A program made the translations under genes and the position numbers. This document shows positions 1 through 64,000 of a stretch of DNA of 64,000 nt, in pieces (position 1 is the stretch's first letter; the number at the start of each line of letters is the position of its first letter). The notes beneath the pieces were generated by a model. The model worked only from the letters and a program-made list of their open reading frames with translations, ran no database searches and was not told the DNA's origin. Source of the stretch: Gemmatimonadota bacterium (GTDB lineage Bacteria; Gemmatimonadota; Gemmatimonadetes; Palauibacterales; Palauibacteraceae); contig OZ220691.1 in NCBI GenBank assembly GCA_965116475.1, positions 2,144,001 to 2,208,000 on the forward strand. The letters run 5' to 3'.

Positions 1-241
1 CCTCGATGCACTCCTGCCGTCCGCCCTCGATCTGGGCGACCTGCTCGGGCGTGAGCACCGCCTCGAAGCCCTGCGGCCGCTCGATGGGCGTGATCGTCCC
101 GTTCGTCCAGTTCCCCTGCAGGTCCGGCCGGCCGTCAGGCGTGCGCGGTACGCCCCCCTGGTCCTGCGCCCGCGCGACCGGGATCGACACCGCCGCGACC
201 ACCGCCACCGCGACCGCGGCGCGAATCATCGTTACGTTCAT
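1..241 (-). CDS. Secreted hypothetical protein, N-terminal part (truncated by window edge)
   Basis: Manual translation from ATG 241: MNVTMIRAAVAVAVVAAVSIPVARAQDQGGVPRTPDGRPDLQGNWTN; signal peptide followed by a PRTPDGRPDLQGxW motif. Confidence 0.7.
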   Translation of the reverse strand, partial: MNVTMIRAAVAVAVVAAVSIPVARAQDQGGVPRTPDGRPDLQGNWTNGTITPIERPQGFEAVLTPEQVAQIEGGRQECIE

Positions 242-350
242 AGGAACTTCTCCTGCGGTTCAGCGTCTCACAGCGTCACTTTCTCATCATATGGCTCGTT
301 GAGCGATGGTTCACGGGTTCCGGTGGCGATGTCACCGTTCGGCACCGACA

Positions 351-413
351 TTGTGCTTCCGCTTCGAGGGCGGAGACGCGTACGACGTGGAGATCGTTGA
401 CTACCATCGTTAA
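351..413 (+). pseudogene. higB: C-terminal remnant of a HigB/RelE-like killer toxin
   Basis: LCFRFEGGDAYDVEIVDYHR* matches the typical HigB C-terminus and lies directly upstream of higA; the open frame from ATG 306 is only 35 aa. Confidence 0.75.
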
Positions 414-427
414 GGGGCGACAGGGGA

Positions 428-721
428 ATGGTTGAACTGGATCCGGTACACCCCGGCGAAGTCCTGAAACACGACTTCATGGAGCCGTTCGCGCTGTCGT
501 CCAATGCTCTGGCCAAGGCAATCGGAGTGACTCCCGCACGAATCAACGAGATCGTCCGGGGTCGGCGCGGTATCACGGCGGAGACGGCGCTGCGACTCGC
601 AAAATACTTCGGCACTGATGCCCAGAGTTGGATGAACCTGCAGGATCGGTACGAACTCAGGCTTGCCGAGCGAGCTGTTGCCGATGCGCTGGAAGCCATT
701 CGCCCACGTGAAGTTGCGTAG
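428..721 (+). CDS. higA: HigA family antitoxin (Xre-type HTH)
   Basis: PVHPGEVL...LAKAIGVTPARINEIVRGRRGITAETALRLAKYFGT...WMNLQ..Y. Confidence 0.93.
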   Translation: MVELDPVHPGEVLKHDFMEPFALSSNALAKAIGVTPARINEIVRGRRGITAETALRLAKYFGTDAQSWMNLQDRYELRLAERAVADALEAIRPREVA

Positions 722-750
722 CAACCCTTCGTGAACCCCTGCGTCGCATC

Positions 751-1341
751 ATGACCGACGGCGAGCGCAGTCTCTTCTCGTCCCGCCGGGAGAGGCGCCT
801 GTGGGTGTGGGCGCTGGCGGTGGTCGTGGCGATCTACGCGACGGCCGATCTCGCGCGAACGCTGGCCGACGCCCTGCGCGAGAGCGGGCTGCTCGAACTC
901 ACCCCGACCATGTTCAGCGCCGGCATGCTCCTGATCGGGATCGCGATCCTGGTGCAGGGGCTGAGGGAGCGGTCGCGCGGCGTGGAGGTCGGCTTCGCGC
1001 TGGGCGTCGCGGGGATCGCGGTTATCGGACTCGCCCGCGGGATCGATGCCGCCGAGCGTTCGCATCTCATCGAGTACGCGGTGCTGGCGCTCATCATCCA
1101 CGAGGCCCTGGTGGAACGGAAGGCCCAGGGGTGGCGCGTCCCGGTGCCGGCCGTGCTGGCCATCGCGGCGACGACGGCAGTCGGCGTGGTGGACGAGTGC
1201 ATCCAGTTCTTCGTGCCCAGCCGTACGTTCGACCTGTTCGACATCGGCTTCGACCTGCTCGCGAGCGTGCTCGCGGTCGGCTCCAGCGTCTCCATCCGCT
1301 GGGTCCGCCGCTGGATCGGCAGGTTCCGCCCCCCGCAGTAG
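751..1341 (+). CDS. VanZ-like membrane protein
   Basis: Several TM segments; HLIEYAVL and DECIQFFVPSRTFDLFD motifs. Confidence 0.8.
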   Translation: MTDGERSLFSSRRERRLWVWALAVVVAIYATADLARTLADALRESGLLELTPTMFSAGMLLIGIAILVQGLRERSRGVEVGFALGVAGIAVIGLARGIDAAERSHLIEYAVLALIIHEALVERKAQGWRVPVPAVLAIAATTAVGVVDECIQFFVPSRTFDLFDIGFDLLASVLAVGSSVSIRWVRRWIGRFRPPQ

Positions 1342-1387
1342 TCACTGCGGTTGCCCGGATCCGCAGCCGTCCCCGGGGCGTCGTCGA

Positions 1388-1801
1388 TCAGAATCTCGCG
1401 TCCACTGTCCGGACGTGTCCGGCCGCCCCGTAATCCAGCATCGCCCGGTCGGCCGTCATCAGCTGAGCCCCATGGTGGCGAGCGGTTGCTACGATCAGCC
1501 GGTCGGCAGGGTCACGCGTTAAGGTGCCCGGCAAGCGTACGCTCGCCACCGCGATCGCAGGTTCGATGGGCAGGAGCCGGAAGCCCGGCAGGTCCAGGAC
1601 GGCTTCGATCCACTCCACGACATCGCGGTCCAGACGCAACCGTCCCCGTTCGGCCAGGAGGGCGATCTCCCACGGGCTGATGGCGGACACGCCGACGAGC
1701 ATGGCTCGCCCATCGGCTTCGAGGGTGCGTGCCGCGGCGGAACCCAGTCTCGGATCCTCGTGGATGGCCCAGATCAGCACGTGAGTGTCGAGGACGATCA
1801 C
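1388..1801 (-). CDS. vapC: PIN-domain VapC toxin
   Basis: IVLDTHVLIW...SAISPWEI...DPADRLIVATA...LMTAD; GTG start overlaps the antitoxin stop (GTGA). Confidence 0.92.
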   Translation of the reverse strand: MIVLDTHVLIWAIHEDPRLGSAAARTLEADGRAMLVGVSAISPWEIALLAERGRLRLDRDVVEWIEAVLDLPGFRLLPIEPAIAVASVRLPGTLTRDPADRLIVATARHHGAQLMTADRAMLDYGAAGHVRTVDARF

Positions 1802-2043
1802 CGCGCGGCATCCCATTCCTCCGGGTCGGCGGCCGGCGCAAACGGGTCATCGTACCCCAGCACGGAGCCCTTCAGCGCCCCAACGATCCGCGAGGTTCCA
1901 TCGTCGGGCGGGGGCACGGGCGACAGCAGTGCCACCGGCCGGCCGTGTTTCGTGATTGTGATCGGCTTCCGTTCCTCTCTCACCTGCGCGATGAGCTGCG
2001 CACACGTCTTGCGGAAAGCTGCGACGCCAACGGTCTTCCCCAT
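1798..2043 (-). CDS. Phd/YefM family antitoxin
   Basis: AAFRKTCAQLIAQV...ITITKHGRPVALL; coupled to vapC. Confidence 0.9.
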   Translation of the reverse strand: MGKTVGVAAFRKTCAQLIAQVREERKPITITKHGRPVALLSPVPPPDDGTSRIVGALKGSVLGYDDPFAPAADPEEWDAAR

Positions 2044-2077
2044 TTCCAAGCCCCGAGTCCGAGTCCCATATTTTCAA

Positions 2078-2102
2078 GTATGTACATAACTAGTGTACAT
2101 AC
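2078..2102. promoter_or_regulatory. Operator palindrome of the Phd-VapC module
   Basis: GTATGTACA-N7-TGTACATAC, perfect 9-bp inverted repeat in AT-rich DNA upstream of the antitoxin. Confidence 0.75.
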
Positions 2103-2247
2103 ATTCAGGAGGCAAACCACAAGACCAATCTCCACGGGGGGTCTCGAAGGCCCCGCCACAAACGTTCTTTGGGGGAGACTCTCAACCAACTCTCAAGGAG
2201 ACCCGGGGGGGGCCGAACTGATGCGGCCGAGCACTGAACCTGGTGCC

Positions 2248-3450
2248 ATGAACCACGATTCCCGGATCCTCGTCGCGTTCTCGGCGGTCATCCTCGCGAC
2301 CGCGCTGATCGCCTGTGCACCGGAGCCGACTCTCCGAGGTGAGATCGACCTGACGATCGGGACCACCGATGGTGAGCCCGAATACCAGTTCCAGTCTGTC
2401 TCGGCGCTCACCCGGGACGCCGACGGCAGGATCTTTGTGGGTGATCGGCTCAAGGAGAACGTGCGGGTATACGACCCGGACGGGCGGTATCTGTTTCACC
2501 TCTTGCGTCCCGGTCGCGGTGGCGGGTCCACGTACCTGCGACCCAGTGGACTTCTGTTCGACCGCGATGGTCTCCTCTGGGTCAACGACATCGGTTCGTA
2601 CAGGGTATTCGACATCCTCGAGAACCGGGCGAATCAGGTGAGGGAGATCCCGCCACCCCGCGAGAGACGGGAGCTCCGGTCAAGACGGGGCACGCTTCTC
2701 GCGTCGGTGGCGGGGACCACGACTTCCGGAAACCCGATGTTCGCGGGCCCCACCGGCTTGATGCTGGCGACGGACAGTGCATCCGCCGACGAGCGCGATA
2801 ACCTGATCTGGCACCGGCAGCTCGTGACCGTGGGACCGGACGGCGATGTCCGCACGCGGGTCACGCTTCCCGAGCCGGATACCGCTGAAGCGAACTGGCG
2901 GGGTCTGGTCTACCGGGATCCGGACTCCGGGCTCAGGGAGAGCAAGGTTCAACCGCCCTTCGCCAGGCAGCAGATCCGGGCCCACGCGCCCGATGGTCGA
3001 TCCGCCTACGTCTACACCGGCGAATACCGGGTCCGGTTGTTCACGGAGGACGGTGACGAGTGGCGCGAGATCCGCCGGGATATCGCGGGCCCTCTGGTGA
3101 CCGAAGCCGAAGCCGAGCGCGAGCGCGAGCGGCTGGAGCGCATGAGGGCCGGCTTGGGAGAGAGACTCGTGGATTTTCCCGCCATCGAAGTGCCGGAGCG
3201 GAAGCCGCCGGTCGGGGACATGTGGTACGACGAGGACGGCCGGCTGTGGGTGCGCCTCGCCTGGGCGGAGGCGGACCCGTTCTTCAGGGCGCACGTCTAC
3301 GACCCGGAGGGAGAGCCGCTCTTCACCGCCGAGTGGCCGCAGGGAATCGATCTCTCCCTGGGCGGGGTGCGCGGGAACGTGGCGCTGGGCGTCCAGTGGA
3401 TGGACCGAGTAACCCCGCGTGTGGTACGGCTCCGTTTCTCCCCACCGTAG
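2248..3450 (+). CDS. Beta-propeller (6-bladed/NHL-like) lipoprotein
   Basis: Lipobox LIAC; repeats DADGRIFVGD, DRDGLLWVND, DEDGRLWV. Confidence 0.75.
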   Translation: MNHDSRILVAFSAVILATALIACAPEPTLRGEIDLTIGTTDGEPEYQFQSVSALTRDADGRIFVGDRLKENVRVYDPDGRYLFHLLRPGRGGGSTYLRPSGLLFDRDGLLWVNDIGSYRVFDILENRANQVREIPPPRERRELRSRRGTLLASVAGTTTSGNPMFAGPTGLMLATDSASADERDNLIWHRQLVTVGPDGDVRTRVTLPEPDTAEANWRGLVYRDPDSGLRESKVQPPFARQQIRAHAPDGRSAYVYTGEYRVRLFTEDGDEWREIRRDIAGPLVTEAEAERERERLERMRAGLGERLVDFPAIEVPERKPPVGDMWYDEDGRLWVRLAWAEADPFFRAHVYDPEGEPLFTAEWPQGIDLSLGGVRGNVALGVQWMDRVTPRVVRLRFSPP

Positions 3451-3603
3451 GCACAGAGCGTCCACTTTCCGCGTGGGGGGGCTCTTCGCGGGACGCCGCC
3501 AACGACGCCGCGCTTCTGATCGACCTCCTCCGGGCTCGGTGTGCCGAACGCGTCTCAGTCGTTACGATGCCTGTCTGCGGTCGACTCGAATCAGGAGGTT
3601 CTC

Positions 3604-4896
3604 ATGCAGGTGCAGAGCATGATTCGCGCGCACCGTGGTGCGCTTTGGGCCGGAGTTCTTGCGGTTTCCGCGGTGGTCGCGCTTCCAGGCGTGGTGGCCG
3701 CTCAGTACCTGCCGGCGCGGGGGGACGCGTGGGAGACGCGCGCCCCGGAGCAGGTGGGGATGAGCGCGGCGGGCGTGCAGGCGGCCGTCGAGTACGCGCT
3801 CGAGCATGAGACGAGCCAGGCGCGCGACCGGGAGTTCCAGCACAGCCGGAGCTTCGGGCGCGAGCCACTCGGGGAGGGGATCGGACCCTTCAACGTGCGC
3901 GGCGGGCCGGCCGGGATGATCGTGCGGCACGGCTACATCGTCGCGGAGTGGGGGGACACGAAGCGCGTCGACATGACGTACAGCGTGACCAAGTCCTTCC
4001 TCTCGACGTCGGTGGGACTCGCGTGGGACGAGGGGCTCATCGGCTCGCTCGATGACACCGTGCGCGAGTACATGGCCCCGATCGACGTGCCGCCGGGCGA
4101 CGGAGAGCCCGGCGTCGACCGCATCGGCTTCGGCAAGCCCGACCCGACGACGATGTTCGAGTCCGAGCACAACCGCACGATCACGTGGGACGACCTCCTG
4201 CGGCAGACGTCCGACTGGGAAGGCACGCTGTGGGGCAAGCCGGACTGGGCCGACCGTCCGAGCGGCGACCCGGACACCTGGATGACACGCGACCGCCACC
4301 CGTCCGGCACCGTGTACGAGTACAACGACACGCGGGTGAACCTGCTCGCGCTCGCCGCGATGAGCGTCCTGCGGCGTCCCCTGCCCGAGGTCCTGCACGA
4401 GCGCGTGATGGGGCCGATCGGCGCCTCCCCGACGTGGCGCTGGAACGGCTACGAGAACTCCTGGGTCACGATCGACGGGCGTCGCGTGCAGTCGGTGAGC
4501 GGTGGTGGCCACTGGGGCGGCGGCATGTTCATCAGCGCCCGCGACCAGGCGCGCTTCGGCCTGTTCACGCTGTGGCGCGGAACGTGGGGAGACCGACAGC
4601 TCCTGTCCGAGGAATGGTTCGACCTCGCGACGACGCCGGGCCCGGCGAACGGTTCCTACGGGTTCATGAATTTCATGCTCAACGTCCCGGACGCCGAGGG
4701 GAACAAGCGCTATCCGAGCGCGCCCGCGGAGGCGTGGGCCCACCTCGGCAACGGCACGAACATGATCTACTGCGACCCGGTGAACGATCTCGTCGTGGTG
4801 GCGCGCTGGATCCCCGGCGGCGCGATCGACGGCCTGCTCGACCTCGTCATCGACTCGATCGACGACACGGCCGCCACCTCACCCGGATCGCGCTGA
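3604..4896 (+). CDS. Secreted serine hydrolase, beta-lactamase class C/AmpC-like fold
   Basis: SxxK (SVTK), YxY(N)D motif, signal peptide, AGGAGG RBS. Confidence 0.88.
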   Translation: MQVQSMIRAHRGALWAGVLAVSAVVALPGVVAAQYLPARGDAWETRAPEQVGMSAAGVQAAVEYALEHETSQARDREFQHSRSFGREPLGEGIGPFNVRGGPAGMIVRHGYIVAEWGDTKRVDMTYSVTKSFLSTSVGLAWDEGLIGSLDDTVREYMAPIDVPPGDGEPGVDRIGFGKPDPTTMFESEHNRTITWDDLLRQTSDWEGTLWGKPDWADRPSGDPDTWMTRDRHPSGTVYEYNDTRVNLLALAAMSVLRRPLPEVLHERVMGPIGASPTWRWNGYENSWVTIDGRRVQSVSGGGHWGGGMFISARDQARFGLFTLWRGTWGDRQLLSEEWFDLATTPGPANGSYGFMNFMLNVPDAEGNKRYPSAPAEAWAHLGNGTNMIYCDPVNDLVVVARWIPGGAIDGLLDLVIDSIDDTAATSPGSR

Positions 4897-4999
4897 ACCG
4901 AATCGGGATCGGCCCCCTGCGACAGGTAGACGCTGGGGGCCGATCCGATTAGATTGCCTGTACGGCGCGTCGCCTCTTTCGGCGGCGCGTTTCGTGTCT

Positions 5000-5074
5000 G
5001 CGCCCGTAGCTCAGCCTGGATAGAGCGCTTGCCTCCGGAGCAAGAGGTCACAGGTTCGAATCCTGTCGGGCGCA
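5000..5074 (+). tRNA. tRNA-Arg(CCG)
   Basis: Cloverleaf GCGCCCG/CGGGCGC; anticodon arm CTTGC-CT CCG GA-GCAAG; GTTCGAATC T-loop; CCA not encoded. Confidence 0.96.
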
Positions 5075-5142
5075 CTCGGTCCGGCGGAGCAGAACGCACC
5101 GGGCCGTGAAGCGGCTCCGGACCCGAAGGTTCAGGGGCGCAG

Positions 5143-5228
5143 GCTCGGGTGGCGGAACTGGCAGACGCGCAGGATTCAGGATCCTGTGGGATTAAACTCC
5201 CGTGGGGGTTCGACTCCCCCCCCGAGCA
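5143..5228 (+). tRNA. tRNA-Leu(CAG)
   Basis: GCTCGGG/CCCGAGC acceptor; CAGGA-TT CAG GA-TCCTG; long variable arm. Confidence 0.96.
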
Positions 5229-5234
5229 TCACCG

Positions 5235-5320
5235 GCCCAGGTGGCGGAACTGGCAGACGCGCTAGCTTGAGGGGCTAGTGTCCTTTTACGGACGTGGAGG
5301 TTCGAATCCTCTCCTGGGCA
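5235..5320 (+). tRNA. tRNA-Leu(GAG)
   Basis: GCCCAGG/CCTGGGC acceptor; CTAGC-TT GAG GG-GCTAG; long variable arm. Confidence 0.96.
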
Positions 5321-5361
5321 TGAAGACGTACGACATCGCCGGTCGGGACGGCCGGCTCCGA

Positions 5362-5435
5362 GCGCCCGTAGCTCAACTGGATAGAGCACCTGACTACGGA
5401 TCAGGAGGTTGGGGATTCGAATTCTCCCGGGCGCA
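5362..5435 (+). tRNA. tRNA-Arg(ACG)
   Basis: GCGCCCG/CGGGCGC acceptor; CCTGA-CT ACG GA-TCAGG. Confidence 0.95.
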
Positions 5436-5525
5436 TGCTTTCCTTCCTTCGGAAGTCAAACCTGCGCCCGCGAGAATTCGCGCGCTTCGTGGCTTCGCCC
5501 CTTCGCTGACCAAATTCTCCCGGGC
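5418..5525. repeat. Inverted and direct copies of the tRNA-Arg(ACG) 3' end
   Basis: 5463-5480 is the reverse complement (17/18) of 5418-5435; 5513-5525 is a direct 13-bp copy of 5420-5432. Confidence 0.7.
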
Positions 5526-5672
5526 ACTGCCTTCTCCTGGCACAAGTGACGGGTTGGCTCGTCGGCGGCTCGCGGGGGCTTCGCCCGCTCGCCGGGTCAG
5601 ATGCAACCAGGCGACCAGGCTGTGGGCGATCGACCCGCTTCAACGCTCTCCTCAAGGACGGAGTACGATGGC

Positions 5673-6143
5673 ATGCGCGTGAGATCGGCTGAGAAACGAG
5701 ATGTGGATGGGTTGCTGGAACTCATGCGGGGGCTGGCGCGGTTCGAGGAGTACATCGATGACTTCGCGGTGACGCGGGAGAGCGTGCTCGAGCATGGGTT
5801 CGGGGACGCGCGGCTCTTCACCGCGTTTGTGGCCGAGCGGGACGATGACCTCGTCGGGATGGCGGTCGTCTACACGATTCCGTGGACCTATACGCTGCGG
5901 CCGAAGGTCGTGCTCAAGGAGTTGTTCGTTGAGAAGGCGGCACGGAACGGCGGGGCGGGGAAGGCGTTGATGGCGGCGGTGATTTCGCACGCCGAGTCCA
6001 TCGACGCGGCCGAATTGATCTGGACCGTCATGGACGGGAACCGCGAGGCCGAGGGCTTCTACCGATCCCTGGGCGCCTCGCCGGACCTCAAGTGGAACAA
6101 CTGGTCCCTGAGGCTCCCCGCGAAGGGGTCACTCGCCCGCTGA
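5673..6143 (+). CDS. GNAT N-acetyltransferase (diamine acetyltransferase-like)
   Basis: LARFEEY...LKELFV...ARNGGAGKALM...N..A..FY.SLG. Confidence 0.88.
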   Translation: MRVRSAEKRDVDGLLELMRGLARFEEYIDDFAVTRESVLEHGFGDARLFTAFVAERDDDLVGMAVVYTIPWTYTLRPKVVLKELFVEKAARNGGAGKALMAAVISHAESIDAAELIWTVMDGNREAEGFYRSLGASPDLKWNNWSLRLPAKGSLAR

Positions 6144-6152
6144 CGATGCCAA

Positions 6153-6187
6153 GTACTAACGATGTACTAATTCGTGACAAATTAGTA
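6153..6187. promoter_or_regulatory. Orphan AT-rich operator-like palindrome
   Basis: TACTAATT-N7-AATTAGTA plus an extra GTACTAA half-site, between two convergent stop codons. Confidence 0.5.
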
Positions 6188-6207
6188 TTTGGCTCGCGCG
6201 ACAGCCG

Positions 6208-7818
6208 TCAGGGTATGCCTGAAGTCCGGGCCGGGGGGCGGCAGTCGGGCCACTGGGTGCCGGGGGGCATGGTGCGCCGGTCGCGGGGCATGCGGTCCGG
6301 GTCCTCGGAGGCGAGGTAGGCGAACATCGCGGTCATCACGGCGTCGTCGCGCAGGTCCTCGAAGACGATCTTGTCGAAGGTGTCGCGGTTGGTATGCCAG
6401 GTGTAGGTGCTCGTGTCCCAGCGGTTGTCGGCGATGTTCATCTCGCTGCGGCCGGCGCCCACGTGGAAGCTGAAGGCCGGCACCCCCGCGCACAGGAAGG
6501 AGGCGTGGTCCGTGCCGCCGGATTCGGGCATCCCCGGGACCTCAAGGGTGACGAGGTCGGACAGCTCGCTCGGGATCTGCGCGAGCCACTCGCCGAAGCG
6601 CCCCGCGGCGCCGGCGAAGCCCTGCATGGGGATGAAGGTGACCGGGCCGTTCCCGTGATCGACGTTGAACACGGTGTGGGTGCGCTCGAGGATCTCGGGA
6701 TGGTCCTCGACGAAGGCGCGTGACCCGTTCAGGCCCTGCTCCTCGCCGTTCCAGAGGGCGCCGACGATCGTGCGGCGGGGGTTCGGGACGGCGTGTTTGA
6801 GGATGCGCATCGCCTCCATGATCGCGACGGCGCCCGTCCCGTTGTCGAGCGCGCCGTCGGAGCCGTCCCAGGAATCGAAGTGGCCTCCGAGGATCACGTA
6901 CTCCTCGGGTTCGGCGCTGCCGGGGATCACGGCGAACGCGTTGGAGACCGGTACCTCTCCCAGGAAACGGGCCTGTGCGTCGACGCGCAGCACCGGCCCC
7001 TGATCGTTCTCGGCCAGCCGGTACAGGAGGCCGTACGCTTCGCAGCTCAGGTCCAGGACCGGCGCCCGCTCCGCGCGGGTGCCGAAGATCTTGGTGACGC
7101 CCCAGCCCGCGGACCACTGCGAGCGGATGATGCCGGCGGGTTCGGCCGCGCTCAGCGCTTCCGGCAGCGAGCGCGCGTCGAACCCCGTGTTCCCGACGCG
7201 CTCGTCCCATTCCGCGCTGGCGCGCTCGCGCTCCGCCGCCATGCGGGTTGTCGTCTCGGGCCGCGCGAACCACTCGAGGTTGTCGGGCGCGCGGCAACTC
7301 GGCTCCGGGCGCGAGACGAGCACGAACTTGCCGCGCATCTCCGACAGCGCTGCCTCGAAGGCGCCGGGGCTGGCCGCGTCCGGCAGGATCACCACCTCCG
7401 CCTCGACGGGGCCGTCCGTGGCCGGGCTCCACGCGGCCGCCATGCCCTCGAGCGTGCGCACGCGCGGCGCGATGAGATCGATGTGGGTGATCCCGCGCTC
7501 CCAGCCGCGCCAAGTGCCGTACTGCTCCTTGTACGCCTCGATGCCCCACTCCGCGTACTTTGCGAGCGCCCAGTCGTTGGCGCCGGCCATCGCGGGCGAG
7601 CCGGTGAGCCGCGGCCCGATCGAGTCCATCATCACCTGGCCGAGTTCGTAGACCTGCGAGCGCTCGACCCCCTCCTCCCAGATCACCCGGATGACGGGGT
7701 CGTCGGACGGAAACGACTGAGCGGCCGCGGCTTGGGTTGCGCCCGGCATCAGTGAAGCCGTCAGGGTGGAGAGGCATGCCAGCGAACAGGCGAGTCCGAG
7801 ACGAACCGTGCGCTTCAT
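6208..7818 (-). CDS. M20/M25/M28 family metallopeptidase (carboxypeptidase Q-like), secreted
   Basis: GGHFDSW, GALDNGTG, GEEQGL, GTDH, WHTNRDTFD; signal peptide. Confidence 0.92.
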   Translation of the reverse strand: MKRTVRLGLACSLACLSTLTASLMPGATQAAAAQSFPSDDPVIRVIWEEGVERSQVYELGQVMMDSIGPRLTGSPAMAGANDWALAKYAEWGIEAYKEQYGTWRGWERGITHIDLIAPRVRTLEGMAAAWSPATDGPVEAEVVILPDAASPGAFEAALSEMRGKFVLVSRPEPSCRAPDNLEWFARPETTTRMAAERERASAEWDERVGNTGFDARSLPEALSAAEPAGIIRSQWSAGWGVTKIFGTRAERAPVLDLSCEAYGLLYRLAENDQGPVLRVDAQARFLGEVPVSNAFAVIPGSAEPEEYVILGGHFDSWDGSDGALDNGTGAVAIMEAMRILKHAVPNPRRTIVGALWNGEEQGLNGSRAFVEDHPEILERTHTVFNVDHGNGPVTFIPMQGFAGAAGRFGEWLAQIPSELSDLVTLEVPGMPESGGTDHASFLCAGVPAFSFHVGAGRSEMNIADNRWDTSTYTWHTNRDTFDKIVFEDLRDDAVMTAMFAYLASEDPDRMPRDRRTMPPGTQWPDCRPPARTSGIP

Positions 7819-7943
7819 GGGTCGCTCCGTGAGAAGATGGAACCTGCTCGAAGGTAGGTGTGCCCAGGTGCGTTGCGAATCCCCGTCCCCGCCGGGACTA
7901 TGTGGGTCCGGTAGTCACCCTGGCCTCGAACCCCGGTCTCCTC

Positions 7944-8708
7944 ATGCGTCTTGAAGGGAAGCGTGCTCTCGTCACTGGCGGCTCGCGGAGCATCGGTCGG
8001 GCGATCGCGCTCGGACTGGCGCGCGAGGGTGCGGATGTGGCGGTCAACTACCGGGGGAGTCGTGAGGACGCGGAGAGCGCGGTCGGTGAGATCGAGACGA
8101 TGGGCCGGCGCGCGGTCGCGGTGCAGGGTTCCACGGACTCCCGTTCGGACGTCGAGCGTTTCGTCGCGGAGGCGCGCGACTTCCTGGGCGGCCTCGACAT
8201 CCTCGTGAACAACGCGGGGATCCTGAAGCGGACGCCCTTCCTCGAGATCGATGAGGGAGAGTGGGACGCCATTCAGGGCGTCAACCTGAAGGGATATTTC
8301 CTGGTCGGGCAGGCCGTCGCACGCCGCATGGTCGAGGCCGGGACGGCGGGTGCGATCGTCAACGTGTCGTCCGCCGGGCAGGCGGTGGCCGCGCCGAACC
8401 TCACGCACTACTGCGTGTCGAAGGCGGGGGTCGAGATGCTCACGAAGCAGATGGCGCTCGAACTCGCGCCCCACGGGATCCGGGTGAACGCCATCGCGCC
8501 GGGGCTGATCGAGACCGACCTGAACCGCGCCGACATCGCGCGGGCCGACTTCCGCGAGGGGCGTCTCGCCCGCATCCCGCTGCGGAAGATCGGTGCGCCC
8601 GACGACGTGGTGGGAGCCGTCGTGTACCTCGCGTCGAACGACGAGGCGAGCCTCGTGACGGGCGCCTCCCTGTTCATCGACGGCGGCCAGACGATCTGGG
8701 GCGCCTGA
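7944..8708 (+). CDS. Short-chain dehydrogenase/reductase
   Basis: TGGSRSIG, NNAG, YCVSK. Confidence 0.93.
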   Translation: MRLEGKRALVTGGSRSIGRAIALGLAREGADVAVNYRGSREDAESAVGEIETMGRRAVAVQGSTDSRSDVERFVAEARDFLGGLDILVNNAGILKRTPFLEIDEGEWDAIQGVNLKGYFLVGQAVARRMVEAGTAGAIVNVSSAGQAVAAPNLTHYCVSKAGVEMLTKQMALELAPHGIRVNAIAPGLIETDLNRADIARADFREGRLARIPLRKIGAPDDVVGAVVYLASNDEASLVTGASLFIDGGQTIWGA

Positions 8709-8718
8709 CCGGTCCGTG

Positions 8719-9810
8719 ATGGCGCGTTCCGCGCAGATCCGGTCCAGATTCTGCCCAGGCGCGGCGGCGACGCTCCCCGTGGTGGCGACGCTCGCGGTGG
8801 TGGCGACGCTGCCACTGGTGGCGTGCGGCGCCCCCGGCCCCGGCGGTTCCGACCCGCCGGCGGACGCGGCCACCTGGGACGTTCGCTTTTCCCACGTGCT
8901 CTCGACCGGCTCGGAGTTCCACCTCATGGCGGAGCGCTTCCGCGATCTCATGCTTGAGCGCACGGACGGACGGTTCCGGGTCGTCATCTATCCCTCCGGG
9001 CAGCTCGGCGGCGAGCGCGTGGCCTTCGAGCAGATCCAGGTCGGCGCGGTGCACATGGCGATCACGGGCACGCCGGTGCTCTCGAGCTGGGTGCCGGAGA
9101 CGCAGGTGTTCGATCTCCCCTTCCTGTTCGAGACCCGGGACCACGGGCTCGCGGTGATGAACGGCCCGGCGGGGGACTGGTGGCGCGAACTTCTCCTTGA
9201 GCGCACCGGCGTCCGCTCGCTCGGGTTCCTCGACTACGGGTTCCGCCACGTCTACAACCGACGCCGGCCCGTGGAGACGCCCGGGGATCTCGCCGGCCTC
9301 AAGCTCCGGGTCCTCCAGAACGCGACGTACCTCGCCGCCTATTCCGCGCTGGGCGTGCAGGCGACCCCGATGAACTACGGCGAGGTCTACTCCGCGCTCC
9401 AGCAGGGCGTGATCGACGGCGGGGAGGCGAACGCGGTCGGCTTCGTGAGCAGCCGCCTCCACGAGGTGGCGAAGTTCTACAGCTTCACATCCATCACCTA
9501 CAATCCCATCACCCTTCTCGTGAACGAGCCGTTCTATCGGGGGCTTCCCGCCGAGATCCGGAGAACTGTCGACCGTTCCGCAGCCGAGGCGCTCGCCTAT
9601 CAGAGCGAGGTCGCGCGCCGGATGGAGGCGGAGGCCATCGAGGCGATGCGCCAGGCCGGCGTGGAGATCTCGCGCCCGGATCCGGCGCCGTTCGCCGCGG
9701 CCGTCGGAGCGCGCACCCGGGACGAACTGGCGAATCGGCTGCCGGATGGCGAAGCGCTGATCGCCAGGCTGGTCGCGGAGGCGGAGCGCGCGGCCGCCGA
9801 GGGCAGGTAG
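8719..9810 (+). CDS. dctP: TRAP transporter substrate-binding protein (probable lipoprotein)
   Basis: YPSGQLG, FDLPFLF, GFRH, DLAGLKLRV, EVYSALQQGVIDG. Confidence 0.93.
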   Translation: MARSAQIRSRFCPGAAATLPVVATLAVVATLPLVACGAPGPGGSDPPADAATWDVRFSHVLSTGSEFHLMAERFRDLMLERTDGRFRVVIYPSGQLGGERVAFEQIQVGAVHMAITGTPVLSSWVPETQVFDLPFLFETRDHGLAVMNGPAGDWWRELLLERTGVRSLGFLDYGFRHVYNRRRPVETPGDLAGLKLRVLQNATYLAAYSALGVQATPMNYGEVYSALQQGVIDGGEANAVGFVSSRLHEVAKFYSFTSITYNPITLLVNEPFYRGLPAEIRRTVDRSAAEALAYQSEVARRMEAEAIEAMRQAGVEISRPDPAPFAAAVGARTRDELANRLPDGEALIARLVAEAERAAAEGR

Positions 9811-9836
9811 GCTTCCCGGCCGCCATCAGGAGCGTG

Positions 9837-10991
9837 TCACACCAATAGGTCCTGCCAGAGTTGCCGGGCGAACTCTTCAGCGGGAAGGATGTCGATGCCA
9901 TCGGACGTCCGCCGGGCGCGAGCTTCCAGGCAAACGATGACTCGGCGCCCGATCGAGGGGTGGTCGCGAATGACGCTGCGGAGTCCGCGGAGATGGCGCG
10001 AGCCGATGTTGGCGCTCGCCTTGGCCTCGACCGCCACCTGCATATCACCGACCACGAAGTCGACTTCGGTCCCGCCCGCCAGCCGCCAGTAAGAAAGCTC
10101 GCCATCGAGTTCCCGGTAGCTGAGCCAGGCGGACAACTCGTGGCACACCCAGTTCTCGAAGGCCTTCCCGTACAACTCCGAGCCGGGAGCCACGGAACCG
10201 CGCCGCGCGAGCCGGTTCACGATCCCCACGTCCGCAAAATAGAACTTCGGCGCCTGGATGACCCGCCGCTTTGGGCGCGCGCGATAGGACGGGACCCAGC
10301 GAGCCAGCAGCATGTCCACCAGGACCTGGAAGTAGTTCTTCACCGTTTGCAGCGCGACGCCGCATTCGGCGGCGACGTTCGAGAGGTTGACGATCTCTCC
10401 GTCGCTCAACGAAGCCGCGTCCAGAAAGCGTGAGAAGGCGGGGAGTTGCCGGACAACCCCCTCCGCCGCGACCTCCTGGACGAGGTAGTCGTTGATGTAG
10501 GCGTCCAGGAGACGGCTGGGGCGGGAGGCCTGGTAGATGCGAGGGAGATACCCCGTGTTGAGCAGACGGGTCAGGTCGAAGTCTTCACCGAGCTCGACCG
10601 CGGTGATCCCGAGCAACTCGTAGCGGACGGCCCGCCCCCCGAGGAGATTGGCGGCGCCCCGCTTCACCTTGGTCGCGCTCGATCCGCACAGCGCGAAGCT
10701 GACGCCGCGGTTCTCCATGAGCCAATGGACCTCGTCCAGGAGCGCGGGAACCTTCTGGACTTCGTCGATGACGATCTGGCGGTTCCGGCGATTCCCCTCC
10801 GCTTCGATTTCCTCGCGCAGGAATTCCGGGTTCGTCAGGTAGCGGCGGAACTCGTCGCTCTTCAGCAGGTCGACCCAACGGCCGTCCGGATAGTGCTGCC
10901 GCAAGAGCGTGCTCTTGCCGGCCTGGCGTGGCCCCCACAAGAAGAAAGTCTCCGTGCCGGCGTCCGGCAGGCGCAGTGATCGTTTGAACAT
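9837..10991 (-). CDS. AAA_14 ATPase with DUF4143 / C-terminal PD-(D/E)xK-like domain
   Basis: GPRQAGKS, IDEVQK, LCGSS, PKFYFADVG, FEN, EVDFVV...VEAK. Confidence 0.9.
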   Translation of the reverse strand: MFKRSLRLPDAGTETFFLWGPRQAGKSTLLRQHYPDGRWVDLLKSDEFRRYLTNPEFLREEIEAEGNRRNRQIVIDEVQKVPALLDEVHWLMENRGVSFALCGSSATKVKRGAANLLGGRAVRYELLGITAVELGEDFDLTRLLNTGYLPRIYQASRPSRLLDAYINDYLVQEVAAEGVVRQLPAFSRFLDAASLSDGEIVNLSNVAAECGVALQTVKNYFQVLVDMLLARWVPSYRARPKRRVIQAPKFYFADVGIVNRLARRGSVAPGSELYGKAFENWVCHELSAWLSYRELDGELSYWRLAGGTEVDFVVGDMQVAVEAKASANIGSRHLRGLRSVIRDHPSIGRRVIVCLEARARRTSDGIDILPAEEFARQLWQDLLV

Positions 10992-10995
10992 AGCT

Positions 10996-11019
10996 TGCAA
11001 TTTATCATGATAATTTGCA
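10996..11019. promoter_or_regulatory. Palindromic operator upstream of the ATPase
   Basis: TGCAATTTATCATGATAATTTGCA, near-perfect 24-bp palindrome 4 bp from the ATG. Confidence 0.7.
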
Positions 11020-11095
11020 GTAGCAATGCACGTTGTCAGAGATCTTCCGGTCGCCGGGGGTTACGTATCGGGCCGGATCGCAGGTAGTGTAGAGA

Positions 11096-11569
11096 ATGAA
11101 GCGGAGGCTGCGGGCGCTCGACCGGGTGCTGGTCACGCTGGAGACGTACGCCGTCGGCGTCCTGCTGATCGCGGTCTGCGACGTGGTCCTTCTGCAGGTC
11201 CTGATGCGCTACCTCTTCGCCTATCCGAATCCGTGGAGCGAGGAGGTTTCGCGCTTCTGCTTCATCTGGGTGTCGCTGCTCGGGGCCTCGCTGGCCGTGG
11301 CGCATCGGTCTCACTTCCGGTTCGACCAGGTCACGGGGCGGCTGCCTCCGCGCGCGAGGAAGGCGGTGGAGACGTCCGCGGCGGCGGTCGTCCTGCTGTT
11401 CGCATTCGTCCTCATCGGCACGGGCATCGCCCTCATGGACCTCACCATGGGAGAGCGCTCCGCCGCGCTGAACCTGCCTGTCGCGCTCGTCTATGCCGCG
11501 GCGCCGGTGTCCGGCGTGCTGATGGCGATCCACATGCTTGCGGGTCCGACGGCCGAGGGCGGCGGTTGA
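11096..11569 (+). CDS. dctQ: TRAP transporter small permease
   Basis: QVLMRY...WSEEVSRFCFIW...GA...H; 4 TM segments. Confidence 0.92.
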   Translation: MKRRLRALDRVLVTLETYAVGVLLIAVCDVVLLQVLMRYLFAYPNPWSEEVSRFCFIWVSLLGASLAVAHRSHFRFDQVTGRLPPRARKAVETSAAAVVLLFAFVLIGTGIALMDLTMGERSAALNLPVALVYAAAPVSGVLMAIHMLAGPTAEGGG

Positions 11570-12843
11570 TGGGCGGGCTCCTCCTCGGCGCTTTCGGCTT
11601 GCTCGTGCTGGCAGCGGTGCCGATCGGTTTCGCACTCGCGCTCGCGGCCGTCCTCGCGATCATCGTGGCGGATCTCCCGCTCGTCGTCATCCCGCAGCAG
11701 ATCGTCGCGGGGATGGACTCCTTCCCCATGCTCGCGGTGCCCCTGTTCATCCTCGCCGGCTACCTGATGGATGTCGGAGGGATCAGCCGCCGCCTGGTGA
11801 CGCTGGCCCGCGCGCTCGTGGGCCACCTCCCCGGAGGACTCGGGCAGGTGGTCGTCATGGCCGAGGTGTTCTTCTCGGGCGTGTCGGGCTCGACGTCCGC
11901 GGACGCGGCCGCCGTCGGCGGCATCATGGTGCCGCAGCTGACCGCGAACGGGTACGGCCGGGCGCGCGCCACCGCGATCGTCTCGGCCGCGTGCGGCATG
12001 GGGATCCTCATTCCGCCCGCCATCGTGATGGTCGTCTACGGCGTCATCGGGAACGTCTCCATCGGCGCCCTGTTCGTCGCCTCGATCGTCCCCGCGCTCC
12101 TCATCGCGGCGGGCCTGATGACGCAGATCGGGTGGCAGGCGCGAAGGGAAGGGTGGCCGCGCGGGGAGCGCGCCTCGCTCGCGGAACTCCGCCGCGCGAC
12201 GCTCGACGCCGTGCTCCCGCTCTTCATGATCGTCGTCATCCTGGGGGGCATCCGCTTCGGACTCTTCACCCCCACGGAAGCCGCCGCGGTCGCCGTCGCC
12301 TACGCTCTGCTCCTGGCCGGACTGGTGTACCGATCCCTCACCGTCGCGGAGCTATGGAGCAAGGTCGTCCAGACGGCCGTGGTGTCGGGGATGGTGCTGT
12401 TCGTCGTCGGCGCCGCGCACCTGCTGGGCTGGGTCCTCGCCGTCCTGCAGGTGCCCCAGACGCTGGCGGCATCGGTAGCGGGGATCGGCGGCGGCCCGAT
12501 CGGCTTCATGCTCCTCACGATTCTCATCTTCCTTCCGCTCGGCGCCATCCTCGAGGGCGTGCCCGCGGTCGTCCTGCTGACGCCGATCCTCCTGCCCCTC
12601 GCGACGCAGCTCGGGATCGACCCCGTGCACTACGGCGCCGTGATCGTCGCCACGCAGGGAATCTCGGTGTTCCTGCCACCCGTGGGCGTGAGCCTGCTCG
12701 TCGCCTGCTCCGTGGGAGGTGTCCAGCCGGCCGAGGTCGCGCGCCCGCTCTGGCCCTACCTCGCGCTCATGCTGGCGCTCACAATCGCCATCGCCTTCCT
12801 CCCCGACGTCGTACTCTTCCTGCCGGAACTGCTCGGGTACTGA
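11569..12843 (+). CDS. dctM: TRAP transporter large permease
   Basis: SFPMLAVPLFILAG, SGSTSADAAA, GILIPP, FTPTEAA. Confidence 0.94.
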   Translation: MGGLLLGAFGLLVLAAVPIGFALALAAVLAIIVADLPLVVIPQQIVAGMDSFPMLAVPLFILAGYLMDVGGISRRLVTLARALVGHLPGGLGQVVVMAEVFFSGVSGSTSADAAAVGGIMVPQLTANGYGRARATAIVSAACGMGILIPPAIVMVVYGVIGNVSIGALFVASIVPALLIAAGLMTQIGWQARREGWPRGERASLAELRRATLDAVLPLFMIVVILGGIRFGLFTPTEAAAVAVAYALLLAGLVYRSLTVAELWSKVVQTAVVSGMVLFVVGAAHLLGWVLAVLQVPQTLAASVAGIGGGPIGFMLLTILIFLPLGAILEGVPAVVLLTPILLPLATQLGIDPVHYGAVIVATQGISVFLPPVGVSLLVACSVGGVQPAEVARPLWPYLALMLALTIAIAFLPDVVLFLPELLGY

Positions 12844-12895
12844 AGGGTCGGAGCCACGCATGGTTTCGCGAACGACATGACGATGGGACCTAAAA

Positions 12896-13441
12896 ATGGA
12901 GACACGGGAGTTTGAGATCGGGACGGAGCGGTTGCTGCTGCGGCCGCACAGGCGGGAAGATGTGGACGACATCTTCGAGTTCGCGCGCGATCCGGAGTGG
13001 GGCCGATACCTGACGGCGCCGATGCCCTACCTCAGGGAACACGCGGTGGAGTTCGTGGAGGACCGGATCCGCACGCCGCGGGACCTGTGGCCGGTGTGGG
13101 CGATGGAGTTGGAGGGGAAGGTCGTCGGGGGCATCGGCATCGAGATCGACGTCGAACATGCGACGGGGGCCCTGGGCTACTCGCTCGCGAGGGCGCATTG
13201 GGGCCGGGGCCTGACCGTGGAGGCGGCCCGCGCCGTCGTCGACTGGGCGTTCCGCGAGCGCGGGCTCGCGAAGGTGTACGCGTACGCCGATGCGCGGAAC
13301 ACGGCGTCTCTGAGGGTGATGGAAAAGCTGGGCATGACCCGGGAGGGGCTGCTGCGCGGCCACCGGATGCTGCGGGACGAGCGCGTCGACGAAGTGCACT
13401 ACGGACTCCTCAGGGAAGAGTGGGAGAGGAGCGTCCGCTAA
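12896..13441 (+). CDS. GNAT acetyltransferase, RimJ/RimL family
   Basis: TERLLLRP...LGYSL...WGRGLTVEA...N.ASLRVMEKLGM..EG. Confidence 0.92.
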   Translation: METREFEIGTERLLLRPHRREDVDDIFEFARDPEWGRYLTAPMPYLREHAVEFVEDRIRTPRDLWPVWAMELEGKVVGGIGIEIDVEHATGALGYSLARAHWGRGLTVEAARAVVDWAFRERGLAKVYAYADARNTASLRVMEKLGMTREGLLRGHRMLRDERVDEVHYGLLREEWERSVR

Positions 13442-13448
13442 GGCTCGT

Positions 13449-14315
13449 TCACTCCGACGCGCGCATATCGCCCAGCCCCGTGGCTAGCCGTTCCACGTAT
13501 TCTACTACTGGGTCCCACACTTCCTCGAACTCCCGCTCAGCACCCGGAGGGAGCAGGTGAGCCAGGTTGCGCTGCCAGTCAGCGTGGAACTCGCCCTTGC
13601 GTTCCAGAAGACGGCCCGGGTCGACAACCTCCAATTCGACTTTTCTCGCCTGCAGTTTCCGGGGGAGGTTGACTCGTACCTTCCGCTCATCCACGTGCTC
13701 CAGGAGCGAGAAGATGTCGTACACATCTCTCGATACGGCGTGAAGCCGTTGGCCGAGGACGGCTCGGACCTTCTCGGACATGACCTCTTCCAGGGCATAA
13801 CACGTCAACTGGGGCCGCCCCAGATCGTCGGCGTCGGAGAAAGGATGGAATAGCGAGCGCGACACGGGGCTGAACGTCAGCACTTCGTTCCGCGTGATGT
13901 CGAGGCGAAGGCCGGGTGGAGATCCACCCGAAGCATGGGGTCCGCGCCAGTAGAGCGTGAACTTGAGACTCTCGCGCCCGTACTCGTCGTCAATGACTCT
14001 CAGCCTCGGTGCCCGGGCCGCGAAGTCGATGCCGCTGGCCCCCTGAGCCGCTGCGAATGCCTCGCCGACCGATTTCTCAAACTCCTCCCAACCAAACCAC
14101 TGGGTTGCTGTGAAGTCGAGGTCTTCCGAGAACCGGTAGTGTGGGAAGTAGCACTTCCGCAGGCAGGTCCCACCCTTGAAGACCAGCCGCCTGGCCAGGA
14201 AAGGGTGTCCCGCGAGACCTCGGAGGGCCCATCCGAGCGCGTAATCCAACTCCACGATGCGAGGCTCGACACCCGCCGTTGCCGCGCGTCGGCGGATCTC
14301 CGCGTCCTGAATCAT
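13449..14315 (-). CDS. abiEii: AbiEii/AbiGii nucleotidyltransferase toxin (type IV TA)
   Basis: ELDY, FKGGTCLRKCYF..YRFSEDLDF, EKVRA, RDVYD. Confidence 0.92.
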   Translation of the reverse strand: MIQDAEIRRRAATAGVEPRIVELDYALGWALRGLAGHPFLARRLVFKGGTCLRKCYFPHYRFSEDLDFTATQWFGWEEFEKSVGEAFAAAQGASGIDFAARAPRLRVIDDEYGRESLKFTLYWRGPHASGGSPPGLRLDITRNEVLTFSPVSRSLFHPFSDADDLGRPQLTCYALEEVMSEKVRAVLGQRLHAVSRDVYDIFSLLEHVDERKVRVNLPRKLQARKVELEVVDPGRLLERKGEFHADWQRNLAHLLPPGAEREFEEVWDPVVEYVERLATGLGDMRASE

Positions 14316-15139
14316 GGCTGCTCGCGGAGCCCTTCCTCCGGGAGATTGATTTCGACGCGCCAGCGAGTGACGATCCGATGGGGCTTCCGTGGAGTGGACG
14401 GATCGAGTCTGCTGATGCCAGCCGTGAGAAGATCCAACCATTCGTGCAGCATCGCCCGCTTCGGAGCATGGGTTAGCTCAACGCTCTCGACCAGAAACCC
14501 GAGCCGCTTCACGACCGCGCCGGAACCAAAGCGGCGCAGGTAATTCGTCATGCGGTCCCACTTGAAGTCGCCATCTCCTGCGAGTAGTGCCTCCGTGACC
14601 TGGGCCACTCCTCCGCTTAGCTCGGGCCTGTCGAGGCAATCGATGATCGTTTTTTCCCGATCCGTGACCTTGACTTGGGATTCTCCGGCACGGTATGCGT
14701 GGCAACCGAAGAACTTCCGAGGCTTCACCCGGACGATCCGAAACCGCATCCCGAGAACCTGCAGGGTGCGGCGCTCCTTGCGGGCGGTCGTCTGCACGTA
14801 CGTAACGCGGGGGATCTGGTCGGTGAGGTTCCAGTAGTTGAGGGCAGACCAGTAGCTGACCATGGCGTGACTCACCAGGTGTCCGGCAACGACGTGGGCG
14901 TCCTCGGTCCAGGTGCGGTCGGGGCCGGCTTCGAGTGGAACGATGAGGTACTTCCCCTTCTCAAGGCGTTCCAGCCAGCCCTTGTCGACGAGTCGTGCCA
15001 GCGCATCCCTGGTCGCCCTGCCTTCGCCAAGCACATCGTACGCATCCTTTGTTGCGAAGATCTGCTTCCCGCTCGCGGCCAAGGTGGTGAGAAATGACGC
15101 TTCGGCGTCGCTGAGGCTTATTGTATTACGATACGCCAT
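14312..15139 (-). CDS. abiEi: AbiEi family antitoxin / transcriptional regulator
   Basis: N-terminal wHTH (RLVDKGWLERLEKGKY), SYWSALNYWNLTDQIP, TDREKTIIDC; ATGA overlap with the toxin. Confidence 0.9.
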   Translation of the reverse strand: MAYRNTISLSDAEASFLTTLAASGKQIFATKDAYDVLGEGRATRDALARLVDKGWLERLEKGKYLIVPLEAGPDRTWTEDAHVVAGHLVSHAMVSYWSALNYWNLTDQIPRVTYVQTTARKERRTLQVLGMRFRIVRVKPRKFFGCHAYRAGESQVKVTDREKTIIDCLDRPELSGGVAQVTEALLAGDGDFKWDRMTNYLRRFGSGAVVKRLGFLVESVELTHAPKRAMLHEWLDLLTAGISRLDPSTPRKPHRIVTRWRVEINLPEEGLREQP

Positions 15140-15150
15140 TACCGCTCCCA

Positions 15151-15169
15151 GATACGTCAATCACGTATC
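15151..15169. promoter_or_regulatory. Probable AbiEi operator
   Basis: GATACGT-N5-ACGTATC inverted repeat just upstream of the RBS. Confidence 0.6.
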
Positions 15170-15249
15170 GAAATATAATCGACGCGAATGGATTCCGCTA
15201 ACGCGGATTCCTGTACGGGGGATGGCTCCGGACGCCGGCGTTGGGCCCG

Positions 15250-15966
15250 TCAGTACTTGATGTCGGTTCGGCCGACCGTCATTCCGATGTTGCCGACCCG
15301 CCGGCCCGTCGTGTAGTGCTCGCCGCTTCCGGCGGTCATCCCGAAGAAGTCCACGGCGGGCACGATGAGGCGGCCGGCGTCGTCGACCGCGCCCTCGATG
15401 GCGGTCGTCGCCACGACCTCCGCGAGGAAGATCTTCCGTTCGGGCGGCACCTCGAGCGAGTCGAAGATCCGGCACTCGCAGTGGATCGGGGATTCCTCCA
15501 CCGTGGGCGCATCCACGACCGTCGCCGCGCCGCGCGTCAGCCCCGAGAGTTCGAACTTGTCGGCCACGCGTCCGGAGTTCATGTCGACGGTGTCGAATGC
15601 CTCGACCATCGACGCGAGCGGCACGTTCAGCACGAACTCGTCGTGCATCTCCAGGAGTTCCCTCGCCTGGTGCTCGAAGGCCGCGCTCACGCCGATCTGG
15701 GGCGGGTCGCCGCTCACGACGAACGTCCACAGCACCGAGATCTCGTCCGGGTCGCCGGGTCGGCCATTCACGGTGAGCAGGATCGCCGGGACGGGCGGCA
15801 GCATCGGCCCCGGCTCCGCCAGCGAGCGGCGGGGCCCGGTGAGCGGCGCGGGCGGCCTACCCCCGCCCACCGGCAGCCCCTCGTCGGGTGCACAGCCCCA
15901 AACGGCGGCGACCGCGGCGGCCGCCGAGCCGCTCCCCAAAAACCGCCTCCTCGACCAGCCCGACAT
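15250..15966 (-). CDS. Flavin reductase-like FMN-binding protein with Tat/lipoprotein signal
   Basis: SRRRFL signal, VWGC; EFVLNVP, SGRVADKFELSGLT, ESPIHCEC, IFLAEVV. Confidence 0.85.
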   Translation of the reverse strand: MSGWSRRRFLGSGSAAAAVAAVWGCAPDEGLPVGGGRPPAPLTGPRRSLAEPGPMLPPVPAILLTVNGRPGDPDEISVLWTFVVSGDPPQIGVSAAFEHQARELLEMHDEFVLNVPLASMVEAFDTVDMNSGRVADKFELSGLTRGAATVVDAPTVEESPIHCECRIFDSLEVPPERKIFLAEVVATTAIEGAVDDAGRLIVPAVDFFGMTAGSGEHYTTGRRVGNIGMTVGRTDIKY

Positions 15967-15987
15967 GGATGACCTTTCTCTCGGCGT

Positions 15988-16701
15988 TCAGTAGCCCTCT
16001 TCGACGTTCAGATTGTGAATGATCTCTCCATCTCGCCAGAACGTCAGGCCGAGAAACGGCTCATCGTGGTATGGCATGGAGCCCTCAGGTCCCTTGCCAA
16101 GGAACATGAAGTCTCCCCCTTCGTTCAGGTAGACACCGACCATACCCTCATCGTACGCGATCAGGGAAACGGCCTCCCCACCGTCCGAATCGAGGCCCAA
16201 AGCGACGTAGTCGCTGTCCTCTCGGCTGAGCACGCCGAAACCGCCCCGTTCGAATCCGTAGCGATCATGGACCACCAGACCCGAAGACGGCGCGATGCGT
16301 TTGCCCACGTGCGGATCGGGCGTCTCTTCACCAAGGACAAGCCGATCAAAACCATCCTCGTTGAGGATCACGAGCCCGCTGGTCCCGTGGTTATAGTCCT
16401 GGTAGGAGTCCATATACTCATCGATGTCTGGATGTTGAGGCCCCCACAGCGCACGCAGTCGAGCCGTATCGGTGCGAACGCGGTTGGTCGCCTCGGGAAT
16501 TGGTGCGCCGAGGAGGATCCGTTCGCGTCCGGCCTCGTCCTCGATGATCAGCCCGCGCGCCCTCAGGACGCCCTCAGTCGCTGTTCCGCCCCTGACGAAC
16601 AGGATGACGAGTGCAACGCTGGCCAGGGCGGCGTAGGCCTGAAGCCAACGGATCGTGCGCCTCACCTGCTCCATTTCCGCTTTCACGAACAACTCCTTCA
16701 T
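15988..16701 (-). CDS. Hypothetical membrane-anchored beta-rich protein
   Basis: One N-terminal TM, ARGLIIEDEAGRERILLG; lower GC; start may be the second Met. Confidence 0.7.
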   Translation of the reverse strand: MKELFVKAEMEQVRRTIRWLQAYAALASVALVILFVRGGTATEGVLRARGLIIEDEAGRERILLGAPIPEATNRVRTDTARLRALWGPQHPDIDEYMDSYQDYNHGTSGLVILNEDGFDRLVLGEETPDPHVGKRIAPSSGLVVHDRYGFERGGFGVLSREDSDYVALGLDSDGGEAVSLIAYDEGMVGVYLNEGGDFMFLGKGPEGSMPYHDEPFLGLTFWRDGEIIHNLNVEEGY

Positions 16702-16825
16702 GCATGGGTTGACTCACATCGAGAGACTCGCTGAAGGCTGGACAACCGAGAGACGACAGGAGGTTGCAGCTTTCGCCGGTGCCGTTCATTGGCTTTCCGA
16801 ACCGACGGCCGCGTTCCCGGAGTGT

Positions 16826-17965
16826 TCAATAAATGCCGGGGATGATGCGGTATTTCACGCGCGCCTGGTACTCGGCCCACTTCTCGGGGCCGTATTTCTC
16901 GGCGCAGAACTTGTCGTCGAAGCGCTGCCGGAAAATGAACAGTCCGACGATGAAGACGAAGTAGGTCCAGGCCCAGGGGTTGGCGAAGTAGCCGAACACG
17001 AGGGCGATCGAGAGGGCGAAGCAGCCCTCGCCCATGTAGTTGAAGTGGCGCGCGACGCCCCACAGGCCGCTGCACAGGATCTTGCGGTCGCCGGCCTCGA
17101 TGTACTCGGGTGCGATGAGGCCGAGGAACTGGCGCTCGGGCCAGCGCTTGAAGGTGTACTTCTGCATGTTGGCGCCGCGCGTGATGCCCCACCCGACCAG
17201 GAACAGCGCCGGGGCGCCGATCAACCACACCTGCCTCCACGGCGCCGCGAAGCCGGGGTCCGGGTACACGGCCAGACCCCACAGCGGAAGGATGTAGAGC
17301 CACCCGTACACCAGGATCCCGCCCCAGATCATCTTGAAGCCGAGCTTCTCGTGGATCACGTCGTAGGTGTAGAGCTGGACGCGCTCGAAGACGAAGTAGT
17401 CGAAGACGTAGAAGGCGAGGAACGCGGCATAGAGGAAGACGCCGGGGTTGGAGTCCGCGCCGAAGAGTCCGTAGTGGTACGCGGCGCCGGAGAGCGCGTT
17501 CAGCGACAGCATGGTCCCGCCGACGACGTACAGGAACATCTTCACGTCGAAGCGGTCGCCGAAGAACGACATCTCGAGGACGCGCCCTTCCCACAAAGCG
17601 GCGAGCGGCCGCCCCACCTTGCCGCGCGACCCGCCGAACACGGCGAGGAGGGCGAAAACGAGACAGAGGACGGTGCCGCCGGCGACCTGGTAGACGGTGG
17701 ACCGGTAGAACCAGTCCCGCGGCATGCCGGTCAGTTCGAGCGCCCACACGAGTTCCGCGAGCACGAACACGAGGAGGCCGTTCAGCCGGTAACTGCGGGG
17801 TTCGCCGGTCTCCGCGTCGACGACGTAGCCGGGCACCCGACGACCCGGCAGGACGAGTTGTACCACGAAGAATGCGGCGCAGATCGCCAGCGGCGTGAGG
17901 AAGCCGGCCAGCGCTTCGGTCCCGGACAGCTCGAACAGGTGGCCGATGCCGAGCCATTCAATCAT
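16826..17965 (-). CDS. ERG4/ERG24/DHCR7-family sterol reductase
   Basis: YRLNG, DVIHEKLGF, SGLWGVARHFNYMGE, CAEKYG..W.EY...VKYRIIPGIY. Confidence 0.9.
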   Translation of the reverse strand: MIEWLGIGHLFELSGTEALAGFLTPLAICAAFFVVQLVLPGRRVPGYVVDAETGEPRSYRLNGLLVFVLAELVWALELTGMPRDWFYRSTVYQVAGGTVLCLVFALLAVFGGSRGKVGRPLAALWEGRVLEMSFFGDRFDVKMFLYVVGGTMLSLNALSGAAYHYGLFGADSNPGVFLYAAFLAFYVFDYFVFERVQLYTYDVIHEKLGFKMIWGGILVYGWLYILPLWGLAVYPDPGFAAPWRQVWLIGAPALFLVGWGITRGANMQKYTFKRWPERQFLGLIAPEYIEAGDRKILCSGLWGVARHFNYMGEGCFALSIALVFGYFANPWAWTYFVFIVGLFIFRQRFDDKFCAEKYGPEKWAEYQARVKYRIIPGIY

Positions 17966-18417
17966 CGAAAAAGATCCTCTCCGGGGTGCGCGGCCGCCTG
18001 CCTGAGCCAGCTCACGAGGAGGCCCTCGTCCGGCTCGTCGCCTTCGTGGATGTGGAAGTAACGCACATGCTCGTGCTTCGAGTCCACCGGCGGCACGGGT
18101 CTGAGCGAGGCGCCATTGAGGAAGGTCACCTTGATGTACCGCGTGAAACAATGGAACGAGAGGAACCAGCCCTGGTCCTCGATGCCGTAGAAGGGAGAGT
18201 TCCACCGGACAGCCTTGCGCGCGCCGGGCACGACGCGCTCGACCAGCCCGTCGAGGTAGCGGCCGACCCCACGTTTCCAGCCCGGCATGGCCGCGATGTA
18301 GGCCTGGACGGGCGCGTCTCCATCCCCCTTCGGAATCCGGGGATTGCCTCCGGAGAGGAGTCTCGGTTTCGCGGCCGCGGCGCCGGCGGCGCCCTCCGGT
18401 GCGTTCTCCGGGATCAG
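17962..18417 (-). CDS. DUF1801 (YdhG-like) domain protein
   Basis: LLSGGNPRIPKGDGDAPVQAYIAAMPGWKR...KAVRWNSPFYG; the conserved part extends 5' of ATG 18288, implying a CTG start. Confidence 0.8.
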   Translation of the reverse strand: MIPENAPEGAAGAAAAKPRLLSGGNPRIPKGDGDAPVQAYIAAMPGWKRGVGRYLDGLVERVVPGARKAVRWNSPFYGIEDQGWFLSFHCFTRYIKVTFLNGASLRPVPPVDSKHEHVRYFHIHEGDEPDEGLLVSWLRQAAAHPGEDLFR

Positions 18418-18421
18418 GCGC

Positions 18422-19927
18422 CTATCCCTCCGTCCGCGCGAAGCGGAGGTTCCTGACCCGCCCGGCGTCGACCGTCATCGCCTCGTACCGGCTGGCGACG
18501 AGTTCGGAGAAGCGGAAGGTCGGCCCGTTCTCGGTCGTGAGCTGCCCGTCCGACTCGGCCACGAACGGGACCGGGTCCCGCCGTCCGACGTGCAGCGCGA
18601 GCCCTGAGGCGCCTTCCGCGACGATCCGATAGGTAGCGTCCAGCTCGGGGCTGTAGAAGGAGCCCGCGTACCGCGATCGATTCGGGATGTCGTGGTCGGG
18701 CGCAGCGCCGGGAGCGTCGTCTCCGGCTGCGGCCTCCGCGGCCTCCTCGGCGGCCTGCTCCTCCGCGGTCTCCGCATCCTCTCCGTCGTCATCTTCCGCG
18801 ACGTCGGCGGGCGGGTCCATCGCGTCTTCCAGGTAGATCTCGGCCGTGCTCGCGATGAGGGCCCCGGGATCGATGCGCGACCGGTTGCACAGGGCCACGA
18901 AGGAGTAGCCGGCGTCGGGATAGCGGGTCATTGCCGTTCGGTAGCCGACCCAGGAGCCGCCGTGCCCCACCGTGGCCAACCCCCGGTGCTCGCCGTGGGA
19001 GAGACCGAAGGCGTAGGGAATCGTGTCGCCGGAGGTGAGCACGCCCCGCTCATGCATGAGCGCCACCCACTCGGGCCCGCCGACGGTGCCCTCGGTGAGG
19101 TTGCGGTCCCACGCGGGCCACTCCTCCACCGACGTGTAGATGCCGCCGTCTCCGACCACGTCGAGCGTCGTCATGTTGATGCGGAAGCCGTCATCGGTGG
19201 GCGAATAGCCGGTCGCCCGGTCGGGCGCGACTTCGTTGTGGTCGTCGTGGAAGTGCGTGCGCGGCATGCCCAGAGGGTCGAAGAACTCGGTTCGGGCGAA
19301 CTCGCGCAAGCTCTGTCCCGAGACACTGGCCACGATCTCGGCGAGCAGGACATAGCCGGAGTTGCTGTACAGGTACTCGGAGCCCGGGGGAAAGTTGAGT
19401 TCGCGCTGCCGAGTGATCGCGTCGAGGATGTCCTGGTTCGTGATAAAGTCCTCGCTTCGGTTCCCCGCCAGGGTGAAGAGCCCGAGGTAGTCGCGCACGC
19501 CGGAGGTGTGGTGGATCAGGTGCCGAACGGTGGGCGGGTCGGCGTAGTCGGGGAATTCGGGGACGTAGTGCTGGACGGGGGCGTCCAGATCCACCTCTCC
19601 GCGGAGTGCGAGCAGGGCGACCGCGCCGGCCGTGAACTGCTTGGAGACCGACGCGATGCGGTAGATGGTCCCGGGGCCGTTCGGGATGCCGAAGTCGAGG
19701 TTGGCGGTGCCGTAGCCGGCGGCCTTGATCAGGCGGCCGTCCCGGATCACGCCCACCGAGCAGCCGGGCCCATCGGCGCTGGAGTAGTCGGCGAAGACGG
19801 CGTCGACCCGGGCGGCCATCCCGCCGTCGTCGTCGGGGGTGCACCCGGTGAGGGCGCCGGCCACGACCGCGACGATCGCGGCGCCGCCGATCCGGGAGGG
19901 GTCGTCGCTCCTCTGGCGCGCCCTCAT
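18422..19927 (-). CDS. Serine hydrolase (beta-lactamase/D-aminopeptidase-like) lipoprotein
   Basis: ASVSKQF, YSN, HGG; lipobox LTGC. Confidence 0.9.
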   Translation of the reverse strand: MRARQRSDDPSRIGGAAIVAVVAGALTGCTPDDDGGMAARVDAVFADYSSADGPGCSVGVIRDGRLIKAAGYGTANLDFGIPNGPGTIYRIASVSKQFTAGAVALLALRGEVDLDAPVQHYVPEFPDYADPPTVRHLIHHTSGVRDYLGLFTLAGNRSEDFITNQDILDAITRQRELNFPPGSEYLYSNSGYVLLAEIVASVSGQSLREFARTEFFDPLGMPRTHFHDDHNEVAPDRATGYSPTDDGFRINMTTLDVVGDGGIYTSVEEWPAWDRNLTEGTVGGPEWVALMHERGVLTSGDTIPYAFGLSHGEHRGLATVGHGGSWVGYRTAMTRYPDAGYSFVALCNRSRIDPGALIASTAEIYLEDAMDPPADVAEDDDGEDAETAEEQAAEEAAEAAAGDDAPGAAPDHDIPNRSRYAGSFYSPELDATYRIVAEGASGLALHVGRRDPVPFVAESDGQLTTENGPTFRFSELVASRYEAMTVDAGRVRNLRFARTEG

Positions 19928-20544
19928 GACCGCGTCCTCGGCCACAGGCTGAACGGTTCGCGGGCGAACACGCGGCGGACCATCGGCTCGAAGAACTCCA
20001 GCGGCAGCGACTCGTAGTCGGGATCGAACGAGGACTGGTCCCAGCGGTGGCAGAAGTCGACGGCGGCCTGGTACCAGGGGTGGTCGCGGTATCTGTCGCG
20101 CGCGTTGCGGTCGCGGCCCAGGTGGTGGGCGTAGTAGATGAGCTGGAAGAGGCCGTGGTGCCGGACGATCCAGTGCGTGCGCTCGGTGACGAACGGGCGC
20201 AGGAGGAGGGCGGCCAGCTCGCCGTGGCTGTGCGGGGCCAGCAGATCGTCGATGTCGTGGAGCAGCGCCGCCACGACCATCTCCTCGTCGGCGCCGTCGC
20301 GGTGGGCGCGGGTCGCGCTCTGCAGGGAATGTTCCAGCCGGTCGACCTGGTAGCCGCCGACCGAGCCGGAGAGCTGGCGGAGGTGCGCCAGGATGCGATC
20401 GGCGGTGTCGGCGGCGAACTCGTCCTCGAGGCGCGAGAGGAGTTCGTAGTCCTCGCGGGTGCCGTCCTCCATGCGGGTGAAGCTCACGACGGGGCCGCTC
20501 GGCTCCGTGCCGGCTGCTGCGCTCGGCGTCGCCTTGGGGGGCAT
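19924..20544 (-). CDS. HD-domain protein, PhnZ/TmpB-like
   Basis: LEHSLQSATRA...VAALLHD...H...HH...WD. Confidence 0.8.
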   Translation of the reverse strand: MPPKATPSAAAGTEPSGPVVSFTRMEDGTREDYELLSRLEDEFAADTADRILAHLRQLSGSVGGYQVDRLEHSLQSATRAHRDGADEEMVVAALLHDIDDLLAPHSHGELAALLLRPFVTERTHWIVRHHGLFQLIYYAHHLGRDRNARDRYRDHPWYQAAVDFCHRWDQSSFDPDYESLPLEFFEPMVRRVFAREPFSLWPRTRS

Positions 20545-20688
20545 GGCCGTCACTCTCCGATGAAGGCTGAATCGAGGGCGCTTCCGGGCTCCTCTCCAAG
20601 CAGCGTCGGTGGACGCGAAGGGCCTTGTCAAGCGCGCTCCGTGCCCGACATGCTTCGGGTCGGTCACGGCAGACGGAGGGGATCGACC

Positions 20689-21804
20689 ATGACTCACTCG
20701 ATCAGCAGCCTCGTGCAGAAAGGCGACGCCCTGACGGCGGTCTGGAGCGACGGCGCACGCACCGATCTCCCCTACCTCTGGCTGCGCGACAACTGCGGCT
20801 GCGGCGAGTGTTGCGTGGAGCAGACCACGGAGAAGCGGTTCCACGTCTTCCGCGTCCCCAGCGACCTGAGACCGGCCACGGTCGATATCGAAGGCGCCGG
20901 GTCCGACGACGAGGCGATCTCCATCGCCTGGCCGGACGGCCACCGCACGCGCCACCGGTCGAGCGACCTCCTTGGCCTCCTGAGCCGGCCTCGGCTCGAG
21001 TTGCGATACTGGGACGGCGCGTTCCAGCCGCGGAGGTTCGACTACCAGCGGTTCCTGGCGGACGACCGCGCGGCGGCGGAACTGATCGAGGAGTTTCTAC
21101 GCACCGGGGTCTGCGTGCTGGTCGACGCCCCCACCGAACCCGATTCGCTGGAGGAACTCGCGCCCCGCCTGGGTCCGGTCCGGGAGGTCCTGTTCGAGCG
21201 CATCCACAACGTCAAGCTCGATCCGAAGGGATACAACATCGCGCACACGGCGCTGGCCGTCGGAGCGCACAACGACTTCACCAGCTACACCTGGCCCCCG
21301 AGCGTGCAGGCGCTGCACATGCTGGTGAACGAGTGCGAGGGCGGCGCGTCGACGGTCGTGGACGGCTTCGGCCTGCTGGAGGCGCTGCGCCGCGAGCACC
21401 CCGACAAGTTCGACGCGCTGTGCTCGGTGCCGGTGCCGTTCCGGATCTTCAGCGACGAGTACGAGTGCTACGCGGCCAACCCCATGGTCGATGTGGACAG
21501 CGACGGGGAGATCACGATGATCCGCTTCAACACGGCGCAGATGCAGGCCGTGCCCCTGTCGGAGCCCCGGCTGGGCGAGTTCTACGCCGCCTACCACGAA
21601 CTGTCGAGCCGCGTCAACGACCCCCGCGCCCAGGTGACCTTCCGGCTGGAGGGCGGGATGATCCTGCTGTGCGCCGGACACCGCGTCCTCCACGGCCGCA
21701 CCGAGATGGTATCGTCCGGGCCGCGCCACCTGCAGGACGCCTACTTCGAACACGACAACGTCCGCACCCATCTCAGGCTGCTCCGCCGCACCGGCCGCGC
21801 CTGA
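20689..21804 (+). CDS. Fe(II)/2OG dioxygenase, gamma-butyrobetaine hydroxylase-like (DUF971 + TauD)
   Basis: WLRDNCGCGEC...WPDGH N-terminal domain; HxD (HND); HRVLHGR. Confidence 0.9.
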   Translation: MTHSISSLVQKGDALTAVWSDGARTDLPYLWLRDNCGCGECCVEQTTEKRFHVFRVPSDLRPATVDIEGAGSDDEAISIAWPDGHRTRHRSSDLLGLLSRPRLELRYWDGAFQPRRFDYQRFLADDRAAAELIEEFLRTGVCVLVDAPTEPDSLEELAPRLGPVREVLFERIHNVKLDPKGYNIAHTALAVGAHNDFTSYTWPPSVQALHMLVNECEGGASTVVDGFGLLEALRREHPDKFDALCSVPVPFRIFSDEYECYAANPMVDVDSDGEITMIRFNTAQMQAVPLSEPRLGEFYAAYHELSSRVNDPRAQVTFRLEGGMILLCAGHRVLHGRTEMVSSGPRHLQDAYFEHDNVRTHLRLLRRTGRA

Positions 21805-21925
21805 GGCTCCGGACCCTCCGCGGCCGCGGCGAATCCAGGGAGGCCCGTTACACGTACGCCAGGCTGCGGATCGGAATGGCAGCTTACAGCCAGGAAGCGG
21901 TGGCACACCGGATGGAGGTGGACAC

Positions 21926-22441
21926 GTGTCGGAACTGTCGGGCTGGCTTCGGGCACTGGGCGTAGACGGCCTTCAGAGCATCTTGACGAAAATCGACGAG
22001 CGAGGAGGGGAACCGTTCGCGGAAGAACTCGACGCGGATGGAGACGTGCGCGTGGAAGGACAGCGCACGAGCGATGAACTGATGGCGAAGTTCGTCGCCG
22101 CCGGGGACGAAGGGCTCTCGACGCGGATCTTCCAGGCGACGGCGGACCGACCGGAGGGGTATCCGGATGACCTGCCGTTTCTCTCACTGACGACAATGAT
22201 GACTTGCCTTGCGTCGGTAGGTGTTCGTCAACCCGGAGTGCGGGTCGCCATTTGGACCGGCGAACGGAATGCAGTCGAAACCCTGAAGGCAGTAGTGACC
22301 GAGAGCGCGAAGATTGGCTGGGCAGTGGCATCGCAAAGCGGTCTCGTGACGCGCATGGTCTCGGGAGACCGTGAGCGAATAGTGTCGTATCTGCCGGCGG
22401 GAGCGGGGACGCCTGCCGTCATGCTCTTCGAGCGGACCTAG
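21926..22441 (+). CDS. Hypothetical protein
   Basis: GGAGG RBS plus GTG; lower GC; no recognisable motif. Confidence 0.55.
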   Translation: MSELSGWLRALGVDGLQSILTKIDERGGEPFAEELDADGDVRVEGQRTSDELMAKFVAAGDEGLSTRIFQATADRPEGYPDDLPFLSLTTMMTCLASVGVRQPGVRVAIWTGERNAVETLKAVVTESAKIGWAVASQSGLVTRMVSGDRERIVSYLPAGAGTPAVMLFERT

Positions 22442-22468
22442 GCTCTGCTGCGAGGTCCAACCACACGG

Positions 22469-22510
22469 GAGCCTCTCCAACACGCCGGACGCCTTGCTCC
22501 GTGGGATCAT
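22469..22510 (-). pseudogene. Possible N-terminal stub of a third AAA+DUF4143 ATPase
   Basis: MIPRSKASGVLERL resembles the family N-terminus and is preceded by a TGCA-armed palindrome; no Walker A follows. Confidence 0.4.
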
Positions 22511-22518
22511 TCGCGTCG

Positions 22519-22561
22519 TAACCATGCAAATCCAACATCTGATGTAAGATCTGCATGGTTA
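22519..22561. promoter_or_regulatory. 43-bp imperfect palindrome (operator-like)
   Basis: TAACCATGCA...ACATC-T-GATGT...TGCATGGTTA. Confidence 0.65.
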
Positions 22562-22627
22562 TTTCACTCCGGCACGCAAGGAGATCGAGGCCCCTGAGTC
22601 GAGGCCGCAGACGCGGGACTGATCCGG

Positions 22628-23659
22628 TCAGGCTCCCGAGCGCGGCGGCTTGCGGGCCAGGAAGAAGAACATCGGAGTGAAGATCCCGGCCTTGCCACCC
22701 GCGACCAGTGCGTCCGCTGTCCGGTTCAACATTGAGCTCACTGCGGCGGTACCCTCCGGAAACGCTCTCAACCTCTCGCCGACTGTCAGCACCAGATTCG
22801 TCAGCGCGCGGCCAACGGGTGTCCGCGGAATGCTCCTGAGGTTGAGGTCGCGACCCTGCAGAGCGCGGTACCAGGGCGTTGTCGGGTCCGCCGCGGGGGC
22901 GCGATCATGGGATTCGACGAGTTCGAATCCCGCCGTGCGCAGCGCGATGTCTATCTCCGAAGAGCGCGCGACATCCGGCAGCGCATCGCCCGCCACGATG
23001 TCCTGCTTGATCCGCACGTGTTCGGCGTCCCGTGGATCGAAGTCCTCGGTGAGGCACCAGTCGTAGCCCGCGATGCAGGCCCCCCGACGCAGGACGCGGA
23101 AGATCTCCCGGAACGCCGCCGTCTTGTCCGGTGCGTGCGGCATGGACTCGATGGCGATGGCGGCATCGTATCGGTCCTCGCTCTCGGGTATCTGCATGTA
23201 GTCGCCGTGGATAAAGCGGCACAGAGATTCGACATCCCGGGTGTGTTCCTTCGCGCGCTCAATCTGGTAGGCGTTGTTGTTGATGCCTACGAAGCTCGCC
23301 CCGGAATAGCGGGCCAGGGCGCCCATCGGTCCCCCGACTCCGCATCCGACATCGAGCACCCGCATCCCCGGTGCAAGGGACAGGTGATCGGCGAGAAAGT
23401 GCTGATGCCTGAGCAGCGACGTTTTGAAGCTCTCGCCCCGGCGCCGGGGAGCGAAGTGAAAGGACCGCCCCCAGCCGAACTCGTAGAAATCCGTGACCAG
23501 GTCGTAGTAGTGATTGACGAACTCCCGATAACGCTCTCGTCTGCCCTCCACACCGGCATCGTGGATGCCGGTGTATTGCTCGACCACCGACTTCACTTCG
23601 TCCGGGGCGAGGTCGCCGAGAGATCGAGCGTCCGATTGCTTTGCGGGTGTAGGGGTCAC
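22628..23659 (-). CDS. Sterol C24-methyltransferase (ERG6/SMT1-like)
   Basis: YYDLVTDFYEFGWGRSFHFA, LDVGCGVGGP, IESMPHAP, GIFTPMFFFLARKP; start GTG 23659 or ATG 23740. Confidence 0.92.
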   Translation of the reverse strand: MTPTPAKQSDARSLGDLAPDEVKSVVEQYTGIHDAGVEGRRERYREFVNHYYDLVTDFYEFGWGRSFHFAPRRRGESFKTSLLRHQHFLADHLSLAPGMRVLDVGCGVGGPMGALARYSGASFVGINNNAYQIERAKEHTRDVESLCRFIHGDYMQIPESEDRYDAAIAIESMPHAPDKTAAFREIFRVLRRGACIAGYDWCLTEDFDPRDAEHVRIKQDIVAGDALPDVARSSEIDIALRTAGFELVESHDRAPAADPTTPWYRALQGRDLNLRSIPRTPVGRALTNLVLTVGERLRAFPEGTAAVSSMLNRTADALVAGGKAGIFTPMFFFLARKPPRSGA

Positions 23660-23803
23660 CCAATTCGTCCCGTTGAGTTCACAGGGTTGCCCTGAGAGTC
23701 GCGCGGGAAGGAACACCGATGCGCCGACGTCCGCAAGCATCGTTGCCGTTCCTGCGGTTAGATTGCTGTCGAATCTGCCGCTGGACCGATTGAAGGAGGG
23801 CTC

Positions 23804-24742
23804 ATGACGACCCCGAGCGATAAGACGCGCCGCGACTTCCTGATTCGTCTGGCGGGTGCCGGAGCCGTGCTGGCGGCCCCGCGCGGCGTGTTCGGGAACG
23901 CGCTATCGGGCCAGGACGCGCTTCCCACCCGCTCCATCCCGGGAACCGAGGAGACGCTGCCCATCGTCGGCTTCGGATCGTCGAAGCCCGTGCTGGAGAT
24001 CCCGACCGAGGGGACGGAGCCCGTGGCTGGCGTGATCCGCGTGCTCCTCGAACACGGCGGGCGGGTTGTCGATACCTCGCCGCGCACGCCGGAGATCGAC
24101 GCGGAGTTCGGCACCGTCCTGACGGCGCCGGAGTTCAGCGGCCGCCTCTTCATCGCGACGAAGATCAACACGGAGGGGGAGGCGTCGGGCATCGAGCAGA
24201 TGCGGCAGAACCAGCGGCTTGTCGGAAACCGCACCCTGGATCTGCTCGAGGTCGAGAGCATGCGCGATCTGGACGTACACTGGCCCAACGTGCTCCGCTG
24301 GAAGGACTCGGGCGAGGCGCGCTACATCGGCGTCACCACCTCCAGCATCCCTCAGCACGAGGCGTTCGAGTCGTTCATGCGGACGCAGCCCCTCGACTTC
24401 GTCCAGGTCAACTACTCGGTGATGGAACCCAACGCGGAGGATCGCCTCCTGCCGCTCGCTCAGGATCTCGGGCTGGCCGTCCTCATCAACCGCCCGTTCA
24501 TGAACGGCAGCTACTTCGGCCGCGTGAGCGGGCGCGACCTGCCCGAATGGGCGGCCGAGTTCGACTGCGCGAGCTGGGCGCAGTTTTCCCTCAAGTACAT
24601 CCTCGCGCACCCCGCCGTGACGTGCGCCCTCACGGAAACGACGAATCCGGGCCACATGGCGGAGAACATCGGCGCCGCCTTCGGCCGCCTCCCGGACGCG
24701 GCGACGAAGCGCCGCATGCGCGAACTCGTCCGGGACTTCTGA
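23804..24742 (+). CDS. Aldo/keto reductase with Tat signal
   Basis: TRRDFL; DTSP, FIATK, RYIGVT, QVNYS, INRPF. Confidence 0.88.
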   Translation: MTTPSDKTRRDFLIRLAGAGAVLAAPRGVFGNALSGQDALPTRSIPGTEETLPIVGFGSSKPVLEIPTEGTEPVAGVIRVLLEHGGRVVDTSPRTPEIDAEFGTVLTAPEFSGRLFIATKINTEGEASGIEQMRQNQRLVGNRTLDLLEVESMRDLDVHWPNVLRWKDSGEARYIGVTTSSIPQHEAFESFMRTQPLDFVQVNYSVMEPNAEDRLLPLAQDLGLAVLINRPFMNGSYFGRVSGRDLPEWAAEFDCASWAQFSLKYILAHPAVTCALTETTNPGHMAENIGAAFGRLPDAATKRRMRELVRDF

Positions 24743-24780
24743 ACTCCGGATCCGCGCCCGGACGTTCCCGCGGGAACGTC

Positions 24781-25758
24781 CTACTCCGCAGCGTCCTGTT
24801 CGTCGACGCTGACCTCTCCCTCGCAGAGAATCAGCTCGTCGTCGATCCAGACCGTAGGGATGCGGTTGACGGCGTCGAAGTGGGTCTTGGCGGAGACGGT
24901 GCCGCCGAGGTTGGCGGAGGTGCCGATGCCGATGTGGACGGTGCCGTTCACGCCCTCGTCGTTGAGCATCTCGCCGGTGAAGTCGGTGCAGGCCGGGTTC
25001 AGGCCGAAGGCGAACTGGGCCAGGTTGTAGACCCAGGGGTCGTCCTGCCGGGCGAGGAGGTCCGCGAGGAATTCGGCCTGGCCGCCGCCCTCGATATCGG
25101 TGACGAAGCCTTTCGAGATTCGGAAGGTCACGGGTTCACGGATCGGGCCCACGCCGTAGTAGGGGATGCTCCCGTCGCAGACGAACACGCCCTCGGCGGT
25201 GCCCTGCGCGGGGGCGCAGTTCGCCTCGATGTTGGGGACGGCGGTGAAGCCGCGGCCGTCCAGCAGGCAGGCGTGGCTGTTGCCGGTCACGTCCGCGAGG
25301 CTCATGGCGAGGTCGGTGCCGGCGGGGTTCGTCACCCTCAGGCGCTCGCCCGCGGTGAGTTTCGCCGCGATGGCGTCGCACAGCGGTTTGCGTGCCCGAA
25401 AGTCCGTGAACAGCCCGCCCTCGCGCATCATCCGCTCGGTGAACGCGGTCATGGAGAGCACTCGGGCTCCGGCGCCTATGGCCTCGCGCACCGCGCGGGT
25501 GTGGGCCAGCGCCAGCGTCACGGGCAGGAAGGCCACGTCCGCGGCGGAGAGCGCCGCGGCCACGGCCGGTCCCGGCTCCTCGTTGTCGATCGCCCGCTCG
25601 GGCGGCGTCACGATGCTCGGCGTGGCTCCGGCCTCAAGCGCCGCGTCGGCTACGGCCCGGGCGATCGACAGCCGTTCCGGATCCGTGACGATGACCACGT
25701 CCTCGGCGGGCCGTACGTTGGCGCAGGTCCGCACCAGGATCTCCGCACCTCGTCTCAT
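24781..25758 (-). CDS. Aminopeptidase T/M29-like metalloprotein (copy 2)
   Basis: GTDL, P.IEA..AP, GLNP, DEG..GTVHIGIG, THFD. Confidence 0.82.
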   Translation of the reverse strand: MRRGAEILVRTCANVRPAEDVVIVTDPERLSIARAVADAALEAGATPSIVTPPERAIDNEEPGPAVAAALSAADVAFLPVTLALAHTRAVREAIGAGARVLSMTAFTERMMREGGLFTDFRARKPLCDAIAAKLTAGERLRVTNPAGTDLAMSLADVTGNSHACLLDGRGFTAVPNIEANCAPAQGTAEGVFVCDGSIPYYGVGPIREPVTFRISKGFVTDIEGGGQAEFLADLLARQDDPWVYNLAQFAFGLNPACTDFTGEMLNDEGVNGTVHIGIGTSANLGGTVSAKTHFDAVNRIPTVWIDDELILCEGEVSVDEQDAAE

Positions 25759-26732
25759 ACCAGAACCTGCTTGTCGCGCTGCACGACGCGGCCGTCGACG
25801 GCGATCGTCGGCTCCCACATGAGCAGGTCGTAGTGGGTCGGGGCCACGATCTCGCCTCCGAGGGTGTGGCTGGTGCCGATGCCGATGTGGATCGTGCCCA
25901 TGACGCCCTCGTCCTCGAGCATTTCTCCGGTGAGGCGGGCGTTCGGGTTCAAGCCGACGCCCAGTTCGGCGACGTTGAAGCAGTGGGGGTTCCCGAAGGA
26001 GTTCAGGTGCTCGCGCAGGAAGTCGGCCTGAGGTCCGCCGGCCATTTCCACGATGGCGCCGCCGCGCACGGAGCAGACGATGGGTTCCTCCAGGATGCCG
26101 ATACCGAGGTAGGGGACCGAGGCGTCAAAGATGAGCGTGCCCTCGGCCGAACCCGTCACCGGCACGACATTGACCTCGATGTCGGGGACAGGAGCCAGTT
26201 CTCCGGGTTCTGGAACGTTCGTCAGGATGTTCGTGACGCGGCCCTCGATCCCGAAGCGGAGATCGGTGCCCCGCGGGGACGTGAGGTGAACCGACTCCCC
26301 CTCGGTGAACGCCGCACCCAAGCGCCGGCAGACATCGGCCTGCGCCTCGAAGTCCGTCTCGAGCAGAGCGGGGCTGGTCATGATCGCGTCGGTGTAGGCC
26401 GTCATCATGCAGACGCGCGCGCCGGCTTCCATGGCGGTCCGCATCGCCCGCGTGTGGGTGATCGAGATGCGCACGGGGGAGAAGATCACGGCCGCCTCGG
26501 CCATGGCGCGGGCGACCGGCGGGGGTGGCTCCTGCCCGTCCTGGTCTCGCATCGGGATGATGCACTCGGTCACGGCGGCCCCGGCCTCGCGGGCGGCCGC
26601 TGCCACGGCATCCGCGTACCGCCGCATCGTCGGGTCGGTCACGATCACGACGGCTTCGCCCGGCTGGACGCGGCCGTTGACCTGCACGAGACGCCGCGCT
26701 CCGGGCGAGAGATCCACGCCCGCCTCAGCCAC
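25755..26732 (-). CDS. Aminopeptidase T/M29-like metalloprotein (copy 1)
   Basis: GTDL, PDIEV, AELGVGLNP, EDEG..GTIHIGIG, THYD. Confidence 0.85.
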   Translation of the reverse strand: MAEAGVDLSPGARRLVQVNGRVQPGEAVVIVTDPTMRRYADAVAAAAREAGAAVTECIIPMRDQDGQEPPPPVARAMAEAAVIFSPVRISITHTRAMRTAMEAGARVCMMTAYTDAIMTSPALLETDFEAQADVCRRLGAAFTEGESVHLTSPRGTDLRFGIEGRVTNILTNVPEPGELAPVPDIEVNVVPVTGSAEGTLIFDASVPYLGIGILEEPIVCSVRGGAIVEMAGGPQADFLREHLNSFGNPHCFNVAELGVGLNPNARLTGEMLEDEGVMGTIHIGIGTSHTLGGEIVAPTHYDLLMWEPTIAVDGRVVQRDKQVLV

Positions 26733-27927
26733 GGTCCCTCGCGAAGAACTCGTCGAATCGACCGTCGAAGATGATCGCGGTGTAGCCGTCTCCGGTCGTG
26801 TTCGTCGCGGTGCGCAACATGTCCGGGATGCCGCCGGAGAGCGCGATCCAACTCGCGATGAACTCGCCCTGCGCCTGGCCCTCGAGCCCCAGCATGCTCG
26901 CGAACAGCGTCGCGCTCCACAGCGCCGTCCCCATGCCGGCCGGGAGCCCGGGAGCGGCGATCGTGAACAGGACGACGGCGGGCCAGGCGGCGAGCATCAT
27001 CATCCAACTGAGTTCCAGGCCGAACACATGGGTGACGACGAAAGGCCCGTACGCGACGTAGGCCAGCGCGCTCGCGTCCAGGTTCGCGACGGCGCCGAAC
27101 GGGAGGACGAAGTCCGCCACCTCGTCACGGACGCCGACCTTCTTCGCGTTGGCGAGGTTGACGGGGAGCGTGGCCAGCGACGAGCACGTGCCCGCGGCGA
27201 AGACCGCGGTGGGCGCATAGTAGTCCCTCAGAACGGGCCCCACGGGCCGGTGTCCCACTCTCCGCACGAGCACGAACGTGTAGAACGTCCACCAGACCAG
27301 GACGAGCGCGCCGGTATAGGCGGCCATCGTCAGATAGTGGGAGAGCCCCAGGCTCGCGCCGAAGCGCACGCCCAGGGTGACGCCGAAGGCGAGGATGAGC
27401 GGGAGCATGACGTAGGCCAGCCTGCCGCCCGCCTGCTCGATCGAGTCGGCGGTTCGCCGGAGCACGCGGTAGGTCGGATCGTGCCGGGCGCCGAAGGCTC
27501 CGAGCAGAACTCCGGCGAGGATCGCGAGCAGCGGCCACGAGGCACCGCCATCTCCGAGGCTCCGCAGCATGGCGGCGGCTTCGGTCCACACCCCACGGTC
27601 CCCCGTTGCCAGCGGGATGCGGAAGATCGTGGCGGAGGTCACGACGGCGATGAGCCCGGCGACGGTCGACGTGAAGACGTACCACAGGACGACCGCGCCC
27701 GCGAAGCGTCCGGCGAGCCCGCGGCGCACCAGCGTCGCGATGGCCGGACTGAGGGCCGCCAGAATGAGCAGCGGTACGACCGCGACCACCCAGGCGATGA
27801 GCGTCGCCGTGGCATCGGCCACCGGCGCGAGCGGCCCCGGGAAGACCCCGCCCGCGGCCAGACCCGCCACCAGCGCCAGGATCGTCCACACATACGCGGG
27901 GACTCTGGTCAGGATCTTCGCAGCCAT
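26725..27927 (-). CDS. Dicarboxylate/amino acid:cation symporter (DAACS)
   Basis: TCSSLATLP, FVLPFGAVANLD, DMLRTATNTTGD. Confidence 0.9.
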   Translation of the reverse strand: MAAKILTRVPAYVWTILALVAGLAAGGVFPGPLAPVADATATLIAWVVAVVPLLILAALSPAIATLVRRGLAGRFAGAVVLWYVFTSTVAGLIAVVTSATIFRIPLATGDRGVWTEAAAMLRSLGDGGASWPLLAILAGVLLGAFGARHDPTYRVLRRTADSIEQAGGRLAYVMLPLILAFGVTLGVRFGASLGLSHYLTMAAYTGALVLVWWTFYTFVLVRRVGHRPVGPVLRDYYAPTAVFAAGTCSSLATLPVNLANAKKVGVRDEVADFVLPFGAVANLDASALAYVAYGPFVVTHVFGLELSWMMMLAAWPAVVLFTIAAPGLPAGMGTALWSATLFASMLGLEGQAQGEFIASWIALSGGIPDMLRTATNTTGDGYTAIIFDGRFDEFFARDRG

Positions 27928-28229
27928 TCCGGGATGTCGCGCCGGCTGTGCAAAACGCGCCAGACATCGATCTGATCGTGGCCTGTCATGTAGAAGACAA
28001 CGTGGGGGTAGCCCTTGAGCGGCCACGAGCGCAATCCGGGCAAGTTCACCTCGTGACCGTGCCGGGGTGAACCCGAGCGCGGGTTGTCGGCGATGTGCCG
28101 GAAGGCTTCCTGGAGCGCGTCAATGAAGCCAAGCGCGACCTGCGATCCGACTTCCTCCAGGTAGTGAGCGGTCGCCTGATCCACGTCCTGCCGGGCAGCC
28201 GCCCTCAGGACCACGGAAGCCGGCGTCAC
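27909..28229 (-). CDS. parE: ParE/RelE toxin
   Basis: AARQDV...GSPRH...LPGLRSWPLKGYPHVVFY...VWRVLHSRRD. Confidence 0.9.
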   Translation of the reverse strand: MTPASVVLRAAARQDVDQATAHYLEEVGSQVALGFIDALQEAFRHIADNPRSGSPRHGHEVNLPGLRSWPLKGYPHVVFYMTGHDQIDVWRVLHSRRDIPEWLRRS

Positions 28230-28465
28230 TCCGTTGCGTGTCTGCGAATCCGGGCGCGTAGCGCGTCGAAGTACGTCGTATCGGCGGTGACAGCGGGATC
28301 GGACTCACCGCCCTCCAACAGCAGATTTCGAAGGTGCTGCCGATCCTGATCTCGGCGGATCAGTTCACGGATGTACGCGCTGCAACTGCCGTAACCGCGA
28401 CCGACGACCTGCTCGTCGACAAACGACTTCAGAGGAGCGGGGAGCGAGATGTTCATGGTACTCAT
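28226..28465 (-). CDS. parD: ParD family RHH antitoxin
   Basis: MSTMNISLP..LKSFVDEQV..RGYGS.S.YIRELIRRD. Confidence 0.92.
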   Translation of the reverse strand: MSTMNISLPAPLKSFVDEQVVGRGYGSCSAYIRELIRRDQDRQHLRNLLLEGGESDPAVTADTTYFDALRARIRRHATE

Positions 28466-28549
28466 GTCCAAAGCGTAGAGCGTTTGGCAAGAAATGGCAA
28501 ACACATTCGGCATGCCATCCCCTCTCCCCGTTGCCGGTCCGAAGTGTCA

Positions 28550-28570
28550 TAGCTAGACTTAGTCTAGCTA
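28550..28570. promoter_or_regulatory. Operator of the second Phd-VapC module
   Basis: TAGCTAGACT-T-AGTCTAGCTA, perfect 10-bp inverted repeat; TGGCAA direct repeats at 28485-28500 probably serve parD. Confidence 0.7.
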
Positions 28571-28606
28571 GATTCTGCGCAAGTGGGCGAGGAGAGGACG
28601 TGCCGC

Positions 28607-28858
28607 ATGAGGGTGAACATGCACGAAGCGAAGTCACAGCTTTCCCGTCTGGCCAGGCTGGCCCGAGAAGGGGAAGAGGTCGTGATCTGCAACTCGGGAC
28701 AACCGTGGGTGCGCCTGATGCCGTACCGGGAACCCGTTGAACCCCGACAGCCGGGCGGCCTCGAGGGCCAGATCGTGATCGGTCCGGACTTCGACGACGA
28801 GGACGAAGAGATCATTGCGGCGTTCGAAAACTCCAGGATCTTCCCGGACGCCGACTGA
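28607..28858 (+). CDS. Phd/YefM antitoxin
   Basis: VNMHEAKSQLSRL....GEEVVI...G.P. Confidence 0.92.
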   Translation: MRVNMHEAKSQLSRLARLAREGEEVVICNSGQPWVRLMPYREPVEPRQPGGLEGQIVIGPDFDDEDEEIIAAFENSRIFPDAD

Positions 28859-28860
28859 CG

Positions 28861-29238
28861 ATGCGGCTGCTGCTCGACACACACGCGTTTCTCTGGTGGG
28901 TGTCCGACTTTCGTCGGATCGCCGAGTCGGCCCGGAAGGCGATCGCGGACCCTGAAAGCGAGGTGTTCGTGAGCGCGGTCTCCGGGTGGGAGATCGCGAT
29001 CAAGAAGGCCAAGGGTCGACTTGTCGCACCGGACAACCTGGCGGCCGTGGTAGACGAAAAGCAGTTCGCACACCTGCCGCTGACGTTCGACCAGGCCGAG
29101 CGAGCCGCGACCCTGCCGCCGCACCACCGCGATCCGTTCGACCGAATGCTCATCGCTCAAGCGCGGGCCGAAGGGCTCATCCTGGTCACGCGCGATTCGC
29201 GCATTCCGCTCTACGACGTGCCCACGCTGCGGGCCTAG
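28861..29238 (+). CDS. vapC: PIN-domain VapC toxin
   Basis: LLLDTHAFLWW...SAVSGWEIAIK...HRDPFDRMLIAQA...LVTRD. Confidence 0.94.
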   Translation: MRLLLDTHAFLWWVSDFRRIAESARKAIADPESEVFVSAVSGWEIAIKKAKGRLVAPDNLAAVVDEKQFAHLPLTFDQAERAATLPPHHRDPFDRMLIAQARAEGLILVTRDSRIPLYDVPTLRA

Positions 29239-29322
29239 CAGGGGCTGTCAGGGGTTTTGCGGCGGGACGTTAAGCGTACATTTGCGCTGTCAATCCACCG
29301 CCCGCTGAGCCCGGAGGGCCCC

Positions 29323-30588
29323 ATGGATCGCCGGTCATCGCCTCTCCCGCGCCGCCGCTTTCTCCACCTGACCGGGGCCGCCCTCGGCCTCGCCGCGACC
29401 TCCGGCTGCGCGACCGCCGCGGGGGTGCGCGGTACGGGCGCCGGCCTGCTGTCCGCCGCCGGCACCGCCGACCGCACCTGGACTCCCGAGCGCTTCGATC
29501 CGTGGATCGAACTCGACCGCGCCGCCTGGACACACAACGTTCGCGAGGCCGCGCGGCTGGCGAGCGGACGCCCCATCCTCGCGGTCGTGAAGAACAACGC
29601 CTACGGCCTGGGCGACCGTGCGGTCGGCCCGCTCCTCGCCGGGCTGCCCGAGGTGGGCGGCATCGCCTCCGTACGCGCCGAGGAAGCCCTCGCCATGCGG
29701 GAGGCGGGGGTGACCAAGCCCATCGTCGTCATGGCCGAGGGACCCGAGGACGAGATCGAGGAACTGGCGAGGCACGACGTGCTCCCGTCCGTGTGGCTGG
29801 ATGATGCGCCCGTGCGGCTGCGGAGCGTGTCCAGGCGACTCGGCCGTCCCGTGCCCGTCCAACTCTTCATCGATACGGGGATGAACCGGGAGGGGATGCC
29901 GTACACCCGCGCGCGCGGGTGGATCGAGGAACTCGTGCAAAGCGAACACGTCGACGTGAACGGCACCTACACCATGTTCACGCACGACCTCGACTTCGAC
30001 CGGGAGCAGCTCGCCCGCTTCGAGGAACTCCTCGCGTGGGCCCGCGGGAAGAACCTTCCGCTCGGCACCCTCCACGCTTCACCCTCGTTCGAGCTGTTCC
30101 ACCTGCCCGAGGCGCACTACGACATGGTGCGGCCCGGGAACGCGCTGTTCGGCAACCACCCCGGCGGCGAGGGTGCCAGTGAAATGGCCGACCTCAAGCC
30201 CGTGTTCCGCCTGAACGCGCGCGTCGTGCGCGTCGAACGCCTCGAGCCGGGCGACGGCGCGGGCTTCTACCACACCTTCACCGCCGACCGTGCGACGTGG
30301 GTGGCGCTGCTGCCGATCGGCCGCACCGACGGCTATCCGTCCGAAGCGAACGGGACCTGCGAGGTGTTGATCAACGGCCGTCTCTACCCGGTTGCGGGAG
30401 GGGTCAACTCCGCGCACACCATCCTCGACATCGGTCCGGAGAAGACGGTCGAGGTCGGCGATGTCGCCACCCTCATCGGCCCCGACCATCCGTCCGTGCT
30501 CCCCCACACCGTCGCCGAACGGACGGGCCGCGGCTTCCTCGGCATCATCCAGTTCATGAACCCCCGACTCCCGAGACGGGTGGTGTAG
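29323..30588 (+). CDS. Alanine racemase-fold PLP enzyme with Tat/lipoprotein signal
   Basis: AVVKNNAYG, IDTGMNREG, DMVRPG; RRRFL signal. Confidence 0.85.
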   Translation: MDRRSSPLPRRRFLHLTGAALGLAATSGCATAAGVRGTGAGLLSAAGTADRTWTPERFDPWIELDRAAWTHNVREAARLASGRPILAVVKNNAYGLGDRAVGPLLAGLPEVGGIASVRAEEALAMREAGVTKPIVVMAEGPEDEIEELARHDVLPSVWLDDAPVRLRSVSRRLGRPVPVQLFIDTGMNREGMPYTRARGWIEELVQSEHVDVNGTYTMFTHDLDFDREQLARFEELLAWARGKNLPLGTLHASPSFELFHLPEAHYDMVRPGNALFGNHPGGEGASEMADLKPVFRLNARVVRVERLEPGDGAGFYHTFTADRATWVALLPIGRTDGYPSEANGTCEVLINGRLYPVAGGVNSAHTILDIGPEKTVEVGDVATLIGPDHPSVLPHTVAERTGRGFLGIIQFMNPRLPRRVV

Positions 30589-30623
30589 GTCCCACGTCCG
30601 GTGAGCTGCGCCCGCGGCACCGC

Positions 30624-31919
30624 TCAGGCACAGCGGTCCGCAATCGCCGCTATCGCGGCGTCGATCTCGTCGCGGGTGTTGAAGAAGTGGATCGACAGGC
30701 GGAAGTCGCGCTCGTGCCGGACCGGAGAGCCGAGGATCCCCTCGTCTTCGCGCAGATCGCTGTATAACTGCGTGGCGTCGCATCCCTCCGGGAGTCGAAC
30801 GACGAACACGCCCGAGCGGTCCGGGCGCGCCCGGGGGGATGACACGCCCAGTCCCTCGGTGGCGTCCACGGCTTCGGTCGCGTGGTCGACGAGCCACTGG
30901 ATTCGCTCCTCGATCCTCGCCAGGCCGATGTCCTCCATCCAGTCGACCGCGTGGGCGAAGCCGGCGAAGTCCGCGAGCGCGCGGGTGCCGAACTCGTAGC
31001 GGGCGGCGCTGGGGAGCAGCGTGTAGGCGCCCTCGTAGTCCATCGTCGCATGGCTGTGCGAACCGGCCCAGCTGAGTTGCACGTCATCGAGCATCTCCCG
31101 GCGCACGAAGAGCGCGCCCGTACCCTTGGGGCCGAGCAGCCACTTGTGGCCGCACGTCGAATAGCCGTCGCAGCCGAGGGCGCGGAAGTCGGTCGCGACG
31201 CAGCCGGGGCCCTGCGCGCCGTCGAGGTGGTAGCGCACGCCGCGGGCGCGCAGGAGGTCGCCCAGTTCGGCGGACTCGTCCGCCCGCAGCGTCCGTCCGT
31301 TGTTCCGCGATACGTGGCTGATACTCACCATCCGCGTGCGGTCCGAGAGCTGGCCGCGAACCTCGTCGATGAGCCCGGTGCCGGGACTCAGGTCGATCTC
31401 GCGGATCACGATTCCGAACCGGTCCCGCAGGACGTACCACGGGATGACGTTGGCGGGATGTTCCGTGTTGGAGATCACGACCTCGTCGCCCGCCTCCCAG
31501 TTCAGGCTCCAGGCGACGATGGCGATCCCCTCGGAGGTGCTGTGCGTGAGCGCGACCTCTTCGGTTTCGGCGCCGAACACGCGCGCCAGTTGCGCCCGCA
31601 GGTCGGGCTCGATGCGGGCCATCTCGTCCGAGATGCGGGGCTCGGCCGGACTCCGGTTCTGGAAGGCGAGCCGCTCCTGGATGTGGTCGATGACCGCCTC
31701 GGGAGCCGGGCCGATGCCGCCCGTCTGGAAGTACAGGCTCTCCGTCGAGGCGGGGATCTCGGCGCGCGCCCGCGCCACCCAGGCTTCCTGAGGGCGACCC
31801 CGACCGGCGGGGCGCGAAACCGGGTCGACCGACAGGGCGAGCCGCCCCACGGGCACGATCGGCGCCAGCGCCAGCGCGCCCGCGGACCGGCGGAGGAAGC
31901 TGCGTCGACTCGTGTTCAT
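30624..31919 (-). CDS. Class V PLP aminotransferase-fold enzyme (cysteine desulfurase/isopenicillin N epimerase-like), Tat signal
   Basis: SRRSFL; EHPAN, DGAQ, CGHKWLLGPKGTG, RYEFGT. Confidence 0.88.
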   Translation of the reverse strand: MNTSRRSFLRRSAGALALAPIVPVGRLALSVDPVSRPAGRGRPQEAWVARARAEIPASTESLYFQTGGIGPAPEAVIDHIQERLAFQNRSPAEPRISDEMARIEPDLRAQLARVFGAETEEVALTHSTSEGIAIVAWSLNWEAGDEVVISNTEHPANVIPWYVLRDRFGIVIREIDLSPGTGLIDEVRGQLSDRTRMVSISHVSRNNGRTLRADESAELGDLLRARGVRYHLDGAQGPGCVATDFRALGCDGYSTCGHKWLLGPKGTGALFVRREMLDDVQLSWAGSHSHATMDYEGAYTLLPSAARYEFGTRALADFAGFAHAVDWMEDIGLARIEERIQWLVDHATEAVDATEGLGVSSPRARPDRSGVFVVRLPEGCDATQLYSDLREDEGILGSPVRHERDFRLSIHFFNTRDEIDAAIAAIADRCA

Positions 31920-33403
31920 GGCTCGTCCTCCGGATTCCCCTCGCTCAGGATCAGCCACCGCAACCTTTCCTCGCTGACCGTTCTGCGCAGGGGGGCGGCG
32001 GCCCGGTAGAAGGCGAAGCCCAGCGCGGACCAGGCGACGAGCACAATCCACTCGGCGGGGATGCGCCCCCCCGCGGCCCGGAAGGGCTCCCACGCGGCGA
32101 CCCCCGCCAGCAGCAGCGCGAGGAGCGCGCTGAGGTACAGGAATCCCCGGCCTCCGGGCACGGTGTACGGGCGCGGCTGATCGGGTCGTGTCCTGCGCAG
32201 CCGGAGAACCCCGACTACGACGACGAGGAACACCACCCCGGCCGAGATCGACGCCGCGCCGACGATCACCAGGATCGCGTTGCGCCCGAACAGCGCCCCC
32301 ACCGCTCCCATCACGGCGACGAAGATCACGGCGGCCGATGGTGAGCCGTGTCGGTCATGCACCTTCGCGAGGCGGTGTGGGATCATGTGCGCCCGCGCCA
32401 TCGCGAACACGATCCGCGTGGCCGCGAAGAAGAGCGCGTTCCACGTCGTGATGAGTCCGCACAGCCCCGCGAACAGGACGACGCGCCCGAGGATCGGAGA
32501 CGCGAAGGCCGCTTCGATCGCCGCGGCGGCCGGGAGTTCGGACGCGAGCAGCTGCGGACGCGGGAGGCTCATCGCCGTCGCGAGGATCACGAGACAGTAG
32601 AAGGCGAGCGCGAAGACGATCGAGGCGCCGATCACGCGGGGGAGGAGCCGCAGCCGGGCGCCCGCCTCCACCTCTTCCATCGCCTGCGGGATCGTATCGA
32701 ACCCCGCGTACCAGAACCCGGCGGTCGCGAGCACGACGGCCACCCCGGCCACGGCGGCGCCCGGGGTCGTCCCCGTGAACAGGGGTTCGAGATTGGCGGC
32801 GCTCCCTCCCGCCACCCCCGCGACGACGAAGATCGCCGTCAGGAGGATGAGTCCGCCCGTCATCAGATCCTGGAACCAGGCGGCCGTCTTACCGCCCCGG
32901 TAGTTGATGATCGCGATCGCGGCCATCACGGCAAGCCCGAGGACGAGGCTCCACAACCGCACCTCCTGCCCCAGCAGCGTGTAGATCACCGGACCGCCGA
33001 ACCCCGGGACGAGCGCGGACACCACCCACTCGACGGAGATCGCCTCGAAGGAGGTCGTGAAGATGTAGATGAAGCCGAGGAACCAGGCGCAGGCGAAGCT
33101 CCACCGCGCGCCCCACGCCTCGAACACGTACGCGACCTCGCCCCCCGTGACCGGATAGGCCGCGGCCATCTCCGCGTAGCAGAGGCCGATCGCCAGCATG
33201 CCGAGGCCGCCGATCGCGAACGCGATGATGGCCCCCATCACCCCGGCGCCGCTCAGCCACGCCCCCATGACGGTGATCCAGCCCACGCCGATGATCGTGC
33301 CGAAGGCGAGCGAGAAGAGGGATCGAAGCCGGATCCCCCTCCCCAGCACTTCCCGCTCGCCGCCGGGGTTCGGGGTCATCGGCTCAACGGCGGGCGCGGT
33401 CAT
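31916..33403 (-). CDS. APC family amino acid permease
   Basis: GTIIGVGW, YAEMAAAYPVTGGE, YAGFD; about 12 TM segments. Confidence 0.9.
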   Translation of the reverse strand: MTAPAVEPMTPNPGGEREVLGRGIRLRSLFSLAFGTIIGVGWITVMGAWLSGAGVMGAIIAFAIGGLGMLAIGLCYAEMAAAYPVTGGEVAYVFEAWGARWSFACAWFLGFIYIFTTSFEAISVEWVVSALVPGFGGPVIYTLLGQEVRLWSLVLGLAVMAAIAIINYRGGKTAAWFQDLMTGGLILLTAIFVVAGVAGGSAANLEPLFTGTTPGAAVAGVAVVLATAGFWYAGFDTIPQAMEEVEAGARLRLLPRVIGASIVFALAFYCLVILATAMSLPRPQLLASELPAAAAIEAAFASPILGRVVLFAGLCGLITTWNALFFAATRIVFAMARAHMIPHRLAKVHDRHGSPSAAVIFVAVMGAVGALFGRNAILVIVGAASISAGVVFLVVVVGVLRLRRTRPDQPRPYTVPGGRGFLYLSALLALLLAGVAAWEPFRAAGGRIPAEWIVLVAWSALGFAFYRAAAPLRRTVSEERLRWLILSEGNPEDEP

Positions 33404-33408
33404 GGGGC

Positions 33409-34368
33409 TCAGCTGTACTGCGACGGGGTCGGCGAAAGGCCGAGCATCTCGCGCGCCTGGGCGGGCGTGGCGACCTCGCGGTTCAGTTCGTGCGCGATTC
33501 GCACGGCCCGTTCCACGAGTTGCCGGTTGCTCCGCACCTTCTCTCCGCGGCGGTAGTAGATGTTGTCCTCCAGCCCCACCCGGACGTGGCCCCCCATGAG
33601 CGTGGCCAGCGTCGTCATGGGCAACTGGTGCGGCCCGATGCCGGAACAGAGCCACACCGACCCTTCCGGGAACTCGCGCACCATGTTCACGACGTTGTCC
33701 ACCGTGGGCCAACTCGACGTCTGGTAGCCCATCACCGTCTGCACCCAGTACGGCGGCTCGATGAGGCCCTGGGCGATCAGGTCGCGGATCACCCACCCGC
33801 ACCCGGGATGGTACGTCTCGAGTTCCGGCTTGATGCTCCGCTTCTTCATCTCCGCGGCGAAGTGCGCGATCTGCCTGTACGAGAACGGCACGCAGTCGTC
33901 GTAGTCGATCGCGGGGCGCGGGTGCGTGAACTCCTCCCCGCGCGGCTTGAGGCTGAACTTCCCCATGTCCGGGGCGAGGTTCAGCGAGGCGACTTCGGGG
34001 TTGGCGTCGAGACAGGCCAGGCGCTGTTCATCGTTCATCCACAGATCGCCGCCCGTCGTGTTGTTGATGATGATCCCGGGGCAGCGCTCGCGCAGCCGGC
34101 GGTTCGCGTCCAGCCACACCTGCCGCGTCGTCGCCCCCTTCCACAGCGTCTCCGGATTCCGGGCGTGGATGTGCACCATCGAAGCGCCCGCGTCGTACGC
34201 CCTGCCGACGGATTCGGCCAGCTCCTCGGACGTCTCCGGGAGAGCGTCGTTATATTCTTTGCCCTGGATACCACCGTTCGCGGCCAGACAGATGATGACG
34301 GGGGGCATGCCGCCGGCGACCCTGTCCATGTAGGCGTAGGGGTCGCCGTAGTTCCAGGTTGTGGTCAT
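33409..34368 (-). CDS. Beta-keto acid cleavage enzyme (BKACE/DUF849)
   Basis: AGASMVHIHAR, TTGG, PEVASLN, KPELE, GGHVRVGLEDN. Confidence 0.93.
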   Translation of the reverse strand: MTTTWNYGDPYAYMDRVAGGMPPVIICLAANGGIQGKEYNDALPETSEELAESVGRAYDAGASMVHIHARNPETLWKGATTRQVWLDANRRLRERCPGIIINNTTGGDLWMNDEQRLACLDANPEVASLNLAPDMGKFSLKPRGEEFTHPRPAIDYDDCVPFSYRQIAHFAAEMKKRSIKPELETYHPGCGWVIRDLIAQGLIEPPYWVQTVMGYQTSSWPTVDNVVNMVREFPEGSVWLCSGIGPHQLPMTTLATLMGGHVRVGLEDNIYYRRGEKVRSNRQLVERAVRIAHELNREVATPAQAREMLGLSPTPSQYS

Positions 34369-34467
34369 CTGCTCCTCGGAAGGCTGTGACGGCTGTTATC
34401 GTCTCGGGAGGTTGTTCCCGGCCCTCGGGAGCCTTGGCCATCTCACACCGATTCACAAGAGGATGCC

Positions 34468-35370
34468 ATGTCCGGCACGGAGCGCGTCGCAGAGGTGGTA
34501 GCCATCATCGGCGCGGGAACGATGGGACGGCGGATCGCCTACGGCTGCGCGGTGCGGGGGGTGCGCGCGCGGCTGCACGATATCTCGGAGGAGGCGCTGG
34601 ACGGGGCGCTGGTTGCCGTGGGCGCGCTGCTCAAGACCGCGGACGAAGGGGACGGGCACGGAGCCGGCGCGACACATGGGCCCGTGGAGGCGTGCCGGGA
34701 TCTCGAGGACTGCGTGCGCGAGGCGGACTGGGTCATCGAGACGGTCCACGAGGACGTTGAACTGAAACGCGTGGTCCTCGGGCGGATCGGCGCGGCGGCG
34801 CCGCCGGAGGCGTTCATCGCCTCCAACACCTCCTCGCTGCCGGGGTCGTGGCTAGCGGAGTCGACGGGCCGTCCCAGGCGCTTCACGAACATGAACTTCG
34901 GCCCGCCGGAGGACATCAAGGTCGAGGTCATGGGACACCCAGGCACCGACCCCGCGACGATCGATGCGGCGAAGCGGTTCCTGCGCGGGCTCGGCCTCGT
35001 GCCGATCGTCGCCCGCCGCGAGATCCAGGGCTATCCGACGAACCGGATCTGGCGCGCTATCAAGAAGGAGTCTCTCCACCTGATCGCCGGCGGCTACCTG
35101 AGCGCCGAAGAGATCGACCGGGCGTGGATGCTCGACTGGGGCACGCCGGTGGGGCCGTGCGGACTCATGGACGTGGTCGGACTCGATGTCGTGCGCGACA
35201 TCGAGAACGTGTACTACAACGCCTCCGGAGACCCGTCCGACAAGCCGCCCGGTTTCCTCGACCGCATGGTCGAGCGCGGGGAACTGGGCGTGAAGTCGGG
35301 GAAGGGGTTCTACACCTACCCGTCGCCCGCCTTCGAGCGGGAGGGCTGGCTCACGGCCTCCGACGACTGA
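34468..35370 (+). CDS. 3-hydroxyacyl-CoA/carnitine dehydrogenase family protein
   Basis: GAGTMG, E...E...LK, ASNTSS, D.VGLD, GELGVKSGKGFY. Confidence 0.9.
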   Translation: MSGTERVAEVVAIIGAGTMGRRIAYGCAVRGVRARLHDISEEALDGALVAVGALLKTADEGDGHGAGATHGPVEACRDLEDCVREADWVIETVHEDVELKRVVLGRIGAAAPPEAFIASNTSSLPGSWLAESTGRPRRFTNMNFGPPEDIKVEVMGHPGTDPATIDAAKRFLRGLGLVPIVARREIQGYPTNRIWRAIKKESLHLIAGGYLSAEEIDRAWMLDWGTPVGPCGLMDVVGLDVVRDIENVYYNASGDPSDKPPGFLDRMVERGELGVKSGKGFYTYPSPAFEREGWLTASDD

Positions 35371-35390
35371 CGCCGGCGGTTCCTCCTCTT

Positions 35391-35453
35391 ACGAAGGTCT
35401 TCGTTGACAGGGCAGGCGGAACCACGTATCCTTTCGTACGAAGATGTTCGTAC
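35391..35453 (+). promoter_or_regulatory. Sigma70 promoter with two BlaI-type operators
   Basis: TTGACA(35404)-17 bp-TATCCT(35427); palindromes ACGAAG-GT-CTTCGT (35391-35404) and GTACGAA-N4-TTCGTAC (35436-35453). Confidence 0.8.
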
Positions 35454-35503
35454 ATGTTTCGAGCGGAGACGCTGCCAGGGCGCTGCCAGGAGGAGGTGAA
35501 GCC

Positions 35504-35878
35504 TTGAGGGACCCGACATTCAGCGACCGGGAGCTGGACATCATGAGCGTCCTGTGGCGCCGCGGGTCCGGCTCCGTGAGCGAGGTCATGGACGCGCTCG
35601 AGGACGAGGTCGGCTACACGACCGTGCTCAAGATCCTCCAGATCCTGGAGAAGAAGGGCGCCGTCCGGCACGAGGCGGAGGGTCGCGCGTACCGGTACTT
35701 CCCCCTCGTCGCCTCCGAGACGGCCGGAGAAACGGCCCTGGCCCGGATCCGGGACAAGATCTTCGGCGGGTCGGCGGAACTCGTCCTCGCCCAGCTCATC
35801 TCGGGCCGGGAGGTCTCGGCGGAGGAACTGGAGCGCATGCGGCGGATCCTCGACGAACTGGAGGAGGACGAGCCATGA
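35504..35878 (+). CDS. BlaI/MecI/CopY transcriptional repressor
   Basis: RELDIMSVLW...YTTVLKILQILEKKG.V....GRAYRY; AGGAGG RBS plus TTG. Confidence 0.92.
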   Translation: MRDPTFSDRELDIMSVLWRRGSGSVSEVMDALEDEVGYTTVLKILQILEKKGAVRHEAEGRAYRYFPLVASETAGETALARIRDKIFGGSAELVLAQLISGREVSAEELERMRRILDELEEDEP

Positions 35879-37362
35879 CTCTGGCCACGATGACCTACGG
35901 ACTGATCGTCGCGACCCTCGTGGGCGCCGCCGCGTGGTTCGTCGATCGGGGTCTGCGGGCCCACCGGCAGCCGACCCGGTGGATCTGGCTCGGCGCCGTC
36001 GGCGTTGGCGCGCTGGCGCCGTTTCTTCCCCGATTCCTTCCGGCCGCGGCAACCGCGGACGGTCCCGGACCCTTCGCCCTTCCCGTTCGAACCCTGTATG
36101 AGCTCGGAACACCGGCTCCGCAGCTCCCCGAGGAAAGCCCGAGCCTTCTCGCCAAAGTTGGGATGGACGATCCTCTCGGAGCCCTCTGGATCGCGGGTTC
36201 CGTCGTTGTCCTCATCCTCTTCGTCCTGCTCTGCCTCCGCCTGCGGCGGTTGCGCGCGACGTGGGAACTCCGGGACGTCTGCGGCGAGAAAGTGCTGCGC
36301 TCGGAGAGGTTCGGGCCAGCCGTTGTGGGGCTGATCCGGTCCCGGATCGTCCTTCCATCCTGGGCCTTCGGCCTCGGCGAGAAGGAACTCGAGATGGTCG
36401 TACTGCACGAACGGGAGCACATGAGGGCGCGCGATCCCGTGCTCCTGGCGGCGGGACTCCTGCTCGCGGCGCTCTCGCCCTGGAATCCGGCCGTCTGGTG
36501 GTCGCTTGCCAGGCTCCGGCTCGCCGTGGAAGGGGATTGCGACCGCCGCGTGCTGGCCCAAGGCACACCCGCCCGGAGCTACGCGCGCCTGCTCCTGGCG
36601 GTCGCCGCCGGATCCCGGCGTACCCCAAATCCGGCGCCGGCCCTGATTCGCGGCGGCCAATCGGTAATCGAAAGGAGACTCATGATGATCAGGTCCGCCA
36701 CGAAGAAGCCCCGAATCCGGGCTTCCATCCTCACCGCCGCGGCCGGGTTGGCCCTGTTCGCCCTGGCCTGCGACACCCCGATCCCGCAGGGCCCCGCCGA
36801 GCCCGAGCGCGCCTCGCGCCTGGAAGGAGTCACCAGCTCGGAGGGAGTCATTTCCTCGGAGACCGTCGGCCCGGAGGCGGGCGTCGGTCTGGAAGCTGGG
36901 ATCGGGTACGTGGACGAAGATGGAACCTACCTGCTCCCCTCGGGGAACTGGGTGGTCGATCCGGTGACAGGTGTCGGGTACGTGGATGTGGACGAAGACG
37001 GAACCTTCCAGGCGGTCGACCTCGACTCGGCAGCCGAATCGCGCATCCGCAGCACGGTCGAGCGCATCGAACGCCTCAAGCGTGACATCGAAGCCACGCG
37101 CGAGAGGCTCGGGGAGCGGCTGCGACCGGGCGAATTCACGAATGAGGAGGTCCCCAGGGATCTGTGGTTGCGGCTGGGAACCGTGACGGAGCGCCTGCAA
37201 TCCGCGTGGGAGGAGATGGTCACCGAGTTGGCCATGGAGGTTCGCCGGCTCCACACGGCTGTCGAGGCGGGCGAGATCACGCACGAGGAGGCGGAGCAAA
37301 TGCTCCGGACCCACATGGAGGCCAGTAACGTCCGGCTGCACTTGCGCGACAAGCAGCGCTGA
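35875..37362 (+). CDS. M56 (BlaR1-like) membrane metallopeptidase with atypical C-terminus
   Basis: GPAVVG, HEREH, PWNPAVW, EGDCD. Confidence 0.88.
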   Translation: MTLATMTYGLIVATLVGAAAWFVDRGLRAHRQPTRWIWLGAVGVGALAPFLPRFLPAAATADGPGPFALPVRTLYELGTPAPQLPEESPSLLAKVGMDDPLGALWIAGSVVVLILFVLLCLRLRRLRATWELRDVCGEKVLRSERFGPAVVGLIRSRIVLPSWAFGLGEKELEMVVLHEREHMRARDPVLLAAGLLLAALSPWNPAVWWSLARLRLAVEGDCDRRVLAQGTPARSYARLLLAVAAGSRRTPNPAPALIRGGQSVIERRLMMIRSATKKPRIRASILTAAAGLALFALACDTPIPQGPAEPERASRLEGVTSSEGVISSETVGPEAGVGLEAGIGYVDEDGTYLLPSGNWVVDPVTGVGYVDVDEDGTFQAVDLDSAAESRIRSTVERIERLKRDIEATRERLGERLRPGEFTNEEVPRDLWLRLGTVTERLQSAWEEMVTELAMEVRRLHTAVEAGEITHEEAEQMLRTHMEASNVRLHLRDKQR

Positions 37363-37506
37363 TCCGCGATCCCGGGGCCGGAGACCGTTGCGGCCCGGCG
37401 TCCCCGACGGCACCGTAACTCTGCTCGGTAGCGCCTCCGAGCCCTGACCCGCGCGGGTCGCGCTCGGAGGCGCCAGTCGCGGGACACTCCGACCCGGGGA
37501 AGACAC

Positions 37507-39084
37507 ATGACTCCGACGCGCCGCCTCGCGGTTTCGTCCGCCGCCGTCCTGACCCTGACTGCCTTCGCCCCCGCCCCCGCGGTCGACCTCGTCCCCGCCC
37601 CCGCGGTCGACCTCGTCCCCGCCCCCGCGGTCGACCTCGTCCCCGCCCTCGCGTGCGACGAGCTGACCGCCATGTCGTGGAGCGGCTTCGTCCTCGATGA
37701 GGTGGCGGCGGTCGAAGCCGGCGCGACCGACCCCGCGCACTGCCGAGTGCGCGGGACGATCGACGAGGAGATCCACTTCGAACTCCTCCTCCCGCTGGCC
37801 GACGACTGGAACGGCCGTTTCCTCATGGGCGGCGGCGGCGGGTTTGTGGGGAGCGTTCAGAACCAGGCGCTCCAGTTCGCGGGGCCGGTCTCGGTCCTGA
37901 GCCGCGGGTTCGCCACGGTGGGCACGGACACGGGACACCAGGGCCCCGGCATCGATGCGAGCTGGGCGCTGAACCGGCCCGACCGCGAAGTGAACTTCGG
38001 CCACCGCGCGGTGCACGTGACGGCGGAGACCGCGAAGACCATCGTCCGCCTCTTCTACGGCCGCGACATCGAGTACTCGTACTTCATCGGCTGCTCGCGC
38101 GGCGGCGGCCAGGCTATGATGTCGTCGCAGCGCTACCCGGACGACTTCGACGGCATCGTGTCCGGGGCGCCGGCCTACGACTGGCCCGGCCTCGGCGCCT
38201 TCTTCCTCCAGACCCAGCAGGCGCTGTATCCCGATCCGAACGACCTCGCGACGCCGGTCATCACGGACGAGGCCGCGGCCATCCTTGAAGCCGCGATCCT
38301 CGAGGCGTGCGACGGAAACGACGGCGTGGAGGACGGGTTCATGACGAACCCGATGGCGTGCGACGTCGACATCGCTTCCATCGAGGGACTGACCGACGAG
38401 CAGCGGGCCGCCGCGGAAGTGGTGTACGGCGGTGCCCGCGCGGGGGATCGACATATCTATCCGGGCTTCCCGTTCGGGGGTGAGACGGACCAGGGCGGTT
38501 GGAGGCTGTGGGTCACGGGGCGGGAGATGCAGTTGGGGCCGGGCGGACCCAACCTCCACTACGCCTTCGGCACCCAGATGTACAAGTACATCATCTTCGA
38601 CGACCCGGAGTTCGACTACTCCACGTACGACTTCAGCGACTACTTCGCGTGGGAGGAAGACACGCGCCGCGCCCGCTCGATCCTCAACGCGACGGACACG
38701 GATCTGGGCGCGTTCAAGACGGCGGGCGGCAAGCTGATCCTGTGGACCGGCTGGTCGGATTCCGCGATCCCCGCCAGCGGGACCATCGCCTACTACGAGG
38801 GCGTGGCCGCGGGCGACGAGGAGGCGAACGACTACACGCGGCTGTTCATGCTGCCGGGCGTCCTGCACTGCGCCGGCGGGCCGGGCCCGGACTTCGTCGA
38901 CTGGATCGCCGCCATCCAGTCGTGGGTCGAGGAGGACGAAGCCCCCGAGCGGCTCGTCGCGACGAAGTTCGGTGAGTCCGGCGTCGAGATGCAGCGGCCT
39001 GTGTGCCCGTGGCCCGCCTACGCCGCCTACAACGGCACCGGAGACCCGAAGCAGGAGGACAGCTTCGAATGCGTCGCACCGTGA
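37507..39084 (+). CDS. Tannase/feruloyl esterase family hydrolase
   Basis: [33 protein letters not shown]. Confidence 0.93.
37570..37647 (+). repeat. 24-bp in-frame tandem repeat x3 (PAPAVDLV)
   Basis: CCCGCCCCCGCGGTCGACCTCGTC, three exact copies. Confidence 0.9.
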
Positions 39085-39617
39085 TCACGCTCCGAGTGAA
39101 CGGCGAGACCCACTCGCTCGATGTCGAACCCTCGACGCCGCTGCTCTACGTCCTCCGGAACGATCTCGGCCTCCGCGGCCCCCGGTTCGGCTGCGGCCTC
39201 GGCCAGTGCGGGACGTGTACGGTGCTCATGGACGGCCGCGCGATCCGCTCGTGCATGCGGCCGGTGTCCCGCGCCGAGGGCGAGATCACCACGCTCGAGG
39301 GGCTGTCGGCCGGCGGCGAACTCGATCCCGTCCAGCAGGCGTGGATCGACGAGCAGGTGCCGCAGTGCGGGTACTGCCAGAACGGCCAGATCCTCACGGC
39401 GAAGGCGCTCCTCGACCGCAATCCGGACCCGAGCGACGAGGAGATCCGGCAGGGGATGAACGGCGCCCTCTGCCGCTGCATGACGTACTACCGAGTCCAG
39501 TCCGCCGTGAAACGCGCCGCGGAGGCGATGGCGAACGGCGACGGCGGGGCCGACCCGGCGAATGGGGCCGGTGCGGCCGACGGCGCGGATGAGGCCGGCG
39601 GGGAGGTGGACCGGTGA
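39081..39617 (+). CDS. (2Fe-2S) small subunit of a xanthine oxidase-family enzyme
   Basis: [10 protein letters not shown]...[11 protein letters not shown]...CRC. Confidence 0.93.
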
Positions 39618-42043
39618 GGCGCCCGGCGGAGTTGTCCGCAAGACTCGACGACGCGCTCGCCCGGTGGGACGGCGGCACGTCCCGCCGTGACTTTCTGAAG
39701 ACTTCGGGGCTCTTCGTCCTCGGTTTCAGCAGTGTGGGCTTCAGCGGGGCGGGCGGCATCGGCGTGGCGGGGCTCGGCCGGAACGGCTCCGGCGACCCCG
39801 GCGAGGCGAACCCGTATCCGAACCTGTATCCGGATCCGGACTATCTCCAGCTCGACTCGTGGCTCGTCGTGCACGAGGACGGCACGGCCACCTTCTACGT
39901 CGGCAAGACGGACGGCGGGCAGGGGACCGGGACCGCCATGCGGCAGATGATGTGCGACGAACTCGACCTTGCCTACGACCGGGCCACGCTCGTCATGGGC
40001 CGCACGGACATGACGGTCGATCAGGGCGGATCGGGCGGCTCGGACGCCATCGAACGGGACGCGTTGCCGGCGCGGCGGGTCGCGGCCGAAGCGCGGCGGG
40101 TCCTGCTGGAGCTGGCCTCGGAGCGCTTCGAGGTGCCCGCCGACGAACTCGCCGTCAGCGCAGGCGTCATCTCCGTCGCCGCCGACCCCGCCCGCTCGGC
40201 GACCTACGGCGAGCTGATCGGCGGTCGGCGCTTCGACGTCGCCCTCACCGGACGGAACGTCAACGAGACCACCGGCCTCGCACCCATAAAGCCGGTCCAG
40301 GAACTGAAGATCGTGGGCCAGTCCCTCCCGCGGTACGACATCCCCGGGAAGGTCGACGGGTCGCTCGAGTGGGCGGTCGACGTGCGGCTCCCCGGCATGG
40401 TCCACGCGCGGAACGTGCGGCCGCCCTTCGCCGGCGCGCGGCTCGTCTCCATCGATGAGTCCTCCGTGCGCGACATCCCGGGCTTCATCCGTCTCGTCCG
40501 CGAGGGAAACTACGTCGCGGTCATCTGCGAGCGGGAGGAACAGGCGATCCGGGCGGCGGAGAACCTCGTCCTCGAGTGGGAGAAGCCGGAGACGGCGCCC
40601 TTCCCGTCCTCCGAGGATCTCTTCGACTACATGCGCGGCGCGAACCCCGTAGGAGCGGAGAACGGAACATCTTCCCGCCCCCGCGAGGAAGGGGACCCCG
40701 ACGCGGCGCTCGCGGGCGCGGCGACCGTCGTTGAAGCGGGCTACGACATCCCGTTCCAGGGGCACACGGCGATCGGGCCCGCCCACGCCGTGGCCGATCC
40801 GTCGGACGGGCAGATGACGATCTACACGAACGACATGAAGCCATACAGCCACCGCACGGGAATCGCCGAGTTCCTCGGCATGCCGCCGGAACGGGTGCGG
40901 GTGATCTGGATGGAGGGCCCGCAACTTTACGGGCGCACGGCGGCGGACGACGCGGGTTTCGAGGCGGCGTACCTGGCGCGGGAGCTGGGCCGCCCCGTCC
41001 GGGTGCAGTGGATGCGGCACGAGGAGACGGCGTGGGACACGAAGGGCCCCGCCTTCGCCATCGACCTGCGCGGGGGGCTGGACGACGCCGGCAACGTGAT
41101 CGCGCTCGACTACCGGGCCCGGATCGCGAACTACGCGCACGTCGGGTACAACCAGGCGGACACCGTGCTCATCGCCCAGCTCATGGGGATCCGACCCGAG
41201 CGCCCGTCCCCCGGCGGGGGGCGGGGCCCGGACGAGATGTACCACATCCCGAACCGTCGGGAGGAGACGCGGGCCGTCCGCTTCCCGCTCGCCTTCGAGA
41301 CGCCGCTCCGCACCGGCAACCTCCGCGACCCCAACGGGCCGCAGACGACGTTTGCCGGGGAGTCGTTCATCGACGAAATGGCGGCGGCCGCGAGCGCGGA
41401 CCCGGTCGAGTTCCGCCTCCGTCTCCTGGGCGGGACGACGGAGGACGACGCAACCTTCCGCCGGGCCCGCTCGATCGCCGTCGTCGAGGCGGCGGCCGAG
41501 GCGTACGGCTGGGAACCGCGGCCCTCGCCCCGCGCGCCGGGCAACGGGCGCATCCTCACCGGGCGCGGGATCTCCTACGCGTACCGCATCCAGACGGCCG
41601 TCGCCACGATCGCCGAAGTCGAGGTCGACCGGGAGAGCGGGCGCGTGTGGGTGAAGCGCATGGTCTGTGCGCACGATTGCGGCCTCGTGGTCAACCCCGA
41701 CGGTCTCGAGAACACGATCCAGGGGAATCTCCTGCACGGGATCAGCCGGACTCTGTTCGAGGAGGTGCAGTTCGACGGAGACATGGTGACGAGCGTCGAC
41801 TGGCGCACCCACCCGACCCTCACGCATCGGGACGCGCCCGAGCGGATCGATGTCGCGATCGTGAACGGCGACCCGAACCCGGACCGCCCGGACCTGCCGC
41901 ACTACGGAGCGGGCGAGCCCTCGCACCGCACCGTCCCGGCCGCCGTCGCGAACGCGATCTACGACGCGACGGGCGTGCGCATGCGCCGCATCCCCCTGCG
42001 CCCCGAGCGCGTGCTGCAGGAACTGGCTGCGGCCGGGGTCTAG
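39614..42043 (+). CDS. Molybdopterin large subunit (isoquinoline/aldehyde oxidoreductase-like), Tat signal
   Basis: SRRDFLK; GQG, GGSGGS, ESFIDE, DCG.VVNP, GAGEP. Confidence 0.9.
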
Positions 42044-42089
42044 CGGCGACCGTCGCCGGGGTGTCCGGCTGCTCTACCTTCCGGGCGGG

Positions 42090-43175
42090 TCAGATCCTGA
42101 TGTAGATGCGGCGGCGGTGGAGGAGCCACATCACGCCCAGCCAGAAGGTGACCTGGGCCAATGCCATGGCGAGCGAGCCACCGTAGTCGCCCGCCCATGA
42201 CCGGAACGCGTTCTCGTACAGCCACGCGCTCAGCGGCACGCCCCCGTCGCCCCCCACACGGATCCGGACCAGCATCTTGGCGAACATGCCGGAGGCGACG
42301 AACACGGCGATCGAGTTCATCCCGTACACGACGAGCGGCGTCACCCACGCCCCGCGCATCCGCTTCACGTCGATCGCCCAGTACATGGCGCCGAACAGGA
42401 GGAGCGCCGTACCGGCCGTGAAGAGCACGTAGGAACTCGACCACAGGTTCTTGTTGATCGGGAACACCACGTCCCACAGGAATCCCAGCACGACCAGCCA
42501 GGCGCCGACGACCCACATGCCGCGCGAGATCTCGCCGCCGGAGCGGTCCGACCGCAGCCATTCGCCGCAGAAAATCCCCAGCAGACACGTCCCGATGGCC
42601 GGGAGCGTCGAGAGGAGTCCCTCCGGGTCCCACGTCCCCTGCCACAGCCGGTCTCCCATGAGGAACCGGTCGATGCGGGCCCCGAGATTCCCGTCCGGCG
42701 TCAGGTCCCCCGCGACGAGGGCCCAGTACCCGAGGAGGAGGATTCCTACGGCGGCCCACCGCACGCGCGCGGACCCCCACAGGTAGAGCGCGGCCGCCGC
42801 GCAGTACACGAGTCCGATCCGCTGCAGCACGCCGTAGAGGCGCATGTCGAACAGGTCGAAGTCGGGAATCGCCCGCATCGCGAATCCCAGCCCGATCAGG
42901 ATGAGCGACCGCCGGACCACGTGCCGGAACAGCCGGCCCCGGCCCGCCCCCTCGGCGAGGCGGCGCGAGAATGAGAAGGGGATCGCGACCCCGACGATGA
43001 AGAGGAAGTAGGGGAAGATGAGATCGGTGGGCGTCCACCCGTGCCATTCGGCGTGGGCGAGCGGCGCGTAGACGTAGCTCCAACTGCCGGGATTGTTGAC
43101 GAGAATCATCGCCGCGATCGTCAGGCCCCGGAACGCGTCGAGCGAGACGACCCGCCCGCCTGTCGGTTCGGTCAT
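42090..43175 (-). CDS. HGSNAT/NagX-like membrane acyltransferase
   Basis: SLDAFRGLTIAAMILVN, H..WHG.T.TDLIFP.F, GVLQRI, DPEG, PINKNLWS. Confidence 0.9.
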   Translation of the reverse strand: MTEPTGGRVVSLDAFRGLTIAAMILVNNPGSWSYVYAPLAHAEWHGWTPTDLIFPYFLFIVGVAIPFSFSRRLAEGAGRGRLFRHVVRRSLILIGLGFAMRAIPDFDLFDMRLYGVLQRIGLVYCAAAALYLWGSARVRWAAVGILLLGYWALVAGDLTPDGNLGARIDRFLMGDRLWQGTWDPEGLLSTLPAIGTCLLGIFCGEWLRSDRSGGEISRGMWVVGAWLVVLGFLWDVVFPINKNLWSSSYVLFTAGTALLLFGAMYWAIDVKRMRGAWVTPLVVYGMNSIAVFVASGMFAKMLVRIRVGGDGGVPLSAWLYENAFRSWAGDYGGSLAMALAQVTFWLGVMWLLHRRRIYIRI

Positions 43176-43201
43176 GACGAACCCCGTGCTGTGCTGGCGG
43201 C

Positions 43202-46048
43202 CTACTTGCGGAAGCGGTCCCCGCCGCGACTCCTGCCACCCCCGCTGGCCATCGAGCGGTTCCCGAGATACCAGGTGAAGTTCAGCATCACGTACTGCGT
43301 GAGCGACTCGACCCGGCGCTCCTGGATGAAGCCGGGCGAATTCGTGTAAGTGACCCCCTGATTCTGGCCCAGAAGGTCGAACGCCACCAGTCGGATCTCG
43401 GCCTGGTCATTGAGGATGCGCCGCTGCAGGGAAGCCTCCCACAGCGCGACGTTCCGCCCCGGGCCGAACAGATCCTGGTCGTAGAGCCGCCACTGGAATT
43501 CCGTACCCAGCGTCCAGGCCCCGAGGTAGAAGTCCGCGCTTCCGTACAGCGTGGAGTTGACGTAGTCCTCGTTCAACTCCTCGTTCAGGGAATAGCTGAC
43601 GTCGCTGAGCGTCAGCTTGGCGCCGCCGCGCACGTCGTAGTCCTCCTTGGCGCGGTTCTCAAGTTCGACCCCGAACGTATGCTCCAGCGACCGGCTCCGG
43701 TTCTCCACCTGGTTCACGAACTCGTTCGAGCTGAAGTAGCCCAGGTTGTAGTTCAGGTCCACCTGCCCGCCCATCCAGCGCAGCGGCCGCCCGAAACTCG
43801 CGCCGCCGTTCGCCGACCACGCATTCCCGAGGTTGACGGGCGAGATCGTCTGGAGCCCGCGCTCGGTCACCGTTCGGGACTGGGCGATGTCGTTCGTCGT
43901 GACGCTGACGTTCGCCCACGTGAACAGGTTGACGAAGCTGAAGGTGTCGAAGAAACGGTATTCCGTCCGCAGGCGGTGCGTGTATTCGGGCTGCAGGTCC
44001 GGGTTCCCCATCCGGATCCGAAGCGGATCGCGGTTGTCGACGAAAGGCTGGAGATCCGTCATGCGCGGTTCCCGCGTCGATGTCGTATACCGGAACTGGA
44101 GGGTGCGCATGTCGTCGAGCTGCAGCCGGTACTCGGCGTTGGGCAGCACGTGCGTGTACCCGTTGGCGATCTCCTCGCTCCGGTCGAGGATCGTGCCCTC
44201 CAGGTTCGAGCCCTGCAGGCGCATTCCGAGCACGAACCGCCCGGCCTCGCTCGTGCGGTTGAAGCGAAAGCCCCCGCGCAGGTAGCTGTACGTCCGCTCG
44301 AACCCCGAGGTGAGCAGGGGGTTCAGCGTGCGGCCGTCCGGCCCGATGTCGAACACCGACTGGTTCTCGTCCTCGGCGGTCGCGCTCCGCTCGCCGTAGA
44401 CCTCGAGCATGGATTCCCAGGGCATGGGCTGGGTCATCGAGAGGCGGACGGAGTGCGTCAGCGTCTGTCCGAGATTCGTCTGTTCCTGCAGCACGTCGCC
44501 GGCCTGCGCCCTCGGGTTCTCCACGTTGCCTTCGATGGACGACGCGAGGTTCGTCAGGCGGTCGGAGTCGCTGAGGTTCACCCGGGCCTCCGCGAAGAGG
44601 CTCCGCCCGCTGTCGTCGAGCCGCTTGCGCCACGTGAGACGGGCATCGCCGCCCAGGTCGTCGCCGTCCACGTCGTAGTTCGTCGCCGCGGCCGTGAGAA
44701 ACTGCCCGGTGCCGGAGCGCGTGTCCTGGAAGTCGACGCGGTCGAGGAGGGAGGTGCGCGCGTTCAGATTCCCGCGCAGCCGCAGTTCGTGGCCCTCGGC
44801 GAGCGTGAACTGGGAGTTCAGGTTGACGCGGTGCGACGAGTTTTCGGTGTCCGTGCGCGTGGCCCGGTCGACGAGCGATGAGGCGCTCGTGCCGAGGAGT
44901 TGCTCCTGCTGTCGCGTTTCGTTCTGGAAGTTGTCGAGCGTGCTGATGCGATAGCTCGTCCGGATCCAGTGGTCGTCGTTCCCGCCGAAGTCGTGGTTGA
45001 CGTTGAACGCCAGCATGCGGGTCTCGGTGAGCCCGTCGTCGCCTCCGCCGCCGCGGCCGAAATCCCGTCCGCCGAACGACATCGCGTCGCCCCACCCGAA
45101 CCCGGCCTGGTTCACGTTGTTCGCGCTACCGAGGAGGGCAAGCTGCGTAGTGGGCGAAAAGCGGTTGATCGATACGGCGCCGGCGTACGGAATCCCGCCC
45201 GCCACCGTCCCGGATTCGCCGCCGGCCAGCCGCCGCGCGGCCGCCGACTCGCCGAAGCCCGGCGCCGCGGACGCGTTGTCCACGTCCGCCCCGAGTCCGC
45301 CCGACGTGCGGCCGAAGTAGCCCGCCCGCGCCTCTTCCTTGAGCTCGAGGTTGATCGTCCGCTCTTCCTCGCCATCGGCGATGCCCGTGAACTCGGCCAT
45401 GTCCGATTCTTTGTCGTACACCTCCACCTTCTCCACGGCCTCGGCGGGCAGGTTCTGGGTCGCCATCGTGGGGTCGCCGCCGAAGAACTCCCTCCCGTCG
45501 ACGAGCACGTTCTCGACCTCTTCGCCCTGCGCCGTGATCGATCCGTCGGTCTCGACCTCGATGCCCGGAAGCTGGCGCAGGAGGTCCTCCACCGTGGCGT
45601 TGGGCCGCGTCCGGAAGGCGAGCGCGTTGTAGCCGAGCGTGTCCCGCCGGTTCAGGAAGGGCACGTGGTCGAGGGTGACGACGAGCGGGTCCACCTCCAC
45701 CGCCATCACCTCGAGGTTGATCGTGCCGACGTTCACGTCTTCGCCGGTGAGGGAGAGGTCCTGCCGCACCGTGCCGTATCCGAGCAGGGTGACCTGCAGG
45801 ATGTATTCCCCGGGTCCGAGATCTCCGAGGGCGAAGACGCCGTCGCCGTTGGAGGTCGTGAAGCGGGTGAGAACCGAGTCGGGTTTCGCCAGCGCCACGA
45901 CCATGGCGCCGTTGAGCCCCGCGCCGTCCGTGTCGGCGATCACGCCGCTCACCGTGTATTCGGCCTGGGCTTCGGCGGGCCGGGGCGAGAACGCCGCGAC
46001 CAGCAACCCGGCCGCCAGCAGCGCCAGGGTCGGCGCGGGCCGCCTCAT
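43202..46048 (-). CDS. Outer-membrane beta-barrel protein (carboxypeptidase-regulatory-like N-terminus, TonB-receptor-like)
   Basis: EDLLRQLPGIEV, LVDGREFFGGDP..ATQNLPA, GNPDLQPEY. Confidence 0.85.
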   Translation of the reverse strand: MRRPAPTLALLAAGLLVAAFSPRPAEAQAEYTVSGVIADTDGAGLNGAMVVALAKPDSVLTRFTTSNGDGVFALGDLGPGEYILQVTLLGYGTVRQDLSLTGEDVNVGTINLEVMAVEVDPLVVTLDHVPFLNRRDTLGYNALAFRTRPNATVEDLLRQLPGIEVETDGSITAQGEEVENVLVDGREFFGGDPTMATQNLPAEAVEKVEVYDKESDMAEFTGIADGEEERTINLELKEEARAGYFGRTSGGLGADVDNASAAPGFGESAAARRLAGGESGTVAGGIPYAGAVSINRFSPTTQLALLGSANNVNQAGFGWGDAMSFGGRDFGRGGGGDDGLTETRMLAFNVNHDFGGNDDHWIRTSYRISTLDNFQNETRQQEQLLGTSASSLVDRATRTDTENSSHRVNLNSQFTLAEGHELRLRGNLNARTSLLDRVDFQDTRSGTGQFLTAAATNYDVDGDDLGGDARLTWRKRLDDSGRSLFAEARVNLSDSDRLTNLASSIEGNVENPRAQAGDVLQEQTNLGQTLTHSVRLSMTQPMPWESMLEVYGERSATAEDENQSVFDIGPDGRTLNPLLTSGFERTYSYLRGGFRFNRTSEAGRFVLGMRLQGSNLEGTILDRSEEIANGYTHVLPNAEYRLQLDDMRTLQFRYTTSTREPRMTDLQPFVDNRDPLRIRMGNPDLQPEYTHRLRTEYRFFDTFSFVNLFTWANVSVTTNDIAQSRTVTERGLQTISPVNLGNAWSANGGASFGRPLRWMGGQVDLNYNLGYFSSNEFVNQVENRSRSLEHTFGVELENRAKEDYDVRGGAKLTLSDVSYSLNEELNEDYVNSTLYGSADFYLGAWTLGTEFQWRLYDQDLFGPGRNVALWEASLQRRILNDQAEIRLVAFDLLGQNQGVTYTNSPGFIQERRVESLTQYVMLNFTWYLGNRSMASGGGRSRGGDRFRK

Positions 46049-46893
46049 CGGAGCCCCCCGTCGAACGGACGACGCCGGTTGCCGGCCCCGCGCGTGGCCC
46101 GGATTTCTTCGATTTTCTCCGCCACGAGGGCTTCGTACTCCTCGCGCGTGACCATTTCCCCCTCCGTCGGCGGGGTGATCGTGACGTCGCCGAGACCGTC
46201 GAGATTCACCTCGGTCGCCGAGTAGAGGAGGTGTCCGCCGTCGATCGAGAGCACGAGGATGAGGCCGGGAAGCCCGCCGTACTCGCCGGGGCCCGCCTGC
46301 ACCGGGATCTGAGGCGTGAACCAGGCTTCGATCTCCGCCCCGTCGTGGACGGTCGTCGCCTGCTGCACCATGTAACCGAGGAACTCGCGCTGCTCGGTGC
46401 CGAGCTTCCACGCATACGCGGGCCGGTCTCCGGAGATCAGGAACGTGCGCCCCATGAACTCGCGCGTCTCCGTGACCGCGCCGCTCCCGAAGTCCACATA
46501 GGCCTGGAGCAGGTCCTCCTGGTCCGTGCGCGAGGCCGATCCCATTCGGAGCCGCAGCGCCATCCCGAGCGCGCGGCGGTCCATTCGGTCCGAGTCGCCG
46601 GGGCCGCGTCGGGGCGTCGCTTCCTCCTCGGCCGGATCCGGCGTCATGATCGATCGGGATCCGTCGAAGAGGAGGACCATGGAGGCCGTGCTCTGCGCCG
46701 CGATCCGGTCGCGCAAGGCCGCCCACCGCTCGGGTACTTCGAAGTCGTACTGCACCGAGCGCAGGTAGTGGACATGGCCCGCCTGCGCCGCCTGCGCGCC
46801 GAGCGCCGCCGGCCCAAAGCCCCAGAGGGCGCCGGGAAGGGCCGCCAGAAGAAAAAGTCGAAACCGCCGCAGAAATCGTCGTCGTGTACTCAT
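46045..46893 (-). CDS. GLPGLI family protein
   Basis: W.L..E...LGY..Q.A...EAWFTPQIPV..GP..YGGLPGLIL. Confidence 0.9.
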   Translation of the reverse strand: MSTRRRFLRRFRLFLLAALPGALWGFGPAALGAQAAQAGHVHYLRSVQYDFEVPERWAALRDRIAAQSTASMVLLFDGSRSIMTPDPAEEEATPRRGPGDSDRMDRRALGMALRLRMGSASRTDQEDLLQAYVDFGSGAVTETREFMGRTFLISGDRPAYAWKLGTEQREFLGYMVQQATTVHDGAEIEAWFTPQIPVQAGPGEYGGLPGLILVLSIDGGHLLYSATEVNLDGLGDVTITPPTEGEMVTREEYEALVAEKIEEIRATRGAGNRRRPFDGGLR

Positions 46894-46998
46894 GGCACCC
46901 GCTGCCTGTCGTCCGTCCTTCATCCATTAGATCGGACACACGGCGCCACGGTCACGTTGTAGAGGGCGCCGCACGACGAGGAGAAGCGGCCCGCGGCG

Positions 46999-48219
46999 TC
47001 AGGACCAGAGTGTCGAAATCGGTGCGGCGGCCAGGCGGGGGCCGAAGGGGGTCGTGTGGTCGTGGTCGTGAAGAACCAGGCCCTGCGCGAAGCGATCGCC
47101 ACAGGCGGCCTTGAGGCGCTCAAGACCGGCGAAATCGCGACGTGAGACCGTGGCGGATGCCTTGACCTCGATCCCGACCACTCTGCCGTGCCCATCTTCC
47201 AGGACGACATCGACCTCGTTGCCCTGCTTGTCCCGGAAGTGAGAGAACCTGCAGGGATCGTCGATCCAGCCGGCGAGCTTCAGGAGCTCGCCGAAAACGA
47301 AAGTCTCCAGCAACGGCCCGAGACGCGTTCGATCCCGACCGAGGAGTTCCGGCGATTGCTGCCCCCAGGACGCGAGCAGCCCCGAGTCCAGGAAGTGCAG
47401 CTTCGGGGTCTTCAGGAGCCGCTTCAAGGCGTTCGAATACCAGGGCTGCAGCGTCCGAACGAGGAACAGGTCTTCGAGCACGCCGACGTACTTGCGGATG
47501 GTGACGTGGTTCATGCCCAGCGCCGAGCCGAAGCCAGAGTAGTTCACGAGTCGCCCGGAATGTTCGGCCAGAACGCGCAGGAGTTTCGGCATGGACTGCA
47601 GTTGATCGACGCGGGCGACGTCGCGGACATCCCGTTGCAGGATCGCGTCGACGTAGTTCAGGTGCCAGCGGCGGCGACGACGCCAGGTCGAGCGAGTCAG
47701 CGCCTCGGGATACCCTCCGGCGAGAACGATATCCAGGAGATCGGCACCCACGACGGGGTTGGCGGCGACAGGAGCGTCGCCCGCGAATGCGCGCTCCAGG
47801 AATCCGGGTCGGGTTCCTCGAAGCTCCGCCTGAGCGAGGGGCAGGAGACGAATGGTCTCCATGCGACCCGCGAGGGAATCCGCGACGCGGGGCAGCGTCA
47901 TCAGGTTCGCGGATCCGGTGAGCAGGAAACGTCCCGGCCGAGGATCGGTGTCTACGGCGGTCTTGATCGCAAGCAGGAGTTCCGGGACGCGCTGGATCTC
48001 ATCGATTACGGCTCGGTCGAGGCCACGCACGAAGCCGGTCGGATCGGTCGCGGCGGCATTGAGAGTGATGCTGTCGTCGAGTGTGAAGAAAGGGATTTCC
48101 GTGCGCGCGATCTGCTGCGCCAGCGTGGTTTTGCCGGATTGGCGGGGACCGCATAGCAACACGACTCGCGTATCCGCGAGTGCCTCCACGATTCGGTCTT
48201 CAACGAAACGAGGATACAG
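46999..48219 (-). CDS. AAA_14 ATPase with DUF4143 / PD-(D/E)xK-like domain
   Basis: GPRQSGKT, IDEIQR, LTGSA, SLAGR, GGYP, PKLHFLDSG, EVDVV...IEVK; the conserved YPRF extends to a CTG/ATT start behind GGAGG. Confidence 0.9.
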   Translation of the reverse strand: MYPRFVEDRIVEALADTRVVLLCGPRQSGKTTLAQQIARTEIPFFTLDDSITLNAAATDPTGFVRGLDRAVIDEIQRVPELLLAIKTAVDTDPRPGRFLLTGSANLMTLPRVADSLAGRMETIRLLPLAQAELRGTRPGFLERAFAGDAPVAANPVVGADLLDIVLAGGYPEALTRSTWRRRRRWHLNYVDAILQRDVRDVARVDQLQSMPKLLRVLAEHSGRLVNYSGFGSALGMNHVTIRKYVGVLEDLFLVRTLQPWYSNALKRLLKTPKLHFLDSGLLASWGQQSPELLGRDRTRLGPLLETFVFGELLKLAGWIDDPCRFSHFRDKQGNEVDVVLEDGHGRVVGIEVKASATVSRRDFAGLERLKAACGDRFAQGLVLHDHDHTTPFGPRLAAAPISTLWS

Positions 48220-48253
48220 AATTTCAGTCCTCCCGCGCTAACGTCGAAATCCC

Positions 48254-48332
48254 TGACCGATTGAAAATTTGTCGATGACTAATTGAAAGTATGATCGCGA
48301 CCAATTGAAAATCAAGCTGTGTCCATCTGAAA
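48254..48332. repeat. Four 13-bp direct repeats with 22-bp period
   Basis: TGACCGATTGAAA (48254), TGACTAATTGAAA (48276), CGACCAATTGAAA (48298), degenerate TGTCCATCTGAAA (48320). Confidence 0.8.
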
Positions 48333-48335
48333 AGA

Positions 48336-49691
48336 TCAGGGCGCGTCGATGGCCACGCGGCGCACCTCCCGGCCGAGGACTTGCCGCAGGCGGGCGAAGA
48401 GGAGGACGGCCACCGCGGCGAGTCCGGCGGCCAGGCCCCACCACAGGCCGCGCGGGCCCCAGTCGGCGCGGAAGGCGAGCAAGTAGCTCACCGGCACGCC
48501 GAGCAGCCAGAAGCCGAGGGCGTTGACGAGGAAGGGTGTGAAGGTGTTGCCGGCGCCGCGCAGCACGCCGGCCGCGACGGTCTGGAGGCCGTCGGCGACC
48601 TGGAAGACGCCGGCGATCGGGATCAGGGATGCGGCGATCGCGATGACCGCGAGGTCGTGCGAGTAGAGGCCGGCCCAGAAGCGCGGGAAGGCGAGAAACG
48701 CGCCCGCGGTCGCGAGCATGAAGACGCCGCTGAGCTGGATCCCCGCGGCGGCGGCCCGGCGAGCTCCGTCCATGTCCTCACGTCCGACCGCGTGGCCGAC
48801 GCGGACGGCGGAAGCGGCCGCGATCCCGAACGGGACCATGAAGGTGAGCGCGGCGAGGTTGAGCGCGATCTGGTGCCCCGCCATCGGCTCGGTGCCCAGC
48901 CAGCCCATCATGACGCCGATCACGGCGAACGCGCCGAACTCGAGTTGCTGCTGGAAGCCGATCGGAGTGCCGAGCCGCACCATGCGCACGAGCGCGCGCC
49001 GGTCGAGCGCCTCGCGCCGGAACCGGCCCAGATAGGGACGCATGGAGGGCCAGGACAGCCAGAGCAGCGCGGCCGCCATGCACCAGCGCGCGAGGCTCGA
49101 TCCCCACGCCGAGCCCACCGCCCCCAACTGCGGCACCCCGAGATTGCCGTAGATCAGCACCCAGTTGAGGAAGGCGTTGAGGAGGTTCGCGCCCGCGATC
49201 GTCCACACGATCGGTGCCACCCGGTGCATCGCCTGCAGGCTCTGCCGGAGTACGACGAACGCGTAGAAGGGGAGCATCCCGAGGATCGACCCCAGCGCGT
49301 ATCCCCCGGCCACCGGCACGACATCCGCGGGTTGCCGCAGGAGGGCGAAGATGCGTGCGGCGGGCAGGAAGAGCAGGGAGGTGATCGCCGTCAGAAAAAG
49401 GGTGAGGACGAGCGCCCGCTGAATCCCCCGGGCGGCGGCTTCATGGTCGCCCGCCGCGACGCCCTGCGCGACGATGGGATCGAGGGACATCAACACGCCC
49501 ATCCCGAACACGGCGATCTGGAAGAAGTAGATGTTGCCCAGGCCGACGGCGGCGAGATCGGTCGCCGACAGGTGGCCGACCATGAGCGTGTCCACGACGC
49601 CCATCATCATGATGCCGACCTGGACGGTCACGATCGGGAGGGCCAGTTCCAGCATGCTCGCGAGGTCCGCGCGGCGGAGGGTGAGGTTCAT
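48336..49691 (-). CDS. MATE family efflux transporter (NorM-like)
   Basis: LALPI...VDTLMVGHL, LNWVLIYG, G.PI, AGHQIA, FQVADGLQ, GLWWGL. Confidence 0.93.
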   Translation of the reverse strand: MNLTLRRADLASMLELALPIVTVQVGIMMMGVVDTLMVGHLSATDLAAVGLGNIYFFQIAVFGMGVLMSLDPIVAQGVAAGDHEAAARGIQRALVLTLFLTAITSLLFLPAARIFALLRQPADVVPVAGGYALGSILGMLPFYAFVVLRQSLQAMHRVAPIVWTIAGANLLNAFLNWVLIYGNLGVPQLGAVGSAWGSSLARWCMAAALLWLSWPSMRPYLGRFRREALDRRALVRMVRLGTPIGFQQQLEFGAFAVIGVMMGWLGTEPMAGHQIALNLAALTFMVPFGIAAASAVRVGHAVGREDMDGARRAAAAGIQLSGVFMLATAGAFLAFPRFWAGLYSHDLAVIAIAASLIPIAGVFQVADGLQTVAAGVLRGAGNTFTPFLVNALGFWLLGVPVSYLLAFRADWGPRGLWWGLAAGLAAVAVLLFARLRQVLGREVRRVAIDAP

Positions 49692-49811
49692 CGCGCCATC
49701 ATCGCCGGGCGTCTCGTGGCGCGCAAATCCCTGCGGGTCCGCGGAATTCCGTTGCCGCCCCGCAGCGCCGCGGATAGACTCCGCCTCACCCGCTCCGAGG
49801 GCCGGAAGCGG

Positions 49812-49875
49812 GCAGGACCGAGGGGCAGGACCGAGGGACAAGACCGAGGGGCAAGATCGAGGGGGCAGGATCGAG
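49812..49875 (+). repeat. 13-bp tandem repeat, about 5 copies
   Basis: GCAGGACCGAGGG and variants. Confidence 0.85.
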
Positions 49876-50520
49876 ATTCTGACTTTTGCGGGCGGGCCGT
49901 TCGTGCAGAACACGCTGCTCGTGGTCTGTGAGGACGGCCGCACGGGGCTGCTGGTCGACCCCGGCGCCGCGACACCCGAGGCGCTGGCCGAGGCGCGCGC
50001 CCGCGACCTGGACATCGCGGCGCTCCTCGTCACGCACGCCCACCTGGATCACATCGACGGCCTCAAGGAGGCGAAGGCGGAGACGGGGGCGCCGATCTAC
50101 CTGCACCCGCTGGACCGCCCGCTCTACGACAACATCGCGAACCAGGCCCTCGTGTTCGGCGTGCCGTATGTGGAGCCGCCGCCGCCCGACATCGACCTGG
50201 TCCCCGGCACGAACATCGCCTTCGGCGGCTCGGAATTCGAAGTCGTGTTTGCGCCTGGCCACGCGCCGGGGCACGTGATGTTCGTCTCGACGTCGCACCC
50301 CGTGGCGATCGTGGGGGATGTGATCTTCCGCGGGTCGATCGGGAGGACGGACCTCCCGAACGGGGACTACGGCGTCCTCATGGAGTCCATCCGGACGCAG
50401 GTGCTGACGCTACCTCCCGAGACCCGCCTCTACCCGGGTCACGGCCTCGAGACCACCGTGGCACTGGAGCGCGACACCAACCCCTTCGTCCTCCAGCTCC
50501 ACGGCGGCCGCTGGGTCTAG
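49870..50520 (+). CDS. MBL-fold hydrolase (glyoxalase II/YcbL-like); start uncertain
   Basis: THAHLDH, PGHAPGH, GDVIF.GSIGRTD, PGHG. Confidence 0.88.
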   Translation: MEILTFAGGPFVQNTLLVVCEDGRTGLLVDPGAATPEALAEARARDLDIAALLVTHAHLDHIDGLKEAKAETGAPIYLHPLDRPLYDNIANQALVFGVPYVEPPPPDIDLVPGTNIAFGGSEFEVVFAPGHAPGHVMFVSTSHPVAIVGDVIFRGSIGRTDLPNGDYGVLMESIRTQVLTLPPETRLYPGHGLETTVALERDTNPFVLQLHGGRWV

Positions 50521-50527
50521 CAGCCCG

Positions 50528-51979
50528 TCAGGGGTTCGTGGCCACGGGTTCGAACGCCTTGAGGACCTCGCGCGTCATGTCCCAGCGGTCGAAGCCCTGC
50601 CGGCCGTAGTCGAGCCCGCGGCGGACGATGACGACGTCGTGTGAAGGCACGACGACGACGAACTGACCGCGGTTTCCGGCGGTGGAGTAGGCGTCCTTCG
50701 GCACGTCCGTGCGGTCGTCGGGCACGAGCCAGAACTGGCCGCCGTAGAAGTTGCCGGTCTCGGAGGTGGCGGGGGCCGGCGTCCGCACGAAGTCGATCCA
50801 CTCCTCGGAGATCAGGCGCTCGTCCCTCCACATCCCGTTCTGCGCGTAGAGGAGTCCGAAGCGGGCCAGGTCCCGGGCCGTCGTGTACACCTGGCTGCTC
50901 ATGATGAAGTCGCCGAACCGGTCCGTGCTGAGGAGCGTGTTCCGCATCCCGATCTTGTCGAGGAGGCGTTCCCGCGGGAACTCGAGGTAGGCCTGCGGGT
51001 CGCCGATCACCTGCTTCATCGCGTACACGCCGAGCAGCGTGTCGTAGTTCTCGTAGTCCCAGAACGTCCCGGGTTCCTGCATGAGCGAGCGGTTGCGGGC
51101 GCCGTGCACCGAACTCTCGCCGGCCCAGTACGAGAAGCCCGATCCGGTCGCGTACTCCATGCCCCAACTGTCCACGGGATAGAGTCCGCTGGACATGTTG
51201 AGCACGTGACGAAGGGTGATCTCGCGCCGGGGATCGGTCTCCGGGGAGCCCGCGTTCTCGGGCAGCCAGTCGAAGGGCAGGGGCTCGTCGAGCGCCAGCT
51301 TGCCGTCGTCGACGAGCATGCCGATCAGGGTCGAGGCGATGCTCTTCGCGGTCGACCAGGTGCGGGTCTTCGTGAACATGTCGATGCCGGGAGCGTAACG
51401 CTCGTGGATGATCTCCCCGTCGTGGAGGACGATGAGACTGAGCGTCACCTGCTCCGGGGATTCGCGGTCGAACGTCCAGTCGGACGCGGCCTCGAGCGCC
51501 ACCGGATCGACGCCGCGCGGGAGTGGACGGCTCATGACGAGGTCGCCGTCCGGCCACGCCGCCCCCGCCGCAGCGCCGTCCGGCCGGGGCGTCGCCAGGA
51601 TCGGCAGGTCGTCGATGTCGTCGAAGGTCTGCTCCGGCGACATGATCACGCACCCGATCCCCTCGCGGAACGCCGCCCTCATGGTCGGGGTCGCGCCGGG
51701 TTCGCCGATGGCGACGGCCTTCCTCTCCCAGTCGACGACGTAGTCGCCGCCCTCGGCCGTCCCGACCGGGTCGCGCAGGTAGGCGAGTTCCTGCTCGAAG
51801 ACCTGCTCGAGCGTCCGGTCTCCCGTGAACAGGCCGTTGCACTGGAGGATGGCCTGGACGCCGCGCTGGATCATCTCCCGCTGCGGAGCGAAGTAATCGT
51901 AGGACCGCTCCTGCTGGGCCGCGGCGGCGGCCGGTGCGAGAAGAGCGAGCGCGACGGCCGCGAAGGTGAGGCGTTTCAT
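50528..51979 (-). CDS. Secreted serine hydrolase (beta-lactamase fold)
   Basis: WSTAKS, YEN, TARDLARFG; signal peptide. Confidence 0.88.
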   Translation of the reverse strand: MKRLTFAAVALALLAPAAAAAQQERSYDYFAPQREMIQRGVQAILQCNGLFTGDRTLEQVFEQELAYLRDPVGTAEGGDYVVDWERKAVAIGEPGATPTMRAAFREGIGCVIMSPEQTFDDIDDLPILATPRPDGAAAGAAWPDGDLVMSRPLPRGVDPVALEAASDWTFDRESPEQVTLSLIVLHDGEIIHERYAPGIDMFTKTRTWSTAKSIASTLIGMLVDDGKLALDEPLPFDWLPENAGSPETDPRREITLRHVLNMSSGLYPVDSWGMEYATGSGFSYWAGESSVHGARNRSLMQEPGTFWDYENYDTLLGVYAMKQVIGDPQAYLEFPRERLLDKIGMRNTLLSTDRFGDFIMSSQVYTTARDLARFGLLYAQNGMWRDERLISEEWIDFVRTPAPATSETGNFYGGQFWLVPDDRTDVPKDAYSTAGNRGQFVVVVPSHDVVIVRRGLDYGRQGFDRWDMTREVLKAFEPVATNP

Positions 51980-52099
51980 GGCTTCCCCCGGAGTCCGGAC
52001 GACAGGTGTTCTGGAACCCTGCCAACATGCGGGGCGGGCGCGTTTCCGGCCACGGGGGCGGAGGTCGCGCCGGCGGGCGGGCGGGAATATCGTGTCCCC

Positions 52100-52717
52100 G
52101 TGATCGACCAGATTCTCTACGGCTCCATTGCGCTCATCGCGCTCACGAACCCACTCGCCGAGCTGCCCTTCTTCTTCGCGGCGACGGACGGGTTCTCGCG
52201 CGCGGAATTGCGGCGCGCGGCAGTGAAGGTTGCCATCGGGGTTGTCATCGTGCTCACCGTTGCCACGGTGGCCGGCGCGCGCATCCTCGACCTCTTCGAC
52301 GTGAGCTTCGCCGCGTTCCGGACGGCCGGCGGCCTCGTCGTCATCCTCGCCGCGCTCGAGATGCTCCGCGGCGCCGGGTTCGGGATCACGGGCGTACGCC
52401 GGGATCCGGGCGAGACGGAGGACCACCTCTGGGTCCCGCTCGTCATGCCGCTGATCGCCGGGCCGGCGTCGATCACCGCCGCGATCACGCTGGCGCTCGA
52501 CGAGGCCGGCGCGTTGATCGGGATCCCCGTCGCCACGCTCATTGCGGTATTCGTCGCGTCCGCGGGCGTGCTCGCCGTGCTCCTCGCGGCCAGCTTCCTC
52601 TCGCACGCCCTGAGCCGCCGCGCGGTCAGGATCTTCGAGCGTTTCTCGGGCCTGATCCTCCTCGCCATCGGCTGCCAGATGTGCCTCAGCGGCATCCGGG
52701 AGTTCTTCGCCGGCTGA
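52100..52717 (+). CDS. MarC family membrane protein
   Basis: NPL...P.F, FRTAGG, VPLVMPLIAGP, R.SGLILLAI. Confidence 0.9.
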   Translation: MIDQILYGSIALIALTNPLAELPFFFAATDGFSRAELRRAAVKVAIGVVIVLTVATVAGARILDLFDVSFAAFRTAGGLVVILAALEMLRGAGFGITGVRRDPGETEDHLWVPLVMPLIAGPASITAAITLALDEAGALIGIPVATLIAVFVASAGVLAVLLAASFLSHALSRRAVRIFERFSGLILLAIGCQMCLSGIREFFAG

Positions 52718-52739
52718 CGGAGTCGGCTGGCGGAATCGG

Positions 52740-53279
52740 CTAACGGACGATGTCCACGGTCACGTTCTCGCCGAAGTGTGTTCCCAGGTCCGAGAGGAAG
52801 AGCGACGCTGAAGCGTGGTGGCCCATGATGTAGCGGCTCACGAAGCGGAAGACGGCGCTGTACACCTCCCCCTCCTCGGTGATCGTCACGGTCGCTCCGC
52901 CCGCCGCGGGTTCGATCTCGTAGATCCAGCGGCCGCCGAAGGGCATGCCCTCGGAGAGGATCGTCGTCACGAGCCGGGTCGGGGGCTCGCTCTCCGTCAA
53001 CTCCATGGGAAGCGGGCCGGTGGCCTCGATCATCACCCAGGCGGGGTTGCCGTCGCGGGCCGGGAGTTCCTCGACGCGTTCGATGGACGGACGCCACGCC
53101 GGGTAGGCCCGGTAGTCCGCGATGGTCGCGAAGATCTCCTCCGGCGACGCGGAGAACTCGGCCCTCACGGCCGCGACATGATCCTGGGGCAGGGCGCTCC
53201 CGACGCCGTAGACGACCGCGAACAGGCCCGCGATGACGACGAGCATGCCGATGATGATGCGCTTCAGGGTGCGATTCAT
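52740..53279 (-). CDS. SRPBCC/polyketide cyclase-like protein with N-terminal TM
   Basis: ASPEEIFATIADY...W, FGGRW.YEI, TITE.G. Confidence 0.8.
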   Translation of the reverse strand: MNRTLKRIIIGMLVVIAGLFAVVYGVGSALPQDHVAAVRAEFSASPEEIFATIADYRAYPAWRPSIERVEELPARDGNPAWVMIEATGPLPMELTESEPPTRLVTTILSEGMPFGGRWIYEIEPAAGGATVTITEEGEVYSAVFRFVSRYIMGHHASASLFLSDLGTHFGENVTVDIVR

Positions 53280-54202
53280 GGGTTCGTTCCCGGTGTGGGG
53301 GGGGCGTCGTCGCGGAGGATGGGGAGCGTGAGGCACGTCGGCCCGCCCTCGCACGGGAGGCAAAGCGCGTCGCCGTCGACGCACGTGACGTCGCAGCCCG
53401 CGTCGCGCATCAGCCGGACGGTCTCCGGGAATCCATCCAGCGCGATGCAGCGGCGCGGGGCCGTTGCGAGCACGTTGAGATTCATCCCGGCGGAGGCCGC
53501 GAATTCCTCATCCCCCGCTTCAAGGCAGCGGATGCCGCGCTCCCGCATCAACGCGTGAAGCGCGACCGGGAAGAGCCGGGGATAGAAGAGCGCCAGATCC
53601 CGGTCCAGCGGGCTGACGAGCGAGAGGAGGTGGAGACAGGCGGCGCTTCCGTTCCACATCGGGAGATCGAAGGCGCGGACTTCGATCCCGAGCGGGGCCA
53701 CCAGGGCCCGGAGCTGGTCGATGCCCGCCTGGTTGGTGCGGAAGCCGCGCCCCGCTGCGAGCGTGCGTTCGTCCACCCACAGCAGGTCTCCGCCCTCCGC
53801 GATTCCGGGGGGCTCGATGGCGCCGATCACGGGCAGGCCGAGACGCCGGTAGAGCGCCTCGTGGCTGGCCACTTCGGGCTGCCGCAACGCCTTGCCGGGC
53901 CGCAGGAGGATCGCCCCGCCGGGGGTCATGAAGGAGGGGTCGAACGGGAACATCGCGTCGGCGAGGCCGTCGTCCCCGGCACCCTCGATCCACTCGATCT
54001 CCGTCCCGGAGGCCGCGACGCACGCCGCGAACGCGTCGTACTGGCCGAGCAGCCGGTCGGGCGCGATCGGCCCCGCGTAGTGCCAGCGCGCCGGATCCGC
54101 CTCCAGCGTCGCCCGCCCCGGACGGCGCATCGCCACGCGCCGCAGCGGCGCCACCATGCTGGAGACGCCGAATCCCGCTTCGGTCCGCAGCCGCCCGTTC
54201 AT
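53276..54202 (-). CDS. Amidinotransferase/dimethylarginine dimethylaminohydrolase family protein
   Basis: F..DP, EGGD, RTN..G, LHL, GGPTCLT. Confidence 0.88.
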   Translation of the reverse strand: MNGRLRTEAGFGVSSMVAPLRRVAMRRPGRATLEADPARWHYAGPIAPDRLLGQYDAFAACVAASGTEIEWIEGAGDDGLADAMFPFDPSFMTPGGAILLRPGKALRQPEVASHEALYRRLGLPVIGAIEPPGIAEGGDLLWVDERTLAAGRGFRTNQAGIDQLRALVAPLGIEVRAFDLPMWNGSAACLHLLSLVSPLDRDLALFYPRLFPVALHALMRERGIRCLEAGDEEFAASAGMNLNVLATAPRRCIALDGFPETVRLMRDAGCDVTCVDGDALCLPCEGGPTCLTLPILRDDAPPTPGTNP

Positions 54203-54285
54203 CTGGCTGAAGCTACCGCGGCACCCGTACCTTCGCTGCCCGCGACGCCGCCACGGCACAGACCGCAGCACGAGGGTTCCCGAGC

Positions 54286-54816
54286 TTGAACCGAAACCGT
54301 TTCCGCAGCGCCTCGACGTTCTCCGAGTACCTGGAGACGGTCGAGAAGAACCGCGAACTCTGGCACGCGCTGGCCCGGCGCGCGGCGGTGGACGAGGAGA
54401 TCCGGCAACGCGCCCGCGCCATCCCCGGCCGGTGGCACGTCATCGCGCTCACCGAGGACTGGTGCGGAGACGCGATCAACACCCTCCCCGTGTTCGATCG
54501 CCTGGCGGAGGCCGCCGGGAACATCGAACTGCGCCTCCTCCTGCGGGACGAGAACCCGGATCTGATGGACGCCCACCTGACGAACGGGACGAGCCGGTCC
54601 ATACCGGTCCTCATCGTCTACGATGAACAGTTCCGCGAGCGTGGGTGGTGGGGCCCCCGGCCGGCCCCCATCCAGGAGTGGGTGATGACGGAGGGGATGG
54701 AGCTGGACCCGGCGGACCGCTATCGCGAGGTTCGCCGCTACTACGCGCGGGACAAGGGTCGCACCGCGCTGGACGAGTTCCTCCGGATTCTCGAGCGCGC
54801 GGCCGCCGGCGACTGA
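54286..54816 (+). CDS. Thioredoxin family protein (WCGD type)
   Basis: EDWCGDA, RDEN, SRSIP, WGPRP. Confidence 0.88.
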   Translation: MNRNRFRSASTFSEYLETVEKNRELWHALARRAAVDEEIRQRARAIPGRWHVIALTEDWCGDAINTLPVFDRLAEAAGNIELRLLLRDENPDLMDAHLTNGTSRSIPVLIVYDEQFRERGWWGPRPAPIQEWVMTEGMELDPADRYREVRRYYARDKGRTALDEFLRILERAAAGD

Positions 54817-54823
54817 GCGGGAG

Positions 54824-56164
54824 TCAGCCGCCACCGCCGCCTCGGGCCCGCATCACGACGAACACCGGGACGCCCGCCACGAGGAGGAGGAAGCCCCAGA
54901 ACACGATTTCGGGGCCCGCCCCCGCGATGGCCCAGAACGAAAACCCGAAGGCGAGGACGGCCACCACCAGCCGCCGCACGGGGGCTGCGGCGTCGGGGAG
55001 TTGCGCCGTCCCCGAGGCACCCTGCGCGGCGATGCGCTCGCGTATGGCGAAGAGCAGCCCGGTCGTGCTCGCGAACACGTAGGCGAGCAGCGTCGCGAGC
55101 GTGGAGAGCAGGATGAGAAAGGTGAAGGCCTGGACGAGGCCGCGCGTGTAGTTCATCGCGATGAGGATCGTCGCGACGCCCGCCGCGAAGATGAGTCCAA
55201 AGGACGGCGTGCCGCGCGGACTGAGCCGCGCGAAGGCGGCGGGGAGGAGGCCGTCCTGCGCGGCGGCCCGCGGGAGCTGGCCGGAGAGCAGGATCCAGCC
55301 GTTGAGCGCGCCGAAACAGGCGATCGTGGCGCCCGCGCCGATCACGAGCCGGCCGGCCTCCCCCCAGATCGATCCGGCCGCGTCCGCGAAAGGCGCAGTG
55401 GAGACGGCGAGGTCCGCCGGCGCGATGATCCCCATCACGGCCGAAGTGCTGATGATGAAGACCAATGCCGCGATCACGGTGCCGAGGATCGTGGCCCGCG
55501 GGATCGTGCGCGCCGGATCCCGAACGTCGGCGGCGGGAACGGTCGCGGCCTCGAGTCCCATGAAGGCCCACAGCGTGAGCGTCACCGTCGCTGTCACGGC
55601 GGTGACGGGACTGCCGCCGGCGGGGTTGAACGGCCGGAAGTGCTCGGGCTGGAAGTAGAGGAAGCCGATCGTCCCGATCGCCGCCAGCGGCAGGAGCTTG
55701 AGCACGGTGGTGACGAGCTGCACGTGCCCCGCCGCGCGCACGCCCCAGGCGTTCACGAATGTCAGGCCCCACAGGGCGACGAGGGATGCCACGCCTCCGG
55801 CGACGGGAGAAGCACCCAGCAGGGGCCAGAAGACGGTCGCATAGCTCACGGTCGCCACGGCGAGGGCGGCATTGGCCGTGAGCAGCGAGATCCAGTAGGA
55901 CCACGCGACCCAGAATCCGATGAAGTCGCCGAAGCCCTCGCGCGCGAAGGCGTAGGGGCCGCCGACCTTCGGAATCAACGCGCCCAGCCGCGCCATCACG
56001 AGCGCCAGACACATGGCCCCGGCCGCGCTCACCAGCCAGCCGAGGATGCTGATCCCCCCGTACGGCGAGAGCGAGGCGGGCAGCAGAAAGACGCCCGAGC
56101 CCACCATGCTCCCGACGACGAGGGCCGTGCACATCCACAACCCCAGGGCGGGTCTGGGCGTCAT
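54824..56164 (-). CDS. APC amino acid permease (AdiC/PotE-like)
   Basis: GSMVGSGVFLLP, GGPY, WAFMGLE, IPRATI.G. Confidence 0.92.
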   Translation of the reverse strand: MTPRPALGLWMCTALVVGSMVGSGVFLLPASLSPYGGISILGWLVSAAGAMCLALVMARLGALIPKVGGPYAFAREGFGDFIGFWVAWSYWISLLTANAALAVATVSYATVFWPLLGASPVAGGVASLVALWGLTFVNAWGVRAAGHVQLVTTVLKLLPLAAIGTIGFLYFQPEHFRPFNPAGGSPVTAVTATVTLTLWAFMGLEAATVPAADVRDPARTIPRATILGTVIAALVFIISTSAVMGIIAPADLAVSTAPFADAAGSIWGEAGRLVIGAGATIACFGALNGWILLSGQLPRAAAQDGLLPAAFARLSPRGTPSFGLIFAAGVATILIAMNYTRGLVQAFTFLILLSTLATLLAYVFASTTGLLFAIRERIAAQGASGTAQLPDAAAPVRRLVVAVLAFGFSFWAIAGAGPEIVFWGFLLLVAGVPVFVVMRARGGGGG

Positions 56165-56203
56165 CCGCCGCTTCGGGCCGGAGTTGCCGCGGTCCTGACT
56201 ACG

Positions 56204-57349
56204 CTAGCGGTTGCCCCGGTAGCTGCGGACGGGCGGGAGGCGGGCGCCGGTGCCGCCGGGCGGTTCCGTCTCGGCCACCACCTCGAGCGTCAGCGTGCCG
56301 ATGCCGTCGATCGAGGCGCTGACGACCTCGCCGGGCTGCAGGAACCGGGTCTCCCCGCGAACCGCGGTGCCCATGCCGACCCCGCCCGAGGTGCCGTTGT
56401 TGATCACATCCCCCGGGAACAGCGTCGCGACCGAGGACCCATACTCGATCAGTTCCCACAGCGTGTGGATCATGTCTCCAGCGGTCGCCTCCTGCATGCG
56501 CTCCTCGCCGACGTCCAGCGTCTGGCGAAGCTTCTCCATCGGGTTGCCGTAGAACTCCCTGGGGACGATCCACGGACCCATGGGCGCGAACGTGTCGTGA
56601 CCCTTCCCGACGAACCAGTCCGACGTCATGGGGTTGCCGCCGGGCGGGCGCCCGCCGCGGTCGGAGACGTCGATCGTCACCGTGTACCCGAACACGTGGT
56701 CCTCGGCGTCGCGGGCGTCGACATACTTGGCGCTGCGTCCGATCACGGCGCCGAGTTCCACCTCCCAGTCGGTGCGGTCCCGTCCGAAGGGGATCACGAT
56801 CCGGTCGTCGGCGCCGATCACCGCGCCGCGCGTCGGCTTGAGGAAGAGATAGGGCACGCCGCGGTTCTCACGCCGCTGGCGGCGGGCTTCGCGCCGCTCC
56901 TCCTCGGTGCCCGCCTCGTTGACGTGGCTGTAGAAGTTGACCGCCGCGTTCAGGATCTTCCCGGGGTACATGATCGGCGGGAGGACCCGCACATCCTCGA
57001 GGTTGTGGACGAAGTCGGCCCGGCCGCTCCCGGACAGCCCGCCCCGGGCCACGAGGTCGTTGACGATTTCGTACAGCCGGAGTCGGATCCCGTACTCGTA
57101 GCGGCCGATGAGGTCGATCATGTCGGCCGGCGGCGGGACGGGCGGATAGGCGGGGTTTCGCTCCAGGTCCCGGTTCGCCTCCTCGATGTCGACGATGAGC
57201 GCGTCCCGCAGCACGAGGGCGACGCGCGGAGCGCCGCCGATCTCGAACGTTCCCACCTTGAAGGGTTCCGCGATCTCGATCTCCGGCCCCCCCTGGGCCG
57301 CGAGCGGAGCGGAGAACGCCAGGGCCGCGGCCGCGAGGAGCGCCCTCAT
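56204..57349 (-). CDS. Fumarylacetoacetate hydrolase family protein, secreted (copy B)
   Basis: NFYSH..E, FLK, DWEVELG, DVSDR, GKGHDTFAPMGP; signal peptide. Confidence 0.88.
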   Translation of the reverse strand: MRALLAAAALAFSAPLAAQGGPEIEIAEPFKVGTFEIGGAPRVALVLRDALIVDIEEANRDLERNPAYPPVPPPADMIDLIGRYEYGIRLRLYEIVNDLVARGGLSGSGRADFVHNLEDVRVLPPIMYPGKILNAAVNFYSHVNEAGTEEERREARRQRRENRGVPYLFLKPTRGAVIGADDRIVIPFGRDRTDWEVELGAVIGRSAKYVDARDAEDHVFGYTVTIDVSDRGGRPPGGNPMTSDWFVGKGHDTFAPMGPWIVPREFYGNPMEKLRQTLDVGEERMQEATAGDMIHTLWELIEYGSSVATLFPGDVINNGTSGGVGMGTAVRGETRFLQPGEVVSASIDGIGTLTLEVVAETEPPGGTGARLPPVRSYRGNR

Positions 57350-58521
57350 GAGCCCGGATCCCGCCGGTAGGTGCTCAGGGGCGGCAGCCGGACGCCGATG
57401 TCGCCGAGAGGTTCCGGCCCCTCCACGACGGGAAGCTCGATCGTGCCGATCCCGTCGATCGTCGCCGTGACGACGTCGCCCGGCTGAAGGAATCGCGCTT
57501 CGCCCATGCCGACCCCGCCGGAGGTGCCGAGGTTGATCACGTCGCCGGGGAAGAGCGTGACGATCGAGGAGGCGTACTCGATCAACTCCCACAGCGAGTG
57601 AATCATGTCCCCCGCCGTCGCCTCCTGCATGCGCTCGCCGCCCACATCCAGCGTCTGCCGCAGCATCTCCATCGGGTCGCCGTAGAACTCCTTGGGGACG
57701 ATCCACGGGCCCATCGGCGCGAACGTGTCGTGCCCCTTCTCGACCAGCCAGTCCGACGGCGTGGGGTTGCCGCCGGGGGGACGCCCGCCACGGTCGGACA
57801 CGTCGATCGTCACCGTGTAGCCGAACACGGTCGCCTGGGCATCCTCGGAAGCGACGTATTTCGCCGCCCGTCCCATGACCACGCCCAGTTCCACCTCCCA
57901 GTCGGTCTGGCTCCGGCCGTGGGGAATCACGATCCGCTCACTGGTCCCGACCACGGCGCCGCGCGACGGCTTGAGGTAGAGGTAGGGCACGCCCCGGTTC
58001 TCACGCCGCTGGCGGACCGCTTCCTCTCTCTCTCCTTCGGGCGCGTCCGCGGCGACGCGGCTGTAGAAGTTGCTCGCCGCGTTCAGGATCTTGCCCGGGT
58101 ACATGATGGGCGGGAGGATCCGGACCTCATCGACATCGTAGACGTAGTCCGCGCGCGTGGCGCCGGAGAGCCGCTGATAGGCGATCGTCTCGTTGACGAT
58201 CTCGTACAGGCGCCGCTGGAGTCCGTACTCGTAGCGGCCGATGAGGTCGAGCATGTCCGTCGGCGCCGGCACCCTCGGATAGGCGCGGTTCCGCTCGAGC
58301 ACTTCGTTCGCCAGCTCGATGTCGACGACGAAGGCGTCACGCAGCACGAGCCCGACGCGCGGAACATCCCGGATCGCGAACGTCCCCACCTTGAACGGTT
58401 CCACGAGGACGATGCCCGCGACATCCTGGGCGGCCACGGAGGCCGCGGAGAAGAGGACCGCGATCACCCCAAGCGGAAGCGCCCGTCCGGCCGAAGTTCG
58501 TCTGCGCAGTGCGGTTCTCAT
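57346..58521 (-). CDS. Fumarylacetoacetate hydrolase family protein, secreted (copy A)
   Basis: Same motifs as copy B; signal peptide ending in VAA-Q. Confidence 0.88.
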   Translation of the reverse strand: MRTALRRRTSAGRALPLGVIAVLFSAASVAAQDVAGIVLVEPFKVGTFAIRDVPRVGLVLRDAFVVDIELANEVLERNRAYPRVPAPTDMLDLIGRYEYGLQRRLYEIVNETIAYQRLSGATRADYVYDVDEVRILPPIMYPGKILNAASNFYSRVAADAPEGEREEAVRQRRENRGVPYLYLKPSRGAVVGTSERIVIPHGRSQTDWEVELGVVMGRAAKYVASEDAQATVFGYTVTIDVSDRGGRPPGGNPTPSDWLVEKGHDTFAPMGPWIVPKEFYGDPMEMLRQTLDVGGERMQEATAGDMIHSLWELIEYASSIVTLFPGDVINLGTSGGVGMGEARFLQPGDVVTATIDGIGTIELPVVEGPEPLGDIGVRLPPLSTYRRDPGS

Positions 58522-58552
58522 GGGTCTTTCCTCTCGGTTGGGGACGGCGGCC

Positions 58553-59755
58553 TCAAGGCACCAGCCCGTCCAGTTCTTCGATCGTGGCCATCGAGGGGTC
58601 GCGTTCGGCCTGGAGCCGGCGCGCCGTCGCTTCGGCGGCGCGCATGACGCGAAGCAGGTTGTCGGCCGCGAGGGCCCGGAGTTCGGACTCGGTCCACCCG
58701 CGGCGGGAGAGTTCGGCGAACAGAGCGGGATACGTCGACACGTCCTCCAGCCCGACCGGCCCCCGGTCGATCCCGTCGAAGTCGCCCCCGATCGCGACGT
58801 GGTCGATGCCCGCGACGTCGCGGATGTGCTCTATATGCGCCACGACATCGGCCATCGTGGCGCGTGGGCGTCCATCCGGCGGGCCGACGTAGGTGGCGAC
58901 TTCCTGGTTCACGAAAGATTCGACGAACGTGACCATGACCACGCCGCCGTTCTCCGGCAGCCGCCGCAGCACGTCGTCCGGCACGTTGCGCGGGTGGTCC
59001 GTCACCGCCCGGGCAGAGGAATGCGAGAAGATGACCGGCGCCTCGGTCACGTCGAGGGCGTCGTGCATGCTTCCCGGCGACACGTGCGAGATGTCGACCA
59101 GCATGCCCAGCCAGTTCATCTCGCGCACGACTTCCCTGCCGAAGGCGGAGAGTCCGCCGAGTTCGGGCAGCGCGCAGCAGGAGTCGGCCCAGGGGAGGTT
59201 GGCGCTGTGCGTGAGCGTCATGTACCGGACGCCGAGCGCGTAGAAGGCCCGCAGGGCGCCGAGCGAGTTCTCGATCGCGTGGCCTCCCTCCATGCCGAGC
59301 ATCGAGGCGACCTTGCCGCGGTGGAACTGGTCCATCACATCCGCGGCGGTGAGCGCGAGCCCCAGGTCCTCGCGGTGATCGGAGATGATCTGGAGCGCGA
59401 TGTCGATCTGCTCCAGCTGCATGCGCGCGCCGCCGCCGTCCTGCATGACCGAGGCGGGGACGTAGACGGACCAGAACTGGGCTCCGACGCCGCCGGCCCG
59501 CAGGCGGGCGAGATCGGTGTGTCCCGGGGTGGGGCGCGAGATGTCGTAGGCGCGGACATCGCGGGGCGCGTCCGCGTTCCGAATGGCCCAGGGGAGGTCG
59601 TTGTGTCCGTCGAACAGAGGGACGCTCGACAGCACGCGTTTCGCGATCTCGAGATGTTCGCCCTGCGCCTGCGCGCGCGCCTCCGTGGCCGCGAGCCCGA
59701 GGCCGAGCGCGGATAGAACCGCCATCGCCGGCGTTCGGGTGAGAATTCGCATCAT
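58553..59755 (-). CDS. Membrane dipeptidase (M19), secreted
   Basis: DGHND, EGGH, TLTH, DISH, SHS, GGDFDG. Confidence 0.93.
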   Translation of the reverse strand: MMRILTRTPAMAVLSALGLGLAATEARAQAQGEHLEIAKRVLSSVPLFDGHNDLPWAIRNADAPRDVRAYDISRPTPGHTDLARLRAGGVGAQFWSVYVPASVMQDGGGARMQLEQIDIALQIISDHREDLGLALTAADVMDQFHRGKVASMLGMEGGHAIENSLGALRAFYALGVRYMTLTHSANLPWADSCCALPELGGLSAFGREVVREMNWLGMLVDISHVSPGSMHDALDVTEAPVIFSHSSARAVTDHPRNVPDDVLRRLPENGGVVMVTFVESFVNQEVATYVGPPDGRPRATMADVVAHIEHIRDVAGIDHVAIGGDFDGIDRGPVGLEDVSTYPALFAELSRRGWTESELRALAADNLLRVMRAAEATARRLQAERDPSMATIEELDGLVP

Positions 59756-59957
59756 CTTGCACCGACTCCCGTTGATACACGCAGCGGCAAAACAGCCTGG
59801 CAAAACAGCCTACCATGGATTCTCGCTTGGCGGACGGCGCGCCGCCAGCCGTGCGGCGTCCCGTGCGGCGTCCCCTGCGGCGTCCGGAGCCGCGCCATGG
59901 GCAGCGTTGTGGCGGGAAGCAGGTGCGGGCGGCCTTCCGGCATGGGTATCTTCCCGC

Positions 59958-60689
59958 ATGCTGATCAACTGCGACATGGGAGAGAGCTACGGGCCCTGGG
60001 AGAAGGGCGCCGATGAAGCGGTGATGCCGCTGATCGACCAGGCCAATATCGCCTGCGGCGGCCATGCCGGGGATCCCGATACGATGGCTCGGACGCTCGA
60101 GCTGGCGGCCGGGCACGGCGTACAGGCGGGGGCGCATCCGGGCTATCCCGACCGGCGGAACTTCGGGCGACTGCGGCTGGACTGGCCGGTCGACTCGCTG
60201 GTGCTCGAGATGCAGGCGCAGATCGGGGCGCTGCAGGGCGTCGCGTCGGCGCTGGGCGTTCGGCTGCGGCACGTGAAGCCCCACGGCGCGCTGTACCTCG
60301 CCATGATGCAGGACGACCGGCTTCTCACGCGGTTGGCGGAAGGCGTGGCGGCCCTGGATCCGTCGCTCGCTTTCGTCCTGCAGGCGACCCCGGAGCGCGC
60401 GCGGCACGCGGCGATGCTGGAGCACACGGAGCTGACGCTGGCGTTCGAGGCCTTCGCGGATCGCGCCTACGCGGCGGACGGGCGCCTTCAGGCGCGGGGA
60501 ATCGACGGCGCCGTCCTCTCGGATGCGGAGGCCGTGGCCGGCCACGTGGCGAATCTCCTCGACGGATTCGTGGAGACGCCCGCGGGTCCGCTGCCCGTGG
60601 CGGCCGAGACGCTCTGCGTGCACGGCGACAACCCCTCCGCCACGGCGGTGCTCCGCCGCATCCGCGAACTCGTGCCGCGGAAGCAGTAG
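59958..60689 (+). CDS. pxpA: 5-oxoprolinase subunit A (LamB/YcsF)
   Basis: NCDMGES, NIACGGHAGD, GAHPGYPD, HVKPHGALY, CVHGD. Confidence 0.94.
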   Translation: MLINCDMGESYGPWEKGADEAVMPLIDQANIACGGHAGDPDTMARTLELAAGHGVQAGAHPGYPDRRNFGRLRLDWPVDSLVLEMQAQIGALQGVASALGVRLRHVKPHGALYLAMMQDDRLLTRLAEGVAALDPSLAFVLQATPERARHAAMLEHTELTLAFEAFADRAYAADGRLQARGIDGAVLSDAEAVAGHVANLLDGFVETPAGPLPVAAETLCVHGDNPSATAVLRRIRELVPRKQ

Positions 60690-60696
60690 ATCGCCG

Positions 60697-61395
60697 GTGA
60701 TCACCTTCCCGGGGCCGGTGAGCGCCCTGGTCACGCTTCCGGTGGCGCCCGACCGGGACGGAATTGCCCGCGTCCTCCGTCTCGAACGCTTCGCGCGCGA
60801 CGCCCTGCCGGACCTTCGCGCGACGATTCCGGCCTTCAACCGGCTGCTCGTCGAGGGCTCGCCCCACAGTTGGAACGCCGCGGCCGTCGAGTCCAGACTG
60901 GCCGCCGGCGCTGAACAGTGCCTCGCGGAAACGCCCCGCATCGACGCGGGAGACGCGGGAGACGTGGGAGGGGCAGGAGACATCGTGTCGCTGCCGGTGT
61001 GCTACGATCCGGATCTGGCTCCCGACCTCGAGGACGTGGCGGCGCACGCGGGCGTGGGCGTGGCGGAGGTGGCGCGACTGCACAGCGGTACGACGTATGC
61101 CGTCCTCGCGACGGGGTTCGCGCCGGGGTTCGCGTACATGGGGGACGTGGACGCGCGGATCGCGCTGCCGCGCCTCGCGACGCCCCGCGCGAGGGTCGAG
61201 GCGGGGTCCGTCGGGCTCGCGGACCGGCGCACCGGCATCTATCCGGCGGCCGGGCCGGGCGGCTGGCGCCTGATCGGCCGCGTTCCCTCCGCGCTGTTCG
61301 CCGATGCCGCCGAGCGGATCGCGCGCTTCCGACCCGGCGGCTCGGTCGAGTTCCGTGCGATCGACCGGGACGAGTACGAGGCCGCCGGCGGATGA
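60697..61395 (+). CDS. pxpB: 5-oxoprolinase subunit B
   Basis: PDLEDVA, GFAPGFAY, PR...PR..V.AGSV, YP...PGGWRLIGR. Confidence 0.9.
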   Translation: MITFPGPVSALVTLPVAPDRDGIARVLRLERFARDALPDLRATIPAFNRLLVEGSPHSWNAAAVESRLAAGAEQCLAETPRIDAGDAGDVGGAGDIVSLPVCYDPDLAPDLEDVAAHAGVGVAEVARLHSGTTYAVLATGFAPGFAYMGDVDARIALPRLATPRARVEAGSVGLADRRTGIYPAAGPGGWRLIGRVPSALFADAAERIARFRPGGSVEFRAIDRDEYEAAGG

Positions 61396-62318
61396 GCCCG
61401 CACGGCGTCGTGGACCGCCCCGGGCCGTTCTGCACGATCCAGGATCTGGGCCGGCGGACCGGCCGCCGCGCCGGGCTGGCTCCCGGGGGCGCCATGGACC
61501 AGCGCGCCTACCTTTGGGCCAACCGGCTGCTCGGCAACGATCCGGCGGCGGCCGCGCTCGAGATCACCCTGGGCGGCTTCGCCCTGCGCTTCGCCGTCGA
61601 GACGGCCGTGGCGCTGACGGGGGCCGACTGCGCCGCCACGCTCGACGGCGTCGAAACCGGCACGTGGCGCACCGTTCGGGCGCGGCCGGGCCAGGTGCTC
61701 CGGCTCGGCTACAGCGCGACCGGCATGCGCGCCGTCGTCGCGTTCCCCGGCGGACTCGATGTTCCCACGGCGTTCGGCTCCGCGTCGGCCGTGGTGCGCG
61801 ACGGATGGCCGGGATTGCTCGGCCGGGCCCTGCGCGCGGGCGAACCCCTCCGCTGGGCTGAACCCGATCGCGCCTGTCCGGTGCGGCGCGTGCCCCGTGA
61901 ACTCGTCCCGCCGGAGACGGCCGCGCTCACGCTGCCGCTGATCGCCGGCTACGAGTGGGCCGAGTTCTCCAGGGCGGACCGGGAGCAGGTGTTCGCAGCG
62001 GAATGGACGCTCGACCCGGCGAGCGACAGAACCGCGGGCCGGCTGGCCGGCCCCGCCCTGGTGTCGGGCCCGCGCGTGCTCGACTCGACGCCACTCGTGG
62101 ACGGGACCGTTCAGGTCACCGGCGACGGCCTGCCGCTCGTTTTCATGCGCGACCGGCCCACGATCGGCGGCTACGCGAAGCTCGGCTCCGTGGACCCGAT
62201 CGCGCTCGACGCGTTCGCGCAGGCGCGCCCCGGTACGCCGATCCGCTTCGCCCGCGCCGAGCCCGATGCGATCCGCCGCGCGCTGGCCCGGCGCGAGAGT
62301 TTCTTCGGAACAAGTTGA
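61392..62318 (+). CDS. pxpC: 5-oxoprolinase subunit C
   Basis: TIQDLGR, GAMD, ANRLLGN, G.VQV..DG.P, TIGGY.K. Confidence 0.92.
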   Translation: MSPHGVVDRPGPFCTIQDLGRRTGRRAGLAPGGAMDQRAYLWANRLLGNDPAAAALEITLGGFALRFAVETAVALTGADCAATLDGVETGTWRTVRARPGQVLRLGYSATGMRAVVAFPGGLDVPTAFGSASAVVRDGWPGLLGRALRAGEPLRWAEPDRACPVRRVPRELVPPETAALTLPLIAGYEWAEFSRADREQVFAAEWTLDPASDRTAGRLAGPALVSGPRVLDSTPLVDGTVQVTGDGLPLVFMRDRPTIGGYAKLGSVDPIALDAFAQARPGTPIRFARAEPDAIRRALARRESFFGTS

Positions 62319-62330
62319 GGAACAAGTTGA
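62307..62330 (+). repeat. Tandem duplication of the last 12 bp of pxpC
   Basis: GGAACAAGTTGA x2. Confidence 0.85.
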
Positions 62331-62406
62331 ACGTTGAAGCCCCGTTTGCTTATGTTTCAGGTTCGGGTGCAGTTCGGGTGGGGTGGATCAGCGGGGTGGA
62401 GGCATC

Positions 62407-63192
62407 GTGAAAACCTGGACGGTGTTCCCGCGCAACGGCGCGCGGTCCCTTCGAAATTCGCATCTTTTCTTCGCGACCTCGGCCGTCTTCCTGGCCGTGG
62501 CTGCGGCCGTGCCCGGCGAGATCTCCGGGCAGAGTCTGCGCGGATCCACGAGTTCGCTGGATCGCCAGAACCGGGTCGCCCGCGAGCACGACTTCACCTA
62601 CATCGCGACGCCGGCGCAGCTGCAGCGCTTCGTCGACAACGGGTATCTCGTGCGCGTGCCCGAAGGGGCGGACTACGACCTTCATGATATCTCCTTCCCA
62701 TACGCGCGCCCGGAAGTAGAGCTGTTCATTTCCCGGCTGGCGCCGCAGTACCGGCGTGCCTGCGGCGAGGTGCTCGTGGTCACGAGTCTGACGCGCCCGA
62801 AGAACCGGCAGCCGCGAAACGCCTCTCCCCGCTCCGTCCACCCCACCGGCATGGCGCTCGATCTGCGCCGCCCGGACCCGAAGTGCCGCGGGTGGCTCGA
62901 GCGCGTGCTGTTGCAGCTCGAGGGGTCGGGGGTGCTCGAGGTGTCCCTCGAACGCCGCCCGCCGCACTACCATGTGGCGCTCTTTCCGCAGCAGTACGCC
63001 GCCTACGTCGAGCGGATCACGCGCGCGCAGCAGCAGTACGTCGCCGGCGGGGAGCAGTACCGGGTGAGGCCGGGCGACTCCCTCTGGGGGATCGCCCGTC
63101 GCCACGCCACGACCGTGACCCGCCTCCGATCCGCGAACAACCTGAGCGGAAGCCGGATCTACCCGGGCCAGGTCCTCACGCTTCCCGACTGA
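62407..63192 (+). CDS. DUF5715-like (peptidase M15-like) protein with C-terminal LysM
   Basis: VTSLTRP, S.RSVHPTGMALD, PPHYH; YRVRPGDSLWGIA...IYPGQVL. Confidence 0.85.
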   Translation: MKTWTVFPRNGARSLRNSHLFFATSAVFLAVAAAVPGEISGQSLRGSTSSLDRQNRVAREHDFTYIATPAQLQRFVDNGYLVRVPEGADYDLHDISFPYARPEVELFISRLAPQYRRACGEVLVVTSLTRPKNRQPRNASPRSVHPTGMALDLRRPDPKCRGWLERVLLQLEGSGVLEVSLERRPPHYHVALFPQQYAAYVERITRAQQQYVAGGEQYRVRPGDSLWGIARRHATTVTRLRSANNLSGSRIYPGQVLTLPD

Positions 63193-63268
63193 TCGCCGAG
63201 GACGATCCGGCCGGCCACCACCCGGGAAGCCACTTCAGACGGAGACCGACATTCGCTTCCAGAGCAGA

Positions 63269-64000
63269 GTGGCGCTGACGACCCTGGCCCTGGCGCCGTG
63301 GGCTGTCACGGTGGCGGGAGCCGGCGGGGCGCAAGCGCAGGAACCGGAGCCGGTGCGCCTCTCGGGCTACGTGCGAGTGGCGGAGAACGACGAGGTGATC
63401 CGGGCCGCCCGGCTCGACATCGAGGAGCGGGGTCTCATCGTCGGGACCAACCGGTTCGGGTTCTACTCGGTGGAACTGCCGCCCGGACGGTATTCGATCC
63501 GCGTCACGAGCCTCGGCTACGAGACCGTGACCGAGGTGGTGGATCTCCGGGAGACGACGTCGCTGGACTTCGCGCTCCCCCTCAGGCCGGTCATCGTGTC
63601 GGAACTCACGGTGACCGCCGACCGGGAACCGCCCGACCTCGACCCGGCGAGCCTGGACATGAGCGTCGTCCGGCTCGATGTCCCATCCCTCTCCGAACTC
63701 CCCCTCGTCCTCGGCGAGGCGGACCCGGTCCGCACGCTGACCCTCTATCCCGGGATCAGCACGGCCAACGACGCGACGACCGCGATCAACGTGCGCGGCG
63801 GCGCCGGCGACGAAAACCAGATTCGTCTCGATGACTCCGAGGTGTTCAATCCGGCCCACGCCATCGGCCTCTTCTCGACGTTCAATTCGGATGCGGTGGG
63901 GGACGTCACCCTCTACAAGGGCGGGATCCCGGCCCGCTACGGCGGCCGGCTTTCATCCGTGCTGGAGATCCACCAGCGCGAGGGCAACTCGCGCGAGTTC
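63269..64000 (+). CDS. TonB-dependent receptor, N-terminal part (truncated)
   Basis: Manual translation: TNRFGFYS, LGEADPVR.L...PG, NVRGG..DEN, YKGGIPARYGGRLSSV. Confidence 0.88.
   Translation, partial: MALTTLALAPWAVTVAGAGGAQAQEPEPVRLSGYVRVAENDEVIRAARLDIEERGLIVGTNRFGFYSVELPPGRYSIRVTSLGYETVTEVVDLRETTSLDFALPLRPVIVSELTVTADREPPDLDPASLDMSVVRLDVPSLSELPLVLGEADPVRTLTLYPGISTANDATTAINVRGGAGDENQIRLDDSEVFNPAHAIGLFSTFNSDAVGDVTLYKGGIPARYGGRLSSVLEIHQREGNSREF

Follow-up and report, generated by a model that had tools for sequence, protein, structure and literature searches.

Between the housekeeping genes of a sponge-associated Ca. Palauibacter (Gemmatimonadota) chromosome lie two small cassettes, each bounded by an exact 8-bp direct repeat, and the question they raise is whether such repeats record a recurrent insertion process acting at gene ends or have another origin. 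The original prediction took the former view, on the basis of the 64,000-nucleotide stretch of DNA that was analysed (here called the window). Comparison with 80 loci from related Ca. Palauibacter genomes establishes that both modules are true presence/absence accessory cassettes, and the exact 8-base repeats look like a lineage-specific coincidence rather than a trace left by some new type of mobile element. Because divergence is at least 5-10% in every comparator, old junctions are blurred.

The first cassette separates dctP, encoding the solute-binding subunit of a TRAP transporter (8716-9810, plus strand; Pfam DctP, E 7.7e-73), from dctQ (11096-11569) and dctM (11569-12843; both plus strand, Pfam DctQ and DctM). 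It carries one gene, encoding a 384-aa ATPase with AAA_14 and DUF4143 domains (9837-10991, minus strand; Pfam; PADLOC PDC-S01, E 1.2e-52), which is convergent with dctP at a stop-to-stop distance of 26 bp. DUF4143 is listed among the PD-(D/E)XK nuclease-fold families in a table of PMC3424549. At the ATPase start the repeat scan found a palindromic operator, TGCAATTTATCAT/ATGATAATTTGCA (10996-11019), with promoter-like hexamers on both strands (minus, 11039-11010; plus, 10985-11014, directed toward dctQ). The left repeat copy, GCAGGTAG (9803-9810, plus strand), is formed by the final 8 nt of dctP with its TAG stop, and the right copy (11080-11087, plus strand) precedes the dctQ start by 8 nt.

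The second cassette lies between a GNAT acetyltransferase gene (12896-13441, plus strand; Pfam Acetyltransf_3) and a flavin reductase-like gene (15250-15966, minus strand; Pfam Flavin_Reduct). It comprises the 288-aa nucleotidyltransferase toxin AbiEii (13449-14315, minus strand; Pfam AbiEii; PADLOC AbiEii, E 1.6e-61), which ends 7 bp from GNAT, stop to stop, and the antitoxin/repressor AbiEi (14312-15139, minus strand, start codon read from the sequence; Pfam AbiEi_4 and AbiEi_1; PADLOC AbiEi, E 5.9e-75), whose stop overlaps the AbiEii ATG (ATGA). Its operator (15120-15179) consists of inverted arms (15120-15140 and 15159-15179) with CGATACG/CGTATCG motifs, between a -10-like box and the start codon. 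The left copy, TCCGCTAA (13434-13441, plus strand), is the GNAT end including the TAA stop, and the right copy occupies 15194-15201 (plus strand). A third module, beside the end of a MATE gene, contains a second AAA_14 and DUF4143 ATPase (46999-48222, minus strand; Pfam; PADLOC PDC-S01, E 1.4e-169), with three TTTCAAT repeats upstream (about 48255-48315). The first common start (ATG, GTG or TTG) in its frame is the GTG at 48189, and the actual start probably lies upstream of this, at ATT or CTG.

Much of the structure originally described is borne out. Both 8-bp pairs are exact and include the stop codon; the neighbouring genes are whole, and relatives without the modules exist; each module has an AT-rich operator (a palindrome, inverted arms and the TTTCAAT repeats, respectively); Pfam detected no recombinase, either within the modules or elsewhere in the window, and the repeat scan found no terminal inverted repeats joining the module ends. 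Two further details stand only in part. The 7-bp repeat at the MATE gene end is present (AGGGCGC at 46963 and 48338), but it overlaps the stop codon (TCA, 48336-48338) by a single base. The common right-end sequence ACGTATCG does occur at 11063 and 15163, but the copy in the first module is not kept in its orthologues, reading ACGGATCC in L004 and ACGTACCC in L003.

Aligning orthologous loci revealed occupied, empty and remnant sites. ATPase orthologues with 93-95% amino acid identity occupy the dctP site in five relatives (L004, L046, L044, L022, L003); in three (L011, L016, L069) the ATPase gene has been lost and the module is reduced to the operator and about 12 codons; and in five (L002, L001, L072, L063, L065) it is absent. 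AbiE is present in L002 and L003, occurs in other contexts in L069 and L023, and is absent from L004, L001, L044, L072, L063 and L016, with HicA/HicB occupying the AbiE spacer in L008 and L011. The spacer equivalent to 21806-23737 of the window contains different DUF4143 ATPases in other species, and non-defence genes behave likewise, namely GNAT, which has no counterpart in more distant relatives (a gap in the window from 12843 to 15228 against 13 loci), and the ORF at 15988-16701. Three ATPase sites display the same deletion geometry, from the neighbour's stop codon to the 5' region of the ATPase gene, with the operator left in place. On a dctQM tree of 42 rows, in which the window branches as (L001,(WIN,(L002,(L072,(L003,L004))))), the distribution of neither cassette fits a single gain without losses, and the empty-site spacer is common to L004 and L072, yet L003, the sister of L004, carries AbiE.

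In these orthologous occupied loci the two repeat copies match at only 6 of 8 positions, and the gene ends differ from those of the window. The GNAT gene ends with GACGAACGCTAA in L002 and L003, GACGAAGGCTGA in L001 and L016, GAGGAACGCTGA in L044, GACGAACGCCAG in L004, AACGAAGGCTAG in L072, AACGCACGCTGA in L008 and L011 and GACGGTAACTGA in L063, as against AGCGTCCGCTAA in the window. All 10 of these ends are unlike that of the window, 8 of them following the pattern GA(C/G)GAA(C/G)GC plus a variable last codon, and in the window 4 of the last 12 nt depart from the commonest end. Relative to these 10 relatives the window has a derived GNAT end, whose 8/8 match with the right copy arose after the insertion and is not ancestral. 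The right copy itself is TCCGCTAA in L002 and L003 and TCCGCCAA in L069. It corresponds to the reverse complement of the -35-like box TTAGCG (15201-15196) of a putative abiE promoter on the minus strand (15172-15201), read from the alignment, in which 18 nt separate this box from TATATT (15177-15172); with 8/12 matches to consensus the promoter falls under the scanner's threshold of 9/12 and was therefore not called. The box is TTAGCG in L002 and L003, TTGGCG in L069 and TTGGAG in L023, the last of these lying in an island that contains a DDE transposase and a DUF5615/PIN_10 gene but neither GNAT nor flavin reductase. Since an AbiE cassette of unrelated context retains the box, the right copy is part of the cassette, where it would serve in the putative abiE promoter. 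At dctP, orthologues end with GCCGGTAG, GCCCGTAG or CTCATAG.

One observation at the GNAT gene counts against the reading that we prefer, and we have no explanation for it. TAA closes every AbiE-occupied GNAT end (window, L002, L003) but none of the 8 GNAT ends without adjoining AbiE: TGA is used in L001, L016, L044, L008 and L011 and in the divergent end of L063, TAG is used in L072, and L004 has no stop at this point.

The idea of a transposase-free element whose insertion duplicates 7-8 bp of target at gene termini, whether mobilised in trans or driven by microhomology, draws on the exactness of two 8/8 repeats ending at a stop codon, and on the consensus dctP end GCCGGTAG (L046, L011, L069, L063), which matches the right GCAGGTAG copy at 7 of 8 positions, that copy being conserved in L004 and L003; this would fit an old duplication at the first site. 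IS3-family and DDE transposases in related genomes could in principle act in trans. How far the repeats exceed chance depends on the question asked. For the two genes alone, an order-1 Markov spacer model gives expectations of just 0.0006 and 0.0007 (about 100 spacer positions beyond the cassette). When the last 8 nt of each of the 51 gene calls in the window were sought in the spacer beyond the next one or two genes, the two reported cases were recovered, against a Markov expectation of 0.275 (P of two or more, 0.03) and a mean of 0.79 for 8-mers whose ends lie 1-150 nt before the stop codon, where 19% of offsets gave two or more; with looser geometry 10 of 60 offsets did so. The window-wide p for two such matches is thus about 0.03 to 0.19, a low significance that depends on treating the observation as post hoc, and the 8-bp repeats exceed chance only weakly. 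On the plus strand of the window GCAGGTAG occurs 5 times, AGGGCGC 16 times and TCCGCTAA only twice, and each module region of 1.4-1.9 kb contains 17-27 families of direct repeats of at least 8 nt. The 30 nt before each copy revealed no similarity past the 8-mers (p = 0.62 and 0.95), and the junction regions of the three modules have 16 common 7-mers against a mean of 21.5 in random sets, so that no shared end motif beyond chance emerges.

Evidence from other indels points the same way. Among 98 non-redundant indels of at least 400 bp, surveyed for direct repeats within 30 bp of both breakpoints, repeats of at least 8 bp flank 5 of the 98, as against 9.6% of random window pairs, and repeats of at least 7 bp flank 25 of the 98, as against 28% of random pairs, with no excess at either length; the sensitivity of this survey is limited, since the BLAST breakpoints of the window's own two modules fell over 30 bp away from their right copies and left both modules unscored. 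In the single young DUF4143 indel, between L019 and L021 (flanks 95% identical), a 1.28-kb ATPase cassette replaces 15 bp with no duplication, and in the same pair an IS3-family element with a 7-bp overlap, CATAATG, serves as positive control. The AbiE copies in other contexts (L023, L069) likewise have no flanking repeat. Taken with the 6/8 matches in orthologues, the derived GNAT end, the right AbiE copy that belongs to the cassette and the missing terminal inverted repeats, these results do not support the proposed duplications, and an element of this type is unlikely.

Campbell-type integration of small circles has also to be weighed, in which a 6-8 bp core in the cassette promoter region (CGCTAA), shared with the gene end, would be recombined by a host tyrosine recombinase acting in trans and would then lie on both sides. 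Xer-dependent modules and recombinase-less SCC-like and CIME elements offer models for such a process. CGCTAA is found on both sides in all three GNAT-adjoining AbiE loci (window, L002, L003), the right copy is cassette sequence, as expected of an attP core, TAA marks the occupied GNAT ends and none of the others, and cassette losses inside the clade seem clean. However, no conserved recombinase-binding inverted arms surround the core, since the right junction of the window has 9-bp arms around TAAC that L002 and L003 lack; L023 and L069 have no second core, the young DUF4143 indel shows nothing equivalent, and chance matches of 6 bp within about 10 positions are not unusual. We regard this route as quite improbable. 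The e14 and phage 21 prophages bring a replacement gene end in icd. A comparable integration into gene 3' ends, the right copy being the displaced original end of a longer, decayed duplication, is very improbable: the departure of the window's GNAT end from the commonest one and the resemblance of 9813-9840, just past the dctP stop, to the 3' coding end of dctP in L072 (score 23, p about 0.01; L022 likewise) speak for it, but only 2 of 18 comparisons, not independent of each other, reach p <= 0.05, the right flank compares with native gene ends at p 0.13-0.80, the 30 nt before the copies are dissimilar, and no integrase was found by Pfam in the modules or window.

We therefore favour, as rather probable, the explanation that these are old cassettes with their own regulation which occupy integration hotspots and turn over through deletion and allele exchange, and that the 8-bp repeats did not arise as insertion scars. 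The two compact accessory units, each with its own putative promoter and operator, would have lodged in spacers that act as integration hotspots with cargo differing between species, first entering perhaps by illegitimate recombination. Both insertions would be old, as species with about 10% DNA divergence have them at orthologous positions. Their patchiness would come from repeated deletion, often leaving the ATPase operator and 5' end behind, and from swaps between occupied and empty alleles through homologous recombination in the conserved genes on either side. The right AbiE copy would be the cassette's own -35-like box, and the window's left copies would be gene ends that differ from those of orthologues, clearly derived in the case of GNAT. 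Placement at gene ends would be what survives selection, because ORF-breaking insertions are lost, and would also reflect the tight trimming of the cassettes.

Several known systems resemble these loci in part. Integron gene cassettes and CALINs are compact single-gene or toxin-antitoxin cassettes, as are the units described here, which however have no attC-like imperfect palindrome at the cassette end, no integrase and, apparently, promoters of their own. Non-autonomous transposable cassettes, such as MITEs with passenger genes and mobile insertion cassettes, also place transposase-free cargo between short direct repeats, but here there are no terminal inverted repeats and no common-end copies at other sites, and orthologues do not conserve the repeats. 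Modules that lack a recombinase and are moved in trans include Xer-dependent pdif modules, CIMEs and ccr-less SCC-like cassettes at the rlmH 3' end. Like them, the cassettes are small toxin-antitoxin or accessory units that sit at gene 3' ends and encode no recombinase, with a short direct repeat that takes in the final bases of the gene; unlike them, they have no conserved recombinase-binding site around the repeats, form no tandem arrays and have a repeat of just 6 bp in orthologues. PDC-S01, a single-gene phage-defence candidate of PADLOC-DB (AAA_14 and DUF4143; COG1373), is matched at full length and in domain order by both ATPases, whose genes differ in having a strong palindromic or repeated operator at the start and in decaying repeatedly to operator-only remnants; their defence function is a candidate one. 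The AbiE pair agrees with type IV AbiE toxin-antitoxin/abortive infection systems in both domains, in the ATGA overlap and in the inverted repeats that separate the promoter-like boxes from the start codon, and its sequence revealed nothing unusual. Integration hotspots are variable spacers, flanked by conserved core genes, in which defence and toxin-antitoxin genes accumulate. The units here, single genes or gene pairs, measure 1.3-1.8 kb, far below typical islands, and non-defence genes act in the same way as the defence genes, but the likeness to hotspots extends to the conserved flanks, to one spacer with AbiE, HicAB or nothing and another with several DUF4143 ATPases, other genes or nothing, and to defence and toxin-antitoxin cargo that requires no mobility gene of its own.

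Modules 1 and 2 are real accessory cassettes, and the spacers that carry them behave as hotspots, as seen from the occupied, remnant, empty and other-cargo states of these spacers among related loci. The short repeats at their edges are also real, but the proposed tie between repeats and insertions is unsupported. The original prediction had taken the 7-8 bp flanking repeats as duplications made by recurrent insertion of transposase-free cassettes. As strings, all of them are present where they were placed. For module 1, an AAA_14+DUF4143 ATPase cassette between dctP and dctQ, the 8-mer copies lie at 9803 and 11080, and for module 2, an AbiEi/AbiEii cassette between a GNAT acetyltransferase gene and a flavin reductase-like gene, at 13434 and 15194; the two 8-mers are indeed the final 8 bases of dctP and of the GNAT gene. 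At module 3, a second AAA_14+DUF4143 ATPase beside a MATE gene (46963-48344), the 7-mer AGGGCGC is found at 46963 and 48338, and its proposed coincidence with the gene end comes down to a one-base overlap with the MATE stop codon. The operators described within the modules are present as well, and the absence of recombinases and of terminal inverted repeats is borne out, the window containing neither transposase nor integrase.

The window (GC 68.5%) belongs to the Ca. Palauibacter group, with a DctM protein 94-96% identical to those of MAGs (four named Palauibacter species). Along it, dctP (8716-9810, + strand) is followed by the module 1 ATPase (9837-10991, - strand), dctQ and dctM (11096-12843, +), the GNAT gene (12896-13441, +), AbiEii (13449-14315, -; Pfam AbiEii, PADLOC E 1.6e-61), AbiEi (14312-15139, -; Pfam AbiEi_4 and AbiEi_1, PADLOC E 5.9e-75) and the flavin reductase-like gene (15250-15966, -). 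The module 1 ATPase and that of module 3 (46999-48189) are both full-length matches to PDC-S01 of PADLOC (E 1.2e-52 and 1.4e-169, respectively), a candidate phage-defence system in PADLOC-DB. DUF4143 appears in a family listing as a PD-(D/E)XK family of unknown function (PMC3424549), and a passage of a 2026 preprint cites, as an effector domain, a restriction-endonuclease fold called 'DUF4143-related'; the papers found on DUF4143 assign it no function. The module 1 ATPase belongs to a very large, conserved family, with E-values of 1e-30 or better in 7998 of 8000 scored candidates, and many hits at 70-75% identity are from MAGs carrying the labels Deltaproteobacteria, Myxococcota, Acidimicrobiia or Gammaproteobacteria. 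Such multi-phylum matches would fit frequent transfer and are silent on the mechanism of insertion. The module 3 ATPase likely starts at a non-canonical codon about 10 codons upstream of the GTG at 48189, since a GGGAGG box followed by ATT and CTG lies upstream; ATG, GTG and TTG are absent between an in-frame TAG and this GTG (window 48180-48240), and position 22 of the PADLOC model aligns at residue 2. Elsewhere in the window, a toxin-antitoxin cluster (28226-29238) lies directly upstream of alanine racemase and consists of a ParD-like antitoxin (28226-28513, -), a Phd-family antitoxin (28583-28858) and a PIN toxin (28861-29238); it contains a perfect 10-nt palindrome at 28550-28570, and on neither side is the end of an adjacent gene repeated.

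The evidence that bears most directly on the repeats comes from related loci, 80 of which (labelled L001 onwards) were collected in one DctM scan with 10 kb on either side where the contig allowed; the comparators are all different species, at least 5-10% diverged, and cover modules 1 and 2. Presence of AbiE was judged from AbiEi matches, blastn and alignment. Module 2 is occupied in L002 and L003, lies in other contexts in L069 and L023, and is absent from L004, L001, L044, L072, L063 and L016. Its right copy is TCCGCTAA in L002 and L003 and TCCGCCAA in L069, while the GNAT end in both L002 and L003 is AACGCTAA, a match of only 6/8 to the right copy. The window's own GNAT end, AGCGTCCGCTAA, differs from that of all ten relatives, eight of which fit the pattern GA(C/G)GAA(C/G)GC followed by a last codon that varies. 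It follows that the 8/8 match was acquired within the window's lineage, whereas a real duplication should begin perfect and then decay. Thus the predicted target duplication fails at the orthologous occupied loci, where just six of eight bases match, and the window's GNAT end is the derived one. The empty sites that should retain a single TCCGCTAA do not: GNAT ends without an adjoining AbiE read ...GGCTGA or ...CGCTGA. The AbiE copies in L023 and L069 have no flanking repeat at all.

The right copy has an origin of its own. On the abiE coding strand the right 8-mer is TTAGCGGA; 18 nt after its TTAGCG comes TATATT, with the ATG 32 nt further on, so TTAGCG may most simply be read as the -35 box of abiE. 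This -35-like box is a conserved island in an otherwise variable spacer (TTAGCG in L002 and L003, TTGGCG in L069), and it aligns with TTGGAG in L023, where an island combines AbiE with a DUF5615/PIN_10 gene and a DDE transposase, the GNAT and flavin reductase genes being absent. Because the box is kept in this unrelated context, the right 8-mer is the cassette's own sequence. The -35 and -10 elements were read from the alignment, and a consensus promoter scanner called no abiE promoter above its threshold. The promoter region also holds conserved inverted arms and CGATACG motifs, a candidate autoregulation site. The ACGTATCG...GGAT motif, proposed as shared by the right ends of modules 1 and 2, dissolves in the same comparison, its module 2 copy belonging to the abiE operator and its module 1 copy being lost in L003 and L004.

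One alternative would still make the repeats part of the insertion process. In this scheme, which we consider improbable, promoter-bearing TA/defence mini-cassettes would circularise, and a tyrosine recombinase of the host would insert them in trans at gene 3' ends. Crossover would take place in a core of 6-8 bp overlapping the cassette promoter, so that core and stop codon would end up on both sides. Over repeated rounds of excision and reinsertion the two cores would become alike, and this would account for the shift of the window's gene ends towards the right copies. A pattern expected of such a Campbell-type crossover is indeed present, since each of the three loci where GNAT adjoins AbiE (the window, L002 and L003) has the 6-bp core CGCTAA on either side, and the GNAT stop is TAA there (window 13439-13441) and in none of the eight ends without an adjoining AbiE (six TGA, TAG in L072, and no stop at that position in L004). 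However, the core lacks conserved arms for recombinase binding, the 9-bp arms around TAAC at the window's right junction being missing from L002 and L003, and the junctions of the three modules have no common motif, in a search that a weak dif-like site could have escaped. We prefer to read the right copy as part of the abiE promoter and the perfect GNAT match as a later gain.

Module 1 occupies the same position in L004, L046, L044, L022 and L003, with ATPases 93-95% identical, is cut down to its operator and about 12 codons in L011, L016 and L069, and is absent from L002, L001, L072, L063 and L065. Its right copy is kept as GCAGGTAG in L003 and L004, and the dctP end of L004 is GCCCGTAG, again a 6/8 match. 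This site is less clear than the GNAT site because the commonest dctP end, GCCGGTAG, already matches at 7/8, likewise in the empty L063.

How much the repeats exceed chance was assessed in several ways, and they do so only weakly. Each module region contains 17-27 direct-repeat families of at least 8 nt, and when 60-bp windows from these genomes are paired at random, about 10% of the pairs have an 8-mer in common. Recurrence of a gene's last 8 nt in the spacer past the next one or two genes was found twice in 51 gene calls, the two cases being those reported. Control 8-mers taken 1-150 nt inside genes gave a mean count of 0.79, with two or more at 19% of offsets (10/60 offsets in a looser control test). 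Such controls are richer in GC than 8-mers that include a stop codon; a Markov model corrected for this gave P = 0.03 for two or more and 0.0006-0.0007 for dctP and GNAT singly. Outside the 8 nt, local alignment against random windows detected no similarity. Longer, decayed duplications of gene 3' ends, convincing by eye at all three modules, were not supported by the same alignments: p-values were 0.62, 0.95 and 0.03 for the 30 nt preceding the repeats, and 0.135, 0.042 and 0.084 for the 40-nt ends. When gene ends from the empty loci L072, L063 and L065 were compared as well, p was at or below 0.05 in just 2 of 18 cases. Terminal inverted repeats joining the module ends were also sought and none was found, and a common end motif was rejected, with 16 shared junction 7-mers against a random mean of 21.5.

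The expected enrichment of flanking repeats did not appear among indels in general. From 282 indel calls, 98 non-redundant inserts were retained and searched 30 bp either side of their BLAST breakpoints; repeats of at least 8 bp flank 5/98, against 9.6% of random window pairs, and repeats of at least 7 bp flank 25/98, against 28%, a result that excludes just a strong, general signal because the window's own repeats were missed, their BLAST breakpoints lying more than 30 bp off. The only young events in the set separate L019 and L021, whose flanks are 95% identical. There, a 1.28-kb DUF4143 cassette replaced 15 bp and left no duplication. This comparison is able to reveal duplications, since an IS3-family element in L021 (6928-8468, HTH_Tnp_1 and rve ORFs), inserted at a gene's start codon, has CATAATG on both sides, a 7-bp overlap, where L019 has a single CACAATG.

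The distribution of the cassettes points to a history of loss and exchange. A maximum-likelihood tree of dctQM DNA, built from 42 of 81 sequences (HSP >1500 nt at >=83.5% identity), gave (L001,(WIN,(L002,(L072,(L003,L004))))) with starred support, WIN being the window. At the AbiE site L004 and L072 have the same empty spacer, although L003, the sister of L004, carries an AbiE whose left junction is identical to that of L002. A single gain without losses fits neither cassette; deletion combined with whole-allele exchange through conserved flanks explains the patchiness best. Deletion is directly visible at three ATPase sites, where the loss extends from the stop codon of the adjacent gene into the 5' part of the ATPase gene and spares the palindromic operator or promoter, as in the remnants of L011 (9290-9480), L016 (9250-9440), L069 (9350-9440), L072 (14870-14960), L034 (~12311-12335) and L076 (~14854-14870). 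The module 1 operator contains a + strand promoter-like site facing dctQ (10985-11014), and the operator remnant could be retained because dctQM may depend on it. The tree contains a further feature: dctQM sequences 83-90% identical to the window occur in MAGs labelled Acidobacteriota (L012, L017, L018, L024, L032, L034, L050 and L074-L077) and Gammaproteobacteria (L020 and L048). These sequences nest among those of Gemmatimonadota, so either the TRAP operon has been transferred between sponge-associated bacteria or the MAGs were misbinned.

Turnover of this kind recurs at several spacers. The GNAT/flavin reductase spacer holds AbiE, HicAB (HicA/HicB in L008 and L011) or nothing, and the dctP/dctQ junction an ATPase, a remnant or nothing. 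A third hotspot, past a TauD-like gene (window 21806-23737), carries a sterol-methyltransferase-like gene and an unknown ORF in the window, one DUF4143 ATPase in L003 (8952-10141) and L016 (16328-18776), a different one in L046 (14938-17285) and L004, only an ATPase operator remnant in L072 (14870-14960), and nothing in L001 and L002. Gene-sized indels at gene boundaries extend past defence genes: GNAT itself is absent from 13 more distant loci, and a 0.87-kb lineage-specific insertion (15961-16825) reaches from the flavin reductase start to the next gene's stop, its two junctions having just the 6-mer GCGTTC in common. The ORF within it (15988-16701, 237 aa), whose N-terminus reads as hydrophobic, is absent from 12 related loci, has 57%-identity homologues in L058 and L059, and has no match in Pfam, PADLOC or NCBIfam. 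The window also encodes an ERG4/ERG24-family sterol reductase-like protein (16826-18205) and a methyltransferase with a Sterol_MT_C domain (22628-23740), both unusual in bacteria.

Had the repeats been insertion scars, they would have revealed a new transposase-free route by which defence and TA genes spread across core genomes. As the evidence points away from this, the value of the case lies elsewhere. It illustrates in detail how cargo of single genes turns over in the chromosomal hotspots of uncultured, sponge-associated Gemmatimonadota, in which DUF4143 (PDC-S01) ATPase cassettes are frequent and decay recurrently to operator-only remnants. It also shows how weak an exact 8-bp flanking repeat is as evidence in a genome of 68% GC, given how often random 60-bp windows share an 8-mer. 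When set against known systems, the modules resemble neither integron cassettes, no attC site, integrase or attI being found in the modules or the window, nor a transposon, their ends being unconserved, free of inverted repeats and without an excess of shared 7-mers; no transposase was found in the window, and the IS3-family element and the DDE transposase of the relatives could in principle act in trans. Module 2 has the layout of an AbiE type IV toxin-antitoxin system, with AbiEi followed by the AbiEii nucleotidyltransferase and overlapping stop and start codons, and both ATPases have that of PDC-S01, with the AAA_14 ATPase N-terminal and DUF4143 C-terminal in the same protein. The case is one of ordinary accessory-gene turnover, with a few noteworthy details.
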